A stretch of 64,000 nucleotides of DNA from an uncultured Microthrixaceae bacterium (GTDB lineage: Bacteria > Actinomycetota > Acidimicrobiia > Acidimicrobiales > VFJN01). The translations under genes and the position numbers were made by a program. The stretch is taken from contig CAVQWY010000003.1 in NCBI GenBank assembly GCA_963717755.1, positions 96,169 through 160,168 on the forward strand, written 5' to 3'. Shown piece by piece: positions 1 to 64,000 of this stretch; within the stretch, counting starts at the first letter, position 1; every line of letters starts with the position of its first letter. The notes under the pieces are model-generated. The model searched no databases. It was given only the letters and a program-made list of their open reading frames with translations, and was not told the DNA's origin.

Positions 1-2323
1 GCCGGGCCCTTGTGCTGCAGGCCACCTCGCTCTCCGACAACGCCCTGGAGGATGCGCTGGCGAGCGGGGCCGACCTCGTCCTCACCGACACCTACCGCCG
101 TCGCATCCAGACCTGGTTCTACGCGATCCGAGACACCCGCGGCCCCACGGAGCGCGCGGGAGAGACCCTCGCCGAGCCGACCGGGTACGACTACCGCATC
201 GACCCCACCCCCGGGGTGCGCGACGATCGACGCACCGTCGTGCACCAGGTGGGAGCGACCGTGACGGCGTCAGGGAGCGGGGGGGCGTCGCGTCCCGAGG
301 ACCGCGCCGCCGTGGCGCTCGACGCCGATCCGCGGACCGCGTGGCGCGTCGGCGGCGCCGATCCCCGGGGTCAGCACCTGCACGTGTCGGTGCCGGCCGG
401 CATCCGCGCCGACCACGTCACGCTGGTCCAGCCGCAGGACGGCCCGCGGGACCGTCGGATCACACGGGTGCGGGTGCGGATCGACGGCGGCGCCCCGATG
501 GAGGTGGAGCTGACCGCGGCGTCGGACTCAGCCGCGGGGCAGGAGGTGCGGTTCCCCGCCACGGAGGTGCACGAGCTCGACGTGGAGATCGCGGCGGTGT
601 CGGTGCCACCGTTCGACCCGGCGCTGGCCAACGCGGTCGGCTTCGCCGAGGTGCGGCTCGAGGACCTCGTGGTCGTCGAACAGGTGCGGGTGCCGACGGA
701 CCTCCTCGAGCGGAGCGACGGCGGGCGCGGTCACCGCATCGACGTCATGCTCACCCGCCTCCGGTACGAGCCGGGCGACCGCGGCCGTCAGGATGCCGAG
801 CGATCGCTCCAGCGCACCTTCTCGTTGCCGGTGTCTCGAACCTTCGGCATCGGGGGCACCATCCGCGTGCAGCCGAACGCGCCGGACGACGTGCTGGACG
901 CGGTCCTGGCCACCGACCTCGCGGGCGCGGTGGTCACCGCCTCGTCGCACCTGGCCGGCGACCTCGGCGCTCGGGCGTCTCGTGCCCTCGACGGCGACGA
1001 CGCCACCGCCTGGCAGGCCGCCTTCGGGCCCCAGGACGGCCAAGGGATCACCATGCAGCTCGCGCGCCCGCGCGGGTCGGCGACCTCGTCGCCCACGTCG
1101 TGCACGACGATCGCCACTCGGTTCCCGGCTCGCTCACCCTCCTGGCTGATGGGGAGCCGGTCGGCACCGTCTCGGTCCCCGCCGCCGACGGTTCCGCACC
1201 CATCATGGTGCCCCTGCCCGATCCCCCGGTCGCCGTTCGCGAGCTGCAGGTCGTGGTCGGAGACGTCACCCGCCGCACGCCCGTGCCGGGCGACCAGAAC
1301 CCGGGCGAGATCCTGCCCGTGGCCATCGCCGAGCTGCAGGGCACCGGCCTGCCGGTGGCCGTCGACGGGACCGCCGTGAGCGCGACCTGTCGGCCGCTCC
1401 TCACGCTCGACGGCCAGCCGCTCCCGGTCCGCGCCCTCGGGGCACCGGCTGACGCTCGGTTGGGGCTCGCACTGGAGCCGTGCGACGGTCCGGTCGCGCT
1501 GGAGGAGGGCACCCACACGGTGGCGTCGCGCGTCGGCCTCGACGAGGGCTTCGACGTCGATCGCCTCATCCTGAGCTCGGCGGCCGACGGCACCCCGGCC
1601 AGCATCGAGGCTCGGGGCGCGCCGCGCTCGGGAGCCGGCGCCGAGGTCGACGTGCAAGGTGAGGACCGGGGCACCGACTACGACCTCGCCGTGCGCACAG
1701 ACGGCGAGCCCTTCTGGCTCGTGCTGGGGCAGAGCGACAACCGCGGGTGGTCGCTGGGGGTGGACGGCGCCACCGTGGGGGAGCGCCAGATCGTGGACGG
1801 CTACGCCAACGGGTGGCTCATCACTCCCGACGGCCCGGGCGACCTGGCCATCTCCGTGACGTGGGGGCCCCAGCGGCTCGTGTGGCTCTCCCTGGTGCTG
1901 TCGGCCATGGCGGTGGTCGTGTGCATCGTGCTGATCGTCGGGAGCCGGCGACGGCCGGGCAGAGACCCGGGCGACGACGCGCCGCCGGCCTTCGCCCAGC
2001 CCAGCCCCGGGTGGGCGCCGCTGACCCCCGGCGCGCCCGGGCTGGCCGTGGCGGTGGGCGTGGTGGTGCTCCTCGTGGCCACCCCGCTGGCCGCGGTCGT
2101 GGCCAGCGCGTCGGTGCTCGTCGGCCTGCTCGTGCCGCGGGCGACGTGGGCATGGCTGGTCGCCGCCCCCGGCCTGGTGCTGGCGGCTCGCTGGCTGGAC
2201 CGACCGGAGCTGGCGTGGGTGGCGCTCGCCCTCGTGCTCGCCGACCTCACCGTCGAGCGGTGGTCGGCGCGCTCCGTCAGAGCTCGCCGAGGACCGGGTC
2301 GAGGGTCAGCTCCGGCAGGGTGA
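1..2323 (+). CDS. AftD-like (DUF3367-type) arabinofuranosyltransferase, C-terminal part; 5' end lies outside the window
   Basis: An open frame enters from the window edge (track ORF 12..1379) and continues in the frame of ORF 341..2323. It has discoidin/F5-8-C-like modules (DADPRTAWRVGG, DGDDATAWQAAFG) followed by C-terminal TM helices. There is one frame change near 1075 in a G run. Confidence 0.5.
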   Translation, partial: PGPCAAGHLALRQRPGGCAGERGRPRPHRHLPPSHPDLVLRDPRHPRPHGARGRDPRRADRVRLPHRPHPRGARRSTHRRAPGGSDRDGVRERGGVASRGPRRRGARRRSADRVARRRRRSPGSAPARVGAGRHPRRPRHAGPAAGRPAGPSDHTGAGADRRRRPDGGGADRGVGLSRGAGGAVPRHGGARARRGDRGGVGATVRPGAGQRGRLRRGAARGPRGRRTGAGADGPPRAERRRARSPHRRHAHPPPVRAGRPRPSGCRAIAPAHLLVAGVSNLRHRGHHPRAAERAGRRAGRGPGHRPRGRGGHRLVAPGRRPRRSGVSCPRRRRRHRLAGRLRAPGRPRDHHAARAPARVGDLVAHVVHDDRHSVPGSLTLLADGEPVGTVSVPAADGSAPIMVPLPDPPVAVRELQVVVGDVTRRTPVPGDQNPGEILPVAIAELQGTGLPVAVDGTAVSATCRPLLTLDGQPLPVRALGAPADARLGLALEPCDGPVALEEGTHTVASRVGLDEGFDVDRLILSSAADGTPASIEARGAPRSGAGAEVDVQGEDRGTDYDLAVRTDGEPFWLVLGQSDNRGWSLGVDGATVGERQIVDGYANGWLITPDGPGDLAISVTWGPQRLVWLSLVLSAMAVVVCIVLIVGSRRRPGRDPGDDAPPAFAQPSPGWAPLTPGAPGLAVAVGVVVLLVATPLAAVVASASVLVGLLVPRATWAWLVAAPGLVLAARWLDRPELAWVALALVLADLTVERWSARSVRARRGPGRGSAPAG

Positions 2324-4196
2324 GCCGATCCTCCCAGCGCGCCTCGGGGGTACCCGGGCGTCGCACGTTCCGGGCGGCCGTGCCCGGCGCGAGGAGGGTG
2401 ACGTCGCCGTCGGTGACGCGCACGTAGAACGATCGCTGGACCTTGGGCGAGCGACTGTCGTCCCCGGTGCCGAGCCGCACCTCGAGCGTGTGCAGGCCAT
2501 CGGGCAGCCCCAAGGCCGCCACGTCGATGTCGCAGGGTCCGGCGGCCGTCACCGGTGTGACGGGTCCCACCAGCGCGCCGTCCACCTCCACCCAGCGCAC
2601 CGTCACCTCGCCGTCGAGCGGTCGCACGGTGCCCGTGAGGTGCACGGGCCCCTCGAGGACCTCCATGCGGGTGAGGCCCACGTGCGGCGTGCGCGGGTGC
2701 TCGGTCGGGAGCAGGTCGATCACCGAGAGGTCGGCGCGCTGGAGGTACGGCGTCCGGTCGGGGTTCGCCTGCACGAGATCGAGGAGCTCCGGGCCCGAGT
2801 CGGACGCGAAGAGGATGCGCGCGTCGAGGTCGGCGCCGTTGTCGCCGAACGGGTTGACGAACAGCAGGTACCCGGGCGGGGACGGCACCACCAGTGCGCG
2901 CCCGTCGATCGCCTCGACGGAGTCCTTCCACGGGAGGTTGGCCTCGGAGAGGTCGTGGTTCACGCGCAAGCGGTTGGCCGTGACGGGCACGGTGACCGCG
3001 AGCAGCGCTCCCACCAGGCCGAGGGCGAGGCCGGGTCGCCGACGGCCGAGCTCGACGAGGGCCAGCGCCATGAGCGCGCACAGAGGAGCGAACGAGGGGA
3101 TGTAGTAGATCGGCCCGCTCAGCCGTGCCGTCAACGATGAGATGTGGGTGCCGAAGAACGCGAGGTAGGCCACCGGGAACGCGAGCCCCAGCGCCACGAG
3201 GTGCCAGACGGCTCGATCCCGACGGTGGGCCCAGGCGCCGGCGGCGGCCACCAGCGCGCCCAGGTGCGCCCCCGCCAGGAAGAACGGCAGCCAGAACGAG
3301 TTGCGGCCCGTGCTCTCCAGCGCCAATCGCTTGCCGTAGGCGATCTTGTCGAAGCCGGGCATGAGCCGCCGCCTGCCGAACCCGAACTGGTCCAGCGGAT
3401 CCGCCACGGTGATCGGGAACTCGGTGGGGCTGCCGGTGAGGTGCCGGTTGAGCAGCAGGGTGGCCACCACGAGGGGGACGAGGCCCACCGCGGTCCAGGC
3501 CGCCCAGCGCACGAGTGCTCGCAGCTCCGAGCGGTGGGTCACCACCAGGGGCACGGCGGCGACGAGGGCCCACACGACGGCGTCGTACGGGCGCGTGAGG
3601 AACACCCAGCCGAGGAGGACGCCGGCCGCCACCAGGCGCGGGCGCCGGTCGAGGCGGACCCCGCTCAGCAGCGCGCTCACGAAGAGCAGGCCCAGGCCGA
3701 GCGTCAAGAGGTAGTTCAGGTGGACGCCGCTCTGCACGGCGAGGATCGGCGACGCCAGCATGAGCGCGGCGGCGACCGTCGCGACCACCCGGTCGCGGAG
3801 CAGCTCGTGCACGAGCATCCACGTGCCGACGACGGCCAACGCGGCGCCGGCGGCCACGCCGAGGTCTGGGCTGCCCAGGAGCGAGCCGATGAGCAGGACC
3901 AGCGGCCAGCCCAGCGTGTACTGCGAGAACAGCGTGCCGTCGCGGGCCGCGCTCAGCCAGGGCTGGAAGAGGTCGGGGTAGCCGCCGTCGGGGGTGGAGA
4001 GCTGGCCGGCCCGGAGCACCTCGACGTGCCACAGGTACACGGGCTCGTCGCGGTTCCACGACAGCCCGGGGTACACGACCTGTTGCACGACCAGCGAGAG
4101 CGCGAACGCGGCCAGGGCCAGCGTCGGGAGGGCCCAACGAGAGGCGAGCGCCCTGCCGAGGCGAGCCGGCCAGCCGGTCTGGTTGGGGGCCTCCAC
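2277..4196 (-). CDS. GT-C fold (ArnT/PMT-like) membrane glycosyltransferase
   Basis: Intact 639-aa ORF with many TM helices in the first ~400 aa and a soluble C-terminal domain. The assignment rests on architecture only. It overlaps the convergent AftD-like gene by 47 nt. Confidence 0.55.
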   Translation of the reverse strand: MEAPNQTGWPARLGRALASRWALPTLALAAFALSLVVQQVVYPGLSWNRDEPVYLWHVEVLRAGQLSTPDGGYPDLFQPWLSAARDGTLFSQYTLGWPLVLLIGSLLGSPDLGVAAGAALAVVGTWMLVHELLRDRVVATVAAALMLASPILAVQSGVHLNYLLTLGLGLLFVSALLSGVRLDRRPRLVAAGVLLGWVFLTRPYDAVVWALVAAVPLVVTHRSELRALVRWAAWTAVGLVPLVVATLLLNRHLTGSPTEFPITVADPLDQFGFGRRRLMPGFDKIAYGKRLALESTGRNSFWLPFFLAGAHLGALVAAAGAWAHRRDRAVWHLVALGLAFPVAYLAFFGTHISSLTARLSGPIYYIPSFAPLCALMALALVELGRRRPGLALGLVGALLAVTVPVTANRLRVNHDLSEANLPWKDSVEAIDGRALVVPSPPGYLLFVNPFGDNGADLDARILFASDSGPELLDLVQANPDRTPYLQRADLSVIDLLPTEHPRTPHVGLTRMEVLEGPVHLTGTVRPLDGEVTVRWVEVDGALVGPVTPVTAAGPCDIDVAALGLPDGLHTLEVRLGTGDDSRSPKVQRSFYVRVTDGDVTLLAPGTAARNVRRPGTPEARWEDRLTLPELTLDPVLGEL

Positions 4197-4220
4197 GAGC
4201 GGTCGAACCTACACCGGGCC

Positions 4221-4472
4221 GTGCCGGTCACCCGCTTCTGGCGCCGGACGCGCGAACCTGGGTGGGTGACGACCTCCGCGGCCCCCGACGTCCTGTCCTT
4301 CGCCTGCCCGCGCTGCCAGGCGCCCGTCGACGAGCCGTTCTACGGCCCGTGCACCGGTTGCCGGGCCACGCTGCGCCGCACGCTGGGGAACGAGGCCCAG
4401 GCGGTCGAGGCCACCGCCTTCGAGCCGGCCATGCACGTCACCCCGAACGCGGTGGCACTGAAGGACGACTGA
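4221..4472 (+). CDS. Small zinc-ribbon protein (CPRC..CTGC), hypothetical
   Basis: Tail of track ORF 3144..4472. GTG starts are possible at 4221 or 4266. GC3 is high and there are two CxxC pairs. Confidence 0.35.
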   Translation: MPVTRFWRRTREPGWVTTSAAPDVLSFACPRCQAPVDEPFYGPCTGCRATLRRTLGNEAQAVEATAFEPAMHVTPNAVALKDD

Positions 4473-4481
4473 GCACCCGGG

Positions 4482-5378
4482 CTACCGCCCGGCGATGGGC
4501 TCGATGCGGACCTTGGGGCCGTACTTCGGAGCCGAGACCCCCGCCGACTCGATGAGCAGGCACACCCGGCCGCGATGCCCGTCAAACGGCTCGAGCAGCT
4601 CGAGCATCCGGTCATCGGTGCCCCGTGGCTCCCCGGCGAGGGCGAAGGCGACCAGGTTCTTGAGGTGGAAGTCGCCGACGCTCACGGCGTCGGCGTCACC
4701 GTGCGCGAGGCGCGCGACCTCGGCGGAGGTCCACAGGCCGACGCCGGGGATGGCCTCGAGCCGCTCGCGCAGCTCGGCGGTGCTCCGCTCGCCGGCCGCT
4801 TCGAGGCGGGCGGCGTGGGCACAGGCCCGCTTGAGGGTGTCGGCCCGCTTCTTCTCCACCCCGAGCACGTGGAGCTCGTAGTAGCCGAGCTCGGCGATCA
4901 CCTCGGGAGCCGGGGGGAGGCGGAGCCCGCCCGGACCCGGAGCGGGCTCGCCCCACCGCTCCACGAGCTGCCGGAAGGCGCGCTTGGCCTCGAACCCGGT
5001 GACCCTCTGGCTGAGGATGGCCGGCACGAGCGCCTCGAGCACCCGCTGGGTCCGCGGGAGGCGGAGGCCGTCTGCGTGACGGTGCAGGCCGGCGACGACG
5101 GGGTGCGACGGCGCGAACCCCGCGCGGTCGTCGAGGATGCCCAGCGCGCTCGGTGCCATGGCCAGCGCCCACTCGGCGCCGTCCCCCCACGCCTCCACCT
5201 CGAGCCGGTCGCCGAGGTGCTCGACCCGCAACGTGGCCGGTCCGTCCGGAGTGCGAGAGGCCCGCAGCATGTTGTCCCGCACGAGGTTCACGGTCGGGTC
5301 GTGCTTGCCGAGGCGCACCGGGCGCAGCGACCGTCGCAGGTCGAGCGCGAAGGGCAGGGGGATGGTGCGCCGGGCCAT
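4482..5378 (-). CDS. HhH-GPD DNA glycosylase (AlkA-like 3-methyladenine glycosylase II)
   Basis: Intact 298-aa ORF. It carries a helix-hairpin-helix plus Asp block: LEAIPGVGLWTSAEVARLAHGDADAVSVGDFHL. Confidence 0.75.
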   Translation of the reverse strand: MARRTIPLPFALDLRRSLRPVRLGKHDPTVNLVRDNMLRASRTPDGPATLRVEHLGDRLEVEAWGDGAEWALAMAPSALGILDDRAGFAPSHPVVAGLHRHADGLRLPRTQRVLEALVPAILSQRVTGFEAKRAFRQLVERWGEPAPGPGGLRLPPAPEVIAELGYYELHVLGVEKKRADTLKRACAHAARLEAAGERSTAELRERLEAIPGVGLWTSAEVARLAHGDADAVSVGDFHLKNLVAFALAGEPRGTDDRMLELLEPFDGHRGRVCLLIESAGVSAPKYGPKVRIEPIAGR

Positions 5379-5390
5379 GGGGATCAGACG

Positions 5391-7020
5391 CTAGGTGCTG
5401 GCCTTCTCGGCCGCCCACCGGTAGTCGGGCTTGCCGCTCGGGCTGCGCTCCACCTGCGGGACGCGCACGAACGCCTTCGGGAGCTTGTAGCGAGCCACGT
5501 GGGCCGCCGCCGTGTCGCGCAGCTCGTCGTCCGTGGGGTCGGTCCCGGGTCGCAGCTGCACCACCGCCACGACCTCCTGCCCCCACCGCTCGCTGGGTCG
5601 ACCCACCACGACGACGTCGAACACCGCGGAGTGTCGCTTGAGCGCTTGCTCGACCTCTTCCGCGAACACCTTCTCGCCGCCGGTGTTGATGGTCACCGAG
5701 TCGCGGCCGTGCAGCTCCACGGATCCGTCGGCGAGCACGCGAGCTCGATCGCCGGCCACCGCATGGCGGACGCCGTCGACGAGCGGGAAGGTGCGGGCCG
5801 TCTTGTCGGGATCGCCGAGGTAGCCGCGCGGCACCCGCCCCGTCTGCGCGAGCCACCCGAGCTCGGCCGCGCCGGGTGACAGCACCGCCTGGAGGTCGGC
5901 GGACAGCACCACGCTGGTGGGGGAGCGGACGAAGGCACCGGTGCCCGATCCGCTCGCCTGATCGGAGGTGTGGACGCCCTGGCGGCCGGTCTCGGACGAG
6001 CCGAGCACGTCGACGATCCGCAGGCCGGGGACCAGCTCGAGGAGCTCGTCCTTCACGTGCGCCGACAGCGTGGCGCCGCCCGTCAGCAGGTAGCGGAGCC
6101 CAGAGGCGTCGTGGTTGCCGGCCTGCAGGGCGTCGACGAGGGGCCGGGCGAAGGCGTCGCCGACGATCAGGAGCGACGTGGCCCGCTCTCGGGCGAGCGT
6201 GTCGAGCACGTCGTGGGGATCGAGCCGGGCGGGGTCGTCCTGGATGACGACGGTGCCGCCTGCGATCCAGGTGGACACCGCGTTCCAGTGGGCAGCGCCG
6301 TGCATGAACGGCGGGGCCGGCAGGGCTCGCAGGCGGGACCCGCGGGCCGCCTCCACGAGCTCGTCCGTGGTCTGGTCGACGCCGAGGCACGCGGCCAGGA
6401 AGTCGGCCTGACGCCAGAGCACGCCCTTGGGCATGCCGGTGGTGCCGCCGGTGTACAGGATGTAGAGGTCGTCGGGGGACAGCCCGGCGGGAGGGGTGGG
6501 AGTCGCGCCGGCGAGGGCGTCCTCGTAGGGCACCGCGCCGGGCAGCAGCTCGCCGCCGGATCCGTCGTCGACCTGGAGCAGCAACCGCACCTGGGGGAGG
6601 GACGGGAGCACCTCGGCCAGCGTCGGCGCAAACGTGGTGTGGAAGATCACCGCGGTGGCGCCGCTGTCGGCGAGCACGTAGCGGAGCTCCTCGGCGACGT
6701 AGCGGTAGTTGATGTTGATGGCCGCGCACCGTGCCTTGGCCGCGCCGACCATGCCCTCGAGGTACTCGTTGCCGTTGTGGAGGTACAGCGCCACGTGGTC
6801 GTGCGGCGACTCCCACCCGTCGAGCTCGGCCAGCTCGCCGTGGCAGCCGAGGCCCGCGCGTCCGGAGGACCGCGGCCAGGCGCCGAGTCCGATCCGTGAC
6901 CTCGGCCCAGGTGAGCCGCCGGTCGCGCCACACGATGCACTCGCGCTCGGGCACCTCCGCCGCGATCGCCTCGTGCACGGCGGCCAGGTTCAGCTCCTCG
7001 GGCACCTCGCGCACGGCCAT
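5391..7020 (-). CDS. Acyl-CoA synthetase (AMP-binding, FadD-like), one frame change
   Basis: The N-terminus MAVREVPEELNLAAVHEAIA.. lies in the frame of ORF 4696..7020 and the rest in ORF 5391..6794. Motifs: YILYTGGTTGMPKG, GSSETG, TGGEKV. The frame change is near 6847 (GG appears as GGG). Confidence 0.7.
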
Positions 7021-7058
7021 CGGGCTGCGAACCTACGCAACGCGCGAGGCTGCGAGCC

Positions 7059-7862
7059 ATGTCGACCGTGCTCGTGTCCCGACCCGCGGAGGGCGTGACC
7101 CTCCTCACGCTCAACCGCCCCGAGAAGCTGAACGCCATGGACGTCACGCTCGTCGCAGAGCTCCACGAGGCGCTGGCGGACGCCGGCGGTGACCGCGCGT
7201 GCCGCGTGATCGTGCTCACGGGTGCGGGACGCGGGTTCTGTGCCGGCCTCGACCTGGCGGGCTACGGCACCGCGCCGGACGGCGACGGGCGCGGGCCGGT
7301 GGGTGCCGGGTTCGCCACCCAGCAGCACATCGCGGCGCTGGTGCCGCGGCTGCGCAGCCTGCACCAGCCGGTGATCGCGGCGGTGAACGGCCCGGCGGCG
7401 GGCGGTGGGCTGGCGCTGGCCCTGGGATCCGACGTCCGCATCGCCGCTCGTTCGGCGCGCTTCAACGTTGCCTTCGTGCGGATCGGCCTCTCCGGCTGCG
7501 ACATCGGCACGAGCTGGTTGCTGCCGCGGCTCATCGGCGCGTCACGGGCATGGGAGCTGATGCTCACCGGGCGCGTGATCGACAGCGCGGAGGCGGATCA
7601 CATCGGGCTCGTCACCAGGGTGGTCGACGACGACGCCTTGCTCGACGCCGCGCTGGAGACGGCTGGTCAGATCGTCGCCAACAGCCCGTGGGGCGTGCGG
7701 ATGACGAAGGAGGTGGCGTGGAGCCAGCTCGAGGTCGGCAGCCTGCAGGCGGGCATCGACCTCGAGAACCGCACCCAGATCCTGTCGTCGTTCACCGACG
7801 ACATGCGCGAGGCGATGACGGCGTTCCTCGCCAAGCGCCCACCCGAGTACAACCACCGCTGA
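7059..7862 (+). CDS. Enoyl-CoA hydratase/isomerase (crotonase)
   Basis: Intact 267-aa ORF with GAGRGFCAGLDL and AAVNGPAAGGG. Confidence 0.8.
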   Translation: MSTVLVSRPAEGVTLLTLNRPEKLNAMDVTLVAELHEALADAGGDRACRVIVLTGAGRGFCAGLDLAGYGTAPDGDGRGPVGAGFATQQHIAALVPRLRSLHQPVIAAVNGPAAGGGLALALGSDVRIAARSARFNVAFVRIGLSGCDIGTSWLLPRLIGASRAWELMLTGRVIDSAEADHIGLVTRVVDDDALLDAALETAGQIVANSPWGVRMTKEVAWSQLEVGSLQAGIDLENRTQILSSFTDDMREAMTAFLAKRPPEYNHR

Positions 7863-7867
7863 CCCAG

Positions 7868-7922
7868 CAACGTCTGTGGTCGATTTCGTCCGCATGGCGA
7901 ACGTTTTCGACCAGAGACGTTG
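7868..7922. repeat. 55-nt two-tier palindromic element, copy 1 (inverted orientation)
   Basis: Sequence is caacgtctgtggtcga..cgaccagagacgttg, with arms of 15-16 nt and one mismatch. By hand alignment 50/55 positions match the reverse complement of the 45646 copy. It lies between convergent stop codons. Confidence 0.7.
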
Positions 7923-8390
7923 TCACTTGTCCGTGACGGTGACCGTGTTCATCTTGTCGCCGACCTGGATCGACTGGGCGATCTCGATGCCGGTGGTGAC
8001 GTTGCCGAACAGGTTGTAGAGGGGCTGCAGCTTGTCCTGGCAGTCGTCGATGCAGATGAAGAACTGCGAGCCGTTGGTGTCGGGGCCCGCGTTGGCCATC
8101 GCCAGCGCACCGAGGACGTACGGCGCCTTCACGGGCTCGTCGGCGAACTTGTAGCCAGGCCCGCCGCGCCCGCTGCCCTCGGGGTCGCCACCCTGGATGA
8201 CGAAGCCGGGGACGACGCGGTGGAACGTGAGGCCGTCGTAGAACCCGTTCCGGGCGTTCACGACGAAGTTGTTGACGGTGATCGGCGCCAGCTCGGCGTC
8301 GAGGGTGGCGACGATGTCGCCCTTGTCGGTGGCGAACACCACCTCGAACTTGGCGGCGGGATCGATCTCGAAGGCGGGGGCGCTGGGCAT
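7923..8390 (-). CDS. Cyclophilin-type peptidyl-prolyl cis-trans isomerase
   Basis: Intact 155-aa ORF with FHRVVPGFVIQGGDP and MANAGPDTNGSQFFI. Confidence 0.9.
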   Translation of the reverse strand: MPSAPAFEIDPAAKFEVVFATDKGDIVATLDAELAPITVNNFVVNARNGFYDGLTFHRVVPGFVIQGGDPEGSGRGGPGYKFADEPVKAPYVLGALAMANAGPDTNGSQFFICIDDCQDKLQPLYNLFGNVTTGIEIAQSIQVGDKMNTVTVTDK

Positions 8391-9042
8391 GGGGACCTAC
8401 GCTATCGCCGTGCCGGAGCCCCTCGACGCCCGTGAGCGACGTGAGCTCTGCGATCTGCTCGAGGAGCTCGGACCCGATGCCCCGACCCTGTGCGAGGGCT
8501 GGACCACGTTCGACATGGCCGCCCACCTGGTGGTGCGCGAGCGGGATCCGAGGTCCGCGCCCGGGATCCTGTTCGGGGGTCGCTTCGAGCGGGGGCTCGA
8601 CAAGCTGATGGACCGGGCCAAGGCGAAGGGCTACCCGACGCTGGTGGACCGGGTGCGCAACGGGCCACCGCTCGGGCCCATGGCGGTGCCCGGGCTCCGG
8701 ACGCTCCTGAACCTGCCGGAGTACGTCGTCCACCACGAGGACGTCCGCCGGGCCAACGGGCGCGGCCCGCGGACCGATCGCGACGACCTGCAGGACGCGG
8801 TGTGGTCCCTGGTCCGGCGCCAGGCACGGCTCATGCTCCGCAAGGTGCGGGGCGCGCGGGTCACGGTGGAGCGCACCGGTGGGGGAGCCGCCCGTTCAGG
8901 GTCAGGGCCCGAGGTGGTGCTCGCGGGCGAGGCGGTGGAGGTGCTGCTGTACCTGTTCGGGCGCCGCGACGCGGCGCAGGTGGCGATCACGGGTGATCCC
9001 GGCGCGCAGCAGGCGCTGGCCGACGCCCAGCTCGGGCTCTAG
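8389..9042 (+). CDS. DinB-fold, mycothiol-dependent maleylpyruvate-isomerase-like protein (TIGR03085-like)
   Basis: From M41 of track ORF 8269..9042. Motif: ARERRELCDLLEELGPDAPTLCEGWTTFDMAAHLVVRE. An alternative GTG start is at 8410. Confidence 0.55.
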   Translation: MGTYAIAVPEPLDARERRELCDLLEELGPDAPTLCEGWTTFDMAAHLVVRERDPRSAPGILFGGRFERGLDKLMDRAKAKGYPTLVDRVRNGPPLGPMAVPGLRTLLNLPEYVVHHEDVRRANGRGPRTDRDDLQDAVWSLVRRQARLMLRKVRGARVTVERTGGGAARSGSGPEVVLAGEAVEVLLYLFGRRDAAQVAITGDPGAQQALADAQLGL

Positions 9043-9046
9043 GTCA

Positions 9047-9072
9047 GCGAGGCCGGAGGCGACCGGCTTCGC
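9047..9072. terminator. GC-rich hairpin between convergent genes
   Basis: gcgaggccgg-aggcga-ccggcttcgc forms a 10-bp stem with one G:U pair. There is no T tract. Confidence 0.4.
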
Positions 9073-9137
9073 CGTGTCGCCGGGAGGCACTTGCAGAGGG
9101 CGCCCCGAGCGAAGCGATGACCGAAGCAAGCAGCCAC

Positions 9138-9747
9138 TCAGCTCGCGGCGACGATGCCGCGGCTGCGAAGGCCCGTGAGGCCCTCCCACAGCACCGCGAA
9201 GAGCACGTCGGTGGCCCGCTCCAGCCCCGAGTCGCGGTAGTCGACCCAGTCCTGGGCGCCGGCTTCGAGGAGACCCACCACGCCCCGCGCGACGAGTCGG
9301 GCGGTCGGGCCTGCGCCCCACGCGGCGGCGATCCGCTCGATGCGCTCGCGGCGTGCCGCCTGGATGGCCGGGTGCTGGAGCGACGCCGGCCGCGGCCATG
9401 ACGTTCCACGCCGCCTCGTTGTCGCGCGCGAACACCAAGTAGCGGCGGATGATGCGCCGCAGCCGCACCTCGTCGGGCAAGCGGTCGTCGAGCGCCCGCC
9501 CGAGCTCGCGGTCGAGCTGCTCGAGGTTGTGGAGGTACACGGCGGCGATGAGCCCGCCGCGATCGCCGAAGTACGCGTACACGAGCGACCGCGACACGCC
9601 GCCGGCGTCGGCGACCTCCTCGAAGCTCACGTCGCTGGGGTCGCGTCCGCGGAAGACACCCGACGCCGCCTCCACCAGGAGCGCGCGTCGCGTCACAGGG
9701 TCGAGCCGCAGGTGGGACTTGGACTCCTTGATCGGACGCTCGCTCAT
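9138..9747 (-). CDS. TetR family transcriptional regulator, one frame change
   Basis: The N-terminal HTH (SFEEVADAGGVSRSLVYAYFGDRGG) is in ORF 8902..9747. The C-terminus (..QHPAIQAARRERIERIAAAWGAGPTARLV..LTGLRSRGIVAAS) is read in another frame and ends at TGA 9138-9140. The frame change is near 9380. Confidence 0.7.
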
Positions 9748-9780
9748 GGGACCCCCTCGGGGCAGAGCCGATCGGATGGC

Positions 9781-10819
9781 TCAGGGGGCGGCGGTGCCGA
9801 CCTCGACTGGGTGCTCCCCGGGGGCGTTGCCGCCCAGCAGGGGGAAGTGGCACGCGACGTAGTGCTCCTCGCCGACCTCGCGCACCTGTGGCTCCTCGTT
9901 CGCGCAGCGCTCCTGGGCGAGCGGGCATCGGGTACGGAACCGGCAGCCGGCGGGCGGGTCGATCGGTGACGGGAGGTCACCCGTGAGCAGGCCGCTCTGC
10001 ACCGGCGGGACGGTGGGGTCCGGCACCGGGATCGAGCGGAGCAGCGCGGCCGTGTACGGGTGGGCAGGCGTGGCGTAGAGGTCGTCAGGCGAGCCCACCT
10101 CGCAGATCTTCCCGAGGTACATCACGGCGACGCGGTCGCTGATGTTCTTCACCACCGCGAGGTCGTGGGCGATGAAGATGAGGGTGAGTCCGTAGCGGGC
10201 CTTCATGTCCTCGAGCAGGTTCAGGATCTGCGCCTGCACGGACACGTCGAGGGCGGACACGGGCTCGTCGCAGATGATCACCTTCGGCTCGAGCACGAGC
10301 GACCGGGCGATGGAGATGCGCTGGCACTGGCCACCGGAGAACTGGTGGGGGCGCTTCTCGGCCGCCACGTCGGGGTCGAGGCCGACCGCGTCGAGCACCT
10401 CGGACACGCGGGCCTTCTGCTCGGCGTCCGTGCCGCGCTTCCAGATCCGCAGCGGCTCGGCGACGATGTCCTTCACCTTGCGGCGGGGGTTCAGCGACGA
10501 GATCGGGTCCTGGAAGATGAACTGCAGGCGGGTGCGGACGGCGCGCAACTCCTGACCGCTCAGCGACGCCAGGTCCGCTCCCTCGAACAGCACTCGGCCG
10601 CTGGTGGGCGGGGGGAGCTGCATGATCGCGCGGCCGGTGGTGGACTTGCCGCAGCCGGACTCGCCGACGAGGCCGAGGGTCTCGCCCTCGCGCACGTCGA
10701 GGCTGATGCCCGGACACCGCGTGCACGACACCACCGGAGGTCTTGAACTCCACCACCAGGTCCTCGATGCGCAGCAGCACATCGTCGTCGCGCAGGTGGG
10801 CGGTCCCGGTGCCGGCCAT
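9781..10819 (-). CDS. Dpp/Opp-type peptide ABC transporter, ATP-binding protein (F-type), one frame change
   Basis: ORF 9781..10782 plus the N-terminus [25 protein letters not shown] in the frame of ORF 10085..10819. Motifs: [17 protein letters not shown]. The frame change is near 10710 (extra G in a G run). Its ATG overlaps the upstream stop (TGATG). Confidence 0.75.
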
Positions 10820-11987
10820 CAGGCTGCACCTCCGGCGTCGGCGTCGACGAGCGCCGTGGTCTCGACCGCCGCCGCGGCAGCCGAGTCACCGGTGACGGCG
10901 GCCTCGGCGGCCGGCACGTGGTGGGCCAGGTTGCGCTCGAGCGCCTCGCGGCCGGCGTCGGTGCCGACGGGGAACCAGCACCGGAACACGTGGCCCGGCG
11001 TCTCTGCCTCCACCAGCGGCGGCTGCTCGGCGTGGCACTTCGGCTGCGCGTACGGGCAGCGCGGCGCGAACCGGCAGCCCGACGGCGGGTTGATGAGGTC
11101 GGGGGGGCGCCCGCCGATGATCTGCAGGCGCGTGTGGCTCGGGTCCTCCAGCTTCGGGATCGACTTGAGGAGCGCCTCGGTGTACGGCATGCGCACGTTG
11201 GCGAACAGCGTGCGGGTGGGGGCCTTCTCCACGATCTGGCCCGGCGTACATCACCGCGATCTCGTCGGTGCGCCCGGCGACCACGCCGAGGTCGTGGGTG
11301 ACCAGGACCATGGCCATGTGGCGGTCGCGCTGCTGCTGGTTGAGCAGGTTCAGGATCTGCGCCTGCACCGTGACGTCGAGCGCGGTGGTGGGCTCGTCGG
11401 CGAAGAGGAGCTTGGGGCCGCACGCCAGGGCGATGGCGATCGTGACGCGCTGGCGCATGCCGCCGGACAGCTCGTGCGGGTACTGCGCGATCCGCCGCTT
11501 CGGGTCGGGGATGCCGACGGAGTTGAGGAGCTGGAGCGCCTGCTCGTTGGCCTCGTCCTTCGGGATGTCGAGGTGGTAGCGCAGCCCCTCGGTGATCTGG
11601 CGCCCGATCTTCATCACCGGGTTCAGCGAGGTCATCGGGTCCTGGAACACCATCGCCATCTCCGTGCCCCACAGCGCCCGGAGGCTGTCGTTCTTGGCGC
11701 CGACGAGCTCTTGGCCGTTGTAGGTGGCCGAGCCGCTGCGGACGACGTTGCGCGACGTGAGCAGCCCCATGATCGAGCGGGCCAGCACCGTCTTGCCCGA
11801 GCCCGACTCGCCGACGATGCCCGAGCGTCTTGCCGCGCTCGAGGCTGAACGTGACGCCGTCGACGGCCTTGACGAGGCCGCCAGGCGTGTCGAAGTGGGT
11901 CTTGAAGTCGTCGACGACGAGCAGCGGCCCTTCCAGCGGGGTGGGAGCGGTGAGGACGCGGCGACCGCTCCTCGTGGTGTCGCTCAA
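10819..11987 (-). pseudogene. Dpp/Opp-type peptide ABC transporter, ATP-binding protein (D-type), two frame changes
   Basis: Pieces lie in ORFs 10819..11232 and 10886..11788, with the N-terminus in the frame of ORF 10560..12317. Motifs: GESGSGKT (reconstructed), LSGGMRQR. The TTG start at 11987 overlaps the upstream TGA. Frame changes are near 11241 and 11821, both in C/G runs. Confidence 0.7.
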
Positions 11988-12907
11988 AGTGCTGCGTCCT
12001 TCACGTCGAAGGCGGCGCGGAACCGGTCGCCGAGGAAGTTCACCGCGAGGACGGTGAGGAACATCATCGCCGGCGGGGATCATCGACGTGTGGGCGATGT
12101 CCTCCTGCTGGAGCGCCCGCCGACCGCCGTTGATCATGCCGCCCCAGCTGATCGTCTCCTGCGACGTGAGGCCGAGGAAGGCGAGGCTGCCCTCCGCCAC
12201 GATCGCGATGGCGACGACGAGGAGCCCGAAGGCGAGCAGGGGAAGGATGACGTTGGGGAGGATCTCCCGAATGAGGATCCGCCACCGACTCGCGCCGGCC
12301 GCCTCGGCGGCCAGCACGAACTCACGTCTGCGAGTAGGTCAGCGTGGTGGCGCGCGCGATCCGCGCGAAGGCGGGGATGGACACCAGCGAGATCCCGAGC
12401 ACCACGTTCTTCAGGTCGGCGCCGAGGAAGGCGACGATGGCGATCAGGAGGATGAGCGCAGGGAAGGCGAGGAAGATGTCGACGACGGCCATGAGCAGCG
12501 CCTCGACGCGGCCCCGCAGGAAGCCCGGCCAGCAGCCCGATCGAGCCGCCCGACGACCATCCCGATGGCGAGCACGCCGAAGGCGACGACGAGGGACACG
12601 CGACCACCCCAGATGAGCCGCGAGAAGATGTCGTAGCCGTTCTGCTCGGTGCCGAGGAGGTGGCCACCCGTGCCCGGAGTGGCGTTGGCTGGCACCGATG
12701 TAGTCGGCGATGTCGGGTTCGTCGATCGGCAGCCACGGAGCCAGCAGCGCGCTGCCGGTGACCAGAACCAGCCACACCACGCTGATCCAGCCGGCCAGGC
12801 CCAGCACGCCGCCGCGCTTGCGCTTCCGGCCCCCGGTCCCGCTCGGACTGGAGCGCCGCGGGCGTGGCGATGTCTGCCGAGCCGACGGTGGCGATGACGT
12901 CGCTCAT
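11984..12907 (-). pseudogene. Dpp/Opp-type ABC permease (C-type), about 6 frame changes
   Basis: Recognisable permease segments are scattered over three frames: MSDVIATVGS.., GVLGLAGWISVVWLV.., GHLLGTEQNGYDIFSRLIWG.., FLRGRVEALLMAVVDIFLAFP.., REFVLAAEAAGASRWRILIREILPN.., FLGDRFRAAFDVKDAAL. Frame changes are near 12825, 12685, 12545, 12525, 12327 and 12068. Confidence 0.65.
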
Positions 12908-13882
12908 CAGGCACCTGCCCTTCGCACGCGGGGATCGAGGACGGAGTACAGGAGGTCGGTGATGAAGTTCACCAGCACGAAGGCCGTCGGCGATCATCAG
13001 CACCACGCCCTGCACCACGAGGTACTCGCGCTGGAGGATCGACTCGCACGGCGAGCTCGCCCGACCCCGGGGATCCCGAAGAACGTCTCGACGATCACGG
13101 ACCCACCGATGAGCGCGCCGAAGTTGATGCCGAACACGGTGAGCAGCGAGAACGACGACGGGCGCAGCGCATGGCGCAACAGGATGTGCCACGTCGGGAG
13201 GCCCTTGGAGCGCGCCATCAGCACGAAGTCCTCCTGGAGGGTGGCGATCAGGTCGCTGCGGAGCAGGCGCGTGTAGACGGCGGTGAGGCCGGCGGCGAGC
13301 ACCGCCACCGGCAGGGCCACGGATTTGAGGTTCTCGCTGATGCCCCCCGGTCCGGTGATGCGGTCGTACCCGACGGCCGGGAACCATCCCGAGCTGGATC
13401 GAGAACAGGTAGACGAGGAACACCGCCAAGGCGAAGCTCGGGAGGGAGATCAGCCCGAAGGCGCCCGCGGTGATGGCCTTGTCGGCGCGCGAGTTGGCTC
13501 GGTAGGCGCTGAAGAGCGCCAGCGGGATGGAGATGAGCAGGGAGATCAGCCTGCGCCATGATCATGAGCTGCAGAGAGGCAGGCAGCCGCTGGGCCAGCG
13601 ACGTCTTGGTGGGGATGTCGTGCGAGTACGACTTGCCGAGGTCGAACTCGGTGACGACGCCGCCGATGTAGCTCCCGTACTGCTCGCAGAACGGGCTTGT
13701 CGAGGCCGAGGTCCTTCTCCAGCGCGGCCTCGCGACTCGGGGTTGGAGGCCTCCGAGCCGAGGATCGTGTTGACGGGGCTGCCCGGGAGCAGCTTCGTGA
13801 GCATGAAGGTGAGGAAGCTCACGATCAGCACCACGACCAGCAGCTTCATGAGCCGCTGGAGCACAACGCGTGCGATGGTCAT
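12907..13882 (-). pseudogene. Dpp/Opp-type ABC permease (B-type), about 6 frame changes
   Basis: Segments: MTIARVVLQRLMKLLVVVLIVSFLTFML.., CEQYGSYIGGVVTEFDLGKSYS.., LISLLISIPLALFSAYRANS.., WFPAVGYDRITGPGG.., LMARSKGLPTWHILLRHALRPS.., AFVLVNFITDLLYSVLDPRVR. These were joined across frames near 13735, 13700, 13545, 13385, 13060 and 12975. Confidence 0.65.
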
Positions 13883-13932
13883 GTCAGTTGGATCCTCGGC
13901 CCGGAGGCGTCAGGTTCTGACGGCCGGAGCCG

Positions 13933-15573
13933 TCAGCCCACGGCGTAGAGCAGCCCGGGCTTGATGGCACCCAGCGAGTTCGGCTCGCCTTCCGGCGGCG
14001 GGCCGACGCGGGTCGTCGTCGTAGACGTTGCCGAACAGGTCGTAGAGCGTGGTGATCAGCGGCACCTCCTCGGCCGGTGATCTCCTGGACCTCGAAGTAC
14101 TTCTCCTTGCGGTCGTCGAAGTCGTCCGTCTGGCGGGCCTCGTCGAGCAGCTTGTCCACGTCGGGGTTGCTGTAGAAGACGAGGTTGCCGGCGTCGTCGG
14201 TGGTGAGACCGGGCCGGATCGCATCGGGCTCGATGAAGTGGCTGCTGCGGAAGCAGCCGGCCTCGTAGTCGCCGCCCTTGGAGAAGATGCGGTTCACGTA
14301 GGCGCCCTGCTCCTGGCTCTCCAGCTCGATGTTCATGCCCGACCTCTTCGCCCATCCTGCTTGATGATGTTCAGGATCAGGTCGGCCTCAGGGGTCGGGA
14401 TGCACACGAGGGTGAAGTCCAGGCCACCGAGCTCATCGACGAGCTCCCGCGCCTTGTCGGGGTCGTACTTCGGCGTCTGGGCGTCAGGGTTGTAGTACGC
14501 CGAGTCGAGCGCGAAGCCGGAGTAGCTCGGCACGCGCACGCCGTCGTAGGCCCGCTCGTTGATGAGGTCCTTGTCGATCGCGTACGCCAGCGCCTGGCGG
14601 GCGCGGACGTCGTCGAACGGCGGCTTGGACGTTGTTGAACAGGATGATCGTGGAGCTCGAGCCGCTGATCTTCTGGGCGGCGAAGCCGGCGTCCTCGGCC
14701 TGCTTCACGGTCTTCGGAGTCGGCGGTCTGGAAGATGTCGATGTCACCGGTCTCGAGGGCGGCGACGCGCTGGCCGCTGTCCGGCGATCGGCACGATGGT
14801 CAGCTTGTCGAGGTACGGCAGCTGCGTGCCGTCCTCGTCGATGCCCCAGTAGTCGGGGTTGGCCGTGAGGACGGTGCGCTCACCGGCGACGAACTCGTCG
14901 AGGACGAACGGGCCGGTGCCGACGCCGTCGGTCTTCAGGTTGATGCCACCGGCGACCGCGGTGGGCGACTCGATGTAGCCGCTGGAGCCGGCGAGCGTGT
15001 CGGGGAAGGCCACGCTCGGGGTGCCGAGGTGGAAGACGACCGTGAGGCCCTCGGGGCCGTCAGGCATGTCCATCGACTCGATGATGGCGATGGTCGTCTG
15101 GCACGGGCACGCCGTGGCCGGGTCCTTGCAGGCGGTCGAAGTGCTTCACCACGGCGTCGGCGTTGAGCGGGGTGTCGTCGTGGAACGTGACGCCCTCGCG
15201 GAGCGTGATCGTGTACTCGGTGAGGTCGTCGTTGCCTTCGATGCGACTCGGCGAGGAAGGGCTCGATCTTGCCGTCCACGTAGGTGGTGAGCGGGTCGTA
15301 GATGCCGAGGGTGATCACCTTGTCGGACGGCTGCGCGGCCTCGCCGGGGGCGAGCGTGGCCACGTCGGACTCGGTGCCGAAGATGAGCTCGCCGCCCTTG
15401 ACGGGGTTGCGCTCCGGACCTTCGCCGGTGGTCGTGGTCTCGCCGTTGTCAGTGCCGCCGTCGTCGCCGGCGTTCGGCTCGTCGTCACCGCCGCACGCGG
15501 CGGCGACCAGGACCAGACCCAGGAACACCGCGATGATCCGATACCACGGTACGTGGCCGTGCTTGTCCTTCAA
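13933..15573 (-). pseudogene. Family-5 peptide/nickel substrate-binding lipoprotein (DppA/OppA-like), about 8-9 frame changes
   Basis: Signal peptide plus lipobox ..IIAVFLGLVLVAAAC. The TTG at 15573 is preceded by GGGGGA, and an alternative TTG is at 15609. SBP segments lie in ORFs 14935..15609, 14744..15073, 14484..14747, 14333..14539, 13884..14336 and 13910..14224. Stop codon at 13933-13935. Confidence 0.65.
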
Positions 15574-15656
15574 GATGTCCCCCTGGCGGCGTAGGAGCTG
15601 GGGCGGCAACCTGAGCGGTCGCCCTGCCGGTGACGCCGGTCACACCGGTCATCGGG

Positions 15657-15685
15657 ACCGTAGGAGCGTGTTGTCACCCTGTCAA
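15657..15685 (-). promoter_or_regulatory. Candidate sigma-70-type promoter of the peptide ABC operon
   Basis: On the minus strand: TTGACA (15685-15680), a 17-nt spacer, then TACGGT (15662-15657). It lies about 45-85 nt upstream of the candidate starts. Confidence 0.35.
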
Positions 15686-15702
15686 CAACTCCGGCGACGA
15701 TT

Positions 15703-15720
15703 CCTGACCCGCCGGTCAGG
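15703..15720. terminator. Hairpin downstream of the lytic transglycosylase gene
   Basis: cctgacc-cgcc-ggtcagg forms a 7-bp perfect stem. Confidence 0.35.
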
Positions 15721-15770
15721 CCGATCCCGGAGGAATGCCGCGAACCGCTCGACCCGGGAAGGCGAACGGT

Positions 15771-17088
15771 TCAATCCTGCGGTTCGGGCACCTGGAGGGA
15801 GTGCTCGTAGAGCCGCGCGTAGCCCAGCACCGAGTCCACGTAGGGCACGGAGTGGTTGTAGGAGAAGTAGGCGGCCCGCAGCCCGGGGTCCGCATCGAGG
15901 CCGCTGCTCGACGTGCAGAGGTACTTGGCCGCCGCCAGGGTGGCGTCGTACATGTTGAACGGCGAGCTGTCGCCGTCCTCGTTGCCGTCGGCCTGGTAGC
16001 GCCGCCAGGTCTGCGGGATGAACTGCATCGGCCCGACGGCCCGGTCGAAGGCGGCGTCGCCGTCGAGGGCACCGCCGTCGGAGTCGCCGACCACCTGGGT
16101 CTCGTTGGTGCCGTTCAGCTGGATGCCGATGATGCGACGGCTGGTGTCGCCGTTGGGCTCGAGGGTGGTCCCGCCGTAGGTGCCGTGACGTCCCTCGACG
16201 CGGGAGATGCCCGCCAGGCCCCACCAGCGCACCCGGCAGCCAGGGCGGTCGCCCGGAGACCGCCTCGGCGGCCCGGTAGTAGGCGTCGAGGGCCACCAGC
16301 GGGAACTCCACGCCGTCGACCCGGGCGAGCACCCGCGCCTCCTCGTAGGCCACCCGCTCGGTGGCGACGTCGCCGGCCTTCGCCACCTCGCCCTCGACGG
16401 CCGCGGGGCGGGCGGCACCGAGCTCGCTCATCGCGTCACGGGCCGCCTGGAGGTCCTCGACGGCGGCCTCGGCCCGGTCGTCGGCGGCGCCGATCCGCTC
16501 TCGGTAGGCAGCTCGCTCGGTGAGGAGCACGTCCATGGACATGGCCGAGAGCACCTGCGCGGCGGTCGCCCTCGTTGATGGCAGGGGTCTCGGAGGCGAT
16601 GGCGGTGTTGACCCGGTCGTCGTCGTCTCCGGTGACGAAGGCCTCGACCGCCAGCTCCTGGATGGCCGCCTCGACGTCGCGGAGGCGCGCGGTGAGCCCG
16701 TGCGACGCGCGCCTCGGCCGACACGCGGGTGGCCTCGAGGGCGGCGACGCGAGCGTGCAGCACGGTGAGGGTGTGGTCGAGGTCGGCGCGCTGGGCCTGC
16801 GCGGTGCCATGGGTCGTGAACACCTCGGCGTACTGCTCCGCGGCGCGCTCGAAGGCGGGGCTGTCGACGGGCACCTGGGCCAGCTCGATGGACGTGCTGG
16901 GCAGACCCGGGAGGTCGGGCGACGGCGGCGCCAGGACGGCGGGCAGCGCGGCGGCCTCCGGCGCGGTGGACGGGTTCTCGGCCTGCGCCGGCGCGACGGT
17001 GGCGACCAAGCCGCCGGCCAAGGTGAGAGCGACGAGGCCGCATCCGGCGCGGGCGCGTCGAGGACGAGGTGGTGGGTCGGGGTCGCAT
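15771..17088 (-). pseudogene. Secreted lytic transglycosylase (MltB/SLT_2-like) with coiled-coil N-region, about 4 frame changes
   Basis: The C-terminal domain in ORF 15771..16418 carries AVGPMQFIPQTWRRY and LAAAKYLC. The N-terminal signal MRPRPTTSSSTRPR/GCGLVALTLAGGLVATVAPAQA and the coiled-coil pieces are in other frames. Frame changes are near 17055, 16720, 16560 and 16250. Confidence 0.6.
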
Positions 17089-17193
17089 CAGCAGGAGGTG
17101 GTCGTGCGCCGGCCGAGCGGGGCGGCCAGGCAATGCGAGGGTGCAGTGTGCCCCGAACGGGCGCGCGAGGGAAGCCGCTGGCATGCTGGCGCC

Positions 17194-18013
17194 ATGTCCG
17201 ACCGGGTATCCATCTCCATGGACAACGGCATCGCCGACGTCCGACTGAACCGTCCCGACAAGCTGAACGCCCTGGACCAGGCCATGTTCCAGGGCATCGT
17301 GGACGCCGGCGAGGGCCTCAAGGGCGACCCCGACGTGCGGGTGGTGGTGCTCTCCGGGGAGGGCCGGGGGTTCTGCGCCGGCCTCGACTTCGGCAGCTTC
17401 CAGGCCATGGCCGACGGTCCTGCCGCCGAGGAGCCGGCCAAGGCGGACCGATCGCTCGGCGCCGATCGGCGACACCGGCGGCCGCATCACGCACCTCGGG
17501 CAGCAGGCGGCATGGGTCTGGCAGGAGCTCGAGGTGCCCGTGATCGCGGCGCTCCACGGCGCCGCCCTCGGCGGCGGCCTGCAGATCGCGCTGGGCGCCG
17601 ACATCCGGATCGTGGCCCCCGACGCCAAGCTCTCGGTGCTGGAAGCGCGGTGGGGTCTGATCCCGGACATGACGGGCACGGTGATCCTGCCGAAGCTCGT
17701 CGGCCTCGACGTCGCCAAGGACCTCACGTTCACCGGTCGCATGGTGTCGGGCGAGGAGGCGGTGGCGTTGGGCCTCGCCACCCGGCTCGCCGACGACCCG
17801 CACGCCGCCGCCCTCGAGCTGGCCGCCGACCTCGCCACGAAGAGCCCGGACGCGCTGCGCGAGGGCAAGCGCCTGCTCAACCTCTCCGGCACCCGTCCCC
17901 TCGCCGAGCAGCTGCTCGACGAGCGGGTGACCATGGGATCCCTCATCGGGAGCCCGAACCAGATCGAGGCCACCATGGCCTACTTCGAGAAGCGGTCGCC
18001 GAACTTCACCTGA
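17194..18013 (+). CDS. Enoyl-CoA hydratase/isomerase (crotonase), one frame change
   Basis: MSDRVSISMDNGIADVRLNRPDKLNAL..GEGRGFCAGLD is in the frame of ORF 16729..18195. It continues in ORF 17534..18013 (VIAALHGAALGGGLQIALGADIRI). The frame change is near 17460. Confidence 0.7.
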
Positions 18014-18195
18014 TGCCTCCGAAGTCCCCGCCGCGCGAGTGGCTTCTCATCGGCCTGGCGTGCGGGCTCGTCGCCGCGCTCGCCGTGAAGTCGGCCCTGT
18101 TCGTGCTGCTCGGGTCGGTGAAGGTGCTCGTGGTGGTCGGTGCGGTGGCGGTCGCCTGGCTCGTGCTCCGCGGCCCCCGCGACGGGACCCGCTGA
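18013..18195 (+). CDS. Small (60 aa) two-TM membrane protein, hypothetical
   Basis: Its ATG overlaps the crotonase TGA (TGATG). The tail of ORF 16729..18195 is hydrophobic. Confidence 0.35.
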   Translation: MPPKSPPREWLLIGLACGLVAALAVKSALFVLLGSVKVLVVVGAVAVAWLVLRGPRDGTR

Positions 18196-18203
18196 CCCCA
18201 CAG

Positions 18204-18252
18204 GTTCTGGCCCGGGAACCCCGCGCGCGGCACCAGGAGTCCGGGCCAGAAC
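18204..18252. repeat. Long-loop inverted repeat at a convergent junction
   Basis: gttctggcccgg..25 nt..ccgggccagaac, with 12-nt perfect arms. The arms extend to 18 nt with 2 mismatches. Confidence 0.5.
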
Positions 18253-18259
18253 TGGTGGG

Positions 18260-19853
18260 TCAGACGCCGATGGCGGCGCCAGATCCGGCGCGGGCGTCGG
18301 AGGCGCCGGCATAGGTGCCGTCCGGCGTGACCGTGATGACGTGGGCGTGGCCGACGTTGCCGCCGGCGGGCAGGTGGTGCACGGAGTGGCCGCGCGCCTC
18401 GAGACCGGGCGCCCAGTCCGGGGGCGCGCCGGCTTCGAGACCGACGCGGTCGGGGCCGCCACCGGCCCACGTGTCGAACCCCGTGCCGTGCGTGCGCCAG
18501 GAACCAGCCGCGGCGCGCTGATGGCGCGGCCCGGCGGCTGCTGGTGGTGCAGCAGGCGGGCGAGGAGCTGCAGCAGCACCTGCGGCTGGCTGTCGCCGCC
18601 CATCGTCCCGAGGACGGCGGCGAGGGCGCCGTCCGGGTGGGTGACGAGGAGCGGTGACAGCGTGTGGGGTGGGCGTCGCCGGGGGCCAGCTCCGCCGGGT
18701 GGCCGGGCTCGAGCGAGAACCCGATGCCGCGGTTGTGGAGGAAGATCCCCGTGCCGGGGATCACGACGTGGCACCCCCAACCCGACGCGTTCGACTGGAT
18801 GAGGGACACGCCGACGCCGTCGGCGTCCGCGGTGCAGAGGTGGATCGTCCCACCGGGCGCGGCTGGTCCGGGGGGAGCGGTCCGGCGGTCGGGATCGATG
18901 GCCTCGCGGCGGGGGAGCAGCCGGCCAGGGTCGAGCAGGGCGGCGCCATCGGCCGCGTCGTGGAGGACGGCCGGCCGGTCGTGACCGGCCCAGCGCGCCG
19001 CCTCGACGAGGAGGTGAGCCCAGGCGCTGTCGTCGGGGTCGTCGGGGAGGGGCAGCCCTTCGGCGATCCACGCCGCGGCCGGCGCGAGGTAGCCCTGCGA
19101 CGGCGGGGGCACGGTCCAGATGCGGTGCCCCCACACGTCGAGGGAGATCGGGTCGACCCAGTCGGCCTGCGACCGGGCCAGGTCGTCAGCGAGGTACAGG
19201 CCGCCGCCGACCGCGAGGAGGGCGGCCCCGACGTCGCCCTCGTAGAACGCGCGCCGCCCGCCCTCGGCGATGGCGGCCAGGGCCGCGGCCACGCCGGGGC
19301 GTCGCACCAGCTGGCCGGCGGCGAGACCACCGGGCCGCCGGTAGTCGTCGGCGCCCGGGACGTCGGCGATCAGCGTGCTCGCCAGCGCCATCAGCGGCGC
19401 GGCCGCGAACCCGTCGGCCGCGCACCGGCGCGCCGGCTCGAGCACGTCGTCGCAGCGGGAGCCGACCGTGGCGCTCGTGCAGCGCGCACCAGCCGTCGAC
19501 GCAGCCGGGCACCGGAGCACTCCGGCAGGTCGTCGCGGAACGGCATCGTGGTGTGGCCCTCGTCGCGGAGCCGGGCCGGGTCGCTGCCGCTCGCCGGCGA
19601 GCCCGGCCGCGCACAGCGCGTCGGGTGCCTCGCCGGGCCGGTGGACGAGCGCGAAGAGGTCGCCGCCCATGCCGCACATGTGCTGCGTGGTGACGGCGAG
19701 CACCGCGCTGGTGGCGATGGCGGCGTCGGCGGCCGAGCCACCGGCGCGAAGGATCGCGGCGCCGGCGCTCGACGCCACGTGGTCGACGGAGCAGACCATG
19801 CCCCCGGCGGCGTGGAGCGTGGGGCAGCGCGGCGGCCAGGGCACCGACCGCAA
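18260..19853 (-). pseudogene. ggt: Gamma-glutamyltransferase family protein, about 5 frame changes
   Basis: ORF 18006..19853 carries AGGMVCSVDHVASSAGAAILRAGGSAADAAIA, GMGGDLF and GGTIHLCTADADG. Other segments lie in ORFs 19391..19741, 19186..19677 and 17980..19134. The C-terminus ..GASDARAGSGAAIGV ends at 18260. An alternative ATG start is at 19799. Confidence 0.7.
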
Positions 19854-19867
19854 CCTACGCGGATGCG

Positions 19868-20729
19868 TCAGTCGTCGATCAGGGTGGATCGCGGCCTGCC
19901 AGGCCGCCTCGACCCGGTCGAGGCGCTTCGGTGGCGGGGCGGCGGATGCGGGCGGCGACGCCCGGTGACCAGCGCGTTGGCGAGGGCCAGCGTGCCGACG
20001 TGGCTGTCGAAGGGGCCGGCGCCCTCGGCGGCGACGACGAAGGTGACCTCCGCGTGGCGGGCGAGCGGCGAGAGCCGGCGAGTCGGTGAGGCGCGATCAC
20101 GACCCCGCCGGCCGCGGTCGGTGGCCGCGGCGGCGTCGAGCCACCCAGCGCTCGTAGCGGCGCAGGTCGATGGCCAGCGAGCACGTCGCCCGGCCGCGGT
20201 GTGGGCCAGCCGGCTGGTGACCGTGACCGGGGAGCCGGTGACCCGGTCGCACGTCCGGGCGCAGCAGGTCGAGGTCGTCGGCCAGGAGCGCGCCGATGCC
20301 GTCCTGCGCGGAGCCGGCCAGCACGCGGACGCGGCGCGCTCGCGTCGGCGAGGAGGTCGACGGCTCGCTCGAAGTCGGCCCGGTCGACGGCGTCGAGGGT
20401 GCGGTGGACGTTGTCGGCCTCGCGGGCGGCGGTGGCGGCCGAGGACGTCGCCGACGCCGGTCTCGCGGATGCGCTGCGGTGGCCGGGCGGAGGTGCTGGT
20501 CGATGCTCGGCCCGGACCTCGGCCTGGAGACCCGACCCACCCCTCGTAGCCGAGCCGGTCGGCCAGCCGCACGACGGTGGCGCCGCTCGTGCGGGCCCGC
20601 CGGCCGAGCTCGGCCACCGTGGCGAAGGCCGCCACCGCCGGGTCGGCCAGCACGACCTCCGCCACGCGCCGCTCGGCGGGAGGCAGGGCGGCGGCGTGGG
20701 CGTCGATGCGGGTGCGCCAGGTCGGGCAT
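19868..20729 (-). pseudogene. RpiR/MurR family regulator (HTH + SIS), 10 or more frame changes
   Basis: HTH block RRVAEVVLADPAVAAFATVAELGRRARTSGATVVRLADRLGYEGW. SIS segments (RVRVLAGSAQDGIGALLADDL, DVLLAIDLRRYERWV, FVVAAEGAGPFDSHVGTLALANALV) alternate among all three frames. Confidence 0.6.
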
Positions 20730-20759
20730 GCAACAGATGGTACGGTCTGGCACCGAGTT

Positions 20760-20775
20760 TGCAACAGGCATTGCA
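20760..20775. promoter_or_regulatory. Candidate operator palindrome in the rpiR / aldh divergent region
   Basis: The palindrome is tgcaa-caggca-ttgca. The 8-mer tgcaacag also occurs at 20729-20736, 31 nt away. Confidence 0.2.
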
Positions 20776-20798
20776 CGTCCGCAAGGGAGGCCCCGCCG

Positions 20799-22251
20799 AT
20801 GGCCACGTTCCGCTCGACCAACCCGGCTCGGCCCGGCCGAGGTCGTCATCGAGCTGCCGCAGCACACCGCCGCCGACGTCGACGTCGCCGTCCAGAAGGC
20901 CGCCGACGCGCAGCGAGCGTGGGCGCCAGCGCCCGGTCCCGGAGCGAGCCGAGGCCATCGCCGCCGTCGGGCGCCATCCTGACCGCCCGCAAGGCCGAGC
21001 TGGCCGAGCTCGTCAGCCGGGAGGCGGGCAAGATCCGCATCGAGGGCGGCGGCGAGGTGCAGGAGGCCATCGACATGGCGGCCTTCGTGGCCGGCCAGGG
21101 GCGCTCGGCGTGGGGCGACGTCGTGCCCTCGGAGATGCACGACAAGCTGGCCTGGACCACCCGCATCCCGGTCGGGGTGGTCGGGATGATCACGCCGTGG
21201 AACTTCCCGATGGCCATCCCGAGCTGGAAGATCTTCCCGGCGCTGCTCGCCGGCAACGGCGTGGTGATGAAGCCGTCCGAGCTGGCGCCCGCGTGCGGCG
21301 TGGCGTTCGTCGACGCGTGCGTCGAGGCGGGAATCCCGGCCGACCTCGTGCAGGTCGTGCACGGCGGGCCTGAGCCGGCCGCCGCCCTCGCCACCCATCC
21401 CGGCGTGGGCGCGGTGTCCTTCACCGGGTCCGTGCCCACCGGGCGCAAGGTCGCGGCCGCGGCCATGGAGGTCGGCCCGAAGCTGGTGAGCCTCGAGCTC
21501 GGCGGCAAGAACGCGATGGTCGTGCTCGACGACGCCGACCTCGACCTCGTGCTCGACGGCGCCCTGTTCGGTGCCTTCGGCACCTCCGGCCAGCGCTGCA
21601 CCTCGACCTCGCGGCTGATCCTGCAGAAGGGCATCGCCAGCGCGGTGGTCGACCGCCTCGTCGAGCGCGCCGAGGCGCTCGTGCTCGGCGACCCGCTCGA
21701 TCCCACCACCGACGTCGGCCCGGTGATCACCGCCGAGTCGGCCACGCGGATCGTCGCCATGGTCGAGGCCGCGGTGGCCGAAGGGCGCCACGGCCGCCAC
21801 CGGCGGTCAGCTCCGCGCAGGACGTGGCGGGGTGCGAGGGCGGCACCTTCGTCACCCCCACGATCCTCACCGGGGTGAAGCCGTCGCACACCGTCGCCCG
21901 CGAAGAGGTGTTCGGCCCGGTGCTGTCGGTGATCGAGGTCGACGACCTCGACGAGGCCGATCGCCGTCGTGAACTCCGTCGAGTTCGGGCTCAGCGCCGC
22001 CGATCTACACCCGCGACCTCAACGCCGCCCTCCGCGCCGTGCACGCCATCGACACCGGCATCACCTACGTGAACGCCCCCACCATCGGCGCCGAGATCCC
22101 GCTGCCGTTCGGCGGCACCAAGCACACCGGCAACGGCTTCCGCGAGGCGGGCGCGCGCGGCATCGAGCAGTTCAGCCAGGTGAAGACGGTGTACGTCGAC
22201 TACTCCGGCCGGCTCCAGCGGGCCCAGATCGACAACCGGGAGGACGCGTGA
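20799..22251 (+). pseudogene. NAD(P)-dependent aldehyde dehydrogenase, about 8 frame changes
   Basis: GGGAGG lies 8 nt upstream of ATG 20799. Motifs: ITPWNFPMAIPSWK, ELGGKNAMVV, FGTSGQRCTS. The C-terminal pieces are in ORFs 21824..22072 and 22039..22251. Confidence 0.7.
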
Positions 22252-23539
22252 TGACCGCGGTCGACACCACCGCCACCGCCGCCTGGCTCGCTCGCTACCA
22301 CGACGTCGGTGGCGCCGGTGCTGCCGTCGTACTTCGACGTGATCGCCGATCGGGCCGAGGGCTCGTGGGTGTGGGACGTCGAGGGGCGCCGCTACCTCGA
22401 CCTCGGTTCCGGGCATCGCGGTCACCAACACCGGGCACCGCCACCCGCGCGTGGTCGAGGCGGTGCACGCAGCAGGTCGACCGGCTGCTCCACACCTCGG
22501 TCGTGCTGAAGCACCAGCCGTACATCGAGGCGGCCGAGGCCATCGCCGGGCTGGCGCCGTTCCTCGACCACCCGAAGGTGTTCCTCTGCAACAGCGGCGC
22601 CGAGGCCGTCGACGGCGCCATCAAGCTGGCCCGGCGCACCACCGGCAAGCCCGGGATCATCGCGTTCCGGCGCGGCTTCCACGGCCGCACGATGGGCGCC
22701 ACCACGCTCACCACCGCCAAGGCGTCCTACCAGGAGGGCTACGCGCCGCTGCTCCCGTGGCGTGCACATCGCGCCGTACTGCATCCCGGGCGTCACGAGC
22801 CCGCTACGCCAGCGACGCCGACGCGGTCGAGGCTGCGCTGGGGGAGCTCGATCGGATGCTCGCCCGCGAGGCGGCTCCGGAGACGGTGGCGGCGATGGTG
22901 GTCGAGCCGGTGCTCGGCGAGGGCGGCTACATCGTGCCGCCCGTCGCGTGGCTCGCGGGGTTGCGCGAGCGCTGCGACGAGCACGGCATCCTGCTCGTGT
23001 TCGACGAGGTGCAGTGCGGCTTCGGTCGCACCGGGCGCCCGTTCGCGGCCGAGACGTTCGGCGTGCGCCCCGACGTGGTCCTCTTCGCCAAGGGCGTGGC
23101 CTCCGGCCTGCCGCTCGCCGGGATCATGGCGGGCGCCGAGCTGATGGACCGCTGGCCGAACGGCACCCACGGCTCCACCTTCGGCGGCAACCCGGTGTCG
23201 TGCGCGGCCGCCGTCGCCACCATCGCCGTGCTCGAGGACGAGGGCCTCTACGACCGGGCCGTCGCAGCTCGGGGAGCGCGCCCAAGCCCATCTCCGCGCG
23301 CTCGATCGCGGACGCCATCGTCGAGGTGCGCGGCATCGGCGCCATGATCGGCGTCGAGCTGCGCGACAAGGCCACCGCCGAGGCGCGTGCAGCAGCGCTG
23401 CCTCGACGACGGGGTGATCGTCCTCACCTGCGGCCCGGAGGGCAACGTCCTGCGCCTCATCCCGCCGCTGACGATGACCGACGACGAGCTCGACCACGGC
23501 CTCGCCATCCTGAGCACCGCCCTCCTGACCCACTCCTGA
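22251..23539 (+). pseudogene. Class-III (GabT-like) aminotransferase, about 9 frame changes
   Basis: Its ATG overlaps the aldh TGA. Motifs: [60 protein letters not shown]. The C-terminus ..LRLIPPLTMTDDELDHGLAILSTALLTHS ends at TGA 23537-23539. Confidence 0.7.
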
Positions 23540-23597
23540 CAACGTCTGTGGTCGAAAACGCTCGGATAGCGAGCGAAATCGACCGCAGACGTTGTCA
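23537..23597. repeat. Two-tier palindromic element, copy 2
   Basis: The structure is TGAcaacgtctgtggtcga-aaa-cgctcg-gatag-cgagcg-aaa-tcgaccgcagacgttgTCA. The outermost triplets are the stop codons of the two convergent genes. Confidence 0.75.
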
Positions 23598-25108
23598 GGT
23601 CCAGTCGCGGAGGACCTGCTTCTGGAGCTTGCCGGTGCCGCCCTTCGGCAGCTCGTCGAGGATGACGACCTGGCGCGGCGCCTTGAACGGCGGCCAGCCG
23701 GCCGCGGACCCAAGCGATGAGCTCCGCCTCGTCCGCCTCTGCGCCCGGCACGAGGCTCACGAAGCCGCGCGGCACCTCGCCCCACCGTTCGTCGGCCATG
23801 GCCGACCACCGCGGCTTCCCGCACGGCCGGGTGCGCCTCGAGGGCCTGCTCCACCTCCACCGACGCGACGTTCTCACCGCCGGAGACGATGAGGTCCTTG
23901 GCTCGGTCGACGATCGTGATGTAGCCGTCGGCGTCGACGACGGCGAGGTCGCCGGTGCGGAGCCATCCGTCGCGCAGGACCTCGGCGGTCGCCTCGGGCG
24001 CGTCGAGGTAGCCGATCATCACGTGGTTGGAGCGGGCGCAGATCTCGCCGACGTGGTCGCCGTCCCACGGCACCTCGATGTCGCCATGGCCAAGCACGCG
24101 CACGTCGGTGCCGAGGATCGGCAGGCCGGTGGTGGCGCGCTGCGTCAGCGGTGTACGGGAGCCCTGGCTTCGGCAGGCTGCGGGTGAGCGTGGGGGACGA
24201 CTCCGTCATCCCGTAGCCGCAGATCACCGGGCACCCGAACGCCGCCTCCAGCTCGGCGAGCAGCGCGGGGCTCGACGCCGAGCCCCCCACGGAGATCTGC
24301 GCGCACGCTGGACAGGTCGCGGTCCGCCCGCGACGGGATGGTCGAGCACGAGACGCGCCATCGCGGGCACGAGGAAGAGCCGCGTGACGCCGTGCGCCTC
24401 GACCAGCCGGAGGACCTCGCCGGCGTCGAAGCGGGGGAGCAGCACGTGCACGCCGCCCAGGCCGGTGACGAAGTGCGGCGTGCCCCACCCGTTGACGTGG
24501 AAGAGCGGGATCGTGTGGAGGAACACGTCGTCGCCCGTCAGGCCCATGGTCGAGCGCGCTGTGGACGGCGTGCAGGTAGAGGCCGCGATGGCTGAGCGAG
24601 CGCGCCCTTGGGCGTGCCGGTGGAGCCCGACGTGTAGAAGAGCTCGGCGGGTGCCCGCTCGTCGACCGGTCGGGGTGACCGGGCGGCGTGGCCGGCTGGC
24701 TCGGCGAGCAGCGCCTCGTAGGCGTCGTCGAGCACGATCGTGCGGACGCCGTGGCCCGGGTCGGGCTGGGCCGGGTGCCGGAGCAGCACGACGGCTCCGC
24801 TGTCGTCGAGGATCGTGCGCAGCTCGGCGGCGCGCCAGGCGGATGTTGAGGGGGAGCAGCACCCCACCGGCCAGCAGCACGCCGTAGTACGCCTCCAGCA
24901 GCTCGTGGGTGTTGCCGCAGAGCCACGCCACCACGTCCCCCGGTCGCACGCCGACGTCGCGCTGCAAGGCATGGGCCAGCCGGTCGCAACGATCGCCGAG
25001 CTCGGCCGTAGGTCCACCGCTGGTCGCCCTCGATCACGCCCGCGCGCGATCGGTGAAGAGCCGGCGAGCCCGGGCCAGGAGGTCGAGCGGGGTGAGGGGC
25101 AGCTCCAT
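23595..25108 (-). pseudogene. Acyl-CoA synthetase (AMP-binding), about 10 frame changes
   Basis: The N-terminus is MELPLTPLDLLARARRLFTDR. Motifs: FYTSGSTGTPKG, GYGMTESSP, TGDLAVVDADGYITIVDRAKD, GTGKLQK. Segments lie in ORFs 23874..25037, 24224..24967, 24538..25017, 22793..24103 and 23248..23877. Confidence 0.7.
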
Positions 25109-25879
25109 CAGACCCAGCGCGCCGCGCTCGACGAGCAGGTCCTTCAGCACCTGCGGGCGGTCGGTCATGATCCCGTCGACGCCGAGGTCGAGCAGCCGCG
25201 CCATCTCGGCGCGGTCATCGATCGTCCAGACGTGCACCTGCACGCCCGAAGCGGTGGGCGGTGTCGACGAAGCGCCGGTCCACGAGCGGGAGGCGTCCCT
25301 GGTGCGGCGGCACCTGCGCACACGGCGGAGAGGATCCCGCCGCTCCCAGGCCCGCGTCGTGACGCCGACGAGGAGCCGGGCGACCTCGCGGGGACCCATC
25401 GACGTGCACAGCCCGGGACCGGTGAGGACCTTCACCTTCGCGATGCGCTTGTCGCTGAACGCGCCGACGCACACCCGGTCGACGCTCCCGGTGCGGAGCA
25501 GCGCCGCCGCCAGCGGTTCGGCCACCGCGTCCTGCTTCGGGTCGATGTTGATGCGCACGTCGGGCCAGGCTCCGAGCAGGTCCTCGAGCAACGGGATCGG
25601 CTCGCGACCGTCCACGCGGGCGCGCTGCACGTCCGACCACGGGAGCTCCGCGATGAGGCCGGTGCGGTCGGTGACGCGGTCGAGTCGGTCATCGTGGAAC
25701 GCCACCAGGACGCCGTCGGCCGTGACGTGCGCGTCGGTCTCGAGGTACCGGTAGCCGAGGCCGACCGCGTGCTCGAAGGCAGGCATCGTGTTCTCGGGCG
25801 CCTCGCTGGCCCCGCCGCGGTGGGCGAAGGCGAGGGGCCCCGGCCAGTCCAGGAACGGGTACGCGGCGTTGGCGGGCAT
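25108..25879 (-). pseudogene. Glycerophosphodiester phosphodiesterase (GDPD), about 3 frame changes
   Basis: Motifs: FAHRGGASEAPENT, ETDAHVTADGVLVAFHD. There is an internal compensated pair near 25375 and 25245. The true stop is probably TGA 25108-25110 after a change near 25105, because the track ORF runs on into the next gene. Confidence 0.6.
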
Positions 25880-25885
25880 CCGGAC

Positions 25886-27442
25886 CTAGATCGAACGGCC
25901 GGCGTCGGCCCAGTACTCGTCCTTGAGCAGCCGCTTGTAGAGCTTGCCGGTGGGGTGCCGCGGGAGCTCCGGGCGGAAGTCGACGGACCGCGGGCACTTG
26001 ATGTCGGCGAGGTGCTCCTTGCAGTAGGCGATGAGCTCCTGCGCCAGCGCGGGACCGGCGTCGTCCATCGACGCCGGCTCCACGACCGCCTTCACCTCCT
26101 CGCCGAAGTCGTCGTTGGGCACGCCGAAGACCGCCACGTCGTTCACCTTGGGGTGCATGGCGAGCACGTTCTCGGCCTCCTGCGGGTACACGTTCACGCC
26201 GCCGGTGATGATCATGTAGGCCTTGCGATCCGTGAGGTACAGGTACCCGTCGTCGTCGAGGTAGCCGACGTCCCCGAGCGTGCTCCACCCGCGGCCCTTC
26301 GGGTCGCGTGAGCTCGCCGTCTTCTCGGCGTCGTTGTGGTACTCGAACGTCGCCGCCAGATCGCCCTCGAAGTACACGGTGCCCGACTCGCCGATGGGCG
26401 CCTCCTCGCCGTCCTCCCCGACGATGTGGACGACGCCGAGGATCGCCTTGCCCACCGTGCCCTTGTGGGCCAGCCAGTCGACGCTGTTGCAGTACACGAA
26501 GCCGTTGCCCTCGGTGCCGGCGTAGTACTCGTGGATGATCGGGCCGAACCAGTCGATGATCTGCGCCTTCACCTCAGCCGGGCACGGCGCGGCGGCGTGG
26601 ACGACGACCTGCAGCGATGACAGGTCGTACTTGGCGCGCACCTCCGGCGGGAGCTTGAGCATCCGGATGAACATCGTCGGCACGACCTGGCTGAAGGTGA
26701 TCTGGTGCTCCTCGACGAGGGCGAGGTACTGCTCCGGATCGAACTGCTCCATCACGACGACGGTGCCCCCGAGCCGCTGCGTGGCGCGGCAGAAGCGCAG
26801 CGGGGCGGCGTGGTACAGCGGGGCGGGGGAGAGGTACCGGGTGGAGTCGTCCGCGCTGAAGAGGAGCTGCGCCAGCCCCGTGACGCCGTCGGCGCCGAGC
26901 CCGAGCGGCGCGCCGGGAAGCGGCACCTTCACGCCCTTGGGCCGCCCGGTGGTGCCCGAGCTGTAGAGCATGTCCTGGCCCTCGACCCGATCCTCGTCGA
27001 GGGGCGCCGGAGGTTGCTCGGCGAGGGTGGCCTCATAGGACTCGAAGCCGTCGATGACCCCGTCGAGCATCAGGCGCACCTTCACCCGCGGCATCTGGTC
27101 GGCGAGCTCGGCGGCCTGGCTCGCCTTGTGGTTGGACGTCACGAACGCCTGCGCCCCACAGTCGTCGATGATGTACGCCATCTCCTCGGTGGTGAGCCGG
27201 GAGCTCATGGCGGTGTAGTAGAGCCCCGCGTAGTGGGCGCCCCAGATCGCGGGGAGGAAGTGGGCGCTGTTCTCGAGGCAGAGCGCCACGTGGTCGCCGG
27301 GCTGCAGGCCGGCGGCGCGGAAGACGCGCGAGAGCTGGTTGGCCTCGGCGTCCAGCTGGGCGTAGGTGACGATCTCGCCGCTGGTGGACATGATGACCGC
27401 GGGGCGGTCCGGGGCAGAGGCGGCGAAGTCACCGGGGAACAT
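25886..27442 (-). CDS. Acyl-CoA synthetase / long-chain fatty-acid-CoA ligase
   Basis: Intact 518-aa ORF with YSSGTTGRPKG, EYYAGTEG and GDVGYLDDDGYLYLTDRK. Confidence 0.85.
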   Translation of the reverse strand: MFPGDFAASAPDRPAVIMSTSGEIVTYAQLDAEANQLSRVFRAAGLQPGDHVALCLENSAHFLPAIWGAHYAGLYYTAMSSRLTTEEMAYIIDDCGAQAFVTSNHKASQAAELADQMPRVKVRLMLDGVIDGFESYEATLAEQPPAPLDEDRVEGQDMLYSSGTTGRPKGVKVPLPGAPLGLGADGVTGLAQLLFSADDSTRYLSPAPLYHAAPLRFCRATQRLGGTVVVMEQFDPEQYLALVEEHQITFSQVVPTMFIRMLKLPPEVRAKYDLSSLQVVVHAAAPCPAEVKAQIIDWFGPIIHEYYAGTEGNGFVYCNSVDWLAHKGTVGKAILGVVHIVGEDGEEAPIGESGTVYFEGDLAATFEYHNDAEKTASSRDPKGRGWSTLGDVGYLDDDGYLYLTDRKAYMIITGGVNVYPQEAENVLAMHPKVNDVAVFGVPNDDFGEEVKAVVEPASMDDAGPALAQELIAYCKEHLADIKCPRSVDFRPELPRHPTGKLYKRLLKDEYWADAGRSI

Positions 27443-27474
27443 GGCGGCAAGGTACTCCTGGATACCGTGACCCG

Positions 27475-28243
27475 GTGGCCGACGATCCGACCGCCCGGTT
27501 CGCGGCGCTCACCGCCCAGGCTGACCCAGCGCTGCCCCTCGACGAGGCCCTGCTGCTGATCGCCGCCCATGCCTCCCCGGGTCTCGACCTGCCGGCGGAG
27601 CAGGCTCGCCTCGACGCGTTGGCGGCGGGCGTGCGATCCGCCACGTTCTCGTCGGTCCGCGAGCACCTCTTCGACCACCTCGGCTTCACCGGCGACGCCG
27701 ACACCTACTACGACGCCCGCAACTCGCTGCTGCCCGACGTGCTCGACCGCCGTCGCGGCATCCCGATCACGCTCGGCAGTGGTCGCGATCGAGGTGGGCC
27801 GCCGCTGCGCCGTCGACCTGGAGGGGATCGGGATGCCGGGCCACTTCCTGGTGCGGTCGGCGGCGGAGCCCGACCGCTTCCTCGACGCGTTCGACGGCGG
27901 GCGCGAGCTCGACCGAGCCGGCTGTCGCGCCATCTTCGAGCGGGTCGCGGCCGGCGTGCCGTGGGATGACCGCTTCCTCGAGCCGACCCCCGCGGTTGCG
28001 ATCGTCGGCCGCGTGCTGGCCAACCTGGCGGGCGCCTACCGTCGGGCCGGCGATCGCAAGGCGCTGTGCTGGACGCTCCAGCTGCGGCTCACCCTTCCTG
28101 ACGCCACCGAGCAGGAGCGCCGGGAGCTGGGTGTGCTGCTGGGCGCCTCGGGACGCTTCGACGAGGGGGCGGCCGTCCTCGAGGTCTCCGCCGACGACCG
28201 CGACCAGGAGGCGGCGGCGCGGCTGCGCGCCCGCCTCAACTGA
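27475..28243 (+). CDS. SirB1-like transglutaminase-fold/TPR protein (UPF0162), one frame change
   Basis: YYDARNSLLPDVLDRRRGIPITL is in ORF 27475..27969. It continues as AIEVGRRCAVDLEGIGMPGHFLVR in ORF 27569..28243. The frame change is near 27778. Confidence 0.6.
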
Positions 28244-28291
28244 CCCGCCTCGCCCCTGACTTGACCGGCGGGTCAAGTAGGGTCTCGGGCC

Positions 28292-29497
28292 ATGACCGCT
28301 CTCGACACTGCCGCCCAGGCGACCGACGAGGCCACCGTCCTCGGGCTCTGCCAGCAGCTCCTGGAGGAGCTCCCGCCGAAGGAGACGGACGCCGTCGCGT
28401 TCCTCGGCCGGCAGTTCGACCTCGGTCTCGCCTGGGTCCACTTCCCGGTGGGCCAGGGCGGTCTGGGCTTGTCACCGCGGCAGCAGCGGACCGTCAACGA
28501 GGTGCTCCACCCGGCCGGCGCACCGATCGCGGCCTTCCGCAACGTCATCGGCTACGGCATGGGAGCGCCCACCCTCGTCACCCACGGCACCGAGAAGCAG
28601 AAGGCGCGCTACCTGCGCCCGCTCTTCACCGGCGAAGAGGTGTGGTGCCAGCTGTTCTCCGAGCCCGGGGCCGGCTCCGACGTCGCCGGGCTGTCCATGA
28701 AGGCGGTGCGCGACGGCGAGGAGTGGATCGTCAACGGCCAGAAGGTGTGGACGACCCTCGCCCACCTGGCCAAGTGGGGGATGCTCATCGCCCGCACGGA
28801 CCCCGAGCAGCCGAAGCACAAGGGCATGACCTACTTCGTGGTCGACATGCACGCGCCCGGTGTCGAGGTGCGACCGCTGTTCCAGATCACCGGCGAGGCC
28901 GAGTTCAACGAGGTGTACTTCACCGACGTCCGCATCCCCGACGAGGAGCGGCTCGGCGACGTGGGCGAGGGGTGGGGAGTCACCCTCACCACGCTGATGA
29001 ACGAGCGGGTGGCCATCGGTGGCGGCACCCCGCTCAAGGGCGGCGGGTTCATCGCGGAGGCCGTCAAGGCGTGGAAGGCGCGGTGGTCACACCGACGCCG
29101 CGCGCAAGGACGAGCTCATGGCGCTCTGGACCGTGCCGAGGTGCTGCGGCTCACCAACATCCGAGCCGGCCAGCTGCGCACCGTCGGCACGCCCGGGCCG
29201 GAGGGTTCGATCGGCAAGGCGATGTCGGCCGACCTCAACAAGGACATCAGCGCGTTCACGGTCAACCTGCTCGGCGCCGACGGGATGTTGAAGCCCGACG
29301 GCTACCCGATGGCGCGCCCGAAGCACGCGATGCAGTGGGCGAACCCGCAGCAGGCGTTCCTGCGGGCGCGCGCCAACTCGATCGAGGGCGGCACGACGGA
29401 GATCGCCAAGAACATCCTCGGCGAGCGCGTGCTCGGTCTCCCCGGTGACGTGCGCAACGACAAGGCCGTGCCCTGGTCGCAGGTGCCGCGCAGTTGA
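28292..29497 (+). CDS. Acyl-CoA dehydrogenase
   Basis: 401-aa ORF with ACAD-like N, middle and C domains (WCQLFSEPGAGSD, WTTLAHLAKWGM, IEGGTTEI). A short compensated double frame change is suspected at about 29086-29131. Confidence 0.85.
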   Translation: MTALDTAAQATDEATVLGLCQQLLEELPPKETDAVAFLGRQFDLGLAWVHFPVGQGGLGLSPRQQRTVNEVLHPAGAPIAAFRNVIGYGMGAPTLVTHGTEKQKARYLRPLFTGEEVWCQLFSEPGAGSDVAGLSMKAVRDGEEWIVNGQKVWTTLAHLAKWGMLIARTDPEQPKHKGMTYFVVDMHAPGVEVRPLFQITGEAEFNEVYFTDVRIPDEERLGDVGEGWGVTLTTLMNERVAIGGGTPLKGGGFIAEAVKAWKARWSHRRRAQGRAHGALDRAEVLRLTNIRAGQLRTVGTPGPEGSIGKAMSADLNKDISAFTVNLLGADGMLKPDGYPMARPKHAMQWANPQQAFLRARANSIEGGTTEIAKNILGERVLGLPGDVRNDKAVPWSQVPRS

Positions 29498-29530
29498 AGT
29501 AGAAACTGGGCGCTGGGGTGCTAGCTGTTC

Positions 29531-29560
29531 GGGGGGCCGGTTCGGGGGGACCGGCCTCCC
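29531..29560. terminator. GC-rich hairpin between convergent genes
   Basis: ggggggccggt-tcgggggg-accggcctccc forms an 11-bp stem with one G:U pair. Confidence 0.4.
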
Positions 29561-29564
29561 GTGC

Positions 29565-30138
29565 TCAGAGCCCGCGAAGGTGCGCCGTCTCGTTCAGCGT
29601 CGAGATGCTGCGCTCGCCAGTGCTCGCCGCGAGGACGCGGCTGATGCTCGTGTAGTGGGGCAGGAAGAACAGCGGGTCCTCGACGCCGAGGACGTGGCCG
29701 GTGTAGGCGTTGATGACACCGCCGTGGCAGACGACCGCCGACGTTCTGGCGCGGGTGGGCGGCGACGATGCGCTCGACCGTCTCCACCACGACCGCCTTG
29801 AAGTGCTCGGGCTGCTCCGGCACCTGGTGCCACCGCGGGTCGCCGGCGGCCTTGAGCTCCTCCACTGGGATGTAGCTCGCTGACTCGCGGTCGTACTCGG
29901 CCAGCCCCTCGTCGTAGGTGATCTCGAGGCCGAGGCGGTCGCCGACCGGCTGGGCGGTCTCCCGGGCCCGCAGCATCGGGCTGCACCAGAGGGCGTCGAC
30001 GCGCTCGTCGGCGAGCCACTCGGCGAGGGCCTTGGCCTGGGTGACGCCGAGGTCGGCGAGCTGGGGGTCCGCGGCGCCCGCGACGGAACCCTCGTCGATC
30101 CGGATCGGGAGCGCGTGGCGGATGAGGAGCAGCTCCAT
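29565..30138 (-). CDS. Histidine phosphatase (phosphoglycerate-mutase-like) family protein, one frame change
   Basis: MELLLIRHALP.. is in ORF 29521..30138. The C-terminus ..VVCHGGVINAYTGHVLG..ETAHLRGL is in the frame of ORF 29565..30290. The frame change is near 29745. Confidence 0.7.
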
Positions 30139-30915
30139 GGACCCAGCGTTCTAGCGTGCGGCGACGTGAGCGGCCTCTTCATCGACGAGCAAGCGGGGGC
30201 CGCCGGCGCGCCGAGGGTCGTGCTCGTCCACGGCTCGCTCGACCGCAGCAGCGCGTTCCTGCGCACGATGCGCCTGCTGCGCGATCTCACCGCGGTGCGG
30301 TATGACCGCCGCGGCTACGGCAAGTCGCTCGCCGCCGGCGTGTGTGTGCAGTTCGATCAGCAGGTCGACGACCTGGCCGAGGTCGTCGCCGGTCAGCCTT
30401 CGGTGATCTTCGGGCACAGCCTCGGTGGAGTGGTCGGGCTCGCCTTCGCGGCCCGGCATCCCGAGCTGGTGCCGGCCGTGGTCGCGTACGAGGCACCGAT
30501 GGCGTGGCAGTCGTGGTGGCCGACCCGCACGGCGGGATCGGTGGCGATGGCCGAGGAGCACGGAGAGGCCGCGGCTGCCGAGCGGTTCATGCGCCGCATG
30601 ATCGGCGACGACCGCTGGGACGCCCTGCCGGAGCGCACCAAGGAGCAGCGGCGAGCCGAAGGGCCGGCGCTGGTCGCCGAGCTGCGGTCCATCCGCTCGC
30701 CGGAGCCGGTGCCCTACGACCCTGTGGACCTCACCATGCCCGTCATCGGCGCGCACGGCACGAGGTCTCGATCGCACCACCAGGAAACCGCTCGGGCACT
30801 GGCGGACGCCGCGCCCCTCGGTGAGCTCGTGGTGGTCGACGGCGCCGACCACGGCGTGCACCTCACCCACCCAGGCGCCGTCGCCGACCTCATCCGCCTC
30901 GCCCTCACCCGGTAG
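30115..30915 (+). CDS. Alpha/beta hydrolase
   Basis: 266-aa ORF with VVLVHGSLDRS and GHSLGG. The start is uncertain (GTG at 30115 or 30166). Confidence 0.7.
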   Translation: MADEEQLHGPSVLACGDVSGLFIDEQAGAAGAPRVVLVHGSLDRSSAFLRTMRLLRDLTAVRYDRRGYGKSLAAGVCVQFDQQVDDLAEVVAGQPSVIFGHSLGGVVGLAFAARHPELVPAVVAYEAPMAWQSWWPTRTAGSVAMAEEHGEAAAAERFMRRMIGDDRWDALPERTKEQRRAEGPALVAELRSIRSPEPVPYDPVDLTMPVIGAHGTRSRSHHQETARALADAAPLGELVVVDGADHGVHLTHPGAVADLIRLALTR

Positions 30916-30924
30916 ATCGGGTGG

Positions 30925-31215
30925 TCAGAGGTCGATGTCGGGATCGCAGGTGGGGATGCTGATGTCGCGGTCGGCGATCTGGCACTCGCACGTCTTCGCG
31001 CAGGCCTCGAGCGCATCGCGGTTGACGTAGACGAAGAGCGCGACGCAACCGATCAGGCCGAGCAGCGCCATGCGCAAGCCCATCTTGTGCACGAGGCGGA
31101 TGACGAGGACGGTGAGCACGAGCAGTGTCACGATCGCGATCTGCGTCACGTTGTCGGCGAACCACGTGGGGGTCGCGGCGAGGGGCACCGGGCGAGGGTA
31201 CTCTCGCCCCGCCAT
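30925..31215 (-). CDS. Small 2-TM membrane protein with Cys-rich tail, hypothetical
   Basis: From M51 of ORF 30925..31365. GC3 is high. It has two hydrophobic helices followed by ACAKTCECQ..PTC. Confidence 0.4.
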   Translation of the reverse strand: MAGREYPRPVPLAATPTWFADNVTQIAIVTLLVLTVLVIRLVHKMGLRMALLGLIGCVALFVYVNRDALEACAKTCECQIADRDISIPTCDPDIDL

Positions 31216-32116
31216 GGGCAAGCTGCGTGACCTCCTCCGGCGGAGGAGCGGGCCGGTGGCGATGGTGCTGTCCGGTGGGGGCAACCACGGCGCCGTGCAG
31301 GTCGGCATGCTGCGGTCGCTCGTCGAGCACGAGATCCGCCCGGAGGTGGTGCTGGGGTGCTCCATCGGCGCGCTGAACGGCGTCGCCTACGCCCAGGACC
31401 CGACGCTCAGCGGCATCGCTCGACTCGAGGAGCTGTGGCGCGGCTTCGACGGCGAGGGGATCATGCCGTCGGGGTGGCTGCCCAACGCGGTGGCACTCGC
31501 CCGGCGAGGTGAGGCGATCCACGGGAACGACCAGCTGCGCGGGCTCATCACCGGGCTCCTCCGGGTCGAGACGTTCGAAGCGCTGAGCGTGCCGTTCCAG
31601 TGCGTCGCCACCGACGTGGCCGGAGTGCGGGAGGCGTGGTTCTCCAGTGGACGGTTGGTCGATCCGATCCTGGCGTCGTCCGCGTTGCCCGCGGTCCTGC
31701 CCGCGGTGGAGATCGACGGGGTTCGCTACCTCGACGGCGCCATCGTCAACGACGTGCCGATCAGCCGCGCGGTGGAGCTCGGGGCCAGCACGATCTACGT
31801 GCTCCACTGCGGCACGGTCGACCGGCCGCGCCCGGAGCCGAAGCGACCCCTCGATGTCGCGGTGCAGGCGTACTGGATCGCGCGCCACCATCGCTTCAAG
31901 CGCGACCTGGAGTCGCTGCCCGACGGGGTGGAGGCGATCGTGCTGCCGATCGGGCAGAGCCGGACGCTGCGGTTCAACGACTTCACCCAGAGCGGCGAGA
32001 TGATCCGGGCCGCCTACGCCGCCACCGACCGGTTCCTCGACGGCGCCGTCGACGACCAGGGTCCGCTGCCGTTGGACGACCGCCCCACGGAGGCGGCCTC
32101 GAAGGACGTTCGCTGA
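31214..32116 (+). CDS. Patatin-like phospholipase
   Basis: From M49 of ORF 31070..32116. Motifs: GGGNHG, GCSIG (GxSxG), DGAIVND. Confidence 0.8.
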   Translation: MGKLRDLLRRRSGPVAMVLSGGGNHGAVQVGMLRSLVEHEIRPEVVLGCSIGALNGVAYAQDPTLSGIARLEELWRGFDGEGIMPSGWLPNAVALARRGEAIHGNDQLRGLITGLLRVETFEALSVPFQCVATDVAGVREAWFSSGRLVDPILASSALPAVLPAVEIDGVRYLDGAIVNDVPISRAVELGASTIYVLHCGTVDRPRPEPKRPLDVAVQAYWIARHHRFKRDLESLPDGVEAIVLPIGQSRTLRFNDFTQSGEMIRAAYAATDRFLDGAVDDQGPLPLDDRPTEAASKDVR

Positions 32117-32136
32117 GCGAGCAGTAGGTTGCCGCC

Positions 32137-32574
32137 ATGTCCGAGGTCAACCTCAGTCCGTCCGGCCCACCCGAGACCGTGATCGCCGCCGAGCCGGCCG
32201 CGGTGCAGGCGGCGCTGGCCGAGGCGCTGGCCGGACCGGACGCCGGTCGACGAGCCGCCATCGCGGCGGTCGTCGCCCGCACGCCACGGTCGCTCGAGGG
32301 GTGGGCGCGCCTCGGGGACGCGGGACGCGACGTGATCGAGGCGTATGCCGCCTACCGGGTGGGCTACCACCGGGGGCTCGACACGCTCCGCGCCAACGGT
32401 TGGCGGGGGAGCGGCTACGTGCGGTGGGAGCACGAGTCGAACCGGGGGTTCCTGCGGGCGCTCGCCGGCCTGCAGCGCACCGCCGCGGAGATCGGCGAGG
32501 AGGACGAAGCCGACCGTTGCGCCCAGTTCCTCCGTCAGCTCGACCCGGCCTGGCCCCCGGCGGAGCTGACCTGA
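32137..32574 (+). CDS. DUF3151-like conserved actinobacterial protein
   Basis: 145-aa ORF with YRVGYHRGLDTLRANGWRGSGYVRW..NRGFLRAL. The family was recalled from memory. Confidence 0.55.
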   Translation: MSEVNLSPSGPPETVIAAEPAAVQAALAEALAGPDAGRRAAIAAVVARTPRSLEGWARLGDAGRDVIEAYAAYRVGYHRGLDTLRANGWRGSGYVRWEHESNRGFLRALAGLQRTAAEIGEEDEADRCAQFLRQLDPAWPPAELT

Positions 32575-33812
32575 TGGCGCCCGGGTTCCCCGCCCAGGGG
32601 CGTCCCGCCGACGAGCTGCTGGCGCAGATCCGAGCCGGGCGAGGCGACGACGCCGACTGGCGCGGCGGTCGCACGTTCAGCCTCGTCTACAACCCGGGCG
32701 ATCCCGAGCTCGAGCGCCTCCTCGAGGGCGTGTCGCACGAGTACCTCCACGAGAACTACCTCAACCCGTTCGCGTTCCCGAGCCTGCTCAAGATGGAGGA
32801 GGAGGTCGTGGCGATGGCCGCCGACCTCTTCGGCGGGTCCGCCGACGCCGGCAAGCTCACGTCCGGCGGCACCGAGAGCATCTTCCTCGCCGTGCAGGTC
32901 GCGCGGGAGCACGCCCGGACGGCGCGCGGCATCGCCGAACCGCAGCTGGTCACCGCCGCCACCGCCCACCCCGCGTTCGCGAAGGCCGCGCACTACCTCG
33001 ACGTGGAGCACGTGCTCGTGCCGGTCGGAGCCGACGGCCGGTTGGATCCCGGGGCCGCCGCCGACGCCCTCACCGATCGAAGCGCCCTCCTGGTGGGTTC
33101 CGCGCCGTGCTACCCGTACGGGGTCATCGATCCGATCCCCGAGCTGGCGGCGCTGGCGGCCGAGCGGGACATCCTGTGCCACGTCGACGCGTGCCTGGGC
33201 GGGTGGCTGCTCCCGTTCTGGGAGCGCCTCGGCGAGCCGGTGCCACCGTGGGACCTGCGGGTGCCGGGCGTGACGTCGCTGTCGGCCGACCTCCACAAGT
33301 ACGGCTGGAGCTTCAAGGGCGTGTCCCTGCTGCTGCATCGCAGCAAGGACCTCCAGCGGCACCAGTACTTCATCTACGACGGCTGGCCCGGGGGGATCTA
33401 CGGATCCGCCACCACGGCCGGCACCCGACCGGGCGCACCGATCGCCGCCGCGTGGGCCACGGTGTCCCACCTCGGGGAGGCGGGCTACCTGCGGCTGGCC
33501 CAGCAGGTGCTCGACGCCACCCGTCGCTTCCGCACGGGCATCGAGGCCATCGACGGGCTCCGCATCACCGGCAACCCGGTGATGGGCGTCATGGAGATCG
33601 CCTCCGACGTGCACGACCTGGGCGCGGTGGGCGACGTGATGGACGATCGCGGCTGGCACCTCGATCGGCAGCAGGGCGGGCTCCACCTCATGCTGTCGCC
33701 GTACCACGCGAAGGTGGCCGACGACTTCCTCACCGACCTGGCCGCCGCCGTCGCGGAGCACGGCGAGAGCCGCGGCGTCGAGGCGCGCTACGGCGGAGGG
33801 CCGCTGGAATAG
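32574..33812 (+). CDS. PLP-dependent decarboxylase / sphingosine-1-phosphate-lyase-like enzyme
   Basis: Its ATG overlaps the upstream TGA. Motifs: TSGGTESI and the PLP lysine block SADLHKYG. Confidence 0.7.
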   Translation: MAPGFPAQGRPADELLAQIRAGRGDDADWRGGRTFSLVYNPGDPELERLLEGVSHEYLHENYLNPFAFPSLLKMEEEVVAMAADLFGGSADAGKLTSGGTESIFLAVQVAREHARTARGIAEPQLVTAATAHPAFAKAAHYLDVEHVLVPVGADGRLDPGAAADALTDRSALLVGSAPCYPYGVIDPIPELAALAAERDILCHVDACLGGWLLPFWERLGEPVPPWDLRVPGVTSLSADLHKYGWSFKGVSLLLHRSKDLQRHQYFIYDGWPGGIYGSATTAGTRPGAPIAAAWATVSHLGEAGYLRLAQQVLDATRRFRTGIEAIDGLRITGNPVMGVMEIASDVHDLGAVGDVMDDRGWHLDRQQGGLHLMLSPYHAKVADDFLTDLAAAVAEHGESRGVEARYGGGPLE

Positions 33813-33814
33813 CC

Positions 33815-34411
33815 GTGCCCACCACCTTCACCGGTGTGGTGCTGTGCGGCGGCGAGAGCCGGCGCATGGGCACGGACAAGGCACAGGTGGTGGTCCACGG
33901 CACCCCGATGGCGGTGCGGGTGGCGGATGCCCTGCGGCGCGCCGGCGCCGCGGAGGTGTGGGCGGTGGGCGGCGACGAGAGCGCGCTCGAGCGCCTCGGC
34001 CTCGCGGTGGTGCCGGACGACGAGCCCGGCCAGGGCCCGCTTCCCGCGACGATCACCGCGCTCCGGCACGCCCGGCACCCGATCCTCGTGGTGCTGGCGT
34101 GCGACCTCCTGCAACCCGATGAGGCCGCGGTGGCGGCGGTGGTCGACGCGTTGGCGCGGGCGGCGCCGGAGGTGCTGGCCGCCGTGCCGATGGTCGCCGG
34201 GCACCTGCAATGGACCCACACGGCCTGGCGGGTGTCGGCGCTCGGTCCGATGGAGGCCGTGCGCGCCACCGGAGCCCGGTCGCTGCGCAAGGCCGGGGCG
34301 ACCCTCTCCTACGTGGAGGTCCACGACCTCGAGCCCGCGCACCTGGCCGATGCCGACAGCCCCGCCGACCTGGACGCCCTCCATGATCGGACTCCCCGGG
34401 CGGACGGATAG
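33815..34411 (+). CDS. mobA: Molybdenum cofactor guanylyltransferase
   Basis: GTG start. Motifs: VVLCGGESRRMGTDKA, PDDEPGQGPL. Confidence 0.65.
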   Translation: MPTTFTGVVLCGGESRRMGTDKAQVVVHGTPMAVRVADALRRAGAAEVWAVGGDESALERLGLAVVPDDEPGQGPLPATITALRHARHPILVVLACDLLQPDEAAVAAVVDALARAAPEVLAAVPMVAGHLQWTHTAWRVSALGPMEAVRATGARSLRKAGATLSYVEVHDLEPAHLADADSPADLDALHDRTPRADG

Positions 34412-34423
34412 CCTTCCCGGACG

Positions 34424-34759
34424 ATGGACGTCCCTGAGATCGACGTGGCCGAGCTGGCGACCAAGCACGCCGCCGGCGACCCCGTGATCGACGTCCGGCA
34501 GGACCACGAGTTCGCCGAGGCGCACGTGCCAGGGGCGCAGCACATCCCCCTGCGAGACCTCGTCGAGCGCGTCGACGAGGTGCCCACCGACAGCACGGTG
34601 TACGTGATCTGCGCGGTCGGCAGCCGCAGCGCGAAGGCGGTGCAGCACCTCCGGTCGGTAGGCGTCGATGCCGTCAACGTCGCCGGCGGCACGCAGGCCT
34701 GGATCGATGCCGGGTTCACCATTGATCGAGGGGCGAGGAACGAGGCCGGAGGCGCGTGA
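34424..34759 (+). CDS. Rhodanese-domain sulfurtransferase
   Basis: 111-aa ORF with the active-site loop CAVGSRS. Confidence 0.8.
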   Translation: MDVPEIDVAELATKHAAGDPVIDVRQDHEFAEAHVPGAQHIPLRDLVERVDEVPTDSTVYVICAVGSRSAKAVQHLRSVGVDAVNVAGGTQAWIDAGFTIDRGARNEAGGA

Positions 34760-35940
34760 GCGCCGATCCCGGCGCAGGCTCCTACGCCTGGATCGACACC
34801 GACGCTGACTTCGGCGACCTCGTCAAGCAGCTCGCCGACAGCGACTCGTATGGGCTCGACACCGAGTTCCACCGCGAGCGCACGTACCACGCCCGCCTCG
34901 CCCTCTTGCAGCTGTCGTGGCCGGGTGGCGTGGCGGTCGTCGACCCGACGGTGGTCGACGTCGCGCCGCTGGCCGACGTGCTGGAGGGGCCGGGCCTCTG
35001 CCTGATGCACGCGGCCAGCCAGGACCTCGAGATCCTCGTGCGGGTGTGCGGCACCCTCCCGACCCGGGTGTTCGACACCCAGGTCGCCGCCGGCTTCGTC
35101 GGCTACAGCAGCGTCGGTCTGGCGGGCCTGGTGCAGGGCGAGCTCGGCCTGCGGCTGCCCAAGGCCGATCGCCTCACCGACTGGTTGTCCCGACCGCTGC
35201 CCGCGGGCGCCATCGAGTACGCCGCCGCCGACGTCGTGCACCTCCACGAGCTGTACGACCGGCTGGTCGCCAAGCTGGAGGACCGCGGCCGGCTCGAGTG
35301 GGCGATCGACGAGTGCGAGGTGCACCGGATCCGCACCACCAGCGGCCAGGTCCCGGACCGGGCGTGGTGGCGGATCAAGGAAGCCCGGTCGCTGCGCGGA
35401 CGGGCCGCCGCCGTGGCGCAGGTCCTGGCGGCGTGGCGCGAGCGCAAGGCCGCCGACGTCGACCGACCGGTGCGGTTCCTGCTCGCCGACCTCGCGTTGG
35501 TGGCCATGGCGCAGCGGCCGCCGACCACCGAAGACGACCTCAGGCGCGTCCGAGGCCTCGACGACGGGAAGCGCAAGGGGAGCGCGGCGCGCGAGCTGCT
35601 GGCGGTGGTTGCCGAGGGTGTGGAGCTGCCGCTGGAGGACGTGCAGGTGCCGCCATCCGAGGGTGTCGACCGGAGCCGGCGGGCGGCGGCGTCCCTCGTG
35701 AGCGCGTGGGCCGCCCAGCGAGCGCGCGATCTCGACATCGACGCCGCGACCTTGGCCACCCGCGCCGACATCGAGTCGCTGCTCATGGGCGACGGAGGCC
35801 GGCTCGCCACCGGCTGGCGCCACGACGTGGTGGGCGAGCCCATCCGAGCGCTGGCCGCCGGCGAGGCCTCCCTCGCGGTCGACCCCCAGGGCCGCCTCCG
35901 CCTCGAGACCCGCTCCGGAGTAGCCCTCACCGAAGACTGA
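34756..35940 (+). CDS. rnd: Ribonuclease D (DEDD 3'-5' exonuclease + HRDC)
   Basis: 394-aa ORF with GLDTEF, HAASQDLE and YAAADVVHL. Confidence 0.8.
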   Translation: MSADPGAGSYAWIDTDADFGDLVKQLADSDSYGLDTEFHRERTYHARLALLQLSWPGGVAVVDPTVVDVAPLADVLEGPGLCLMHAASQDLEILVRVCGTLPTRVFDTQVAAGFVGYSSVGLAGLVQGELGLRLPKADRLTDWLSRPLPAGAIEYAAADVVHLHELYDRLVAKLEDRGRLEWAIDECEVHRIRTTSGQVPDRAWWRIKEARSLRGRAAAVAQVLAAWRERKAADVDRPVRFLLADLALVAMAQRPPTTEDDLRRVRGLDDGKRKGSAARELLAVVAEGVELPLEDVQVPPSEGVDRSRRAAASLVSAWAAQRARDLDIDAATLATRADIESLLMGDGGRLATGWRHDVVGEPIRALAAGEASLAVDPQGRLRLETRSGVALTED

Positions 35941-35947
35941 ACGCGGA

Positions 35948-35994
35948 TTCTTGAGTCAGTTGGCTGTGAAGACCGCAGCGAAACGACTCAAGAA
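35948..35994. repeat. Long-loop inverted repeat at a convergent junction
   Basis: ttcttgagtc..27 nt..gactcaagaa, with 10-nt perfect arms. Confidence 0.45.
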
Positions 35995-35999
35995 CGGGG

Positions 36000-37541
36000 T
36001 CAGGGGCGGAGGATCACGGCGGTGTCGGACTGGAGGGTGCCGTCGAACGGGTCGCCTTCACCTTGACCGTCGCTGGCGACCTCGACGGTGCCGGTGGGCT
36101 CGACGGTGACCGGCTCGGCCCCCATGTTGACCAGGATCGTCCGCTGGTCGCCGTCGGGAGCCTGGCGGCGCCACGCCAGCACCCCATCGGGCGCGTCGAG
36201 CATCACCTGATCGCCCAGCGACAGGGCTGAGCTGGGTCGGCGTGCCGCCAGGATGCGCCGGTACAGGTGCAGCACCGAGGCCGGGTCGGCCCGTTGCGCC
36301 TCCACCGAGCGATCGGCGGCGTCGGGCGGGAACGGCAGCCACGGCTCGTCGCCCCATCCGTGCCCAGGCGCCGCGATCCACGGCAGCGGAGCGCGGCAAC
36401 CATCGCGTCCGCCGGGGTCGACGACGCGGTGCGGCGGGATGTCGGCGTCCTCGAGCCCGAGCTCTTCACCCGCGTAGAGGAACGGGGTGCCGCGCTGCGT
36501 GAGCAGGACGATGGCCGCCGCCCGGGCCCGGGCCTCGCGGCCGCCGTGGCGGGTCCGGTGGCGGGGGATGTCGTGGTTCGAGAGCACCCAGGACGGCCAT
36601 GCCTCGCGCGGGTCCAGGAGCTCCTCGATCCTCGCGATCCGCGTGCGCCACACGGTCGCGTCCCACGCCGCCCGGGTCGCGGCGAAGTTGAAGGCCAGGT
36701 GCAGCTCGTCACCGTCGCCGTAATACGGAGCGACCCACTGCGTGCCGGGCAGGGCGGTCTCGCCGATCAGCACCCGGTCGCCCTCGTAGCCGTCGGCCAA
36801 GCGCCGCATGGCCCTGATGTGCTCGTGGGTGCTGGGGTGCTCGTTCGACGCGCAGTGGGGGATCTCGGACCACGGCGGCACGTCGTCGGGGAAGGCCGGG
36901 TCGCGGCCGATGGCATGGACCACGTCGATGCGGAACCCGTCCACACCTCGGTCGAGCCAGAAGCGCATGACGTCGTGCATCGCCACCACGACCTCAGGGT
37001 TGTCCCAGTTCAGGTCGGGCTGCTGGGGCAGGAACTGGTGGAGGTACCACTGCTCGGTGGCGGCGTCCCACGTCCAGGCCCGGCCGCCCTCGATGAAGGC
37101 GCCGAGCCAGTTGTTCGGAGGGACGTCGGGCCCGCCGCCGTCGCGCCACACGTACCAGTCCCGCTTGGGGTCGTCCCGGCTCGACCGTGACGCCTCGAAC
37201 CACGGATGGCGGTCGGAGGTGTGGTTCGGGACCAGGTCGACCACGATCCGGATCCCGGCGGCGTGCGCCTCCTTGAGGAGCCGTTCGAAGCCGGCGAGAT
37301 CGCCGAACAGGGGGTCCACGTCGCAGAAGTCGGCCACGTCGTAGCCGAAGTCGGCCATCGGCGACCGGTAGAAGGGCGACAGCCAGACAGCGTCCACCCC
37401 GAGCCACGCCAGGTGGTCGAGGTGCTGCCTGACCCCCTCCAGATCGCCCACCCCGTCGCCGTTGGCGTCCGCGAACGACCGTGGGTACACCTGGTAGACG
37501 ACGCCGGAGCGCCACCAAGGGAGGGACGTGACGTCGGGCAC
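36000..37541 (-). CDS. GH13 alpha-glucosidase (oligo-1,6-glucosidase / trehalose-6-phosphate-hydrolase-like)
   Basis: Intact 513-aa ORF with GVDAVWLSPF, GFRIDVVHAI, LIGETA and SNHD. Confidence 0.85.
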   Translation of the reverse strand: MPDVTSLPWWRSGVVYQVYPRSFADANGDGVGDLEGVRQHLDHLAWLGVDAVWLSPFYRSPMADFGYDVADFCDVDPLFGDLAGFERLLKEAHAAGIRIVVDLVPNHTSDRHPWFEASRSSRDDPKRDWYVWRDGGGPDVPPNNWLGAFIEGGRAWTWDAATEQWYLHQFLPQQPDLNWDNPEVVVAMHDVMRFWLDRGVDGFRIDVVHAIGRDPAFPDDVPPWSEIPHCASNEHPSTHEHIRAMRRLADGYEGDRVLIGETALPGTQWVAPYYGDGDELHLAFNFAATRAAWDATVWRTRIARIEELLDPREAWPSWVLSNHDIPRHRTRHGGREARARAAAIVLLTQRGTPFLYAGEELGLEDADIPPHRVVDPGGRDGCRAPLPWIAAPGHGWGDEPWLPFPPDAADRSVEAQRADPASVLHLYRRILAARRPSSALSLGDQVMLDAPDGVLAWRRQAPDGDQRTILVNMGAEPVTVEPTGTVEVASDGQGEGDPFDGTLQSDTAVILRP

Positions 37542-37594
37542 GGGCGGCAGCCTACGGTCGAGCCGGAGGTGCGCGATCTGGGAGACCCCGCGCT

Positions 37595-37828
37595 ATGGTG
37601 GCGGTCCACTTCACCCCTGCGAGCCTCGGGAGCCGTTCCGTGAAGAAGGGACGCCATCGCCGCTTCGAAGAAGCGCGCAAGCTCAAGCAGTCGGGTCCAG
37701 ACTTCCTCTTCGCCGAGCCGGTCCGGACCGACCCCAAAGACGATGCCGACGTCGAGGAGGACGACGACTACGCGGCCCTCGCCCGCAAGTACGGGGCCCT
37801 CGACGACGAACCCGTCGACGACGACTGA
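37595..37828 (+). CDS. Small protein with basic N-terminus and acidic tail, hypothetical
   Basis: 77-aa ORF. No family was recognised. Confidence 0.3.
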   Translation: MVAVHFTPASLGSRSVKKGRHRRFEEARKLKQSGPDFLFAEPVRTDPKDDADVEEDDDYAALARKYGALDDEPVDDD

Positions 37829-37841
37829 CCGGCTCCATGGG

Positions 37842-38810
37842 CTAGCTGGTGGCCAGCGCCACCGCTCGCTCCACATCCTCGGGCCCGAGGGCCAGCACCG
37901 CGGGTCGCCCTGCCGCTCGCTGCGCGAGCAGCTGCTGTGACCTCCCAGGGTCTCCCGTCAGCGGGTCGGGGACGTCGAGCAGCACCCCGTCGATCGTGAT
38001 CCCGTCCAGGTGGCCGGGGTCACCCCGCCGCCCAGGGTGGTGGAACGTGACCGGTCCGGCGGTGAGACCGCCATGGTCGCTGCGGAGCAGGTGCTGCGTG
38101 CCGGTGACGGCCGCGAGCTGCACGAGGGTGGCCGCCAGGAGGTCGTGCTGTGCCTGGGTGCGGGCGTCGGCGAAGGCGTTGAGGTGGTCGGGGCCCACGG
38201 GCTCGCTGGCGCGGTGCAACAGAGCCAGCGCCGGGCTGTACGTGTGCCGGCGGCTCCCGGCTCGGGTGCGCCGGAGCGCTCGGCCGTTCGGTCGGGTGAC
38301 GGGCACCTGGGCGAGGGTCTGGTGGTCGAGGAGGCGGGCGGCGTGCTGCCCGTTGTGGCGCGCTCGTCGGACGACGTCGTCGGTGTAGCCGTCCATGCCT
38401 CGCTCGGCGTTGCGGCCGGCCTTCCGCACCTGGTCGAGCGCCGCCTTGAGGACCCGGTTCTCGTCGGTGTCGTACGCCTTGGTGGTGGTGGCGCACACGA
38501 ACAGGCCGGGGTCACCCGCCGAGGCGGAGCGGGCGGACATCGTCTCCGCCCAGAGCACCGGCCCCCGGATCTCGCCGTAGCAGCGCTCCGGTCGGTCGGT
38601 GGTGGCGATCGCCATGGACCGCACGATGGTCGGCATGGCGTGGAGCAGGTCCTCCGCCTCGTCGCTGGTGGCCAGGACCGCCCCCACGAGCTGGCGGGCC
38701 ACACGCGACGGCACGCCGATCAGGGCGGAGGTGATCCGGTCCGGTTCGTACGGACGGGCCAAGCGCTGCACGAGGACGGCCAACCCGGTGCCGTCATCGA
38801 TCCCGTACAT
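37842..38810 (-). CDS. McrC-like partner protein (nuclease motif not evident)
   Basis: 322-aa ORF starting 2 nt after the McrB-like gene. The blocks YDTDENRVLKAAL and RRHTYSPALALL resemble McrC-family blocks from memory. The C-terminus reads ITIDGVLLDVPD where D..(D/E)xK is expected. Confidence 0.4.
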   Translation of the reverse strand: MYGIDDGTGLAVLVQRLARPYEPDRITSALIGVPSRVARQLVGAVLATSDEAEDLLHAMPTIVRSMAIATTDRPERCYGEIRGPVLWAETMSARSASAGDPGLFVCATTTKAYDTDENRVLKAALDQVRKAGRNAERGMDGYTDDVVRRARHNGQHAARLLDHQTLAQVPVTRPNGRALRRTRAGSRRHTYSPALALLHRASEPVGPDHLNAFADARTQAQHDLLAATLVQLAAVTGTQHLLRSDHGGLTAGPVTFHHPGRRGDPGHLDGITIDGVLLDVPDPLTGDPGRSQQLLAQRAAGRPAVLALGPEDVERAVALATS

Positions 38811-38812
38811 GG

Positions 38813-39745
38813 CTAGACCGGCAGCGCGGTGCCGAGGACCTCGCCGATGGTGCGACGCGCCTCGGCGCGCTCGGTGTCGTCGAGGAGCTCGGCCACCTGC
38901 TGGTACAGCAGCACGGCCCGCTCGTCGTCGATGCCCTCGAACTGCGGCAGGAAGTAGGCGTAGAAGATCTCGTAGAGGAGCCGGCTCTTGGACGGCTGGT
39001 CCTCCATGCGGCGGACGGCGAACTTGGCGGCATCCAGGTACACGGCGGGGCCGAGGTCGCGGAAGCGGCGCAGTGGCAGCAGCTCGCGCACGATGTCGCC
39101 CGGCCCCTCGAGCAGCTCCTGGTACGCCTCCTCGGACGGACAGGTGACCTCGACAAAGGCGAACCGCCGCATGAGCGCGTAGGACATCTCGAAGAGGAGG
39201 TTCTTGTCGAACACGTTCATGGTGGCGAGGATCCGCCAGGACGCCGGCAGCCGGATCGCGTCCGTGTCCTCCGGGGCGTCGACGCCCGGCGGCACGAGCG
39301 AGATCGGCTGGATCCGCCCGCCGCGCTTGAACGGGAGCACCACCGCCTGGCCGGACAGCACGGTGAAGAGCTGGCCGAAGGCGCGGTCGAAGTTGGAGCG
39401 GTTGAGCTCGTCGATCACGAGCCAGCGCCCGCTCTCGATGGCGTCCACGAACATCCCGGGCCGGAAGATCAGGCCCTCAGCGGTGGGCTGGAGCCCGCCG
39501 ATCGTCTCGAAGGTCGTCCACTCCGTCGTGGCGGTGGTGGGCAGGAACCCCGTGCAGAGCATCGACTTCTGGGCCACCTCCGCGGTGAGGTAGGCGAGCG
39601 TGGTCTTGCCCGTGCCGGGCGGACCGGTGAGCACCACGTGCTTGCCCGCGTCGATCGCTGCGACCAGCTGGTCGAGCACGTGCTCCGGGAAGTGCATCCC
39701 GTTTCGCTTGGCCGCGAACCCGAGCTCCTCAGCCGTGAAGATCAT
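38813..39745 (-). CDS. McrB-family AAA+ GTPase lacking an N-terminal DNA-binding domain
   Basis: 310-aa ORF with GPPGTGKT, VIDELNRSNFDRAFGQLFTVL, ILATMNVFD and ALMRRFAFVEV. Only about 35 aa precede the P-loop. Confidence 0.75.
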   Translation of the reverse strand: MIFTAEELGFAAKRNGMHFPEHVLDQLVAAIDAGKHVVLTGPPGTGKTTLAYLTAEVAQKSMLCTGFLPTTATTEWTTFETIGGLQPTAEGLIFRPGMFVDAIESGRWLVIDELNRSNFDRAFGQLFTVLSGQAVVLPFKRGGRIQPISLVPPGVDAPEDTDAIRLPASWRILATMNVFDKNLLFEMSYALMRRFAFVEVTCPSEEAYQELLEGPGDIVRELLPLRRFRDLGPAVYLDAAKFAVRRMEDQPSKSRLLYEIFYAYFLPQFEGIDDERAVLLYQQVAELLDDTERAEARRTIGEVLGTALPV

Positions 39746-39768
39746 CGTCCGTCCTGTCTGCTCGCCCG

Positions 39769-40512
39769 CTAGCGACGCCGGAGCGCTGGATGGGGAAGGT
39801 ATCGCTCCTGCCCGCGAGCCGCTACATGGGCGACGAAGAGGTCATAGGCCTTCTGGCCCACCATCTCGATGATCTCGTCGCTCATCGTCTCGTACACGGG
39901 CTGTCGTTCGACGAAGGCATCCGGGGTGTCCGTGCACCACCAGTGGAACTCGGCGCCGCCGTCGCCCCAGTCGCGCCGCTTCCACTCGCGAAGCGTGGAG
40001 GTGATGTGGCCGTCCTCCTCGGTGTGGTCCTCGAGGCGCAGCGGCAGCTGCCAGCACACCTCTGGCTTCCAGTCGAGCGGCCGCTCGCCGGCTTCGAGGG
40101 CCGCGGTGTGCAGCGCACAGCCGATGCCGCCGGAGAAACCAGGGCGGTTCAGGAAGATGCACGCCCCGTCCACCAGGCGCGTCTTGATCTCGCCGGCCTT
40201 GTTGGTCTTGGTGGGGCCGGCCTTGCGCTGCCCGATGGCGTGGAACTCCCACTGCTCCGGGGTGAGGCGCTCGGCGTACGAGAGCATGTTCGCCTCGTCC
40301 TCCTCGTCGACGAAGTGGGCTCCGTAGCTGCAGCAGCCCTGGGCCAGCTCCGGCGAGGGACCGGTGAGCACGCCCTGGCAGCCGGCGCCGAAGATGCAGG
40401 TCCACGAGCTCGTGAGGAACGTGACGTCGAACACCCAGGTCCGTTCCTCGTCCGGGTCTTCGAAGCTGACCCATTCGTGGAGGTCTTCGGGGGCGTCTGC
40501 GGGCACGGCCAC
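39769..40512 (-). CDS. Cys-rich putative metal/Fe-S binding protein, conserved hypothetical
   Basis: GTG at 40512 within ORF 39769..40737; the upstream part is antisense to the 40550 ORF. Motifs: CIFGAGCQG, GCCSYG, DGACIFLNRPGF..GCALH. Confidence 0.5.
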   Translation of the reverse strand: MAVPADAPEDLHEWVSFEDPDEERTWVFDVTFLTSSWTCIFGAGCQGVLTGPSPELAQGCCSYGAHFVDEEDEANMLSYAERLTPEQWEFHAIGQRKAGPTKTNKAGEIKTRLVDGACIFLNRPGFSGGIGCALHTAALEAGERPLDWKPEVCWQLPLRLEDHTEEDGHITSTLREWKRRDWGDGGAEFHWWCTDTPDAFVERQPVYETMSDEIIEMVGQKAYDLFVAHVAARGQERYLPHPALRRR

Positions 40513-40549
40513 TCCTGGTCGGGGGAAAGGTAGAGGGTAGTGCTCTAGC

Positions 40550-40765
40550 GTGGCACCGATGGCCGGTGAGTTCGACGACATCCGCGAACGGTTGCAGACG
40601 ATCTCCGACGAGCTGGCCGACCTCGCCATCGAGCGGCTCAAGGAGAGCATCGACGCCGGCGGGAACGAGCTGCCCGTCGACGAGCGACGCCTGTCGCGCG
40701 CGCGGCGCGCCGTCGAGAAGGCCATCGGGATCCTCAAGGAGCCCGACGACGACGCCTTCGGCTGA
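40550..40765 (+). CDS. Small helical protein, hypothetical
   Basis: 71-aa ORF divergent from the Cys-rich gene with a 37-nt gap. Confidence 0.35.
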   Translation: MAPMAGEFDDIRERLQTISDELADLAIERLKESIDAGGNELPVDERRLSRARRAVEKAIGILKEPDDDAFG

Positions 40766-40768
40766 GCG

Positions 40769-41783
40769 TCAGCCGCCGGCGCTCGGCAGGTCGTTGGTGG
40801 CGTCGATGAGGCCGCGCAACCGGGCGGCTCGACGCGGGTCGTAGCGCATCACGAGGCGGGGGAGGTCGAGCTCGTCCCTGTCGGCGACCTCGGCGGGGAG
40901 CGGGTCGCTGCGCTTCGATGGCGCCGTCGAGCAGGAGGTCACCGAACCGCGCGTTGAGGTCCGCCAGCTCGTCGTCGGTGGGGGCGTGCCGGACCCGGAT
41001 GACCAGCCGGTCGCCGGCCCAGCGGATCGAGTGGTAGCTCCGCCAGAAGCGCTGGATCGCAGCCACCGCCTCGTCCACGTCATGGGTGACGAGGAACAGC
41101 TCGTGGTCGTCCGCGGACACGTAGCCGCCCGCCACCAGCTCGTCCTCCATGTAGGTGACCCAGTGGCTCCAGTAGGTGCCACCAGGGACGTCGAGCAGGA
41201 CCACGGGGGCCGGGCTCGCCTTGCCGGTCTGGAGGAGGGTGAGCAGCTCGAAGGTCTCGTCCTGGGTGCCGAACCCCCCGGGCAGGCACACGAAGGCGCT
41301 GCTCTCCTTGATGAGCATGAGCTTCCGGGTGAAGAAGTACTTCATCGCCACCAGCCGGTCGCCGGCGGCAAGGATGTCGTTCGGGGCCTCCTCGAAGGGG
41401 AGGCGGATGCTGATGCCGATGGCGCGATCGGGGCCGGCCCCCTCGGCCCCCGCCTGCATGATCCCGGGGCCGGCGCCGGTGATCACGAACCACCCGGCTT
41501 CGGCCAGCTCGCGGGCCAGGTTGCGGGCGTGGGCGTACAGCGGGTCGTCGGAGCCGGTGCGGGCGGAGCCGAAGATGGTCACCTTCGGCGTGTCCTTGAG
41601 CGGCGCGAACATCGTGAAGGCGGCGCGCATCTCCTTGAGGGCCGCGGCGGTGATCTTCAGGTCCAGCCGGTCGGCGCCGTCGGCGGCCAACCCCTGGGCG
41701 GTGCGCAGGATGTCCCGCAGCACGTCGCGGTTCGCGGTCGCCCCCGACGCCTCGAGGAGCTGCTGTACGAGGTCGTCCTCCAT
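40769..41783 (-). CDS. LOG-family (TIGR00730) nucleotide phosphoribohydrolase-like protein, long form, one frame change
   Basis: Motifs: VTIFGSAR, PGGFGTQDE. The C-terminus ..KRSDPLPAEVADRDELDLPRLVMRYDPRRAARLRGLIDATN is in the frame of ORF 40769..41182. The frame change is near 40916. Confidence 0.7.
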
Positions 41784-41817
41784 CACGTCCCAGCCTGGCA
41801 CGGGTACCGTGCGCGCC

Positions 41818-41994
41818 GTGGCCACGTGCAGCCGGTGCGGCACCAGCGACTCCGACGACGCGGGCGGCGACGGCCTGCCCCTGGGCTGGTCGCTCGAGAC
41901 CACCGTGCGGGGGCTCGCTCGGCTGTGCCTAGGCTGCACGCGAGAGCACGTGCGAGACATCGAAGCCAAGCTCGACGAAGACTGGTGGTCGTGA
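41818..41994 (+). CDS. Small zinc-ribbon protein (CSRC..CLGC), hypothetical
   Basis: Tail of ORF 41176..41994 with a GTG start. Its stop overlaps the GTG of the next gene (GTGA). Confidence 0.45.
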   Translation: MATCSRCGTSDSDDAGGDGLPLGWSLETTVRGLARLCLGCTREHVRDIEAKLDEDWWS

Positions 41995-42398
41995 CCTTGC
42001 GGTCGGTGTTGGTGGTCGATGACGAGCCCGATGTGCGGCTCATCGCGCGGGTGGTGCTGACGGCGGCCGACTTCGAGGTGCGCGAGGTCGACTCAGGCGA
42101 GGCGGCGCTGGCCGAGCTCTCGTCCGGGCGGTCGCCCGACGTGGTGCTGCTCGACGTCCGCATGCCCGGCCTCGACGGGTGGGAGGTGCTGCGCCGCATC
42201 CGGGCGGATCCCGCGTTGGAGCACCTGCCCGTGGTGGTGTTCACGGCGGACATGGGCGCGCGGAGCGAGGCGCCTTCGGTCCTCCGCGGTGGCGATGTGC
42301 TGATCACGAAGCCGTTCCAGGCCGACGACCTGCTGCGGGCCGTGCAAGACCGCGGTGGCCTCGACCTAGCTGCGTTGCGCGGCGCCGGGCGCCGTTGA
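41991..42398 (+). CDS. Stand-alone response-regulator receiver domain (CheY-like)
   Basis: Tail of ORF 40986..42398. Motifs: VVDDEP, LLDVRMPG, VFTAD, ITKPF. Confidence 0.8.
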   Translation: MTLRSVLVVDDEPDVRLIARVVLTAADFEVREVDSGEAALAELSSGRSPDVVLLDVRMPGLDGWEVLRRIRADPALEHLPVVVFTADMGARSEAPSVLRGGDVLITKPFQADDLLRAVQDRGGLDLAALRGAGRR

Positions 42399-44757
42399 CA
42401 GCTCCGGGCGCCCGTAGAGCGTGGTGCGCTGCTCGAGGCTGCGGCCGAGCGGCTCGACCCAGCCCCGGAAGCCGGCCTCGTCCATCATCGTGCCGTGGCT
42501 GGCGCCCGCGGCCCGCGAGATGTTCTCGTCCATGAGGGTGCCGCCGAGGTCGTTGGCCCCCGCCTGCAGGATCTGCACCGCGCCGCCGTGCCCCATCTTC
42601 ACCCAGGACACCTGGATGTTGTCGATCCACCCGCGGTACGCGATGCGACCGACTGCGTGCATGAGCACCGCCTCGCGGAACGTGGGGCCGCGTCGGGCCT
42701 TGTGCTGCAGGTAGATCGGGGCGGCCATGTGCACGAACGGGAGCGGGACGAACTCGGTGAACCCGCCGGTCTCCTTCTGGAGGGCAGCGTGTGCGCACGA
42801 GGTGGCGGGCCCATGAGCGGGGTTGCTCGATGGCGCCGAACATGATGGTGACGTTCGACCGCAGCCCCACGGAGTGCGCGATGCGATGCGCCTCGAGCCA
42901 CTCCTCGGTGGTGATCTTGTCGGGGCAGAGCCGCTGGCGGACCGGATCGTCCAGGATCTCCGCGGCGGTGCCGGGGAGCGTCTTGAGACCGGCGTCCATG
43001 CAACGGCGGAGGTAGTCGGCCAGCGGTTCGCCGAGCCGCTTGGCGCCCTCGGTGACCTCCAGGGCGGTGAAGCCGTGGATGTGGATGTCGGGGGCGACGT
43101 CGTGCACCGCTCGCGCGACGTCGATGTAGTAGTCGCCGTCGAAGTCGGGGTGGATGCCGCCCTGGAGGCAGACCTCCGTGGCGCCGTCCTCCACCGCCTC
43201 GAGCACGCGGCCCTGGATGTCCTCGAGCGTCAGCAGGTACGGGGTGCCCCGCAGGTTGAGCGACAGCGGGCCCTTCGAGAACCCGCAGAAGCGGCACTTG
43301 AACGTGCAGACGTTCGTGTAGTTGATGTTGCGGTTCCGCACGTACGTCACCACGTCGCCGATGACCGCCCGCCGCAGCTCGTCGGCCACCTGGGCGATGG
43401 CCGCGACCTCGGCGCCCCGGGCCGAGAACAGCGTGGTGATCTCGTCCTCGCCGACCTCCTGGCCGAGCAGGGCCCCCTCGAGCACCTCGCCGACCGGACC
43501 GTGCCACCCGAGCCGGCCGGAGGCCGGGACGAGGACCGGTGGGTCGACCGGTGCGCCGGAGTACCAGGCGGTGTTGCGGCGCCCGATCTGGACGACCTCG
43601 GCCCCGGTGCCCGCTTCGACCGCCGCCTTGATCTGCTCGGGGAACACGCCACCGGGATCGTCGCGACCGAGGCCCTCGGCATCGCTGCGGTCGAGCACGG
43701 GAAAGCGCGTGGCGGGATCGAGCCAGCGCTCGGGGTCGAGCGCGAGCTCCGGGTAGATCGTCAGGCGGGGGGCGAGCGCGAACCCGCGGGCCTCGGTGAC
43801 CTCGCGCAGGCGGTCGAGCGCCGGCCAGGGGCGCTCGGGGTTCACGTGATCGGCGGTGATGGGGGACACGCCACCCCAGTCGTCGATGCCGGCGTCAAGG
43901 AGGTGGCCGAAGTCGTCGGAGAGGTTCGGCGGAGCCTGGAGGTGGATCTCGGCCGGCAGGATCAGGCGGGCGAGGGCGATGGCCTGCAGGTACTCGTCGT
44001 CCGGGCACGGAGGCGACGCGTGCATCGCGGTGCCGGCCTTGGGCAGGAAGTTCTGGACGATCACCTCCTGCACGTGGCCGTGGCGCCGGTGGGACGCCGC
44101 GATGGCCTCGAGCGCCTCGATGCGATCGTCGACGTCTTCGCCGATGCCGACGAGGATGCCGGTGGTGAACGGGATGGCGAGCTGCCCCGCCGCCTCGAGG
44201 GTGGCGAGCCGGCGGGCGGGGACCTTGTCGGGAGCGCCACGGTGGCAGTCGAGGTCGTCGCGGAGCGACTCGATCATCATCCCCTGGCTGGGCGCGACCG
44301 TCCGCAGGGAGGCCAGGTCGGCCAGGCTGAGCGCGCCGGCGTTGGCGTGGGGGAGCAGGCCGGTGCCCTCGAGCACGAGGCGGCACATCGCGACGAGGTA
44401 GTCGACGGTGGACGTGCAGCCGTGCTCGGTGAGCCAGGCCCGCGCCACCGGGTAGCGGTCTTCCGGCCCCTCGCCGAGGGTGAAGAGCGCCTCGTGGCAG
44501 CCGGCCGCCGCGCCAGCCGTGGCGATGGCGAGCACCTGCTCCGGCGTGAGGTACGGCGACTCGAGGCGCGCGGGCGGCTGGGCGAAGGTGCAGTACCCGC
44601 AGCGATCGCGGCACAGCATCGTCAGCGGGATGAACACCTTCGGCGAGAAGGTGACCCGGCGACCGTGGGCATCGTCCCGCACGGCCCGCGCCCGGGCCAT
44701 GAGCGCAGGGAGCGGCAGGTGGGCGAGGTCACGGTGGTGCGGAGCCGGCCCGGACAT
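42366..44757 (-). CDS. fbiC: FO synthase (fused CofG/CofH) for coenzyme F420, one frame change
   Basis: ORF 42304..44757 has two radical-SAM sites, CRDRCGYCTF and CTFKCRFCGF. The C-terminus (QKETGGFTEFVPLPFVHMAAPIYL..) is in ORF 42366..42734. The frame change is near 42785. Confidence 0.9.
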
Positions 44758-44781
44758 GGCGGCACCCTATCGTCGCCCTCC

Positions 44782-45645
44782 ATGGGATCCGCGGTGGCGG
44801 TGGAGGAGGTCACCGGGGGCAAGCCCCTCGTGCGGTTCACCGAGCTGCCGGTCGTCCTCTTCGGCGATGACCCGCGCTTCGCCTGGCCGGTGATGGCGTG
44901 GGAGCGCTACCGCGTCGACACCCGCCGCAACCCGTACTTCGACGAGGGCGACGCCGCCTACTTCCTGGCTCGCCGCCTGGGCCGCCCGGCGGGACGCATC
45001 GTCGCCCATGTCAGCGCCTCCGGCGGCGCCGGTCGGTTCGGCTTCTGGTGCTCGGAGGACGACCCGGGGGTGGCGGCCGCGCTGGTCGACGCGGCCCAGG
45101 TCTGGCTGACGGAGCAGGGCTGCACATCGATGGAGGGACCGACGTCGTTCACCCGCGTCGAGGAGGAGGGCGTCCTCGTCGTGGGGGGCGACGTGTCGGG
45201 GGTGACCGGACGGCCGTGGCACCCGCCCTCCCAGGCCCGCCTGCTCGTCGACCTGGGGTTCGAACCTGTCGCCGACGTGCGCACCTGGCGCCTCCCGACG
45301 ACGGAGGAAGGCGCGGGTCCCCCGCTCGCTGCCGATGCACCGGGCCACGCCGGCCCCCACGGTGACCCGCGCCTGGTGCTGGTGGGCATCGCCGCCGTGC
45401 CCGACCTGTCGGCGGCGCTGCGCAACGCGACTCTGCGAGGCGCCCGGGCGCTCGCCAAGCGAGCCCGCGCCGGCGACTGGACGACCGCCACGGTCGTCCG
45501 CTGCGACGACGATCCGGCCATAGCGGTGCCGGCTCTGCTGGCGGCGGCCGGCCGGGCGGGGTACGAGCACGTCATCGCCCCCTGGTCACCCGACCCCGAG
45601 GCGCCCCCCGAGACCGTCCACCGCACCTACCGCCTGCGCTGGTGA
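44782..45645 (+). CDS. GNAT-fold-like conserved protein
   Basis: 287-aa tail of ORF 42823..45645 with DDPRFAWPV, NPYFDEGDAAYFLARR and GRFGFW. Confidence 0.45.
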   Translation: MGSAVAVEEVTGGKPLVRFTELPVVLFGDDPRFAWPVMAWERYRVDTRRNPYFDEGDAAYFLARRLGRPAGRIVAHVSASGGAGRFGFWCSEDDPGVAAALVDAAQVWLTEQGCTSMEGPTSFTRVEEEGVLVVGGDVSGVTGRPWHPPSQARLLVDLGFEPVADVRTWRLPTTEEGAGPPLAADAPGHAGPHGDPRLVLVGIAAVPDLSAALRNATLRGARALAKRARAGDWTTATVVRCDDDPAIAVPALLAAAGRAGYEHVIAPWSPDPEAPPETVHRTYRLRW

Positions 45646-45700
45646 CGACGTCTGTGGTCGAAAACGCTCGCTATGCGGACGAAAACGACCACAGACGTTG
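45646..45700. repeat. Two-tier palindromic element, copy 3
   Basis: cgacgtctgtggtcg-aaaa-cgctcg-ctatg-cggacg-aaaa-cgaccacagacgttg, with a 13-bp perfect core in the outer stem. Confidence 0.75.
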
Positions 45701-45708
45701 GAGAAGGG

Positions 45709-46374
45709 TCAGCCGGCGGCGGCTTGGTCGGCGATCCAGACCACGCGGTCGGCGGTGACGTGGCTGCCGGGGCAGGTCTCGTCGCCGGCGACGACACGGG
45801 CGAGGGCCTCGCGCTTCTCCTCGCCGGACACGGTGACGAGCGCGAGCCGCGCCCGGGCGATGCCGGCGAAGGTGAGCGTCATGCGGCTGTGCGGGTTGCG
45901 GCCGTTCGGGTCCTCGTTCATCACGACCAGGCGCCCGGGGTCGGCGTCGAGCCCCGTCGAGCCGGGGAACAGCGAGGCGGTGTGGCCGTCGGCGCCGAGG
46001 CCGAGGTGGACCACGTCGAGCTTGCCCAGCTCGCCGAGCCGCAGCTGGTACGGGTCGGGGCCCTCCTCGCAGAACATCGGGTAGTTGGCGTTGACCGCTC
46101 CCACCTGCTCGAGCAGGGCGACGCGCGCCAGGTGGTAGTTGGACTCCGGCGAGTCGTGCGGCACGCACCGCTCGTCGCCCCAGTAGACGTCGACCTTCCA
46201 CCAGTCGATCTGGGTGCCCGCGTCGTCGGCCAGCCGCTCGTAGCACCCGCGCGCCGTCTCCCCACCGGAGACCGCTAGGGAGAAGCCGTCGTTGGGACGG
46301 CCGTGGAACGCCTCGATGACGCGCTCGGCGAACTCGCCTGGCACGTCGTCGACCACGACGAGGTCGCCGTGCAT
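45709..46374 (-). CDS. pgl: 6-phosphogluconolactonase
   Basis: From M50 of ORF 45709..46521. Motifs: LAVSGGETA, HLGLGADGHTASLFPG. It lies 7 nt downstream of tal. Confidence 0.8.
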   Translation of the reverse strand: MHGDLVVVDDVPGEFAERVIEAFHGRPNDGFSLAVSGGETARGCYERLADDAGTQIDWWKVDVYWGDERCVPHDSPESNYHLARVALLEQVGAVNANYPMFCEEGPDPYQLRLGELGKLDVVHLGLGADGHTASLFPGSTGLDADPGRLVVMNEDPNGRNPHSRMTLTFAGIARARLALVTVSGEEKREALARVVAGDETCPGSHVTADRVVWIADQAAAG

Positions 46375-46381
46375 CAGCAGC

Positions 46382-47485
46382 TCAGCCCGCGCCCAGCTCG
46401 GCGGCCTTGGCGTCGAGGGCTCCGATGAGCTCGTCGAACGACTTGGCGAACGCACCGACGCCCTGGTCCTCCAGGACCTGGGCCACGTCGTCGAGGTCGA
46501 CCCCGACCTCCGCGATGGCATCGAGGGTGGCCTGGGCCGCCGCCGGGTCCGCGTCAGCGGTGCGAGCCACCGTGCCGCGGTCGAGGAAGGCGTCGAGCGT
46601 GTCCTCCGGCATCGTGTTCACCGTGTCGGGTCCGATGAGCTGGTCGACGTACAGGGTGTCGGGGTAGGCGGGGTTCTTCGTGGACGTCGACGCCCACAGC
46701 GGTCGCTGCACTCGGGCCCCTCGAGCGACGAGGGCGTCCCAGCGAGGACCTTGGAACGTGGCCCGGAACCTCGCGTAGGCCACCTGGGCCTGCGCCACGG
46801 CGCCGCGGCCGCGCAGCGCGAGGGCGGCGTCGGTGCCGATCTCCTCGAGGCGACGGTCGACCTCGGTGTCCACGCGCGAGATGAAGAAGCTGCCGACGCT
46901 GGAGATGCGGCTGAGGTCGCCCGTCGCCTCCTCGAGGCCGGCCAGGTACGCCTCCATCACCTCGGCGTAGCGGTCGAGGCTGAAGATCAGCGTGACGTTG
47001 ATGCTCCGGCTCTCGCTGATCATCGTGCGGATCGGTTCGATGCCCTCGGCGGTGGCGGGGATCTTCACGTACAGGTTCGGCTCGGCGATCGACTCGTGCA
47101 GGTGCCGAGCCGCCGTGATGGTGCCGGGGGTGTCACGCGCCAGGTCGGGAGCCACCTCGACGGAGACGTAGCCGTCGACGCCATCGCTGGCGTCGTACAC
47201 GGGGCGGAGCAGCGCGAGCGCACCTTCGATGTCGGAGGTGACGAGGTCCCAGTACGCCTCGGTGACCGACGTGCCTGCCGCGATGAGGTCGCTGAACTGC
47301 GCGTCGTAGTCGCGGCCGGAGCTGATCGCCTTCTGGAAGATCGACGGGTTGGACGTGAGGCCGCGGATCCCCCTCTCGACCCAGGCGGCGAGCTCGCCGC
47401 TGGTGAGCCAACCCCGTCGCAGGTTGTCGAGCCAGGGGCTCTGCCCCAGGTCGTACAGCTCGTGCAGGCGGGTGCGGTCGGTCAT
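46382..47485 (-). CDS. tal: Transaldolase (long actinobacterial type)
   Basis: Intact 367-aa ORF with TSNPSIF and LYVKIPAT. Confidence 0.9.
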   Translation of the reverse strand: MTDRTRLHELYDLGQSPWLDNLRRGWLTSGELAAWVERGIRGLTSNPSIFQKAISSGRDYDAQFSDLIAAGTSVTEAYWDLVTSDIEGALALLRPVYDASDGVDGYVSVEVAPDLARDTPGTITAARHLHESIAEPNLYVKIPATAEGIEPIRTMISESRSINVTLIFSLDRYAEVMEAYLAGLEEATGDLSRISSVGSFFISRVDTEVDRRLEEIGTDAALALRGRGAVAQAQVAYARFRATFQGPRWDALVARGARVQRPLWASTSTKNPAYPDTLYVDQLIGPDTVNTMPEDTLDAFLDRGTVARTADADPAAAQATLDAIAEVGVDLDDVAQVLEDQGVGAFAKSFDELIGALDAKAAELGAG

Positions 47486-47588
47486 CGGTGCTCCTCTTGA
47501 ATCGGATGAGCGCAGCCGATCGAAAGCCGTGGACCGAGCGCCGATGACCGAAGGTCGGCTGTGCTGATGGTTCGCTCGCTGCGCTCGC

Positions 47589-49562
47589 TCACGGTGCGGG
47601 CTCCTCGAGCTCTTGGATCAGCTGGCGGGCCCGCGCCGCCACGTTCGCGGGGGTGAAGCCCAGCTCGGCCAACACCTGATCGCCGGGGGCCGAGGCGCCG
47701 AACCCGTCGATGGCGACGCTGTCGTCGGCCCAGCGCTCCCACCCGAACGACGTGCCCGCTTCGACGGAGAGGGTGGGCACCTCGGGCGGGAGGACGGCGT
47801 CCTGCACCGCATCGCTCTGCTCGGCGAACAGGTCCCAGCAGGGGAGCGACGTGACCTGAGCGTGGATCCCCTCGGCCGCGAGGAGCTCGGCGGCGGCTAG
47901 GGCGACGTGCACTTCGCTGCCCGTGCTGACCAGGACGATGTCGGCGTCCTCGGCGGTGCGGATGACGTGGCCACCCTCGGCGAGGCTCACGCCCACGGTG
48001 CCCTCCAGGACCGGGAGGTCTTGGCGCGACAGGACCAGGGCGGTGGGACCGTCGTGCTCGACGGCAAGCCGCCAGGCCTCGGCGGTCTCGTTGGCGTCGG
48101 CCGGACGGATCACCCGCAGGCCGGGGATGGCCCGGAGCGCGGCGATGTGCTCGACCGGCTGGTGGGTGGGACCGTCCTCCCCGACGCCGACGGAGTCGTG
48201 GGTGAAGGAGTAGATGACCTTGGCGCGGCTGATGGCGGCGAGCCGCACAGCCGGACGGCAGTAGTCGCTGAACACGAGGAAGGTGCCGCCCACCGGGAGC
48301 GCGCCACCGTGGAGGGCCATCCCGTTCATGGAGGCGGCCATCGCATGCTCGCGGATGCCGAAGTAGATCTGGCGCCCGTCGGGTTCGTCGACCGACTGGA
48401 CGCCGTGGTCCTTCAGGACGGTGCCGGTGTTCGAGGTGAGGTCGGCGCCGCCGGCGATGAGCGACGGGACCACGTCGGCGAGAGCTTCGAGCACCTTGCC
48501 GCTCGCGACGCGGGTGGCCACCTTCTCGCCAGGCGCCCAGGTGGGGAGGGTGGCGTCCCAACCGGGGAGCCCGCGGCTGTCGAGGACGGCCTCGAGCGTG
48601 GCGCGATCGCCGTCGTAGGCCTCCTTGCGCTTGTGCCAGGCGTCTCGTTCGTCCCGCCCTCGGCCGCCTGCCGCTCGGTAGAGGTCGACGACGTCGTCCG
48701 GCACGTAGAACGGCTCGTCGGGCAGGCCCATGACGGCCTTGGCGGCGGTGATGTCCTCGTCCTTGAGCGCGTAGCCGTGGGCGGCGGCGTCGTCGGTCTT
48801 GGTCGGCGACGGGAACGCGATGTGGCTCCGCAGGATCACCAGGGACGGCCGGCCGTCCTCGGCGACGGCGCCGCGCAGCGCCGTCTCGATGGCGTCGAGG
48901 TCGTCGGCGGCCTCGCCGAGGTTGGTGACGTGCCAGCCGTAGGCGGCGAAGCGCGCCCCGGCGTCGTCGCTCAGGGACAGCTCGGTGGGTCCGTCGATCG
49001 AGATGTGGTTGTCGTCGTACACGCACACGAGCCGCCCGAGACCGAGGTGACCGGCGAGCGACGCCGCCTCGTGGGACAGGCCCTCGCTGAGGTCGCCGTC
49101 GCCCATGACGCAGTAGGTGTGGTGGTCGACGAGGTCGGCGCCGAACCGGGCACGCAGCTGCCGCTCGGCGATCGCCATGCCCACCGCGTTGCCGATGCCC
49201 TGGCCCAGCGGCCCGGTGGTGACCTCGACGCCGTCGGTGTGGTTGCGCTCGGGGTGACCTGGCGTCCTCGATCCCCACTGCCGGAAGGCCTTGAGGTCGT
49301 CGAGGGCGAGGTCGTACCCGGTGAGGTGCAGCATCGAGTACAGCAGGATCGACGCGTGCCCCGCCGACAGCACGAAGCGATCGCGGTCGGGCCAGTGCGA
49401 GTCGGACGCGTCGTACTTCATGATCCGCGTCCAGAGCACGTGGGCGAGGGGGGCGAGGGCCATCGCGGTGCCTTGGTGCCCCGAGCGCGCCGCGTGGGGG
49501 GCGTCCATGGCGAGGCCGCGTACGACGTTGATGGCCCGTTGCTCGAGCTCCGGCGCGGTCAC
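47589..49562 (-). CDS. tkt: Transketolase
   Basis: GTG at 49562 within ORF 47589..49862. Motifs: [36 protein letters not shown]. Confidence 0.9.
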
Positions 49563-49605
49563 CCGGCCCACCCTACAAGAGCCCCATACCGGTACCCTCC
49601 GACCT

Positions 49606-50220
49606 GTGAACGTGGCGGACCCGGCCCTGTCGACACGTGACGCGATCCTCCTGGAGGCGCGCCACTGCTTCGCGGAGCAGGGCTTCGACGGCACCTCGCT
49701 CAACGACATCGCGGCCGGGGTCGGGCTCCGAAAGCCCAGCCTCTTGCACCACTTCCCGTCGAAGGAGGCGATGTACCAAGAGGTGTTCGAGACCTCGCTG
49801 TCGGACTGGGTCGTCCGGGTGGAGGCCGCCGTCGAGGTGAAGGACCAGGAGGGCTGGGCCAAGGTCGATCACGTGGTCACCGCCGCCTTCGAGTTCTTTC
49901 GCGAGAACCCCGACTTCGTCAGGATCATGCGCCGCGAGGCTCTCGATGGCCAAGGCCACCTCGGCGTCGACCTCGGCACCGTGCTCAAGCCGTTCTTCGA
50001 GCGGGCGGTGGCGTTCTTCGACGCGGAGATGGGCGAAGGGCGGTTCCGCAAGCACGACAGCGAGCAGCTGATCATCACCGGCCTGGGCGCGCTGCTCGGC
50101 TACTTCTCGGACGTGCCGTTCCTCCGCGGGGTGCTCGGACGGGACCCCCTCTCCGACGCGATGCTCGACGCGCGCCTGGAGCACATCCGCGAGTTCTTCC
50201 GGTCTGCCCTCGAGCCGTAG
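49606..50220 (+). CDS. TetR family transcriptional regulator
   Basis: GTG at 49606 within ORF 49291..50220. HTH block: [27 protein letters not shown]. Confidence 0.8.
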
Positions 50221-50222
50221 GT

Positions 50223-51473
50223 CTAGAGCGCCGCGAGCGCGAGCTGCACGAGGGTGTCGATGGCGTTGGCGTCGTGCTCGACCGACTCGGGTTCGACGCG
50301 CCAGGTGCCGTCGTCGGCCTGGCCGAGCAGCAGGCGGATCGAGCACCGGGGCCCGAACACCGTCACCGGCGATCGCCTCGACGCCTGCCACCGGACCGAC
50401 ATCCCGAGGACGGTGTCGACCCCGCGCTCCCCGTCGAGCACCTCGAGGGCGCTCAGCGCGAGGCGGGCGTCGCGCTGGATCTGGGTGACCCAAGCGCTCG
50501 CCTCCTCCTCCAACCCGGGGGCCGCGCAGGAGGCCGCGTCGGTGAACAGCCGGCGAGCCGGTGCGAGGTCCCCGTCCGCCACGGCGGCCACCGCGCGGTG
50601 CGCGGCATCGGTATCGCAGGCCTCGGCGAACGCCAGCCAGCCGAGGTCGGCCGCCGTGGACCGCCAGACGGCCTCGGGATCCTCGCCCCGCACGAACGCC
50701 GCGGTCGACGCCAGCGGGAGCTTGTTGGCGAGCGGCTGCACCATCGGGTTGGCGAAGTAGCCGGCGCAGGCGTCGATCAACCCGGGTTCGCGGCCGCGCA
50801 ACGGACCCATGAACAGCCGGTCGACCATGACGGCGTCGTTGACCGGGTAGTTGTCCCACAGCATCGGCGCTCGTCCACCCACCGACTCGGCCCGAGCGTG
50901 CGCGTCCGCCACGGTGATGGCGTCGTTGAGGACCGCGCGCCCGGTCCATCCGATCGGGACGTCGTCCGGCGTTCCCGCCGCCAGGGCGTCGAGGTACGGC
51001 GACGGACGGATCCCCACGTACTCGGTGGGCACGACCGAGAGGTCGGCTCGATCGGCGAGGTGGTCTCGGAGCCACGTCGTCACCCGCGCGTGCGCGGCGC
51101 CCTGGTCCCCGCCACCGAACGGGATGTCGTCGAAGGCGAGGACGACGAAGGCGGCGCCGGCGGACACGACCTGGTCGACCTTGCGGGCCAGCGCCTCCCG
51201 ATCGCCATCGTCGTCGTACGCCATCGAGAGGCCGGGCGCGAGCGAGAACCCGAGCCGGTGCTGGCCCGCCGCCGCGAAGGTGGCGAACGCCGTCAGCTCG
51301 TCTTCGTCGTAGAGGTCGCGCCAGGACTCACGGTGCTTCGGATCGTCCTTGGGGGCGTAGACGTAGTCCCGCAGCCCCCGCTCCGCACACCACGCCATCA
51401 CCTCGGCGCGCGCCGCCCACGACCACGGCGGCCCGTAGAACCCCTCGATCACCCCAACCGGCCCGCTGGTCAC
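50223..51473 (-). CDS. GH84 beta-N-acetylglucosaminidase (O-GlcNAcase homologue), no signal peptide
   Basis: 416-aa ORF with GVIEGFYGPPWS, YVYAPKDDPKHR, the Asp pair in VVLAFDDIPF, and WDNYPVND. Confidence 0.7.
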   Translation of the reverse strand: MTSGPVGVIEGFYGPPWSWAARAEVMAWCAERGLRDYVYAPKDDPKHRESWRDLYDEDELTAFATFAAAGQHRLGFSLAPGLSMAYDDDGDREALARKVDQVVSAGAAFVVLAFDDIPFGGGDQGAAHARVTTWLRDHLADRADLSVVPTEYVGIRPSPYLDALAAGTPDDVPIGWTGRAVLNDAITVADAHARAESVGGRAPMLWDNYPVNDAVMVDRLFMGPLRGREPGLIDACAGYFANPMVQPLANKLPLASTAAFVRGEDPEAVWRSTAADLGWLAFAEACDTDAAHRAVAAVADGDLAPARRLFTDAASCAAPGLEEEASAWVTQIQRDARLALSALEVLDGERGVDTVLGMSVRWQASRRSPVTVFGPRCSIRLLLGQADDGTWRVEPESVEHDANAIDTLVQLALAAL

Positions 51474-51494
51474 GGGCCGCTACCGTACGCGCCC

Positions 51495-52139
51495 ATGCCG
51501 ACCCTGTCCGAGGCCGACTCGAAGCGGCTGTTGGCCACGCACGGGGTGACCTTCCCCGACGAGCGCCAGGTCACCGGCGCCGGTGATGCCACGACCGCCG
51601 CTCGAGAGATCGGCTTCCCCGTGGTGCTCAAGCTCGGGGGCGACGGGATCGCGCACAAGACCGAACGCGGTCTCGTGCGCCTTGGGCTCGCCGACGACGA
51701 CGCCGTGACCGAGGCCGCCGACGCGCTCCTCGCGGCCGCGCGGCCGGAGGACGGCGAGGTGCACCTGCTCGTGGCCCCGATGCTGCGCGGGAACCGCGAG
51801 CTCATCGCCGGGCTCCACCGTGACGAGCAGTTCGGCATGACCGTGATGCTCGGGGTCGGCGGGATCCTCGCCGAGGCGCTCGCCGACGTCGCGTTCCGCC
51901 TGGTGCCGATCACGCGGCAGGACGCCCACGAGATGATCGACGACCTCGCCACCCAGAGGCTGCTCGGCGAGGTGCGCGGGGAGCCCGCGGTCGACCGCGA
52001 GGCGCTCGTCGACGTGCTGGTCGGGCTGTCCGGTGCGGCCGAGGCCGACCCGTCGATCGTCAGCGCCGACCTCAACCCGCTCATCGTCGTGAACGGTCAG
52101 CCGGTGGCCGTCGACGCGCTGGTGGAGATGGCCTCGTGA
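51495..52139 (+). CDS. ADP-forming acyl/acetyl-CoA synthetase, ATP-grasp (beta) subunit
   Basis: 214-aa tail of ORF 50274..52139 with FPVVLKL..IAHKTERGLV. Confidence 0.65.
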   Translation: MPTLSEADSKRLLATHGVTFPDERQVTGAGDATTAAREIGFPVVLKLGGDGIAHKTERGLVRLGLADDDAVTEAADALLAAARPEDGEVHLLVAPMLRGNRELIAGLHRDEQFGMTVMLGVGGILAEALADVAFRLVPITRQDAHEMIDDLATQRLLGEVRGEPAVDREALVDVLVGLSGAAEADPSIVSADLNPLIVVNGQPVAVDALVEMAS

Positions 52140-53602
52140 GCGTCGACGCCGCCGGCTTCCAAGCGCTGTTCGAGCCGCGTGGCGTGCTGGTCGCCGGGGT
52201 GTCGACCCACCCCGGCAAGTTCGGGTTCGTGAGCCTCCACAACATCCTGGCGTCCGGGTACACCGGCGCGGTCTACGGCTCGAGCCGGGAGCCAGGGGAG
52301 GTGCTCGGCGTCCAAGTCGTCGCCGACATCGCTGACCTGCCCGACGACGCCATCGACCTCGTGTTCGTGTGCACACCCGCCGCCGCCAACCCCGATCTGC
52401 TGCGCGCCTGCGCCAAGAAGGGCATCCGCGCCGCGTTCCTCGCGTCAGCCGGCTACGGGGAGGCCGGCCCAGAAGGACAGCAGCTGCAGGCCGAGCTGAT
52501 CGCGCTGGCCGACGAGCTGGGGATGCTCGTAGCGGGGCCGAACGGTCAGGGCGTCGTGTCCACGCCGGCTCGGCTGTGCGCCCAGATCGTCGCGCCCTAT
52601 CCGCCCGCCGGGGGGATCGGCATCGCGTCGCAGTCAGGCAACTTCATCTCCTCGTTCATGAACTACGCGGTCCAGACGGGCGTCGGGGTGAGCCACGCGG
52701 TGTCCGCCGGGAACGCGGCCGCCGTCACGATCCCGGACTACCTCGACTACTACGCCAGCGACGCCGCCACCCACGTCGCCCTCGCGTACGTGGAGGGCGT
52801 GCCGGACGGCCGAGCGTTCTTCGATCGAACGCGGAAGGTCGCCGCCTCGATGCCGTTGGTGCTCGTCAAGGGCGGCGCCACCGCCGGCGGACAACGGGCG
52901 GCGGCGTCCCACACGGGTTCGCTCGCCACCGACGACCGCGTCTTCGACGGCATGTGCCGTCAGGCGGGCATCACGCGCGCGGCGTCGATCGAAGAGGCGT
53001 ACGAGGCCGCCGCCACCTTCGCCACCCAGCCGCTGCCGAGCGGCAACCGCGTCGTTGTCCTCACCACGGCCGGGGGATGGGGGGTGGTGACGGCCGACGC
53101 CATCGCGCGGTCGTCGCTCGACCTCACGCCTCTGCCCGACGACCTGCGGGCGGCCCTCGACGGCAAGCTGCCGCCGAGGTGGAGCCGCAACAACCCCGTC
53201 GACCTCGCCGGCGCCGAGACACGAGACACGATCCCGGAGGTGATCGACCTCATCGTCGGCCACCCGGAGGTCGACGCAGTGATCTACCTCGGGCTCGGGA
53301 TCCAGTCGAACCAGGCGACGCTCATGCGCAACGGGCCCTTCTACCCGGACCACGGCATCGAGCGGATCGTCGACTACCACGAGCGCCAGGACGCGCGCTT
53401 CGCGCAAGCGGCCGCCGACGCGTCGGAGCGCTTCGACAAGCCCGTGCTCACCGCCACCGAGCTGGCCATCACCCACCCTTCGAACGCCGGACCCGCGGCA
53501 GTGCGAGCCAGCGGCCGCCTCTGCTATGCCAGCGCCAACCGGGCGGTCACCGCCCTCGACCACCTCTGGCGCTACGCCCGGTTCACGGAGGCCCACCCGT
53601 AG
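52136..53602 (+). CDS. ADP-forming acyl/acetyl-CoA synthetase, CoA-binding/ligase (alpha) subunit
   Basis: 488-aa ORF with GPNGQG, SQSGNF and AASHTGSLA. It overlaps the beta subunit gene by 4 nt. Confidence 0.7.
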   Translation: MSVDAAGFQALFEPRGVLVAGVSTHPGKFGFVSLHNILASGYTGAVYGSSREPGEVLGVQVVADIADLPDDAIDLVFVCTPAAANPDLLRACAKKGIRAAFLASAGYGEAGPEGQQLQAELIALADELGMLVAGPNGQGVVSTPARLCAQIVAPYPPAGGIGIASQSGNFISSFMNYAVQTGVGVSHAVSAGNAAAVTIPDYLDYYASDAATHVALAYVEGVPDGRAFFDRTRKVAASMPLVLVKGGATAGGQRAAASHTGSLATDDRVFDGMCRQAGITRAASIEEAYEAAATFATQPLPSGNRVVVLTTAGGWGVVTADAIARSSLDLTPLPDDLRAALDGKLPPRWSRNNPVDLAGAETRDTIPEVIDLIVGHPEVDAVIYLGLGIQSNQATLMRNGPFYPDHGIERIVDYHERQDARFAQAAADASERFDKPVLTATELAITHPSNAGPAAVRASGRLCYASANRAVTALDHLWRYARFTEAHP

Positions 53603-53614
53603 CAGGATGGGGGC

Positions 53615-54238
53615 GTGCGCCTGCCCATGTTCCCGCTCGGCATGGTCCTGGTGCCGTCGGCGGGGCTGCCGCTGCACGTGTTCGAGCCGCGGTACCGCGC
53701 GCTGGTGCACGACTGCCTGGCCCGTGACCGCGAGTTCGGGGTCGTGCTCATCGAGCGGGGCCACGAGGTCGGCGGTGGCGACGTGCGCACGGATGTAGGC
53801 ACGGTCGCGCACATCGTCGAGGCCGCCGAGCTGCCGGACGGTCGCTGGGCGCTGGCGACCGTCGGCGTGCGGCGCATCCGCGTCCAGCGCTGGCTGCCCG
53901 ACGCTCCGTACCCGACTGCGGAGGTCGAGGACTGGCCGGATCCCGAGCCGGGCCCGGGCCATGCGGACGCGCTCGACGCCACCGTCGGGCGGCTCCGGCG
54001 CTGCCTCGCGCTGGCGGCAGAAGCGGGTGACACCACCGCACCCGCCACCATCGAGCTGACGAGCGACCCCGTGCTCGCCGGTCACCAAGCCAGCGCGGTG
54101 GCTCCGCTGGGCGCGCACGACCAGCAGCGGCTCCTGGCCGCGCCGACGCCAGACGACCGGCTGGAGCAGCTCGCGCGGCTCCTCGATGACGCCATCGAGG
54201 TGCTCCAGCTCAGGCTGGGGAGCCCCGGAGCGGGGTAG
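53615..54238 (+). CDS. LON N-terminal (substrate-binding) domain protein
   Basis: 207-aa ORF with MFPLGMVLVPSAGLPLHVFEPRYR. Confidence 0.75.
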   Translation: MRLPMFPLGMVLVPSAGLPLHVFEPRYRALVHDCLARDREFGVVLIERGHEVGGGDVRTDVGTVAHIVEAAELPDGRWALATVGVRRIRVQRWLPDAPYPTAEVEDWPDPEPGPGHADALDATVGRLRRCLALAAEAGDTTAPATIELTSDPVLAGHQASAVAPLGAHDQQRLLAAPTPDDRLEQLARLLDDAIEVLQLRLGSPGAG

Positions 54239-54253
54239 TAGGGTGCCACTCCC

Positions 54254-54586
54254 GTGGCTGCCCGACACGACGACTCGCCGAAGAGCATCCCCCAGGTCGC
54301 CACCGAGCTGTGGGAGCTCTCCACCGCGTACGCCAAGCAGGAGACCATCGACCCGCTGAAGGGGCTGGGGCGCTTCCTCGGCTTCGGGGTCGGCGGCGCG
54401 ATCCTGTTCGGGGTCGGCTCGATCCTGCTCCTCCTCGCCGGTCTGCGCGCGTTGCAGACCGAGACCGACACCACCTTCACCGGGAACCTCTCGTGGATCC
54501 CGTACCTCATCGTGATGGCGGCGGCGCTCGCCCTCAGCGGGCTGGTCGTGTGGCGCATCGTGAAGCGAAAGGGACCTGGACTGTGA
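54254..54586 (+). CDS. Holin-X-like (actinobacterial 'phage holin family') membrane protein
   Basis: 110-aa ORF with two TM helices. The family was recalled from memory. Confidence 0.45.
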   Translation: MAARHDDSPKSIPQVATELWELSTAYAKQETIDPLKGLGRFLGFGVGGAILFGVGSILLLLAGLRALQTETDTTFTGNLSWIPYLIVMAAALALSGLVVWRIVKRKGPGL

Positions 54587-54795
54587 ACGCTCAACCGCAA
54601 CCGATCCGCCGCGCCGACCTCGAAGCCAAGATGCGCGAGCTCCAAGGTGAGGTCGTCGAGACGCGCGAGTCGGCCACCAGCACGCTGCTGACGGTGGGCG
54701 CGGTCGTCGCCGTCGGCATCGTCGCCGTGGCGTTCCTGTGGGGGCGCCGCAAGGGCAAGCGGCGCACCACGGTGGTCGAGGTCCGCCGCATCTGA
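54583..54795 (+). CDS. Small C-tail-anchored membrane protein (DUF3618-like)
   Basis: Its GTG overlaps the upstream TGA. It has a helical N-terminus, one TM helix and a basic tail. Confidence 0.4.
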   Translation: MNAQPQPIRRADLEAKMRELQGEVVETRESATSTLLTVGAVVAVGIVAVAFLWGRRKGKRRTTVVEVRRI

Positions 54796-54995
54796 TGCTG
54801 CTCCGCATCCTCGAACGCTTGGCCCTGCGCCGGAAGCGCCAGGGCGCCAGCGGCCTCTGGACGGCGGTGGCCTTCGCCGCGTTCCTGCTGCGCCAGTACC
54901 AGAAGCGCGTCGGCCACGACGTCGTGCAGCTGCGCGAGGAGCTGCGCCCCGGCCAGGCGATCCTCATCACGCACACCGACCAGCCCCACGGCTGA
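54795..54995 (+). CDS. Small membrane-associated protein, hypothetical
   Basis: Its ATG overlaps the upstream TGA. From M20 of ORF 54738..54995. Confidence 0.3.
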
Positions 54996-55005
54996 GCGAG
55001 GCCCG

Positions 55006-55206
55006 ATGAAGGTGCGGCTCCGCAACCCCAAGCGCGAGCTGGAGGTGGAAGGTCCGGTGCGCGTCCACGCGCTGCTGGCGCGGCTCGAGCTGAACCGCGA
55101 GTCGGTGCTGGTGATCGTGGGGGACACGCTCGTGCCCGGTGACGCGGTGCTCGCCGATGGCGACACGGTCGAGATCCGTCCGGTCATCTCCGGGGGTGCA
55201 GCGTGA
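55006..55206 (+). CDS. ThiS/MoaD-type beta-grasp sulfur-carrier protein (TtuB-like), C-terminus ..SGGAA
   Basis: 66-aa ORF. The Gly-Gly is followed by two Ala. Its stop overlaps the GTG of the next gene. Confidence 0.6.
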
Positions 55207-56138
55207 AGTGCACCGTCTGCAAGGGCCCGGCCGTCATCGACATCCGGCGCCACAACGCCAACTTCTGCCAGGAGCACTTCCTGCGGCTGTGCCGTGACCA
55301 GGTGGCCCGCGCCATCAAGGACTTCGACATGCTCCAGCCGAACGAGCGGGCGTTGGTGGCGGTGTCGGGCGGCAAGGACTCGCTGGCCATCTGGGACATC
55401 CTCCTGGAGCTCGGCTACCGGGCCGACGGGTTGTACCTGGGCCTCGGGATCGGCGACTACAGCGACGCGTCCGGCGAGATGGCTCGGGGCTTCGCGGCCG
55501 AGCGGGGCCTGCGGCTCCTGGAGGTGGACCTGCCGACCGACCATGGCTTCGACATCCCCAGCGGAGCCAAGGCCGCCCACCGGGTGCCCTGCTCGGCGTG
55601 CGGCCTCTCGAAGCGCCACCTGTTCGACGAAGCCGCTCGCAACGGCGGCTACGACGTGCTCGTCACCGGCCACAACCTCGACGACGAGGCGGCCGTGCTG
55701 TTCGGCAACGTGCTGCACTGGCAGACCGACTACCTCGGCCGGCAGCTTCCGGTGCTGCCCGCGCGCAACGGCTTCCCGCGCAAGGTGAAGCCGTTGGTGC
55801 GCCTGGGAGAGCGCGAGATGGCCGCGTACTGCGTCCTCCGGGGCATCGACTACATCGTCGAGGAGTGCCCGATGGCCGACGGCAACAAGCACCTCGGGTA
55901 CAAGGAGGCGTTGAACGCCGTCGAGGCGACGTCGCCGGGCACGAAGCACGACTTCTACTTCGGGTTCCTCGCCCGCGCCTCGGAGCGGTTCACGCGCGAG
56001 GCGGAGCTCGAGCAGGAACAGCTCAACGCGTGCGCGACGTGTGGCGCCCCGACCACCGGGGAGGTGTGCGCGTTCTGCCGCTTGGTGGCGCGGGCCACCG
56101 CTGTCCCCGTCGAGCTCGGCCGAAGGGCGGCGCGGTGA
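55203..56138 (+). CDS. ttuA: TtuA/Ncs6-type tRNA 2-thiolation PP-loop ATPase
   Basis: 311-aa ORF with CTVCKG..FCQEHF, SGGKDS, CSACG, ECP and CATCG..CAFC. Confidence 0.7.
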
Positions 56139-56914
56139 GCCGCGCCTTCCATGCGGGTGAGCAGGTGCTCCTCATCGACACCAAGAAGCGCCGCTACCTC
56201 CTCACCCTCACCGCGGGAAAGGAGTTCCACTCGCACTCGGGCACCGTCGGCCACGACGCGGTCATCGGCGCGGACGAGGGCACCGCGTTTCGATCGAGCC
56301 ACGGCATGACCTACATCGCCATCCGTCCGACGTTGGCCGACTTCATCCTCAAGATGCCACGCGGGGCGCAGGTCATCTATCCGAAGGACCTCGGCCCGAT
56401 CCTGCTCCTGGCCGACATCTTCCCGGGCGCGCGGGTGCTCGAGTCCGGCGTCGGCTCCGGCGCGCTGTCGATGACGCTCCTGCGCGCGGGTGCGGACATC
56501 GTCGGCTACGAGCTCCGCGAGGACTTCGCGGCGCGGGCCGCCAAGAACGTGGCCGGCTTCCTCGGTGACGAGGTGCAGTCTCGCTACCGCGTCGAGCACC
56601 GCGATTGCTACGAGGGCATCGACGAGACCGACCTCGACCGCATCGTGCTCGACCTCCCGGAGCCGTGGCAGGTCGTGAAGCACGCCGCTCGCGCCCTGCA
56701 CCCCGGCGGGATCCTCCTCGCCTACACACCGCAGATCACCCAGGCCGCCCAGCTCCGCGAGACGCTCGTCGAGTCAGACTTCGGCATGGCCGAGACCATC
56801 GAGGTGCTGCAGCGCGGGTGGCACATCGAGGGCCAGTCCGTCCGCCCTGACCATCGCATGGTCGCCCACACCGGGTTCCTCACGCACGCGCGACTGCTGG
56901 GCAGCCCGACCTGA
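56135..56914 (+). CDS. trmI: tRNA (adenine58-N1)-methyltransferase
   Basis: GTG at 56135 in the frame of ORF 55598..56914. Motifs: ESGVGSGALS, DLPEPW. GCD14/TrmI-family layout. Confidence 0.85.
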   Translation: MSRAFHAGEQVLLIDTKKRRYLLTLTAGKEFHSHSGTVGHDAVIGADEGTAFRSSHGMTYIAIRPTLADFILKMPRGAQVIYPKDLGPILLLADIFPGARVLESGVGSGALSMTLLRAGADIVGYELREDFAARAAKNVAGFLGDEVQSRYRVEHRDCYEGIDETDLDRIVLDLPEPWQVVKHAARALHPGGILLAYTPQITQAAQLRETLVESDFGMAETIEVLQRGWHIEGQSVRPDHRMVAHTGFLTHARLLGSPT

Positions 56915-58074
56915 ACACGCTCGACCTCCTCCTCGTCCTGTGCGGGGTCGCGGCCGCCATCGGAGGCCACCGGCTTGGGTTCCTGACCCGGGTCGCCTCT
57001 TGGATCGGGATGCTCCTGGGGGTGACGCTCGGTTCGTTCGTGCTGCCGCCCCTGCTGCGCTCCCTCGACGAGGCCGATCCACGGCAGCTGCTGTTCGTCA
57101 CCATCGGCGTGCTGCTGGGCATGGCCCTCGTCGGCCAGGCGCTGGGGCTGAGCGTGGGGACCCGCCTGCACGCCACCCTCCCGGGCGCGACGGTGCGATC
57201 GGCCGACCGGGCGGCTGGCGCGGTCGTGGCCGTGCTCGGCGTGCTGGTCGCCATCTGGGTGCTGCTCCCGCTGATGGTCGACGTGCCGGGTTGGTTCGCC
57301 TCGCAAGCGCGCAGCTCGACGGTCGCGCGGTTCGTGGACGACCGGTTCCCCGATCCGCCGGACACGTTCGACACCTTGCGCCGGCTGGTGGGGGAGGACC
57401 AGTTCGGGCGGGTGTTCACCGACATCTTCACGCCGGCCCCGGACCTCGGCCCGCCGCCCACATCGACGAACATCCCCCAACCTGTCGTCGACCAGGTGGT
57501 GCCCTCGACGGTGAAGGTCTCCGGGGCGGCCTGCCGCCGGATCCAGGAGGGGAGCGGGTTCGTGGTCGGCGACGGCCTCGTCGTCACCAACGCCCACGTG
57601 GTGGCCGGCGAGGACGAGACCGTCGTCCAGCGGAGCGATGGCTCCGAGGTGCGGGCTCGAGTGGTGGCGTTCGACCCCAACCGGGATCTCGCGGTCCTCC
57701 AGGCCAGCGACCTCGGTCGTCCCGCGCTCCCGCGTGGCCGCGTCGACGTGGGTGGCCTCGGTGCGGTGTTCGGCCACCCCGGTGGGGGAGCGCTGCGCGC
57801 GGCACCGTTCGCCGTGGGCCAGATCGTGACGGCGACCGGCACGGACATCTACGACCGCCGAGAGACCGAGCGCCAGGTCCTCATCCTCTCGTCGGCGCTG
57901 AAGCCGGGTGACTCGGGCGCGGCCCTCGTGGATCCGGGCGGCAACGTCGTGGGCGTGGCCTTCGCCATCGCCCCCGACCGTCCCGGCGTGTCCTACGCCC
58001 TCGCCATGGAGGAGCTCGACGCCGTCCTCGCCGGCGACCTCTCCACTCCGGTCGACACCGGCCCCTGCCTCTAG
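56911..58074 (+). CDS. MarP-like membrane serine protease (CvpA domain + trypsin fold); start codon unresolved
   Basis: ORF 57010..58074 carries TNAHVV, DLAVLQ and GDSGAAL. The first CvpA helix (LNTLDLLLVLCGVAAAIGGHRLGF) is encoded in frame from 56911, but there is no ATG, GTG or TTG there. Confidence 0.65.
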   Translation: MNTLDLLLVLCGVAAAIGGHRLGFLTRVASWIGMLLGVTLGSFVLPPLLRSLDEADPRQLLFVTIGVLLGMALVGQALGLSVGTRLHATLPGATVRSADRAAGAVVAVLGVLVAIWVLLPLMVDVPGWFASQARSSTVARFVDDRFPDPPDTFDTLRRLVGEDQFGRVFTDIFTPAPDLGPPPTSTNIPQPVVDQVVPSTVKVSGAACRRIQEGSGFVVGDGLVVTNAHVVAGEDETVVQRSDGSEVRARVVAFDPNRDLAVLQASDLGRPALPRGRVDVGGLGAVFGHPGGGALRAAPFAVGQIVTATGTDIYDRRETERQVLILSSALKPGDSGAALVDPGGNVVGVAFAIAPDRPGVSYALAMEELDAVLAGDLSTPVDTGPCL

Positions 58075-58173
58075 CCCTCGAGGACGCGATCACGGTCAAG
58101 GGCGCGACGAAGCACCGCGATGGGCTTGGTCGACCCCGCGAGCCTCGTCGCTCCCTTCGCCCTCGCTCGTGGC

Positions 58174-59376
58174 CTACGTGAGGCCCAGGGTGGCGATGGC
58201 GACGATGAGGGTGAGGGCGCCGACGAGGTCGACGGTGCTGCTCACGACGGGGATGCCGTAGGTGTCCGGGTCGATGCCGAGCCGGACGGTGGCGATGGTC
58301 CCGTAGTAGGCGATGACGAGGACCACGAGCATCGCGGCGGCTCCACCGAGCAGGGACGCGGCCACGAGGTGGCCGAGGCCGGGGGATGCCTCGCCGAGGG
58401 CGCGAGCGACGAGGTGGGCGCCGGCGCCGTTGGCGGCGAACACGGGCAGGCTGAGGGCCGCCACCAGCCACAGGTCCTGGCGGGCGGCGCGCGCCGGCAC
58501 CGCGGTCGGCGGAGCCAGGCCCAACAGCAGCTTGCTGGACAGCCGTCCGGAGAGGATCCCGCCGAGGGCACCCGCGCTCGACAGGTGGGCGGGCACGAGG
58601 ATCAGCAGCGCGGGGTACGCGCTGAACGTGCCGAGGCGCCGTTCGAGAGCCACGCCCGCGAGGCTGCTGACCAGGCCCGCGACCACCAGGACCGGGATCG
58701 ACGACCGCACGATGCGCCGCAGCTGCGGCAGCGACGACCGGGCCCCGGCCACCAGCGTCGCGATGGCGACCGCGGCGAGCACCCAGCCGAGGGTGGACGT
58801 CACCAGGCCGATGCCGAGGAGCCCGGTCGCCAGGTACAGCGCCGGCAGGGTGAGGACGTCGCCGAGGGTCGACACGAGAGGGGCGGTCACGTTGTCGAGG
58901 TCCCAGCCGAAGCGCACGGCGCCGGACGCGAGGCCCAGGGTGGCGGCCAGCACCGGGAGGGACGCGAGCGCGCCCCCGCCGATGGAGACGAGGGCGAGGT
59001 CGGCCAACCCGATGGTGTGGCCGAGGCCGACCCCCACCGAGACGACCGCCGCCATCAGCACGAGCACGAAGGACATGCCGAGGGTGAGGGCACCCGCCGC
59101 GAGGACGTTCTGCCCGAGCGCGGTGGAGCGGCGGAGGCGCAGCTGCAGCTCACCCGCGTGGATGGCCGTCGACACCCGGTTCCCGAGGGAGCCGAACACG
59201 TTGCCCCGGAGCCCGATGGCGGCCGGCACCAGGACGAGCAGTCCCGGCCGACGCTCGAAGGTGTCGGTGAGGGAACCCAGCACCGCCCCCGCCACCAGGC
59301 TGGTCGACGAGTTCAGTGCGAGCGCGACAAGCCCCTGCCGGGCATCAGCCCCAGGCAGCAGGCGCCGGGCGGCCAT
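58174..59376 (-). CDS. MgtE/SLC41-like divalent-cation transporter, tandem TM modules, no cytosolic domain
   Basis: 400-aa ORF. The blocks GNVFGSLGNRVST and DPDTYGIPVVSSTVDLVG are duplicated in pattern. Confidence 0.65.
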   Translation of the reverse strand: MAARRLLPGADARQGLVALALNSSTSLVAGAVLGSLTDTFERRPGLLVLVPAAIGLRGNVFGSLGNRVSTAIHAGELQLRLRRSTALGQNVLAAGALTLGMSFVLVLMAAVVSVGVGLGHTIGLADLALVSIGGGALASLPVLAATLGLASGAVRFGWDLDNVTAPLVSTLGDVLTLPALYLATGLLGIGLVTSTLGWVLAAVAIATLVAGARSSLPQLRRIVRSSIPVLVVAGLVSSLAGVALERRLGTFSAYPALLILVPAHLSSAGALGGILSGRLSSKLLLGLAPPTAVPARAARQDLWLVAALSLPVFAANGAGAHLVARALGEASPGLGHLVAASLLGGAAAMLVVLVIAYYGTIATVRLGIDPDTYGIPVVSSTVDLVGALTLIVAIATLGLT

Positions 59377-59440
59377 GGAGGCCGTCCGCGAGAGATCGGA
59401 GTCGAGCTCGCCACGGCGGGCAGGTTACCTGGACATGGCA

Positions 59441-59462
59441 GAAGGGCCCAGCAGGGCCCTTC
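59441..59462. terminator. Hairpin downstream of the ferredoxin gene
   Basis: gaagggccc-agca-gggcccttc forms a 9-bp perfect stem. Confidence 0.45.
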
Positions 59463-59491
59463 GGATCACACGACGTCGGCCCGGTGGGCCG

Positions 59492-59728
59492 CTACTCCAC
59501 CTCGATGAAGATGCACTCCCCAGGGCACTCTTCGGCCGACTCGATGGTGGCCTCCTCCTGGCCGGCGGGCACGGGCGCGATGCCCTCGGCGCCGCCGGGA
59601 TCGGACAGCACCTTGTCGCCGTCCTTCACGTATGCGAGGCCGTCGTCGAGGAGGGTGAACACGGTGGGAGCGATCTCTTCGCAGAGACCGTCACCGGTGC
59701 AGAGATCCTGGTCGATCCAGACCTTCAT
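59492..59728 (-). CDS. Single-cluster ferredoxin
   Basis: 78-aa ORF with CTGDGLCEEIAP and ECPGECI. Confidence 0.8.
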   Translation of the reverse strand: MKVWIDQDLCTGDGLCEEIAPTVFTLLDDGLAYVKDGDKVLSDPGGAEGIAPVPAGQEEATIESAEECPGECIFIEVE

Positions 59729-59829
59729 GGTGGAAGTACCTCAGGGGGTTCGTCGGGGTGTGGCCAGCCTAACCCAAGCGCGAATAAACCAGGCAACCAC
59801 CGGGGAATCCGGGCGAACATGTCGGCTCC

Positions 59830-61671
59830 GTGAAGTCCGTCGCAGTCGCGTTGCGCCGCGCGGGGCCAGGTGTAGGGTCCCGCGCAGTTGTCCTTCGGAG
59901 GGAGGTGGTCCCCGTCAGCGAGTCCGACGACCAGTCCCAGGCCCTGGCCGAGCTGGCCGAGCTCCACGAGCACGCGCGGACCCTCGAAGAGGAGGTGCTG
60001 TCGCTCCGGCGACGGCTCCAGGACGCCCCGAAGCGGGTGCGCACGCTCGAGGAACGGCTGCTCGAGACGAAGGGCCAGCTCTCGCAGGCGGTGTCGCAGA
60101 ACGAGAAGCTCACCTACACGCTGCGGGAGGCGCGCGACCACATCGCCGCCCTGCGCGAAGAGGTCGACAAGCTCACCCAGCCCCCGTCGGCCTACGGCAC
60201 GCTGTTGGGCCACAACGACGACGGCACCGTCGACGTGTTCACCGGCGGGCGCAAGGTGCGCGTCGCAGTGCACCCGGAGATCGGCGAGGAGCCGCTGCAG
60301 CGGGGGAGCGAGGTCGTGCTCAACGAGTCGCTGAACGTCGTCCTCTCCCGCAGCGCCGACCTCACCGGCGAGGTCGTCACGTTCAAGGAGCGCCTCGACG
60401 GCAACCGCGTGCTGATCGTGGGTCGGGCTGACGAGGAGCGCGTGGTGGAGCTGCTGGACGAGCTCCACGACGTCAAGCTCCGCAACGGCGACACCGTCCT
60501 GCTCGATCCTCGCTCCGGCCTCGTCCTCGAGAAGCTGCCCCGGCCGGAGGTCGAGGACCTGGCGCTCGAAGAGGTCCCCGACATCGGATACGAGGACATC
60601 GGCGGCCTCGACGACCAGATCGAGATGATCGCCGACGCCGTCGAGCTGCCGTTCCTGCACCAGGACCTCTTCGCCGAGCACCAGCTGCCGGCGCCCAAGG
60701 GGATCCTCCTGTACGGCCCGCCCGGCTGTGGCAAGACGCTCATCGCCAAGGCGGTCGCCAACAGCCTCGCCAAGAAGGTGGCCGCCGCCACGGGCAACGA
60801 GACGGCCAAGTCCTACTTCTTCAACATCAAGGGCCCCGAGCTCCTCAACAAGTACGTCGGTGAGACCGAACGCCAGATCCGGCTCGTCTTCCAGCGCGCC
60901 CGGGAGAAGTCGGAGGAGGGCTGGCCGGTCATCGTGTTCTTCGACGAGATGGACTCGATGTTCCGCACCCGCGGCACCGGCATCAGCTCGGACATGGAGA
61001 GCACGATCGTGCCCCAGCTGCTCGTGGAGATCGACGGCGTCGAGGCGCTGAAGAACGTCATCATCATCGGCGCCTCCAACCGCGAGGACCTGATCGACCC
61101 GGCGATCCTGCGGCCGGGCCGCCTCGACGTGAAGATCAAGATCGAGCGGCCCACCGAGGAGGCGGCGGCGCAGATCTTCTCGCGCTACCTCACGCCCGAC
61201 CTGCCGCTCGACGTCGACACCGTTGCCGACCTCGGAGGCGGCGATCCGGCCAAGGCCGTGCAGTCGATGATCGAGACCACCGCCGCCGAGATGTACCGCA
61301 CCGACGAGGGCAACCAGTTCCTCGAGGTCACGTACCAGAACGGCGACAAGGAGGTCATGTACTTCAAGGACTTCGCGTCCGGAGCCATGATCGAGAACAT
61401 CGTGCGGCGCGCCAAGAAGCTGGCGATCAAGCGCCTGCTCGGCGGGGGCACCAAGGGCATCCAGGTGGCCGACCTCGTCGAGTCGATCCACCAGGAGTAC
61501 AAGGAGCACGAGGACCTGCCCAACACCACCAACCCGGACGACTGGGCGAAGATCTCGGGCAAGAAGGGCGAGCGCATCGTCTACGTCCGCACGATCGTGC
61601 AGCGAGACGACGACGACAGCCCCCAGGGCGGTCGCTCAATCGAGCGCGTCGCGACGGGCCAGTACCTCTAG
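59830..61671 (+). CDS. arc: Proteasome-associated AAA ATPase ARC/Mpa
   Basis: 613-aa ORF with an N-terminal coiled coil, [14 protein letters not shown] and the C-terminal GQYL. The true start may lie further downstream. Confidence 0.9.
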
Positions 61672-61711
61672 CCCGTTCGGAACGCCTGCGGCGCGCGGCA
61701 AGGATCTACTT

Positions 61712-62599
61712 GTGGACATCCCGGAGCCCGAACGGGCGGAGCTCGTCGACCTCGACCGCACCACCCTGCGCACGTGGGGCTGGGGCGACCGGGACGATCC
61801 GCTCGTGCTGTGCCTGCACGGCGCCTACGACCACGGGCGCATGTTCGATGGGCTGGCGCCTCGGGTCGCGGCGCTCGGCTACCACGTGGTGGCCGTCGAC
61901 TTCCGCGGGCACGGCGACAGCGGCCCGCTCGACACCGGCTTCGCGTGGGCCCTCTTCCACCTCGACCTCGCGCTCCTGATCCGTCACCTCGGCGGGGGAC
62001 CGGTGGGCTTCGTCGCCCACTCCTTCGGTGGCGGACAGGCCACGGGCGTCGCCGGCGCCTTCCCGGAGCTGGTCCGGTGGATCGTGAACATCGACGGCCT
62101 CGGTCCGCCCAAGGCGGCGCTGGTGCCGCCCGACCAGATCCCTGAGGCGGTCCGCCAATCCTTCACGCGGACCGATCGTGCGCTCCTCGGTGCGCGCCGA
62201 CCCTGGGCGTCGCTCGAGGAGATGGCCGTCTACCGGAACCGCAACAACCCTCGCCTGTCGCCGGAGTGGGCGCTGCACCTCGCTCGGCACGGCGCGCGCC
62301 AGGTCGAGGGCGGCTGGGTCTGGAAGGCCGACCCGATGTTCGGCATCGGCATCCCGAGCGAGTTCAACGTGGCGATGCTCGAGGCCGAGATGCGACACAC
62401 GCGCTGTCCCGTGCTCGTCCTCACCGGCGACGAGGAGGACACCTGGCGGGAGCTCACCGACGACGAGCTCGAGGCGCGCGTCGACTGGCTCGGTGCGCGC
62501 CACGAGGTGGTGGCGGGCACCGGCCACTACGTCCACGTCGAGGATCCCGACGCGACCATGCGCCACCTCGAGGCCTTCCTGGCCGAGGTCGAGCCGTGA
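61712..62599 (+). CDS. Alpha/beta hydrolase
   Basis: 295-aa ORF with LCLHGAYDHG and HSFGGG. Confidence 0.7.
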   Translation: MDIPEPERAELVDLDRTTLRTWGWGDRDDPLVLCLHGAYDHGRMFDGLAPRVAALGYHVVAVDFRGHGDSGPLDTGFAWALFHLDLALLIRHLGGGPVGFVAHSFGGGQATGVAGAFPELVRWIVNIDGLGPPKAALVPPDQIPEAVRQSFTRTDRALLGARRPWASLEEMAVYRNRNNPRLSPEWALHLARHGARQVEGGWVWKADPMFGIGIPSEFNVAMLEAEMRHTRCPVLVLTGDEEDTWRELTDDELEARVDWLGARHEVVAGTGHYVHVEDPDATMRHLEAFLAEVEP

Positions 62600-63222
62600 G
62601 CGCCGTCCTGCTCCACGACCTCGGCGCGGAAGAGGCCGGGGAGCCCTGGCGGGCAGTGGCCCCGGACGGGTGGCAGGTGCCCGATCTCCCCGGCCACGGC
62701 CGCACGCCCGCCCCGCGCCATGGCGCCTACGACCCGATGAGCCCGGTCACCCTGGCTCGTTGGGCGCTCGGTGGCGAGGGCTTGGTGGTGGGCATCGGCC
62801 AGAACGCCCACGGCGCACTGATCCTGGCCGCCGGAGGTGGGTGCGACGCGGTGGCCATCGTCGACGGCCTCTGGGGCCCGTGGCAGGAACCCGACCACGC
62901 CATCGACGAGATGTACGCCAACCTCCGGGCGATCCTCGCCGACGAGGCGGCCGTCAGCCCCGCCCCGCCGTCCGGGCTCGACCCGCGGACCAAGCACGGT
63001 TACGGCGTGAACGTCTCGCCGGCCTTCGCCCAGCGCTTCTGGGGCTCGGTGGCATGTCCCTTGCTGGCGATCGAGACACCTGCTTCCACGACGCCGGCGG
63101 GCGAGCGGGCCGAGCGGTTGGGCTGGTTCGGCGGCCCGACCTCATCGGTCGAGCTGGACGACGCATCGGCCCCGCGCGTCGTGTCGACGGTCGTCGAGTG
63201 GCACCAGGCCCTGCCTGCCTAG
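62596..63222 (+). CDS. Hydrolase-like hypothetical protein
   Basis: Its GTG overlaps the upstream TGA. 208-aa tail of ORF 62266..63222. No clear nucleophile motif was found. Confidence 0.4.
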   Translation: MSAVLLHDLGAEEAGEPWRAVAPDGWQVPDLPGHGRTPAPRHGAYDPMSPVTLARWALGGEGLVVGIGQNAHGALILAAGGGCDAVAIVDGLWGPWQEPDHAIDEMYANLRAILADEAAVSPAPPSGLDPRTKHGYGVNVSPAFAQRFWGSVACPLLAIETPASTTPAGERAERLGWFGGPTSSVELDDASAPRVVSTVVEWHQALPA

Positions 63223-63233
63223 GGTCGCGTCCC

Positions 63234-64000
63234 GTGGCGGCAAGACCCCGTGTCGATCTGCTGTCGGGTGCCTTCTTCGTCGACGGGGCGCGGGAGGCCT
63301 ATCAGTGGCTGCGCGACCACCAGCCCGTGTTCCACGACGAGCAGAACGATCTCTGGGGGATCGCGCGCTACGAAGGCGTGCTGGCCATCGGGCGAGACCC
63401 GGCCACGTTCTCGAGCTCCTTCGGCAGCCGGCCGGACACGGGGCCGCTGCCGTGGATGATCGACATGGACGGGAAGGCGCACTCGAAGCGCCGGATGCTC
63501 GTCAGCCGCGGGTTCACCCCCGGTCGCATCCGGGCCGCCGAACCGAGGCTGCGAGCCATCTGCGACGACCTCATCGATCGGGTGTGCGAGCGCGGTGCGT
63601 GCGACTTCGTGGGCGACCTCGCGGTGCCGCTCCCGCTGATCGTCATCGGCGACATGCTCGGCGTGGCCGTCGCAGATCGCGACGATCTGCTGCGCTGGAC
63701 GCACGGCATGCTGGCGTCGCTCGGCGGCGAGCCCGAGGGGTACGAAGCCGCCGCGGCTGCGTTCGGTGAGTACGTCGACTACGCGCACGGGATGATCGCC
63801 GACCGGCGGGCCGAGCCGACCGACGACCTGTTCAGCGTCCTGGTGCACGCCGAGGTCGACGGTGAGCACCTCAGCGATGACGACATCGTGTTCGAGTCGC
63901 TCCTCCTGCTCATCGGGGGCGACGAGACCACGCGCCAGGTCACCGCGGGCGGGATGGAGCAGCTGTTCCTGCACCCGGACCAGTGGCGAGCGCTGGTCGC
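63234..64000 (+). CDS. Cytochrome P450, 3' end lies outside the window
   Basis: Frame-0 open reading from GTG 63234 to the window end; it is absent from the ORF track because no stop is reached. Motifs: DLLSGAFFVDGAREAYQWLRDHQPVF and the I-helix-like LLLIGGDETT. Confidence 0.75.
   Translation, partial: MAARPRVDLLSGAFFVDGAREAYQWLRDHQPVFHDEQNDLWGIARYEGVLAIGRDPATFSSSFGSRPDTGPLPWMIDMDGKAHSKRRMLVSRGFTPGRIRAAEPRLRAICDDLIDRVCERGACDFVGDLAVPLPLIVIGDMLGVAVADRDDLLRWTHGMLASLGGEPEGYEAAAAAFGEYVDYAHGMIADRRAEPTDDLFSVLVHAEVDGEHLSDDDIVFESLLLLIGGDETTRQVTAGGMEQLFLHPDQWRALV

Follow-up and report, generated by a model that had tools for sequence, protein, structure and literature searches.

Frame breaks clustered in 16 kb of a soil bacterium contig are very probably an assembly or consensus artefact

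Introduction

Consensus sequences built from Nanopore reads alone carry single-base indels that fragment gene calls and that short-read evidence removes (Sereika et al. 2022, PMC9262707; Sanderson et al. 2024, PMC11170131). The classic error profile consists of deletions in homopolymers, spread genome-wide, and the indel errors are more severe in metagenome bins whose coverage is modest (PMC9262707, PMC11170131). Consensus errors of another kind come from collapsed haplotypes in mixed-strain long-read assemblies. Many adjacent genes with disrupted frames are found also in genuine pseudogene clusters, in which stops, deletions, insertions and IS elements occur together and conservation is relaxed. 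Bacterial pseudogenes are subject to a deletional bias.

We analysed a stretch of 64,000 nucleotides, hereafter the window, from the metagenome-assembled genome (MAG) of a high-GC Acidimicrobiales/Microthrixaceae-like soil bacterium, in which one block of adjacent genes is broken by frame changes. The block resembles Nanopore-only consensus errors in that its single-base indels fragment the gene calls and are lacking in short-read contigs, but it departs from their classic profile, with 95% insertions, 73% of sites outside runs, 60% creating a CpG and a ~25-fold concentration in one 16-kb patch. As for collapsed-haplotype errors, the patch coincides with at least three haplotypes and its flanks are monomorphic, whereas an excess of CpG-forming cases would not be expected if both alleles were simply kept. 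Many adjacent genes have disrupted frames, as in a pseudogene cluster, but none of the other marks of genuine decay are present and, unlike in a real cluster, independent DNA of the population does not carry the lesions. We conclude, with a probability of about 0.93-0.95, that the block arose as an error of assembly or consensus and is not biological.

Results

Extent and density of the frame breaks

Frameshift-aware alignment against orthologous proteins from short-read MAG loci, with the locus L002 as reference and L032 used for ggt, identified 76 breaks of the reading frame, which extend from 9383 to 25369 over 14 adjacent genes, with a spacing of about 210 nt per break. Of these breaks, 72 were +1 insertions and 4 were of the -1/+2 type, and the intergenic spacers contained at least one further extra base, at 17067. 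The error-dense block (9383..25369, no strand assigned) was delimited by this alignment together with Viterbi segmentation and short-read contigs. The initial annotation had described a block at 9380-25400 dense in frame changes and flanked by clean sequence, with about 70-80 switches or one per 200-250 nt. The alignment bears this description out. The remaining 48 kb held about 9 breaks, and the numbers given for the single genes agreed within 1 for nearly every gene. In a conservative tally, 5 breaks outside the block had homologue or read support, so that 76 of 81 breaks fell within 25% of the window (binomial p = 1e-39).

When the window was segmented in full by a Viterbi procedure based on codon usage, 59 same-strand frame switches were obtained at 9380-25400 (36.8 per 10 kb) compared to 3.2 per 10 kb at 1-9379 and 6.7 per 10 kb at 25401-64000. 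The switches outside the block were mostly normal gene boundaries. The same segmentation recovered, within a few nucleotides, the junctions called in the initial annotation, which it placed among others at 10710, 11241, 11823 and 12323 inside the block and at 1074, 6892, 27777, 29735, 40917 and 42791 outside.

The breaks thinned out gradually at both edges, with 4 between 9.4 and 11.9 kb and 5-6 between 25.4 and 30 kb, and sparse insertions and deletions occurred also elsewhere in the window (1066, 29131). This fading and this low background would fit an artefact arising in the absence of any strain mixture, by which near-raw consensus errors survive in a patch of very low long-read depth or in an unpolished one. 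One error per ~210 nt is on the order of a few-read consensus, and Nanopore-only MAGs below about 40x retain frameshift-causing indels (PMC9262707). Raw-like errors, however, should bring deletions and substitutions as well, and the block contained insertions and deletions at 72:4.

Genes of the block

The TetR-family regulator (9143..9756, minus strand), with Pfam matches TetR_N and TetR_C_46, exhibited 1 break, an extra base at 9383, and short-read contigs lacked one base at 9383/9385. Six further genes follow on the minus strand: an OppF-like ABC ATPase (9786..10819) with 1 break (~10711) and 89% amino acid identity to its L002 orthologue; an OppD-like ABC ATPase (10824..11972) with 2 breaks (11243, 11823), both extra bases being absent from short-read contigs; an ABC permease of the BPD_transp_1 family (11986..12913) with 6 breaks (12071, 12331, 12530, 12552, ~12699, ~12841), those at 12331, 12530 and 12552 being absent from short-read contigs; a second permease with BPD_transp_1 and its N-terminal domain (12924..13876), also with 6 breaks (~12988, ~13059, 13384, 13546, ~13695, ~13729), supported by alignment, Pfam and short-read contigs; a family-5 solute-binding lipoprotein (13935..15582; Pfam SBP_bac_5 1-338/368, short-read contigs) with 9 breaks (~14011, 14076, ~14340, ~14356, ~14630, ~14709, ~14785, 15129, 15245); and a secreted protein, called a lytic transglycosylase in the initial annotation (15788..17036), with 3 breaks placed by alignment (16251, 16558, ~16700), for which the Pfam search gave no match at 1e-5.

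The enoyl-CoA hydratase (crotonase) gene (17194..18010, plus strand) had 1 break, at 17461, seen by alignment and in short-read contigs. The gamma-glutamyltranspeptidase gene ggt (18277..19820, minus strand) had 5 breaks, two of the -1/+2 type (~18505, ~18685) and three of the +1 type (~19449, ~19525, ~19592), on which four independent references agreed, and its product matched Pfam G_glu_transpept over 2-510/512. The highest break density, about 1 per 59 nt, was found in the gene of the RpiR-family regulator (19966..20790, minus strand; HTH_6 and SIS domains), with 14 breaks by alignment and Pfam. On the plus strand lie the aldehyde dehydrogenase gene aldh (20796..22246), with 7 breaks (20836, 20925, 20968, 21786, 21816, ~21959, ~22002) by alignment, Pfam and short-read contigs, and a class-III aminotransferase gene (22251..23525), with 8 breaks by alignment and Pfam. 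The last two genes are on the minus strand and code for an AMP-binding acyl-CoA synthetase (23597..25111), with 10 breaks, among them 24144, 24598, 24833 and 25003 (alignment, Pfam, short-read contigs), and for a glycerophosphodiester phosphodiesterase (25117..25879), with 3 breaks (25244, 25326, 25369; alignment, short-read contigs), which marks the right edge of the block.

Read-through proteins and selective constraint

Once the frames were joined, no in-frame stop was present in 5217 read-through codons, as had been claimed from the letters, compared to 8.4 stops expected at 5 substitutions per indel (P = 2e-4 for zero). The read-through proteins covered Pfam models from end to end (Aldedh 8-461/461, Aminotran_3 11-403/403, AMP-binding 8-384/384), and these full-length matches, in agreement with the orthologue alignments, show that the joined pieces belong to single proteins. 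Their amino acid identity to the L002 orthologues was 0.57-0.89, which is the level seen in the related loci L003 and L010 when the same genes are compared. For genes that are intact in L003, the identities to L002 in the window and in L003 were respectively 0.84 and 0.81 for aldh, 0.81 and 0.76 for the aminotransferase and 0.71 and 0.67 for rpiR. Thus, with identities to L002 at least equal to those of L003 and full-length Pfam matches, the selective constraint on the block proteins is not relaxed. In the block genes, deletions did not exceed 2 nt, IS elements were absent and indels were not larger than ortholog-level differences.

These data bear on two readings in which the insertions would be real. 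Genuine, very recent decay would have inactivated the 14 neighbouring genes by a local burst of +1 insertions confined to this strain. The zero stops, the lack of longer deletions and of IS elements, and the conserved proteins argue against it, and the insertion-only spectrum is opposite to the deletional bias of bacterial pseudogenes. Alternatively, real insertions could be tolerated by recoding, through large-scale programmed +1/-1 frameshifting or transcriptional slippage, and indeed full-length proteins are readable across every break with all functional motifs kept.

The extra bases in short-read contigs

Short-read contigs from soil metagenomes (runs X1, X3, X4, X11 and X12), often 100% identical to the flanks, were compared with the window; being from other runs than the source assembly, they strictly show what is lacking in near-identical populations and not in the sequenced DNA itself. 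Of the 76 predicted breaks, 27 were covered by these contigs, and the extra base was absent at 27/27, with exactly one base missing each time. All 22 contigs that spanned at least one predicted break had at least that many gaps, and 23 of the 24 that spanned none were gap-free. Two contigs, at 12224-12382 and 16544-16695, each aligned with 0 mismatches and 1 gap, so that the window differs from them by the extra base alone. Against the same runs, the stretch 9-28 kb had 40 indel places, and the control stretches 28-47, 47-64 and 1-9 kb had 4, 1 and 1, respectively.

The initial annotation had favoured a local problem of consensus or assembly over old pseudogenes and had kept recent decay open from the sequence alone. 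The first view is supported by the 27/27 absent bases, by the 72/76 breaks of +1 type and by the lack of stops, and on the second the independent short-read data argue strongly for an artefact. As the contigs were assembled from other samples, some room is left for decay in this strain only, but the tested bases are missing in near-identical populations, even in contigs otherwise identical to the window, and we consider such decay very unlikely. The absence from short-read DNA speaks also against recoding. With 0-1 mismatches per 150 nt, same-haplotype contigs differ by the extra base only, which is not what is expected of a low-depth consensus.

Searches for the contig itself gave no match. 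The JGI metagenome contigs scanned for an independently assembled, nearly identical version of the block yielded nothing above 76% amino acid identity, neither the source reads nor an exact copy of the contig were found in public runs, of which the best had 18% of words in common and among which, as listed, there was no Nanopore run, and no record of the exact FadD protein of the window was found.

Sequence context of the extra bases

With few exceptions, the extra bases in the block were single C or G nucleotides. The initial annotation had noted junctions that looked like GG read as GGG. This idea holds in part. Of the 30 exactly placed extra bases, 8 lie in runs of at least 2, whereas bases taken at random from the block would do so in 43% of cases; the other 22 (73%) were single bases outside runs, and a homopolymer origin was thus rejected as a general rule. 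With 72 insertions versus 4 deletions and 8/30 sites in runs, the signature does not correspond to the classic Nanopore homopolymer errors. A lone C or G making a CpG accounted for 18/30 exactly placed extra bases (60%), and the unambiguous cases, counted by hand from the trinucleotide table, comprised 8 CpG-forming versus 1 GpC-forming. The codon-slot counts of 8/5/4 were not different from uniform. Recoding would call for a slippery or homopolymeric context, and neither this context nor a preferred codon phase was observed.

A SNP was present within 2 nt at 4 of 15 extra-base sites versus roughly 0.9 expected, a suggestive excess from a hand reading of the lists. Each insertion might be a SNP of which both alleles were retained, an idea for which the codon-slot counts had been taken, but such a simple allele merge would not predict the asymmetry of CpG over GpC.

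Strain variability of the block

Comparison with the short-read contigs revealed 194 SNP places in 9-28 kb and 53 and 56 in controls, the block being 3-4 times more polymorphic than the controls. At 22.47-22.72 kb at least three haplotypes were seen; haplotypes in the block were about 3-5% apart and the flanks were nearly monomorphic. Wobble positions held 66% of the block mismatches, which are therefore mainly natural variants, and their origin as random substitution errors was rejected. A low-depth patch would contain such errors, and it gives no account of the overlap between the block and the higher polymorphism; we regard it as a possible but somewhat improbable cause.

The strain variability of the block makes a strain-specific state conceivable. 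The extra bases would then truly be in the DNA of this strain, as a local, insertion-only and CpG-creating burst in a strain-variable region that has just inactivated 14 genes, too recently for substitutions or stops, a scenario to which we give hardly any weight.

Related loci and assembly type

The loci of the closest relatives, L003 and L010, come from Nanopore MAGs that share one sample, assembled by Flye with one round of Medaka (PMC12313526). Both carried insertion-dominated patches, with insertions to deletions of 65:12 and 51:15, respectively. The window shared 4 break positions with L003 versus 4.7 expected and 3 with L010 versus 3.6 expected, so that the errors are neither inherited nor fixed by the local sequence, and both origins were rejected. 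Recoding sites should be conserved in relatives, and with this last argument we hold recoding to be next to impossible. Cross-mapping between the L003 and L010 populations is an unlikely source of their patches, these populations being 16-21% diverged.

Among 20-kb high-GC loci, the nine most fragmented were all from long-read 'contig_' MAGs, and no fragmentation was found in short-read MAGs or isolates of this length. The lesions thus track the error-prone assembly type and not the lineage. Decay does not explain like patches at unrelated positions in other long-read MAGs and in no short-read assembly.

Discussion

Taken as an artefact, the block can be described by the following scheme. The contig appears to behave like a long-read, Nanopore-type consensus. 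In a strain-variable stretch where several haplotypes coexist, read support would be split or mixed, and the consensus or polishing step working on such reads may emit extra bases. The consensus at 9.4-25.4 kb would in this way carry about 76 spurious ones, shifting the frame about every 210 nt. Among the causes named in the initial annotation, strain mixture fits best, given the 3-4-fold higher polymorphism found in the block than in the controls on comparison with short-read contigs, and we put the odds that it caused the patch at about even. A CpG-creating, non-homopolymer insertion signature cannot be derived from a known algorithmic step, which counts against this explanation.

The finding is of use for database quality control. 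Otherwise clean contigs in long-read MAG catalogues can hide patches in which a spurious insertion occurs every ~200 nt and from which annotation pipelines would report dozens of fragments or pseudogenes. The Microflora Danica long-read catalogue was subjected to a coding-density check (PMC12313526). In DNA of 72% GC the wrong frames stay open, so that such patches hardly lower the coding density and a check of this type would probably not flag them. An insertion-only, CpG-creating signature that is not homopolymer-linked and occurs at high strain diversity may also concern polisher developers.

For the organism, the block provides no evidence of gene decay. The extra bases are absent from short-read data of the same soil population, and the 14 genes, the whole peptide-uptake operon included, are therefore almost certainly intact. 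The block can be read as an intact TetR regulator, a five-gene peptide/oligopeptide ABC importer, ggt, an RpiR-controlled pair of aldh and aminotransferase genes, an acyl-CoA synthetase and others.

A dense block of frame breaks between clean flanks

Both a GC3 frame plot and a codon-usage Viterbi segmentation showed frame runs of 40-800 nt at about 9.4-25.4 kb, compared with 1-4 kb elsewhere in the window. Same-strand frame switches reached 36.8 per 10 kb in this block against 3.2 and 6.7 outside, where they were mostly gene boundaries. The Viterbi junctions, including 10710, 11241, 11823 and 12323 within the block and 1074, 6892, 27777, 29735, 40917 and 42791 outside, matched those placed in the initial annotation. 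The breaks were then counted with a purpose-written protein-to-DNA aligner permitting frame changes, with the intact orthologues of L002, our main short-read MAG reference, as queries; the related loci L032, L007, L034, L044 and L001 served as references for ggt and the right flank. The block genes contained 76 breaks: one in tetR, one and two in the ABC ATPases, six in each permease, nine in the binding protein, three in the lytic-transglycosylase-like gene, one in the crotonase, five in ggt, 14 in rpiR, seven in aldh, eight in the aminotransferase, ten in the acyl-CoA synthetase and three in GDPD, so that the earlier per-gene estimates were essentially correct. By the same alignment, the flanking genes at 8009-9037, 25906-27445 and 31.2-35.9 kb had zero breaks, and those at 27.5-30.1 kb had one apiece or a compensating pair. 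The proposed block of dense frame changes between clean flanks is thus confirmed.

Isolated within-gene breaks were found outside the block at 1066/1074, 6892, 27775, 29081/29131, 29566, 29739, 40913 and 42791. The genes concerned are a large gene at 3-2275 (plus strand), an acyl-CoA synthetase at 5394-7029, three genes at 27490-28238, 28295-29492 and 29570-30141, a LOG-like gene at 40772-41792 and an FbiC-like FO synthase at 42378-44760.

Lesion type and protein integrity

Of the 76 breaks in the block, 72 are single-nucleotide insertions in the window; the other four belong to the -1/+2 type. The read-through proteins contained no stop in 5217 codons, in agreement with the initial annotation, and spanned their Pfam models end to end; the joined segments are thus parts of single proteins. 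Neutral decay with even 5 substitutions per indel would predict 8.4 stops (P of none = 2e-4), and genuine recent decay of these genes is very improbable. The amino acid identity of the block proteins to L002 equals that of L003 and L010, two related long-read loci, and for genes intact in L003 the identity of the window to L002 exceeds that of L003.

Comparison with independent short-read DNA

Short-read data for the same population came from four to five soil metagenomes, many of whose contigs match the flanks of the block at 100% identity across 150-640 nt. At predicted breaks, the short-read contigs lacked exactly one base, for example at 9383, 11243, 11823, 12331, 12530, 12552, 13384, 13546, 14076, 15129, 15245, 16251, 16558, 17461, 20836, 20925, 20968, 21786 and 21816 and, in the right part, at 24144, 24598, 24833, 25003, 25244, 25326 and 25369. 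All 27 of the 76 breaks spanned by a short-read contig were contradicted, which supports the local consensus problem favoured in the initial annotation. Contigs over at least one predicted break had at least as many gaps as spanned breaks (22/22), whereas 23 of 24 contigs over no predicted break were gap-free; for the contigs at 12224-12382 and 16544-16695, the extra base was the sole difference from the window. With the same four runs (run X3 in place of X11 for 1-9 kb) and identical settings, indel places numbered 40 at 9-28 kb, 4 at 28-47 kb, 1 at 47-64 kb and 1 at 1-9 kb.

The one gapped contig among the 24 over no predicted break lacked an A that is extra in the window at 17067. This site is in the intergenic spacer separating the lytic-transglycosylase-like gene from the crotonase, so errors also strike non-coding DNA and their true count exceeds that of the frame breaks. 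Three single bases within 29 nt (24675, 24679 and 24703) were also missing from short-read contigs; these omissions jointly preserve the frame and are invisible to frame analysis, and may represent either three more errors or a genuine codon difference, the contig being 95% alike.

Outside the block, indel places at 1066, 29081/29131 and 40913 coincided with previously noted junctions, deletions and insertions both being present. Short-read contigs contradicted the breaks at 1066 (where the window lacks a C), 29081, 29131, 29566 and 40913; their coverage excludes 6892 and 42791.

Related loci and other assemblies

The window has a GC content of 72%. Its nearest relatives in the genome collection are soil Acidimicrobiales/Microthrixaceae MAGs, syntenic across 5.9-28 kb with 78-85% nucleotide identity; three are short-read assemblies (L002, L001 and L032), while L003 and L010 share a single source sample in the Microflora Danica long-read catalogue, which was produced with Nanopore R10.4.1, Flye and one Medaka round (PMC12313526). 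With the same aligner, L003 showed 65 (+1) and 12 (-1/+2) breaks and L010 51 and 15, patchy and with no stops; the patches lie at 1-9600 and 14300-15800 in L003 and at 400-8000 plus scattered sites in L010. Break positions common to the window and L003 (4 vs 4.7 expected) or L010 (3 vs 3.6) did not exceed chance; the breaks are therefore neither inherited nor set by local sequence. Insertion-dominated patches of the same kind were observed in L008, L013, L043, L005, L009, L015 and L063; the patch-bearing relatives are public long-read MAG contigs, some serving as species representatives. When the Viterbi fragmentation measure was applied to 59 high-GC loci, the nine most fragmented ~20-kb loci were all long-read 'contig_' MAGs, and no ~20-kb short-read MAG or isolate among them was fragmented. 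Nanopore-only MAGs below ~40x are known to keep frameshift-causing indels (PMC9262707).

Two further observations concern the relatives. The window has its ggt gene (18006-19853, minus strand) flanked by crotonase and rpiR, as do L001, L032, L007, L034 and L044, whereas L002, L003 and L010 lack it at this position, a presence/absence difference between close relatives. Divergence from L003 was 12.5% mismatches at 9137-18205 (tetR, opp operon, lytic-transglycosylase-like gene and crotonase) versus 19-20% at 19899-28077 (right half and flank); stronger constraint or inter-lineage exchange could account for the closeness of the left half.

Signature and possible cause of the extra bases

Exact positions could be assigned to 30 extra bases, 27 of them C or G. 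Only 8 belonged to a run of the same base (length at least two), compared with an expectation of 43% for any block base; the earlier idea of GG read as GGG thus holds at a minority of sites and fails as a general rule. In 18 of the 30 (22% expected, p = 9e-6) the extra base was a single C followed by G or a single G preceded by C and so created a CpG, the trinucleotides being gCg, cGc, cGa and tCg; unambiguous cases were CpG-forming in 8 and GpC-forming in 1. Neither strand asymmetry nor codon-phase preference was detected among the extra bases. This signature differs from the homopolymer deletions that are classic for Nanopore data (PMC9262707; PMC11170131).

Comparison with the same short-read runs gave 194 SNP places in the block and 53 and 56 in the two 17-19 kb controls. 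Wobble positions accounted for 66% of the listed SNP places in the block, so these are mainly natural variants, not errors. At 22.47-22.72 kb the contigs resolve a minimum of three haplotypes that differ by about 5%, none of them identical to the window. High strain diversity thus marks the block, whereas its flanks are nearly monomorphic. Such a haplotype mixture would split or mix the read support, from which a consensus or polishing step might emit extra bases. We give strain mixture roughly an even chance of being the cause; simple lack of depth, or a patch left unpolished, is a serious alternative, but fits the insertion-only spectrum and the missing substitution errors less well.

Whichever the cause, we consider the breaks of the block (9380-25400) to be an artefact and not real biology, with a probability of about 0.95, and its 14 genes are best regarded as intact.
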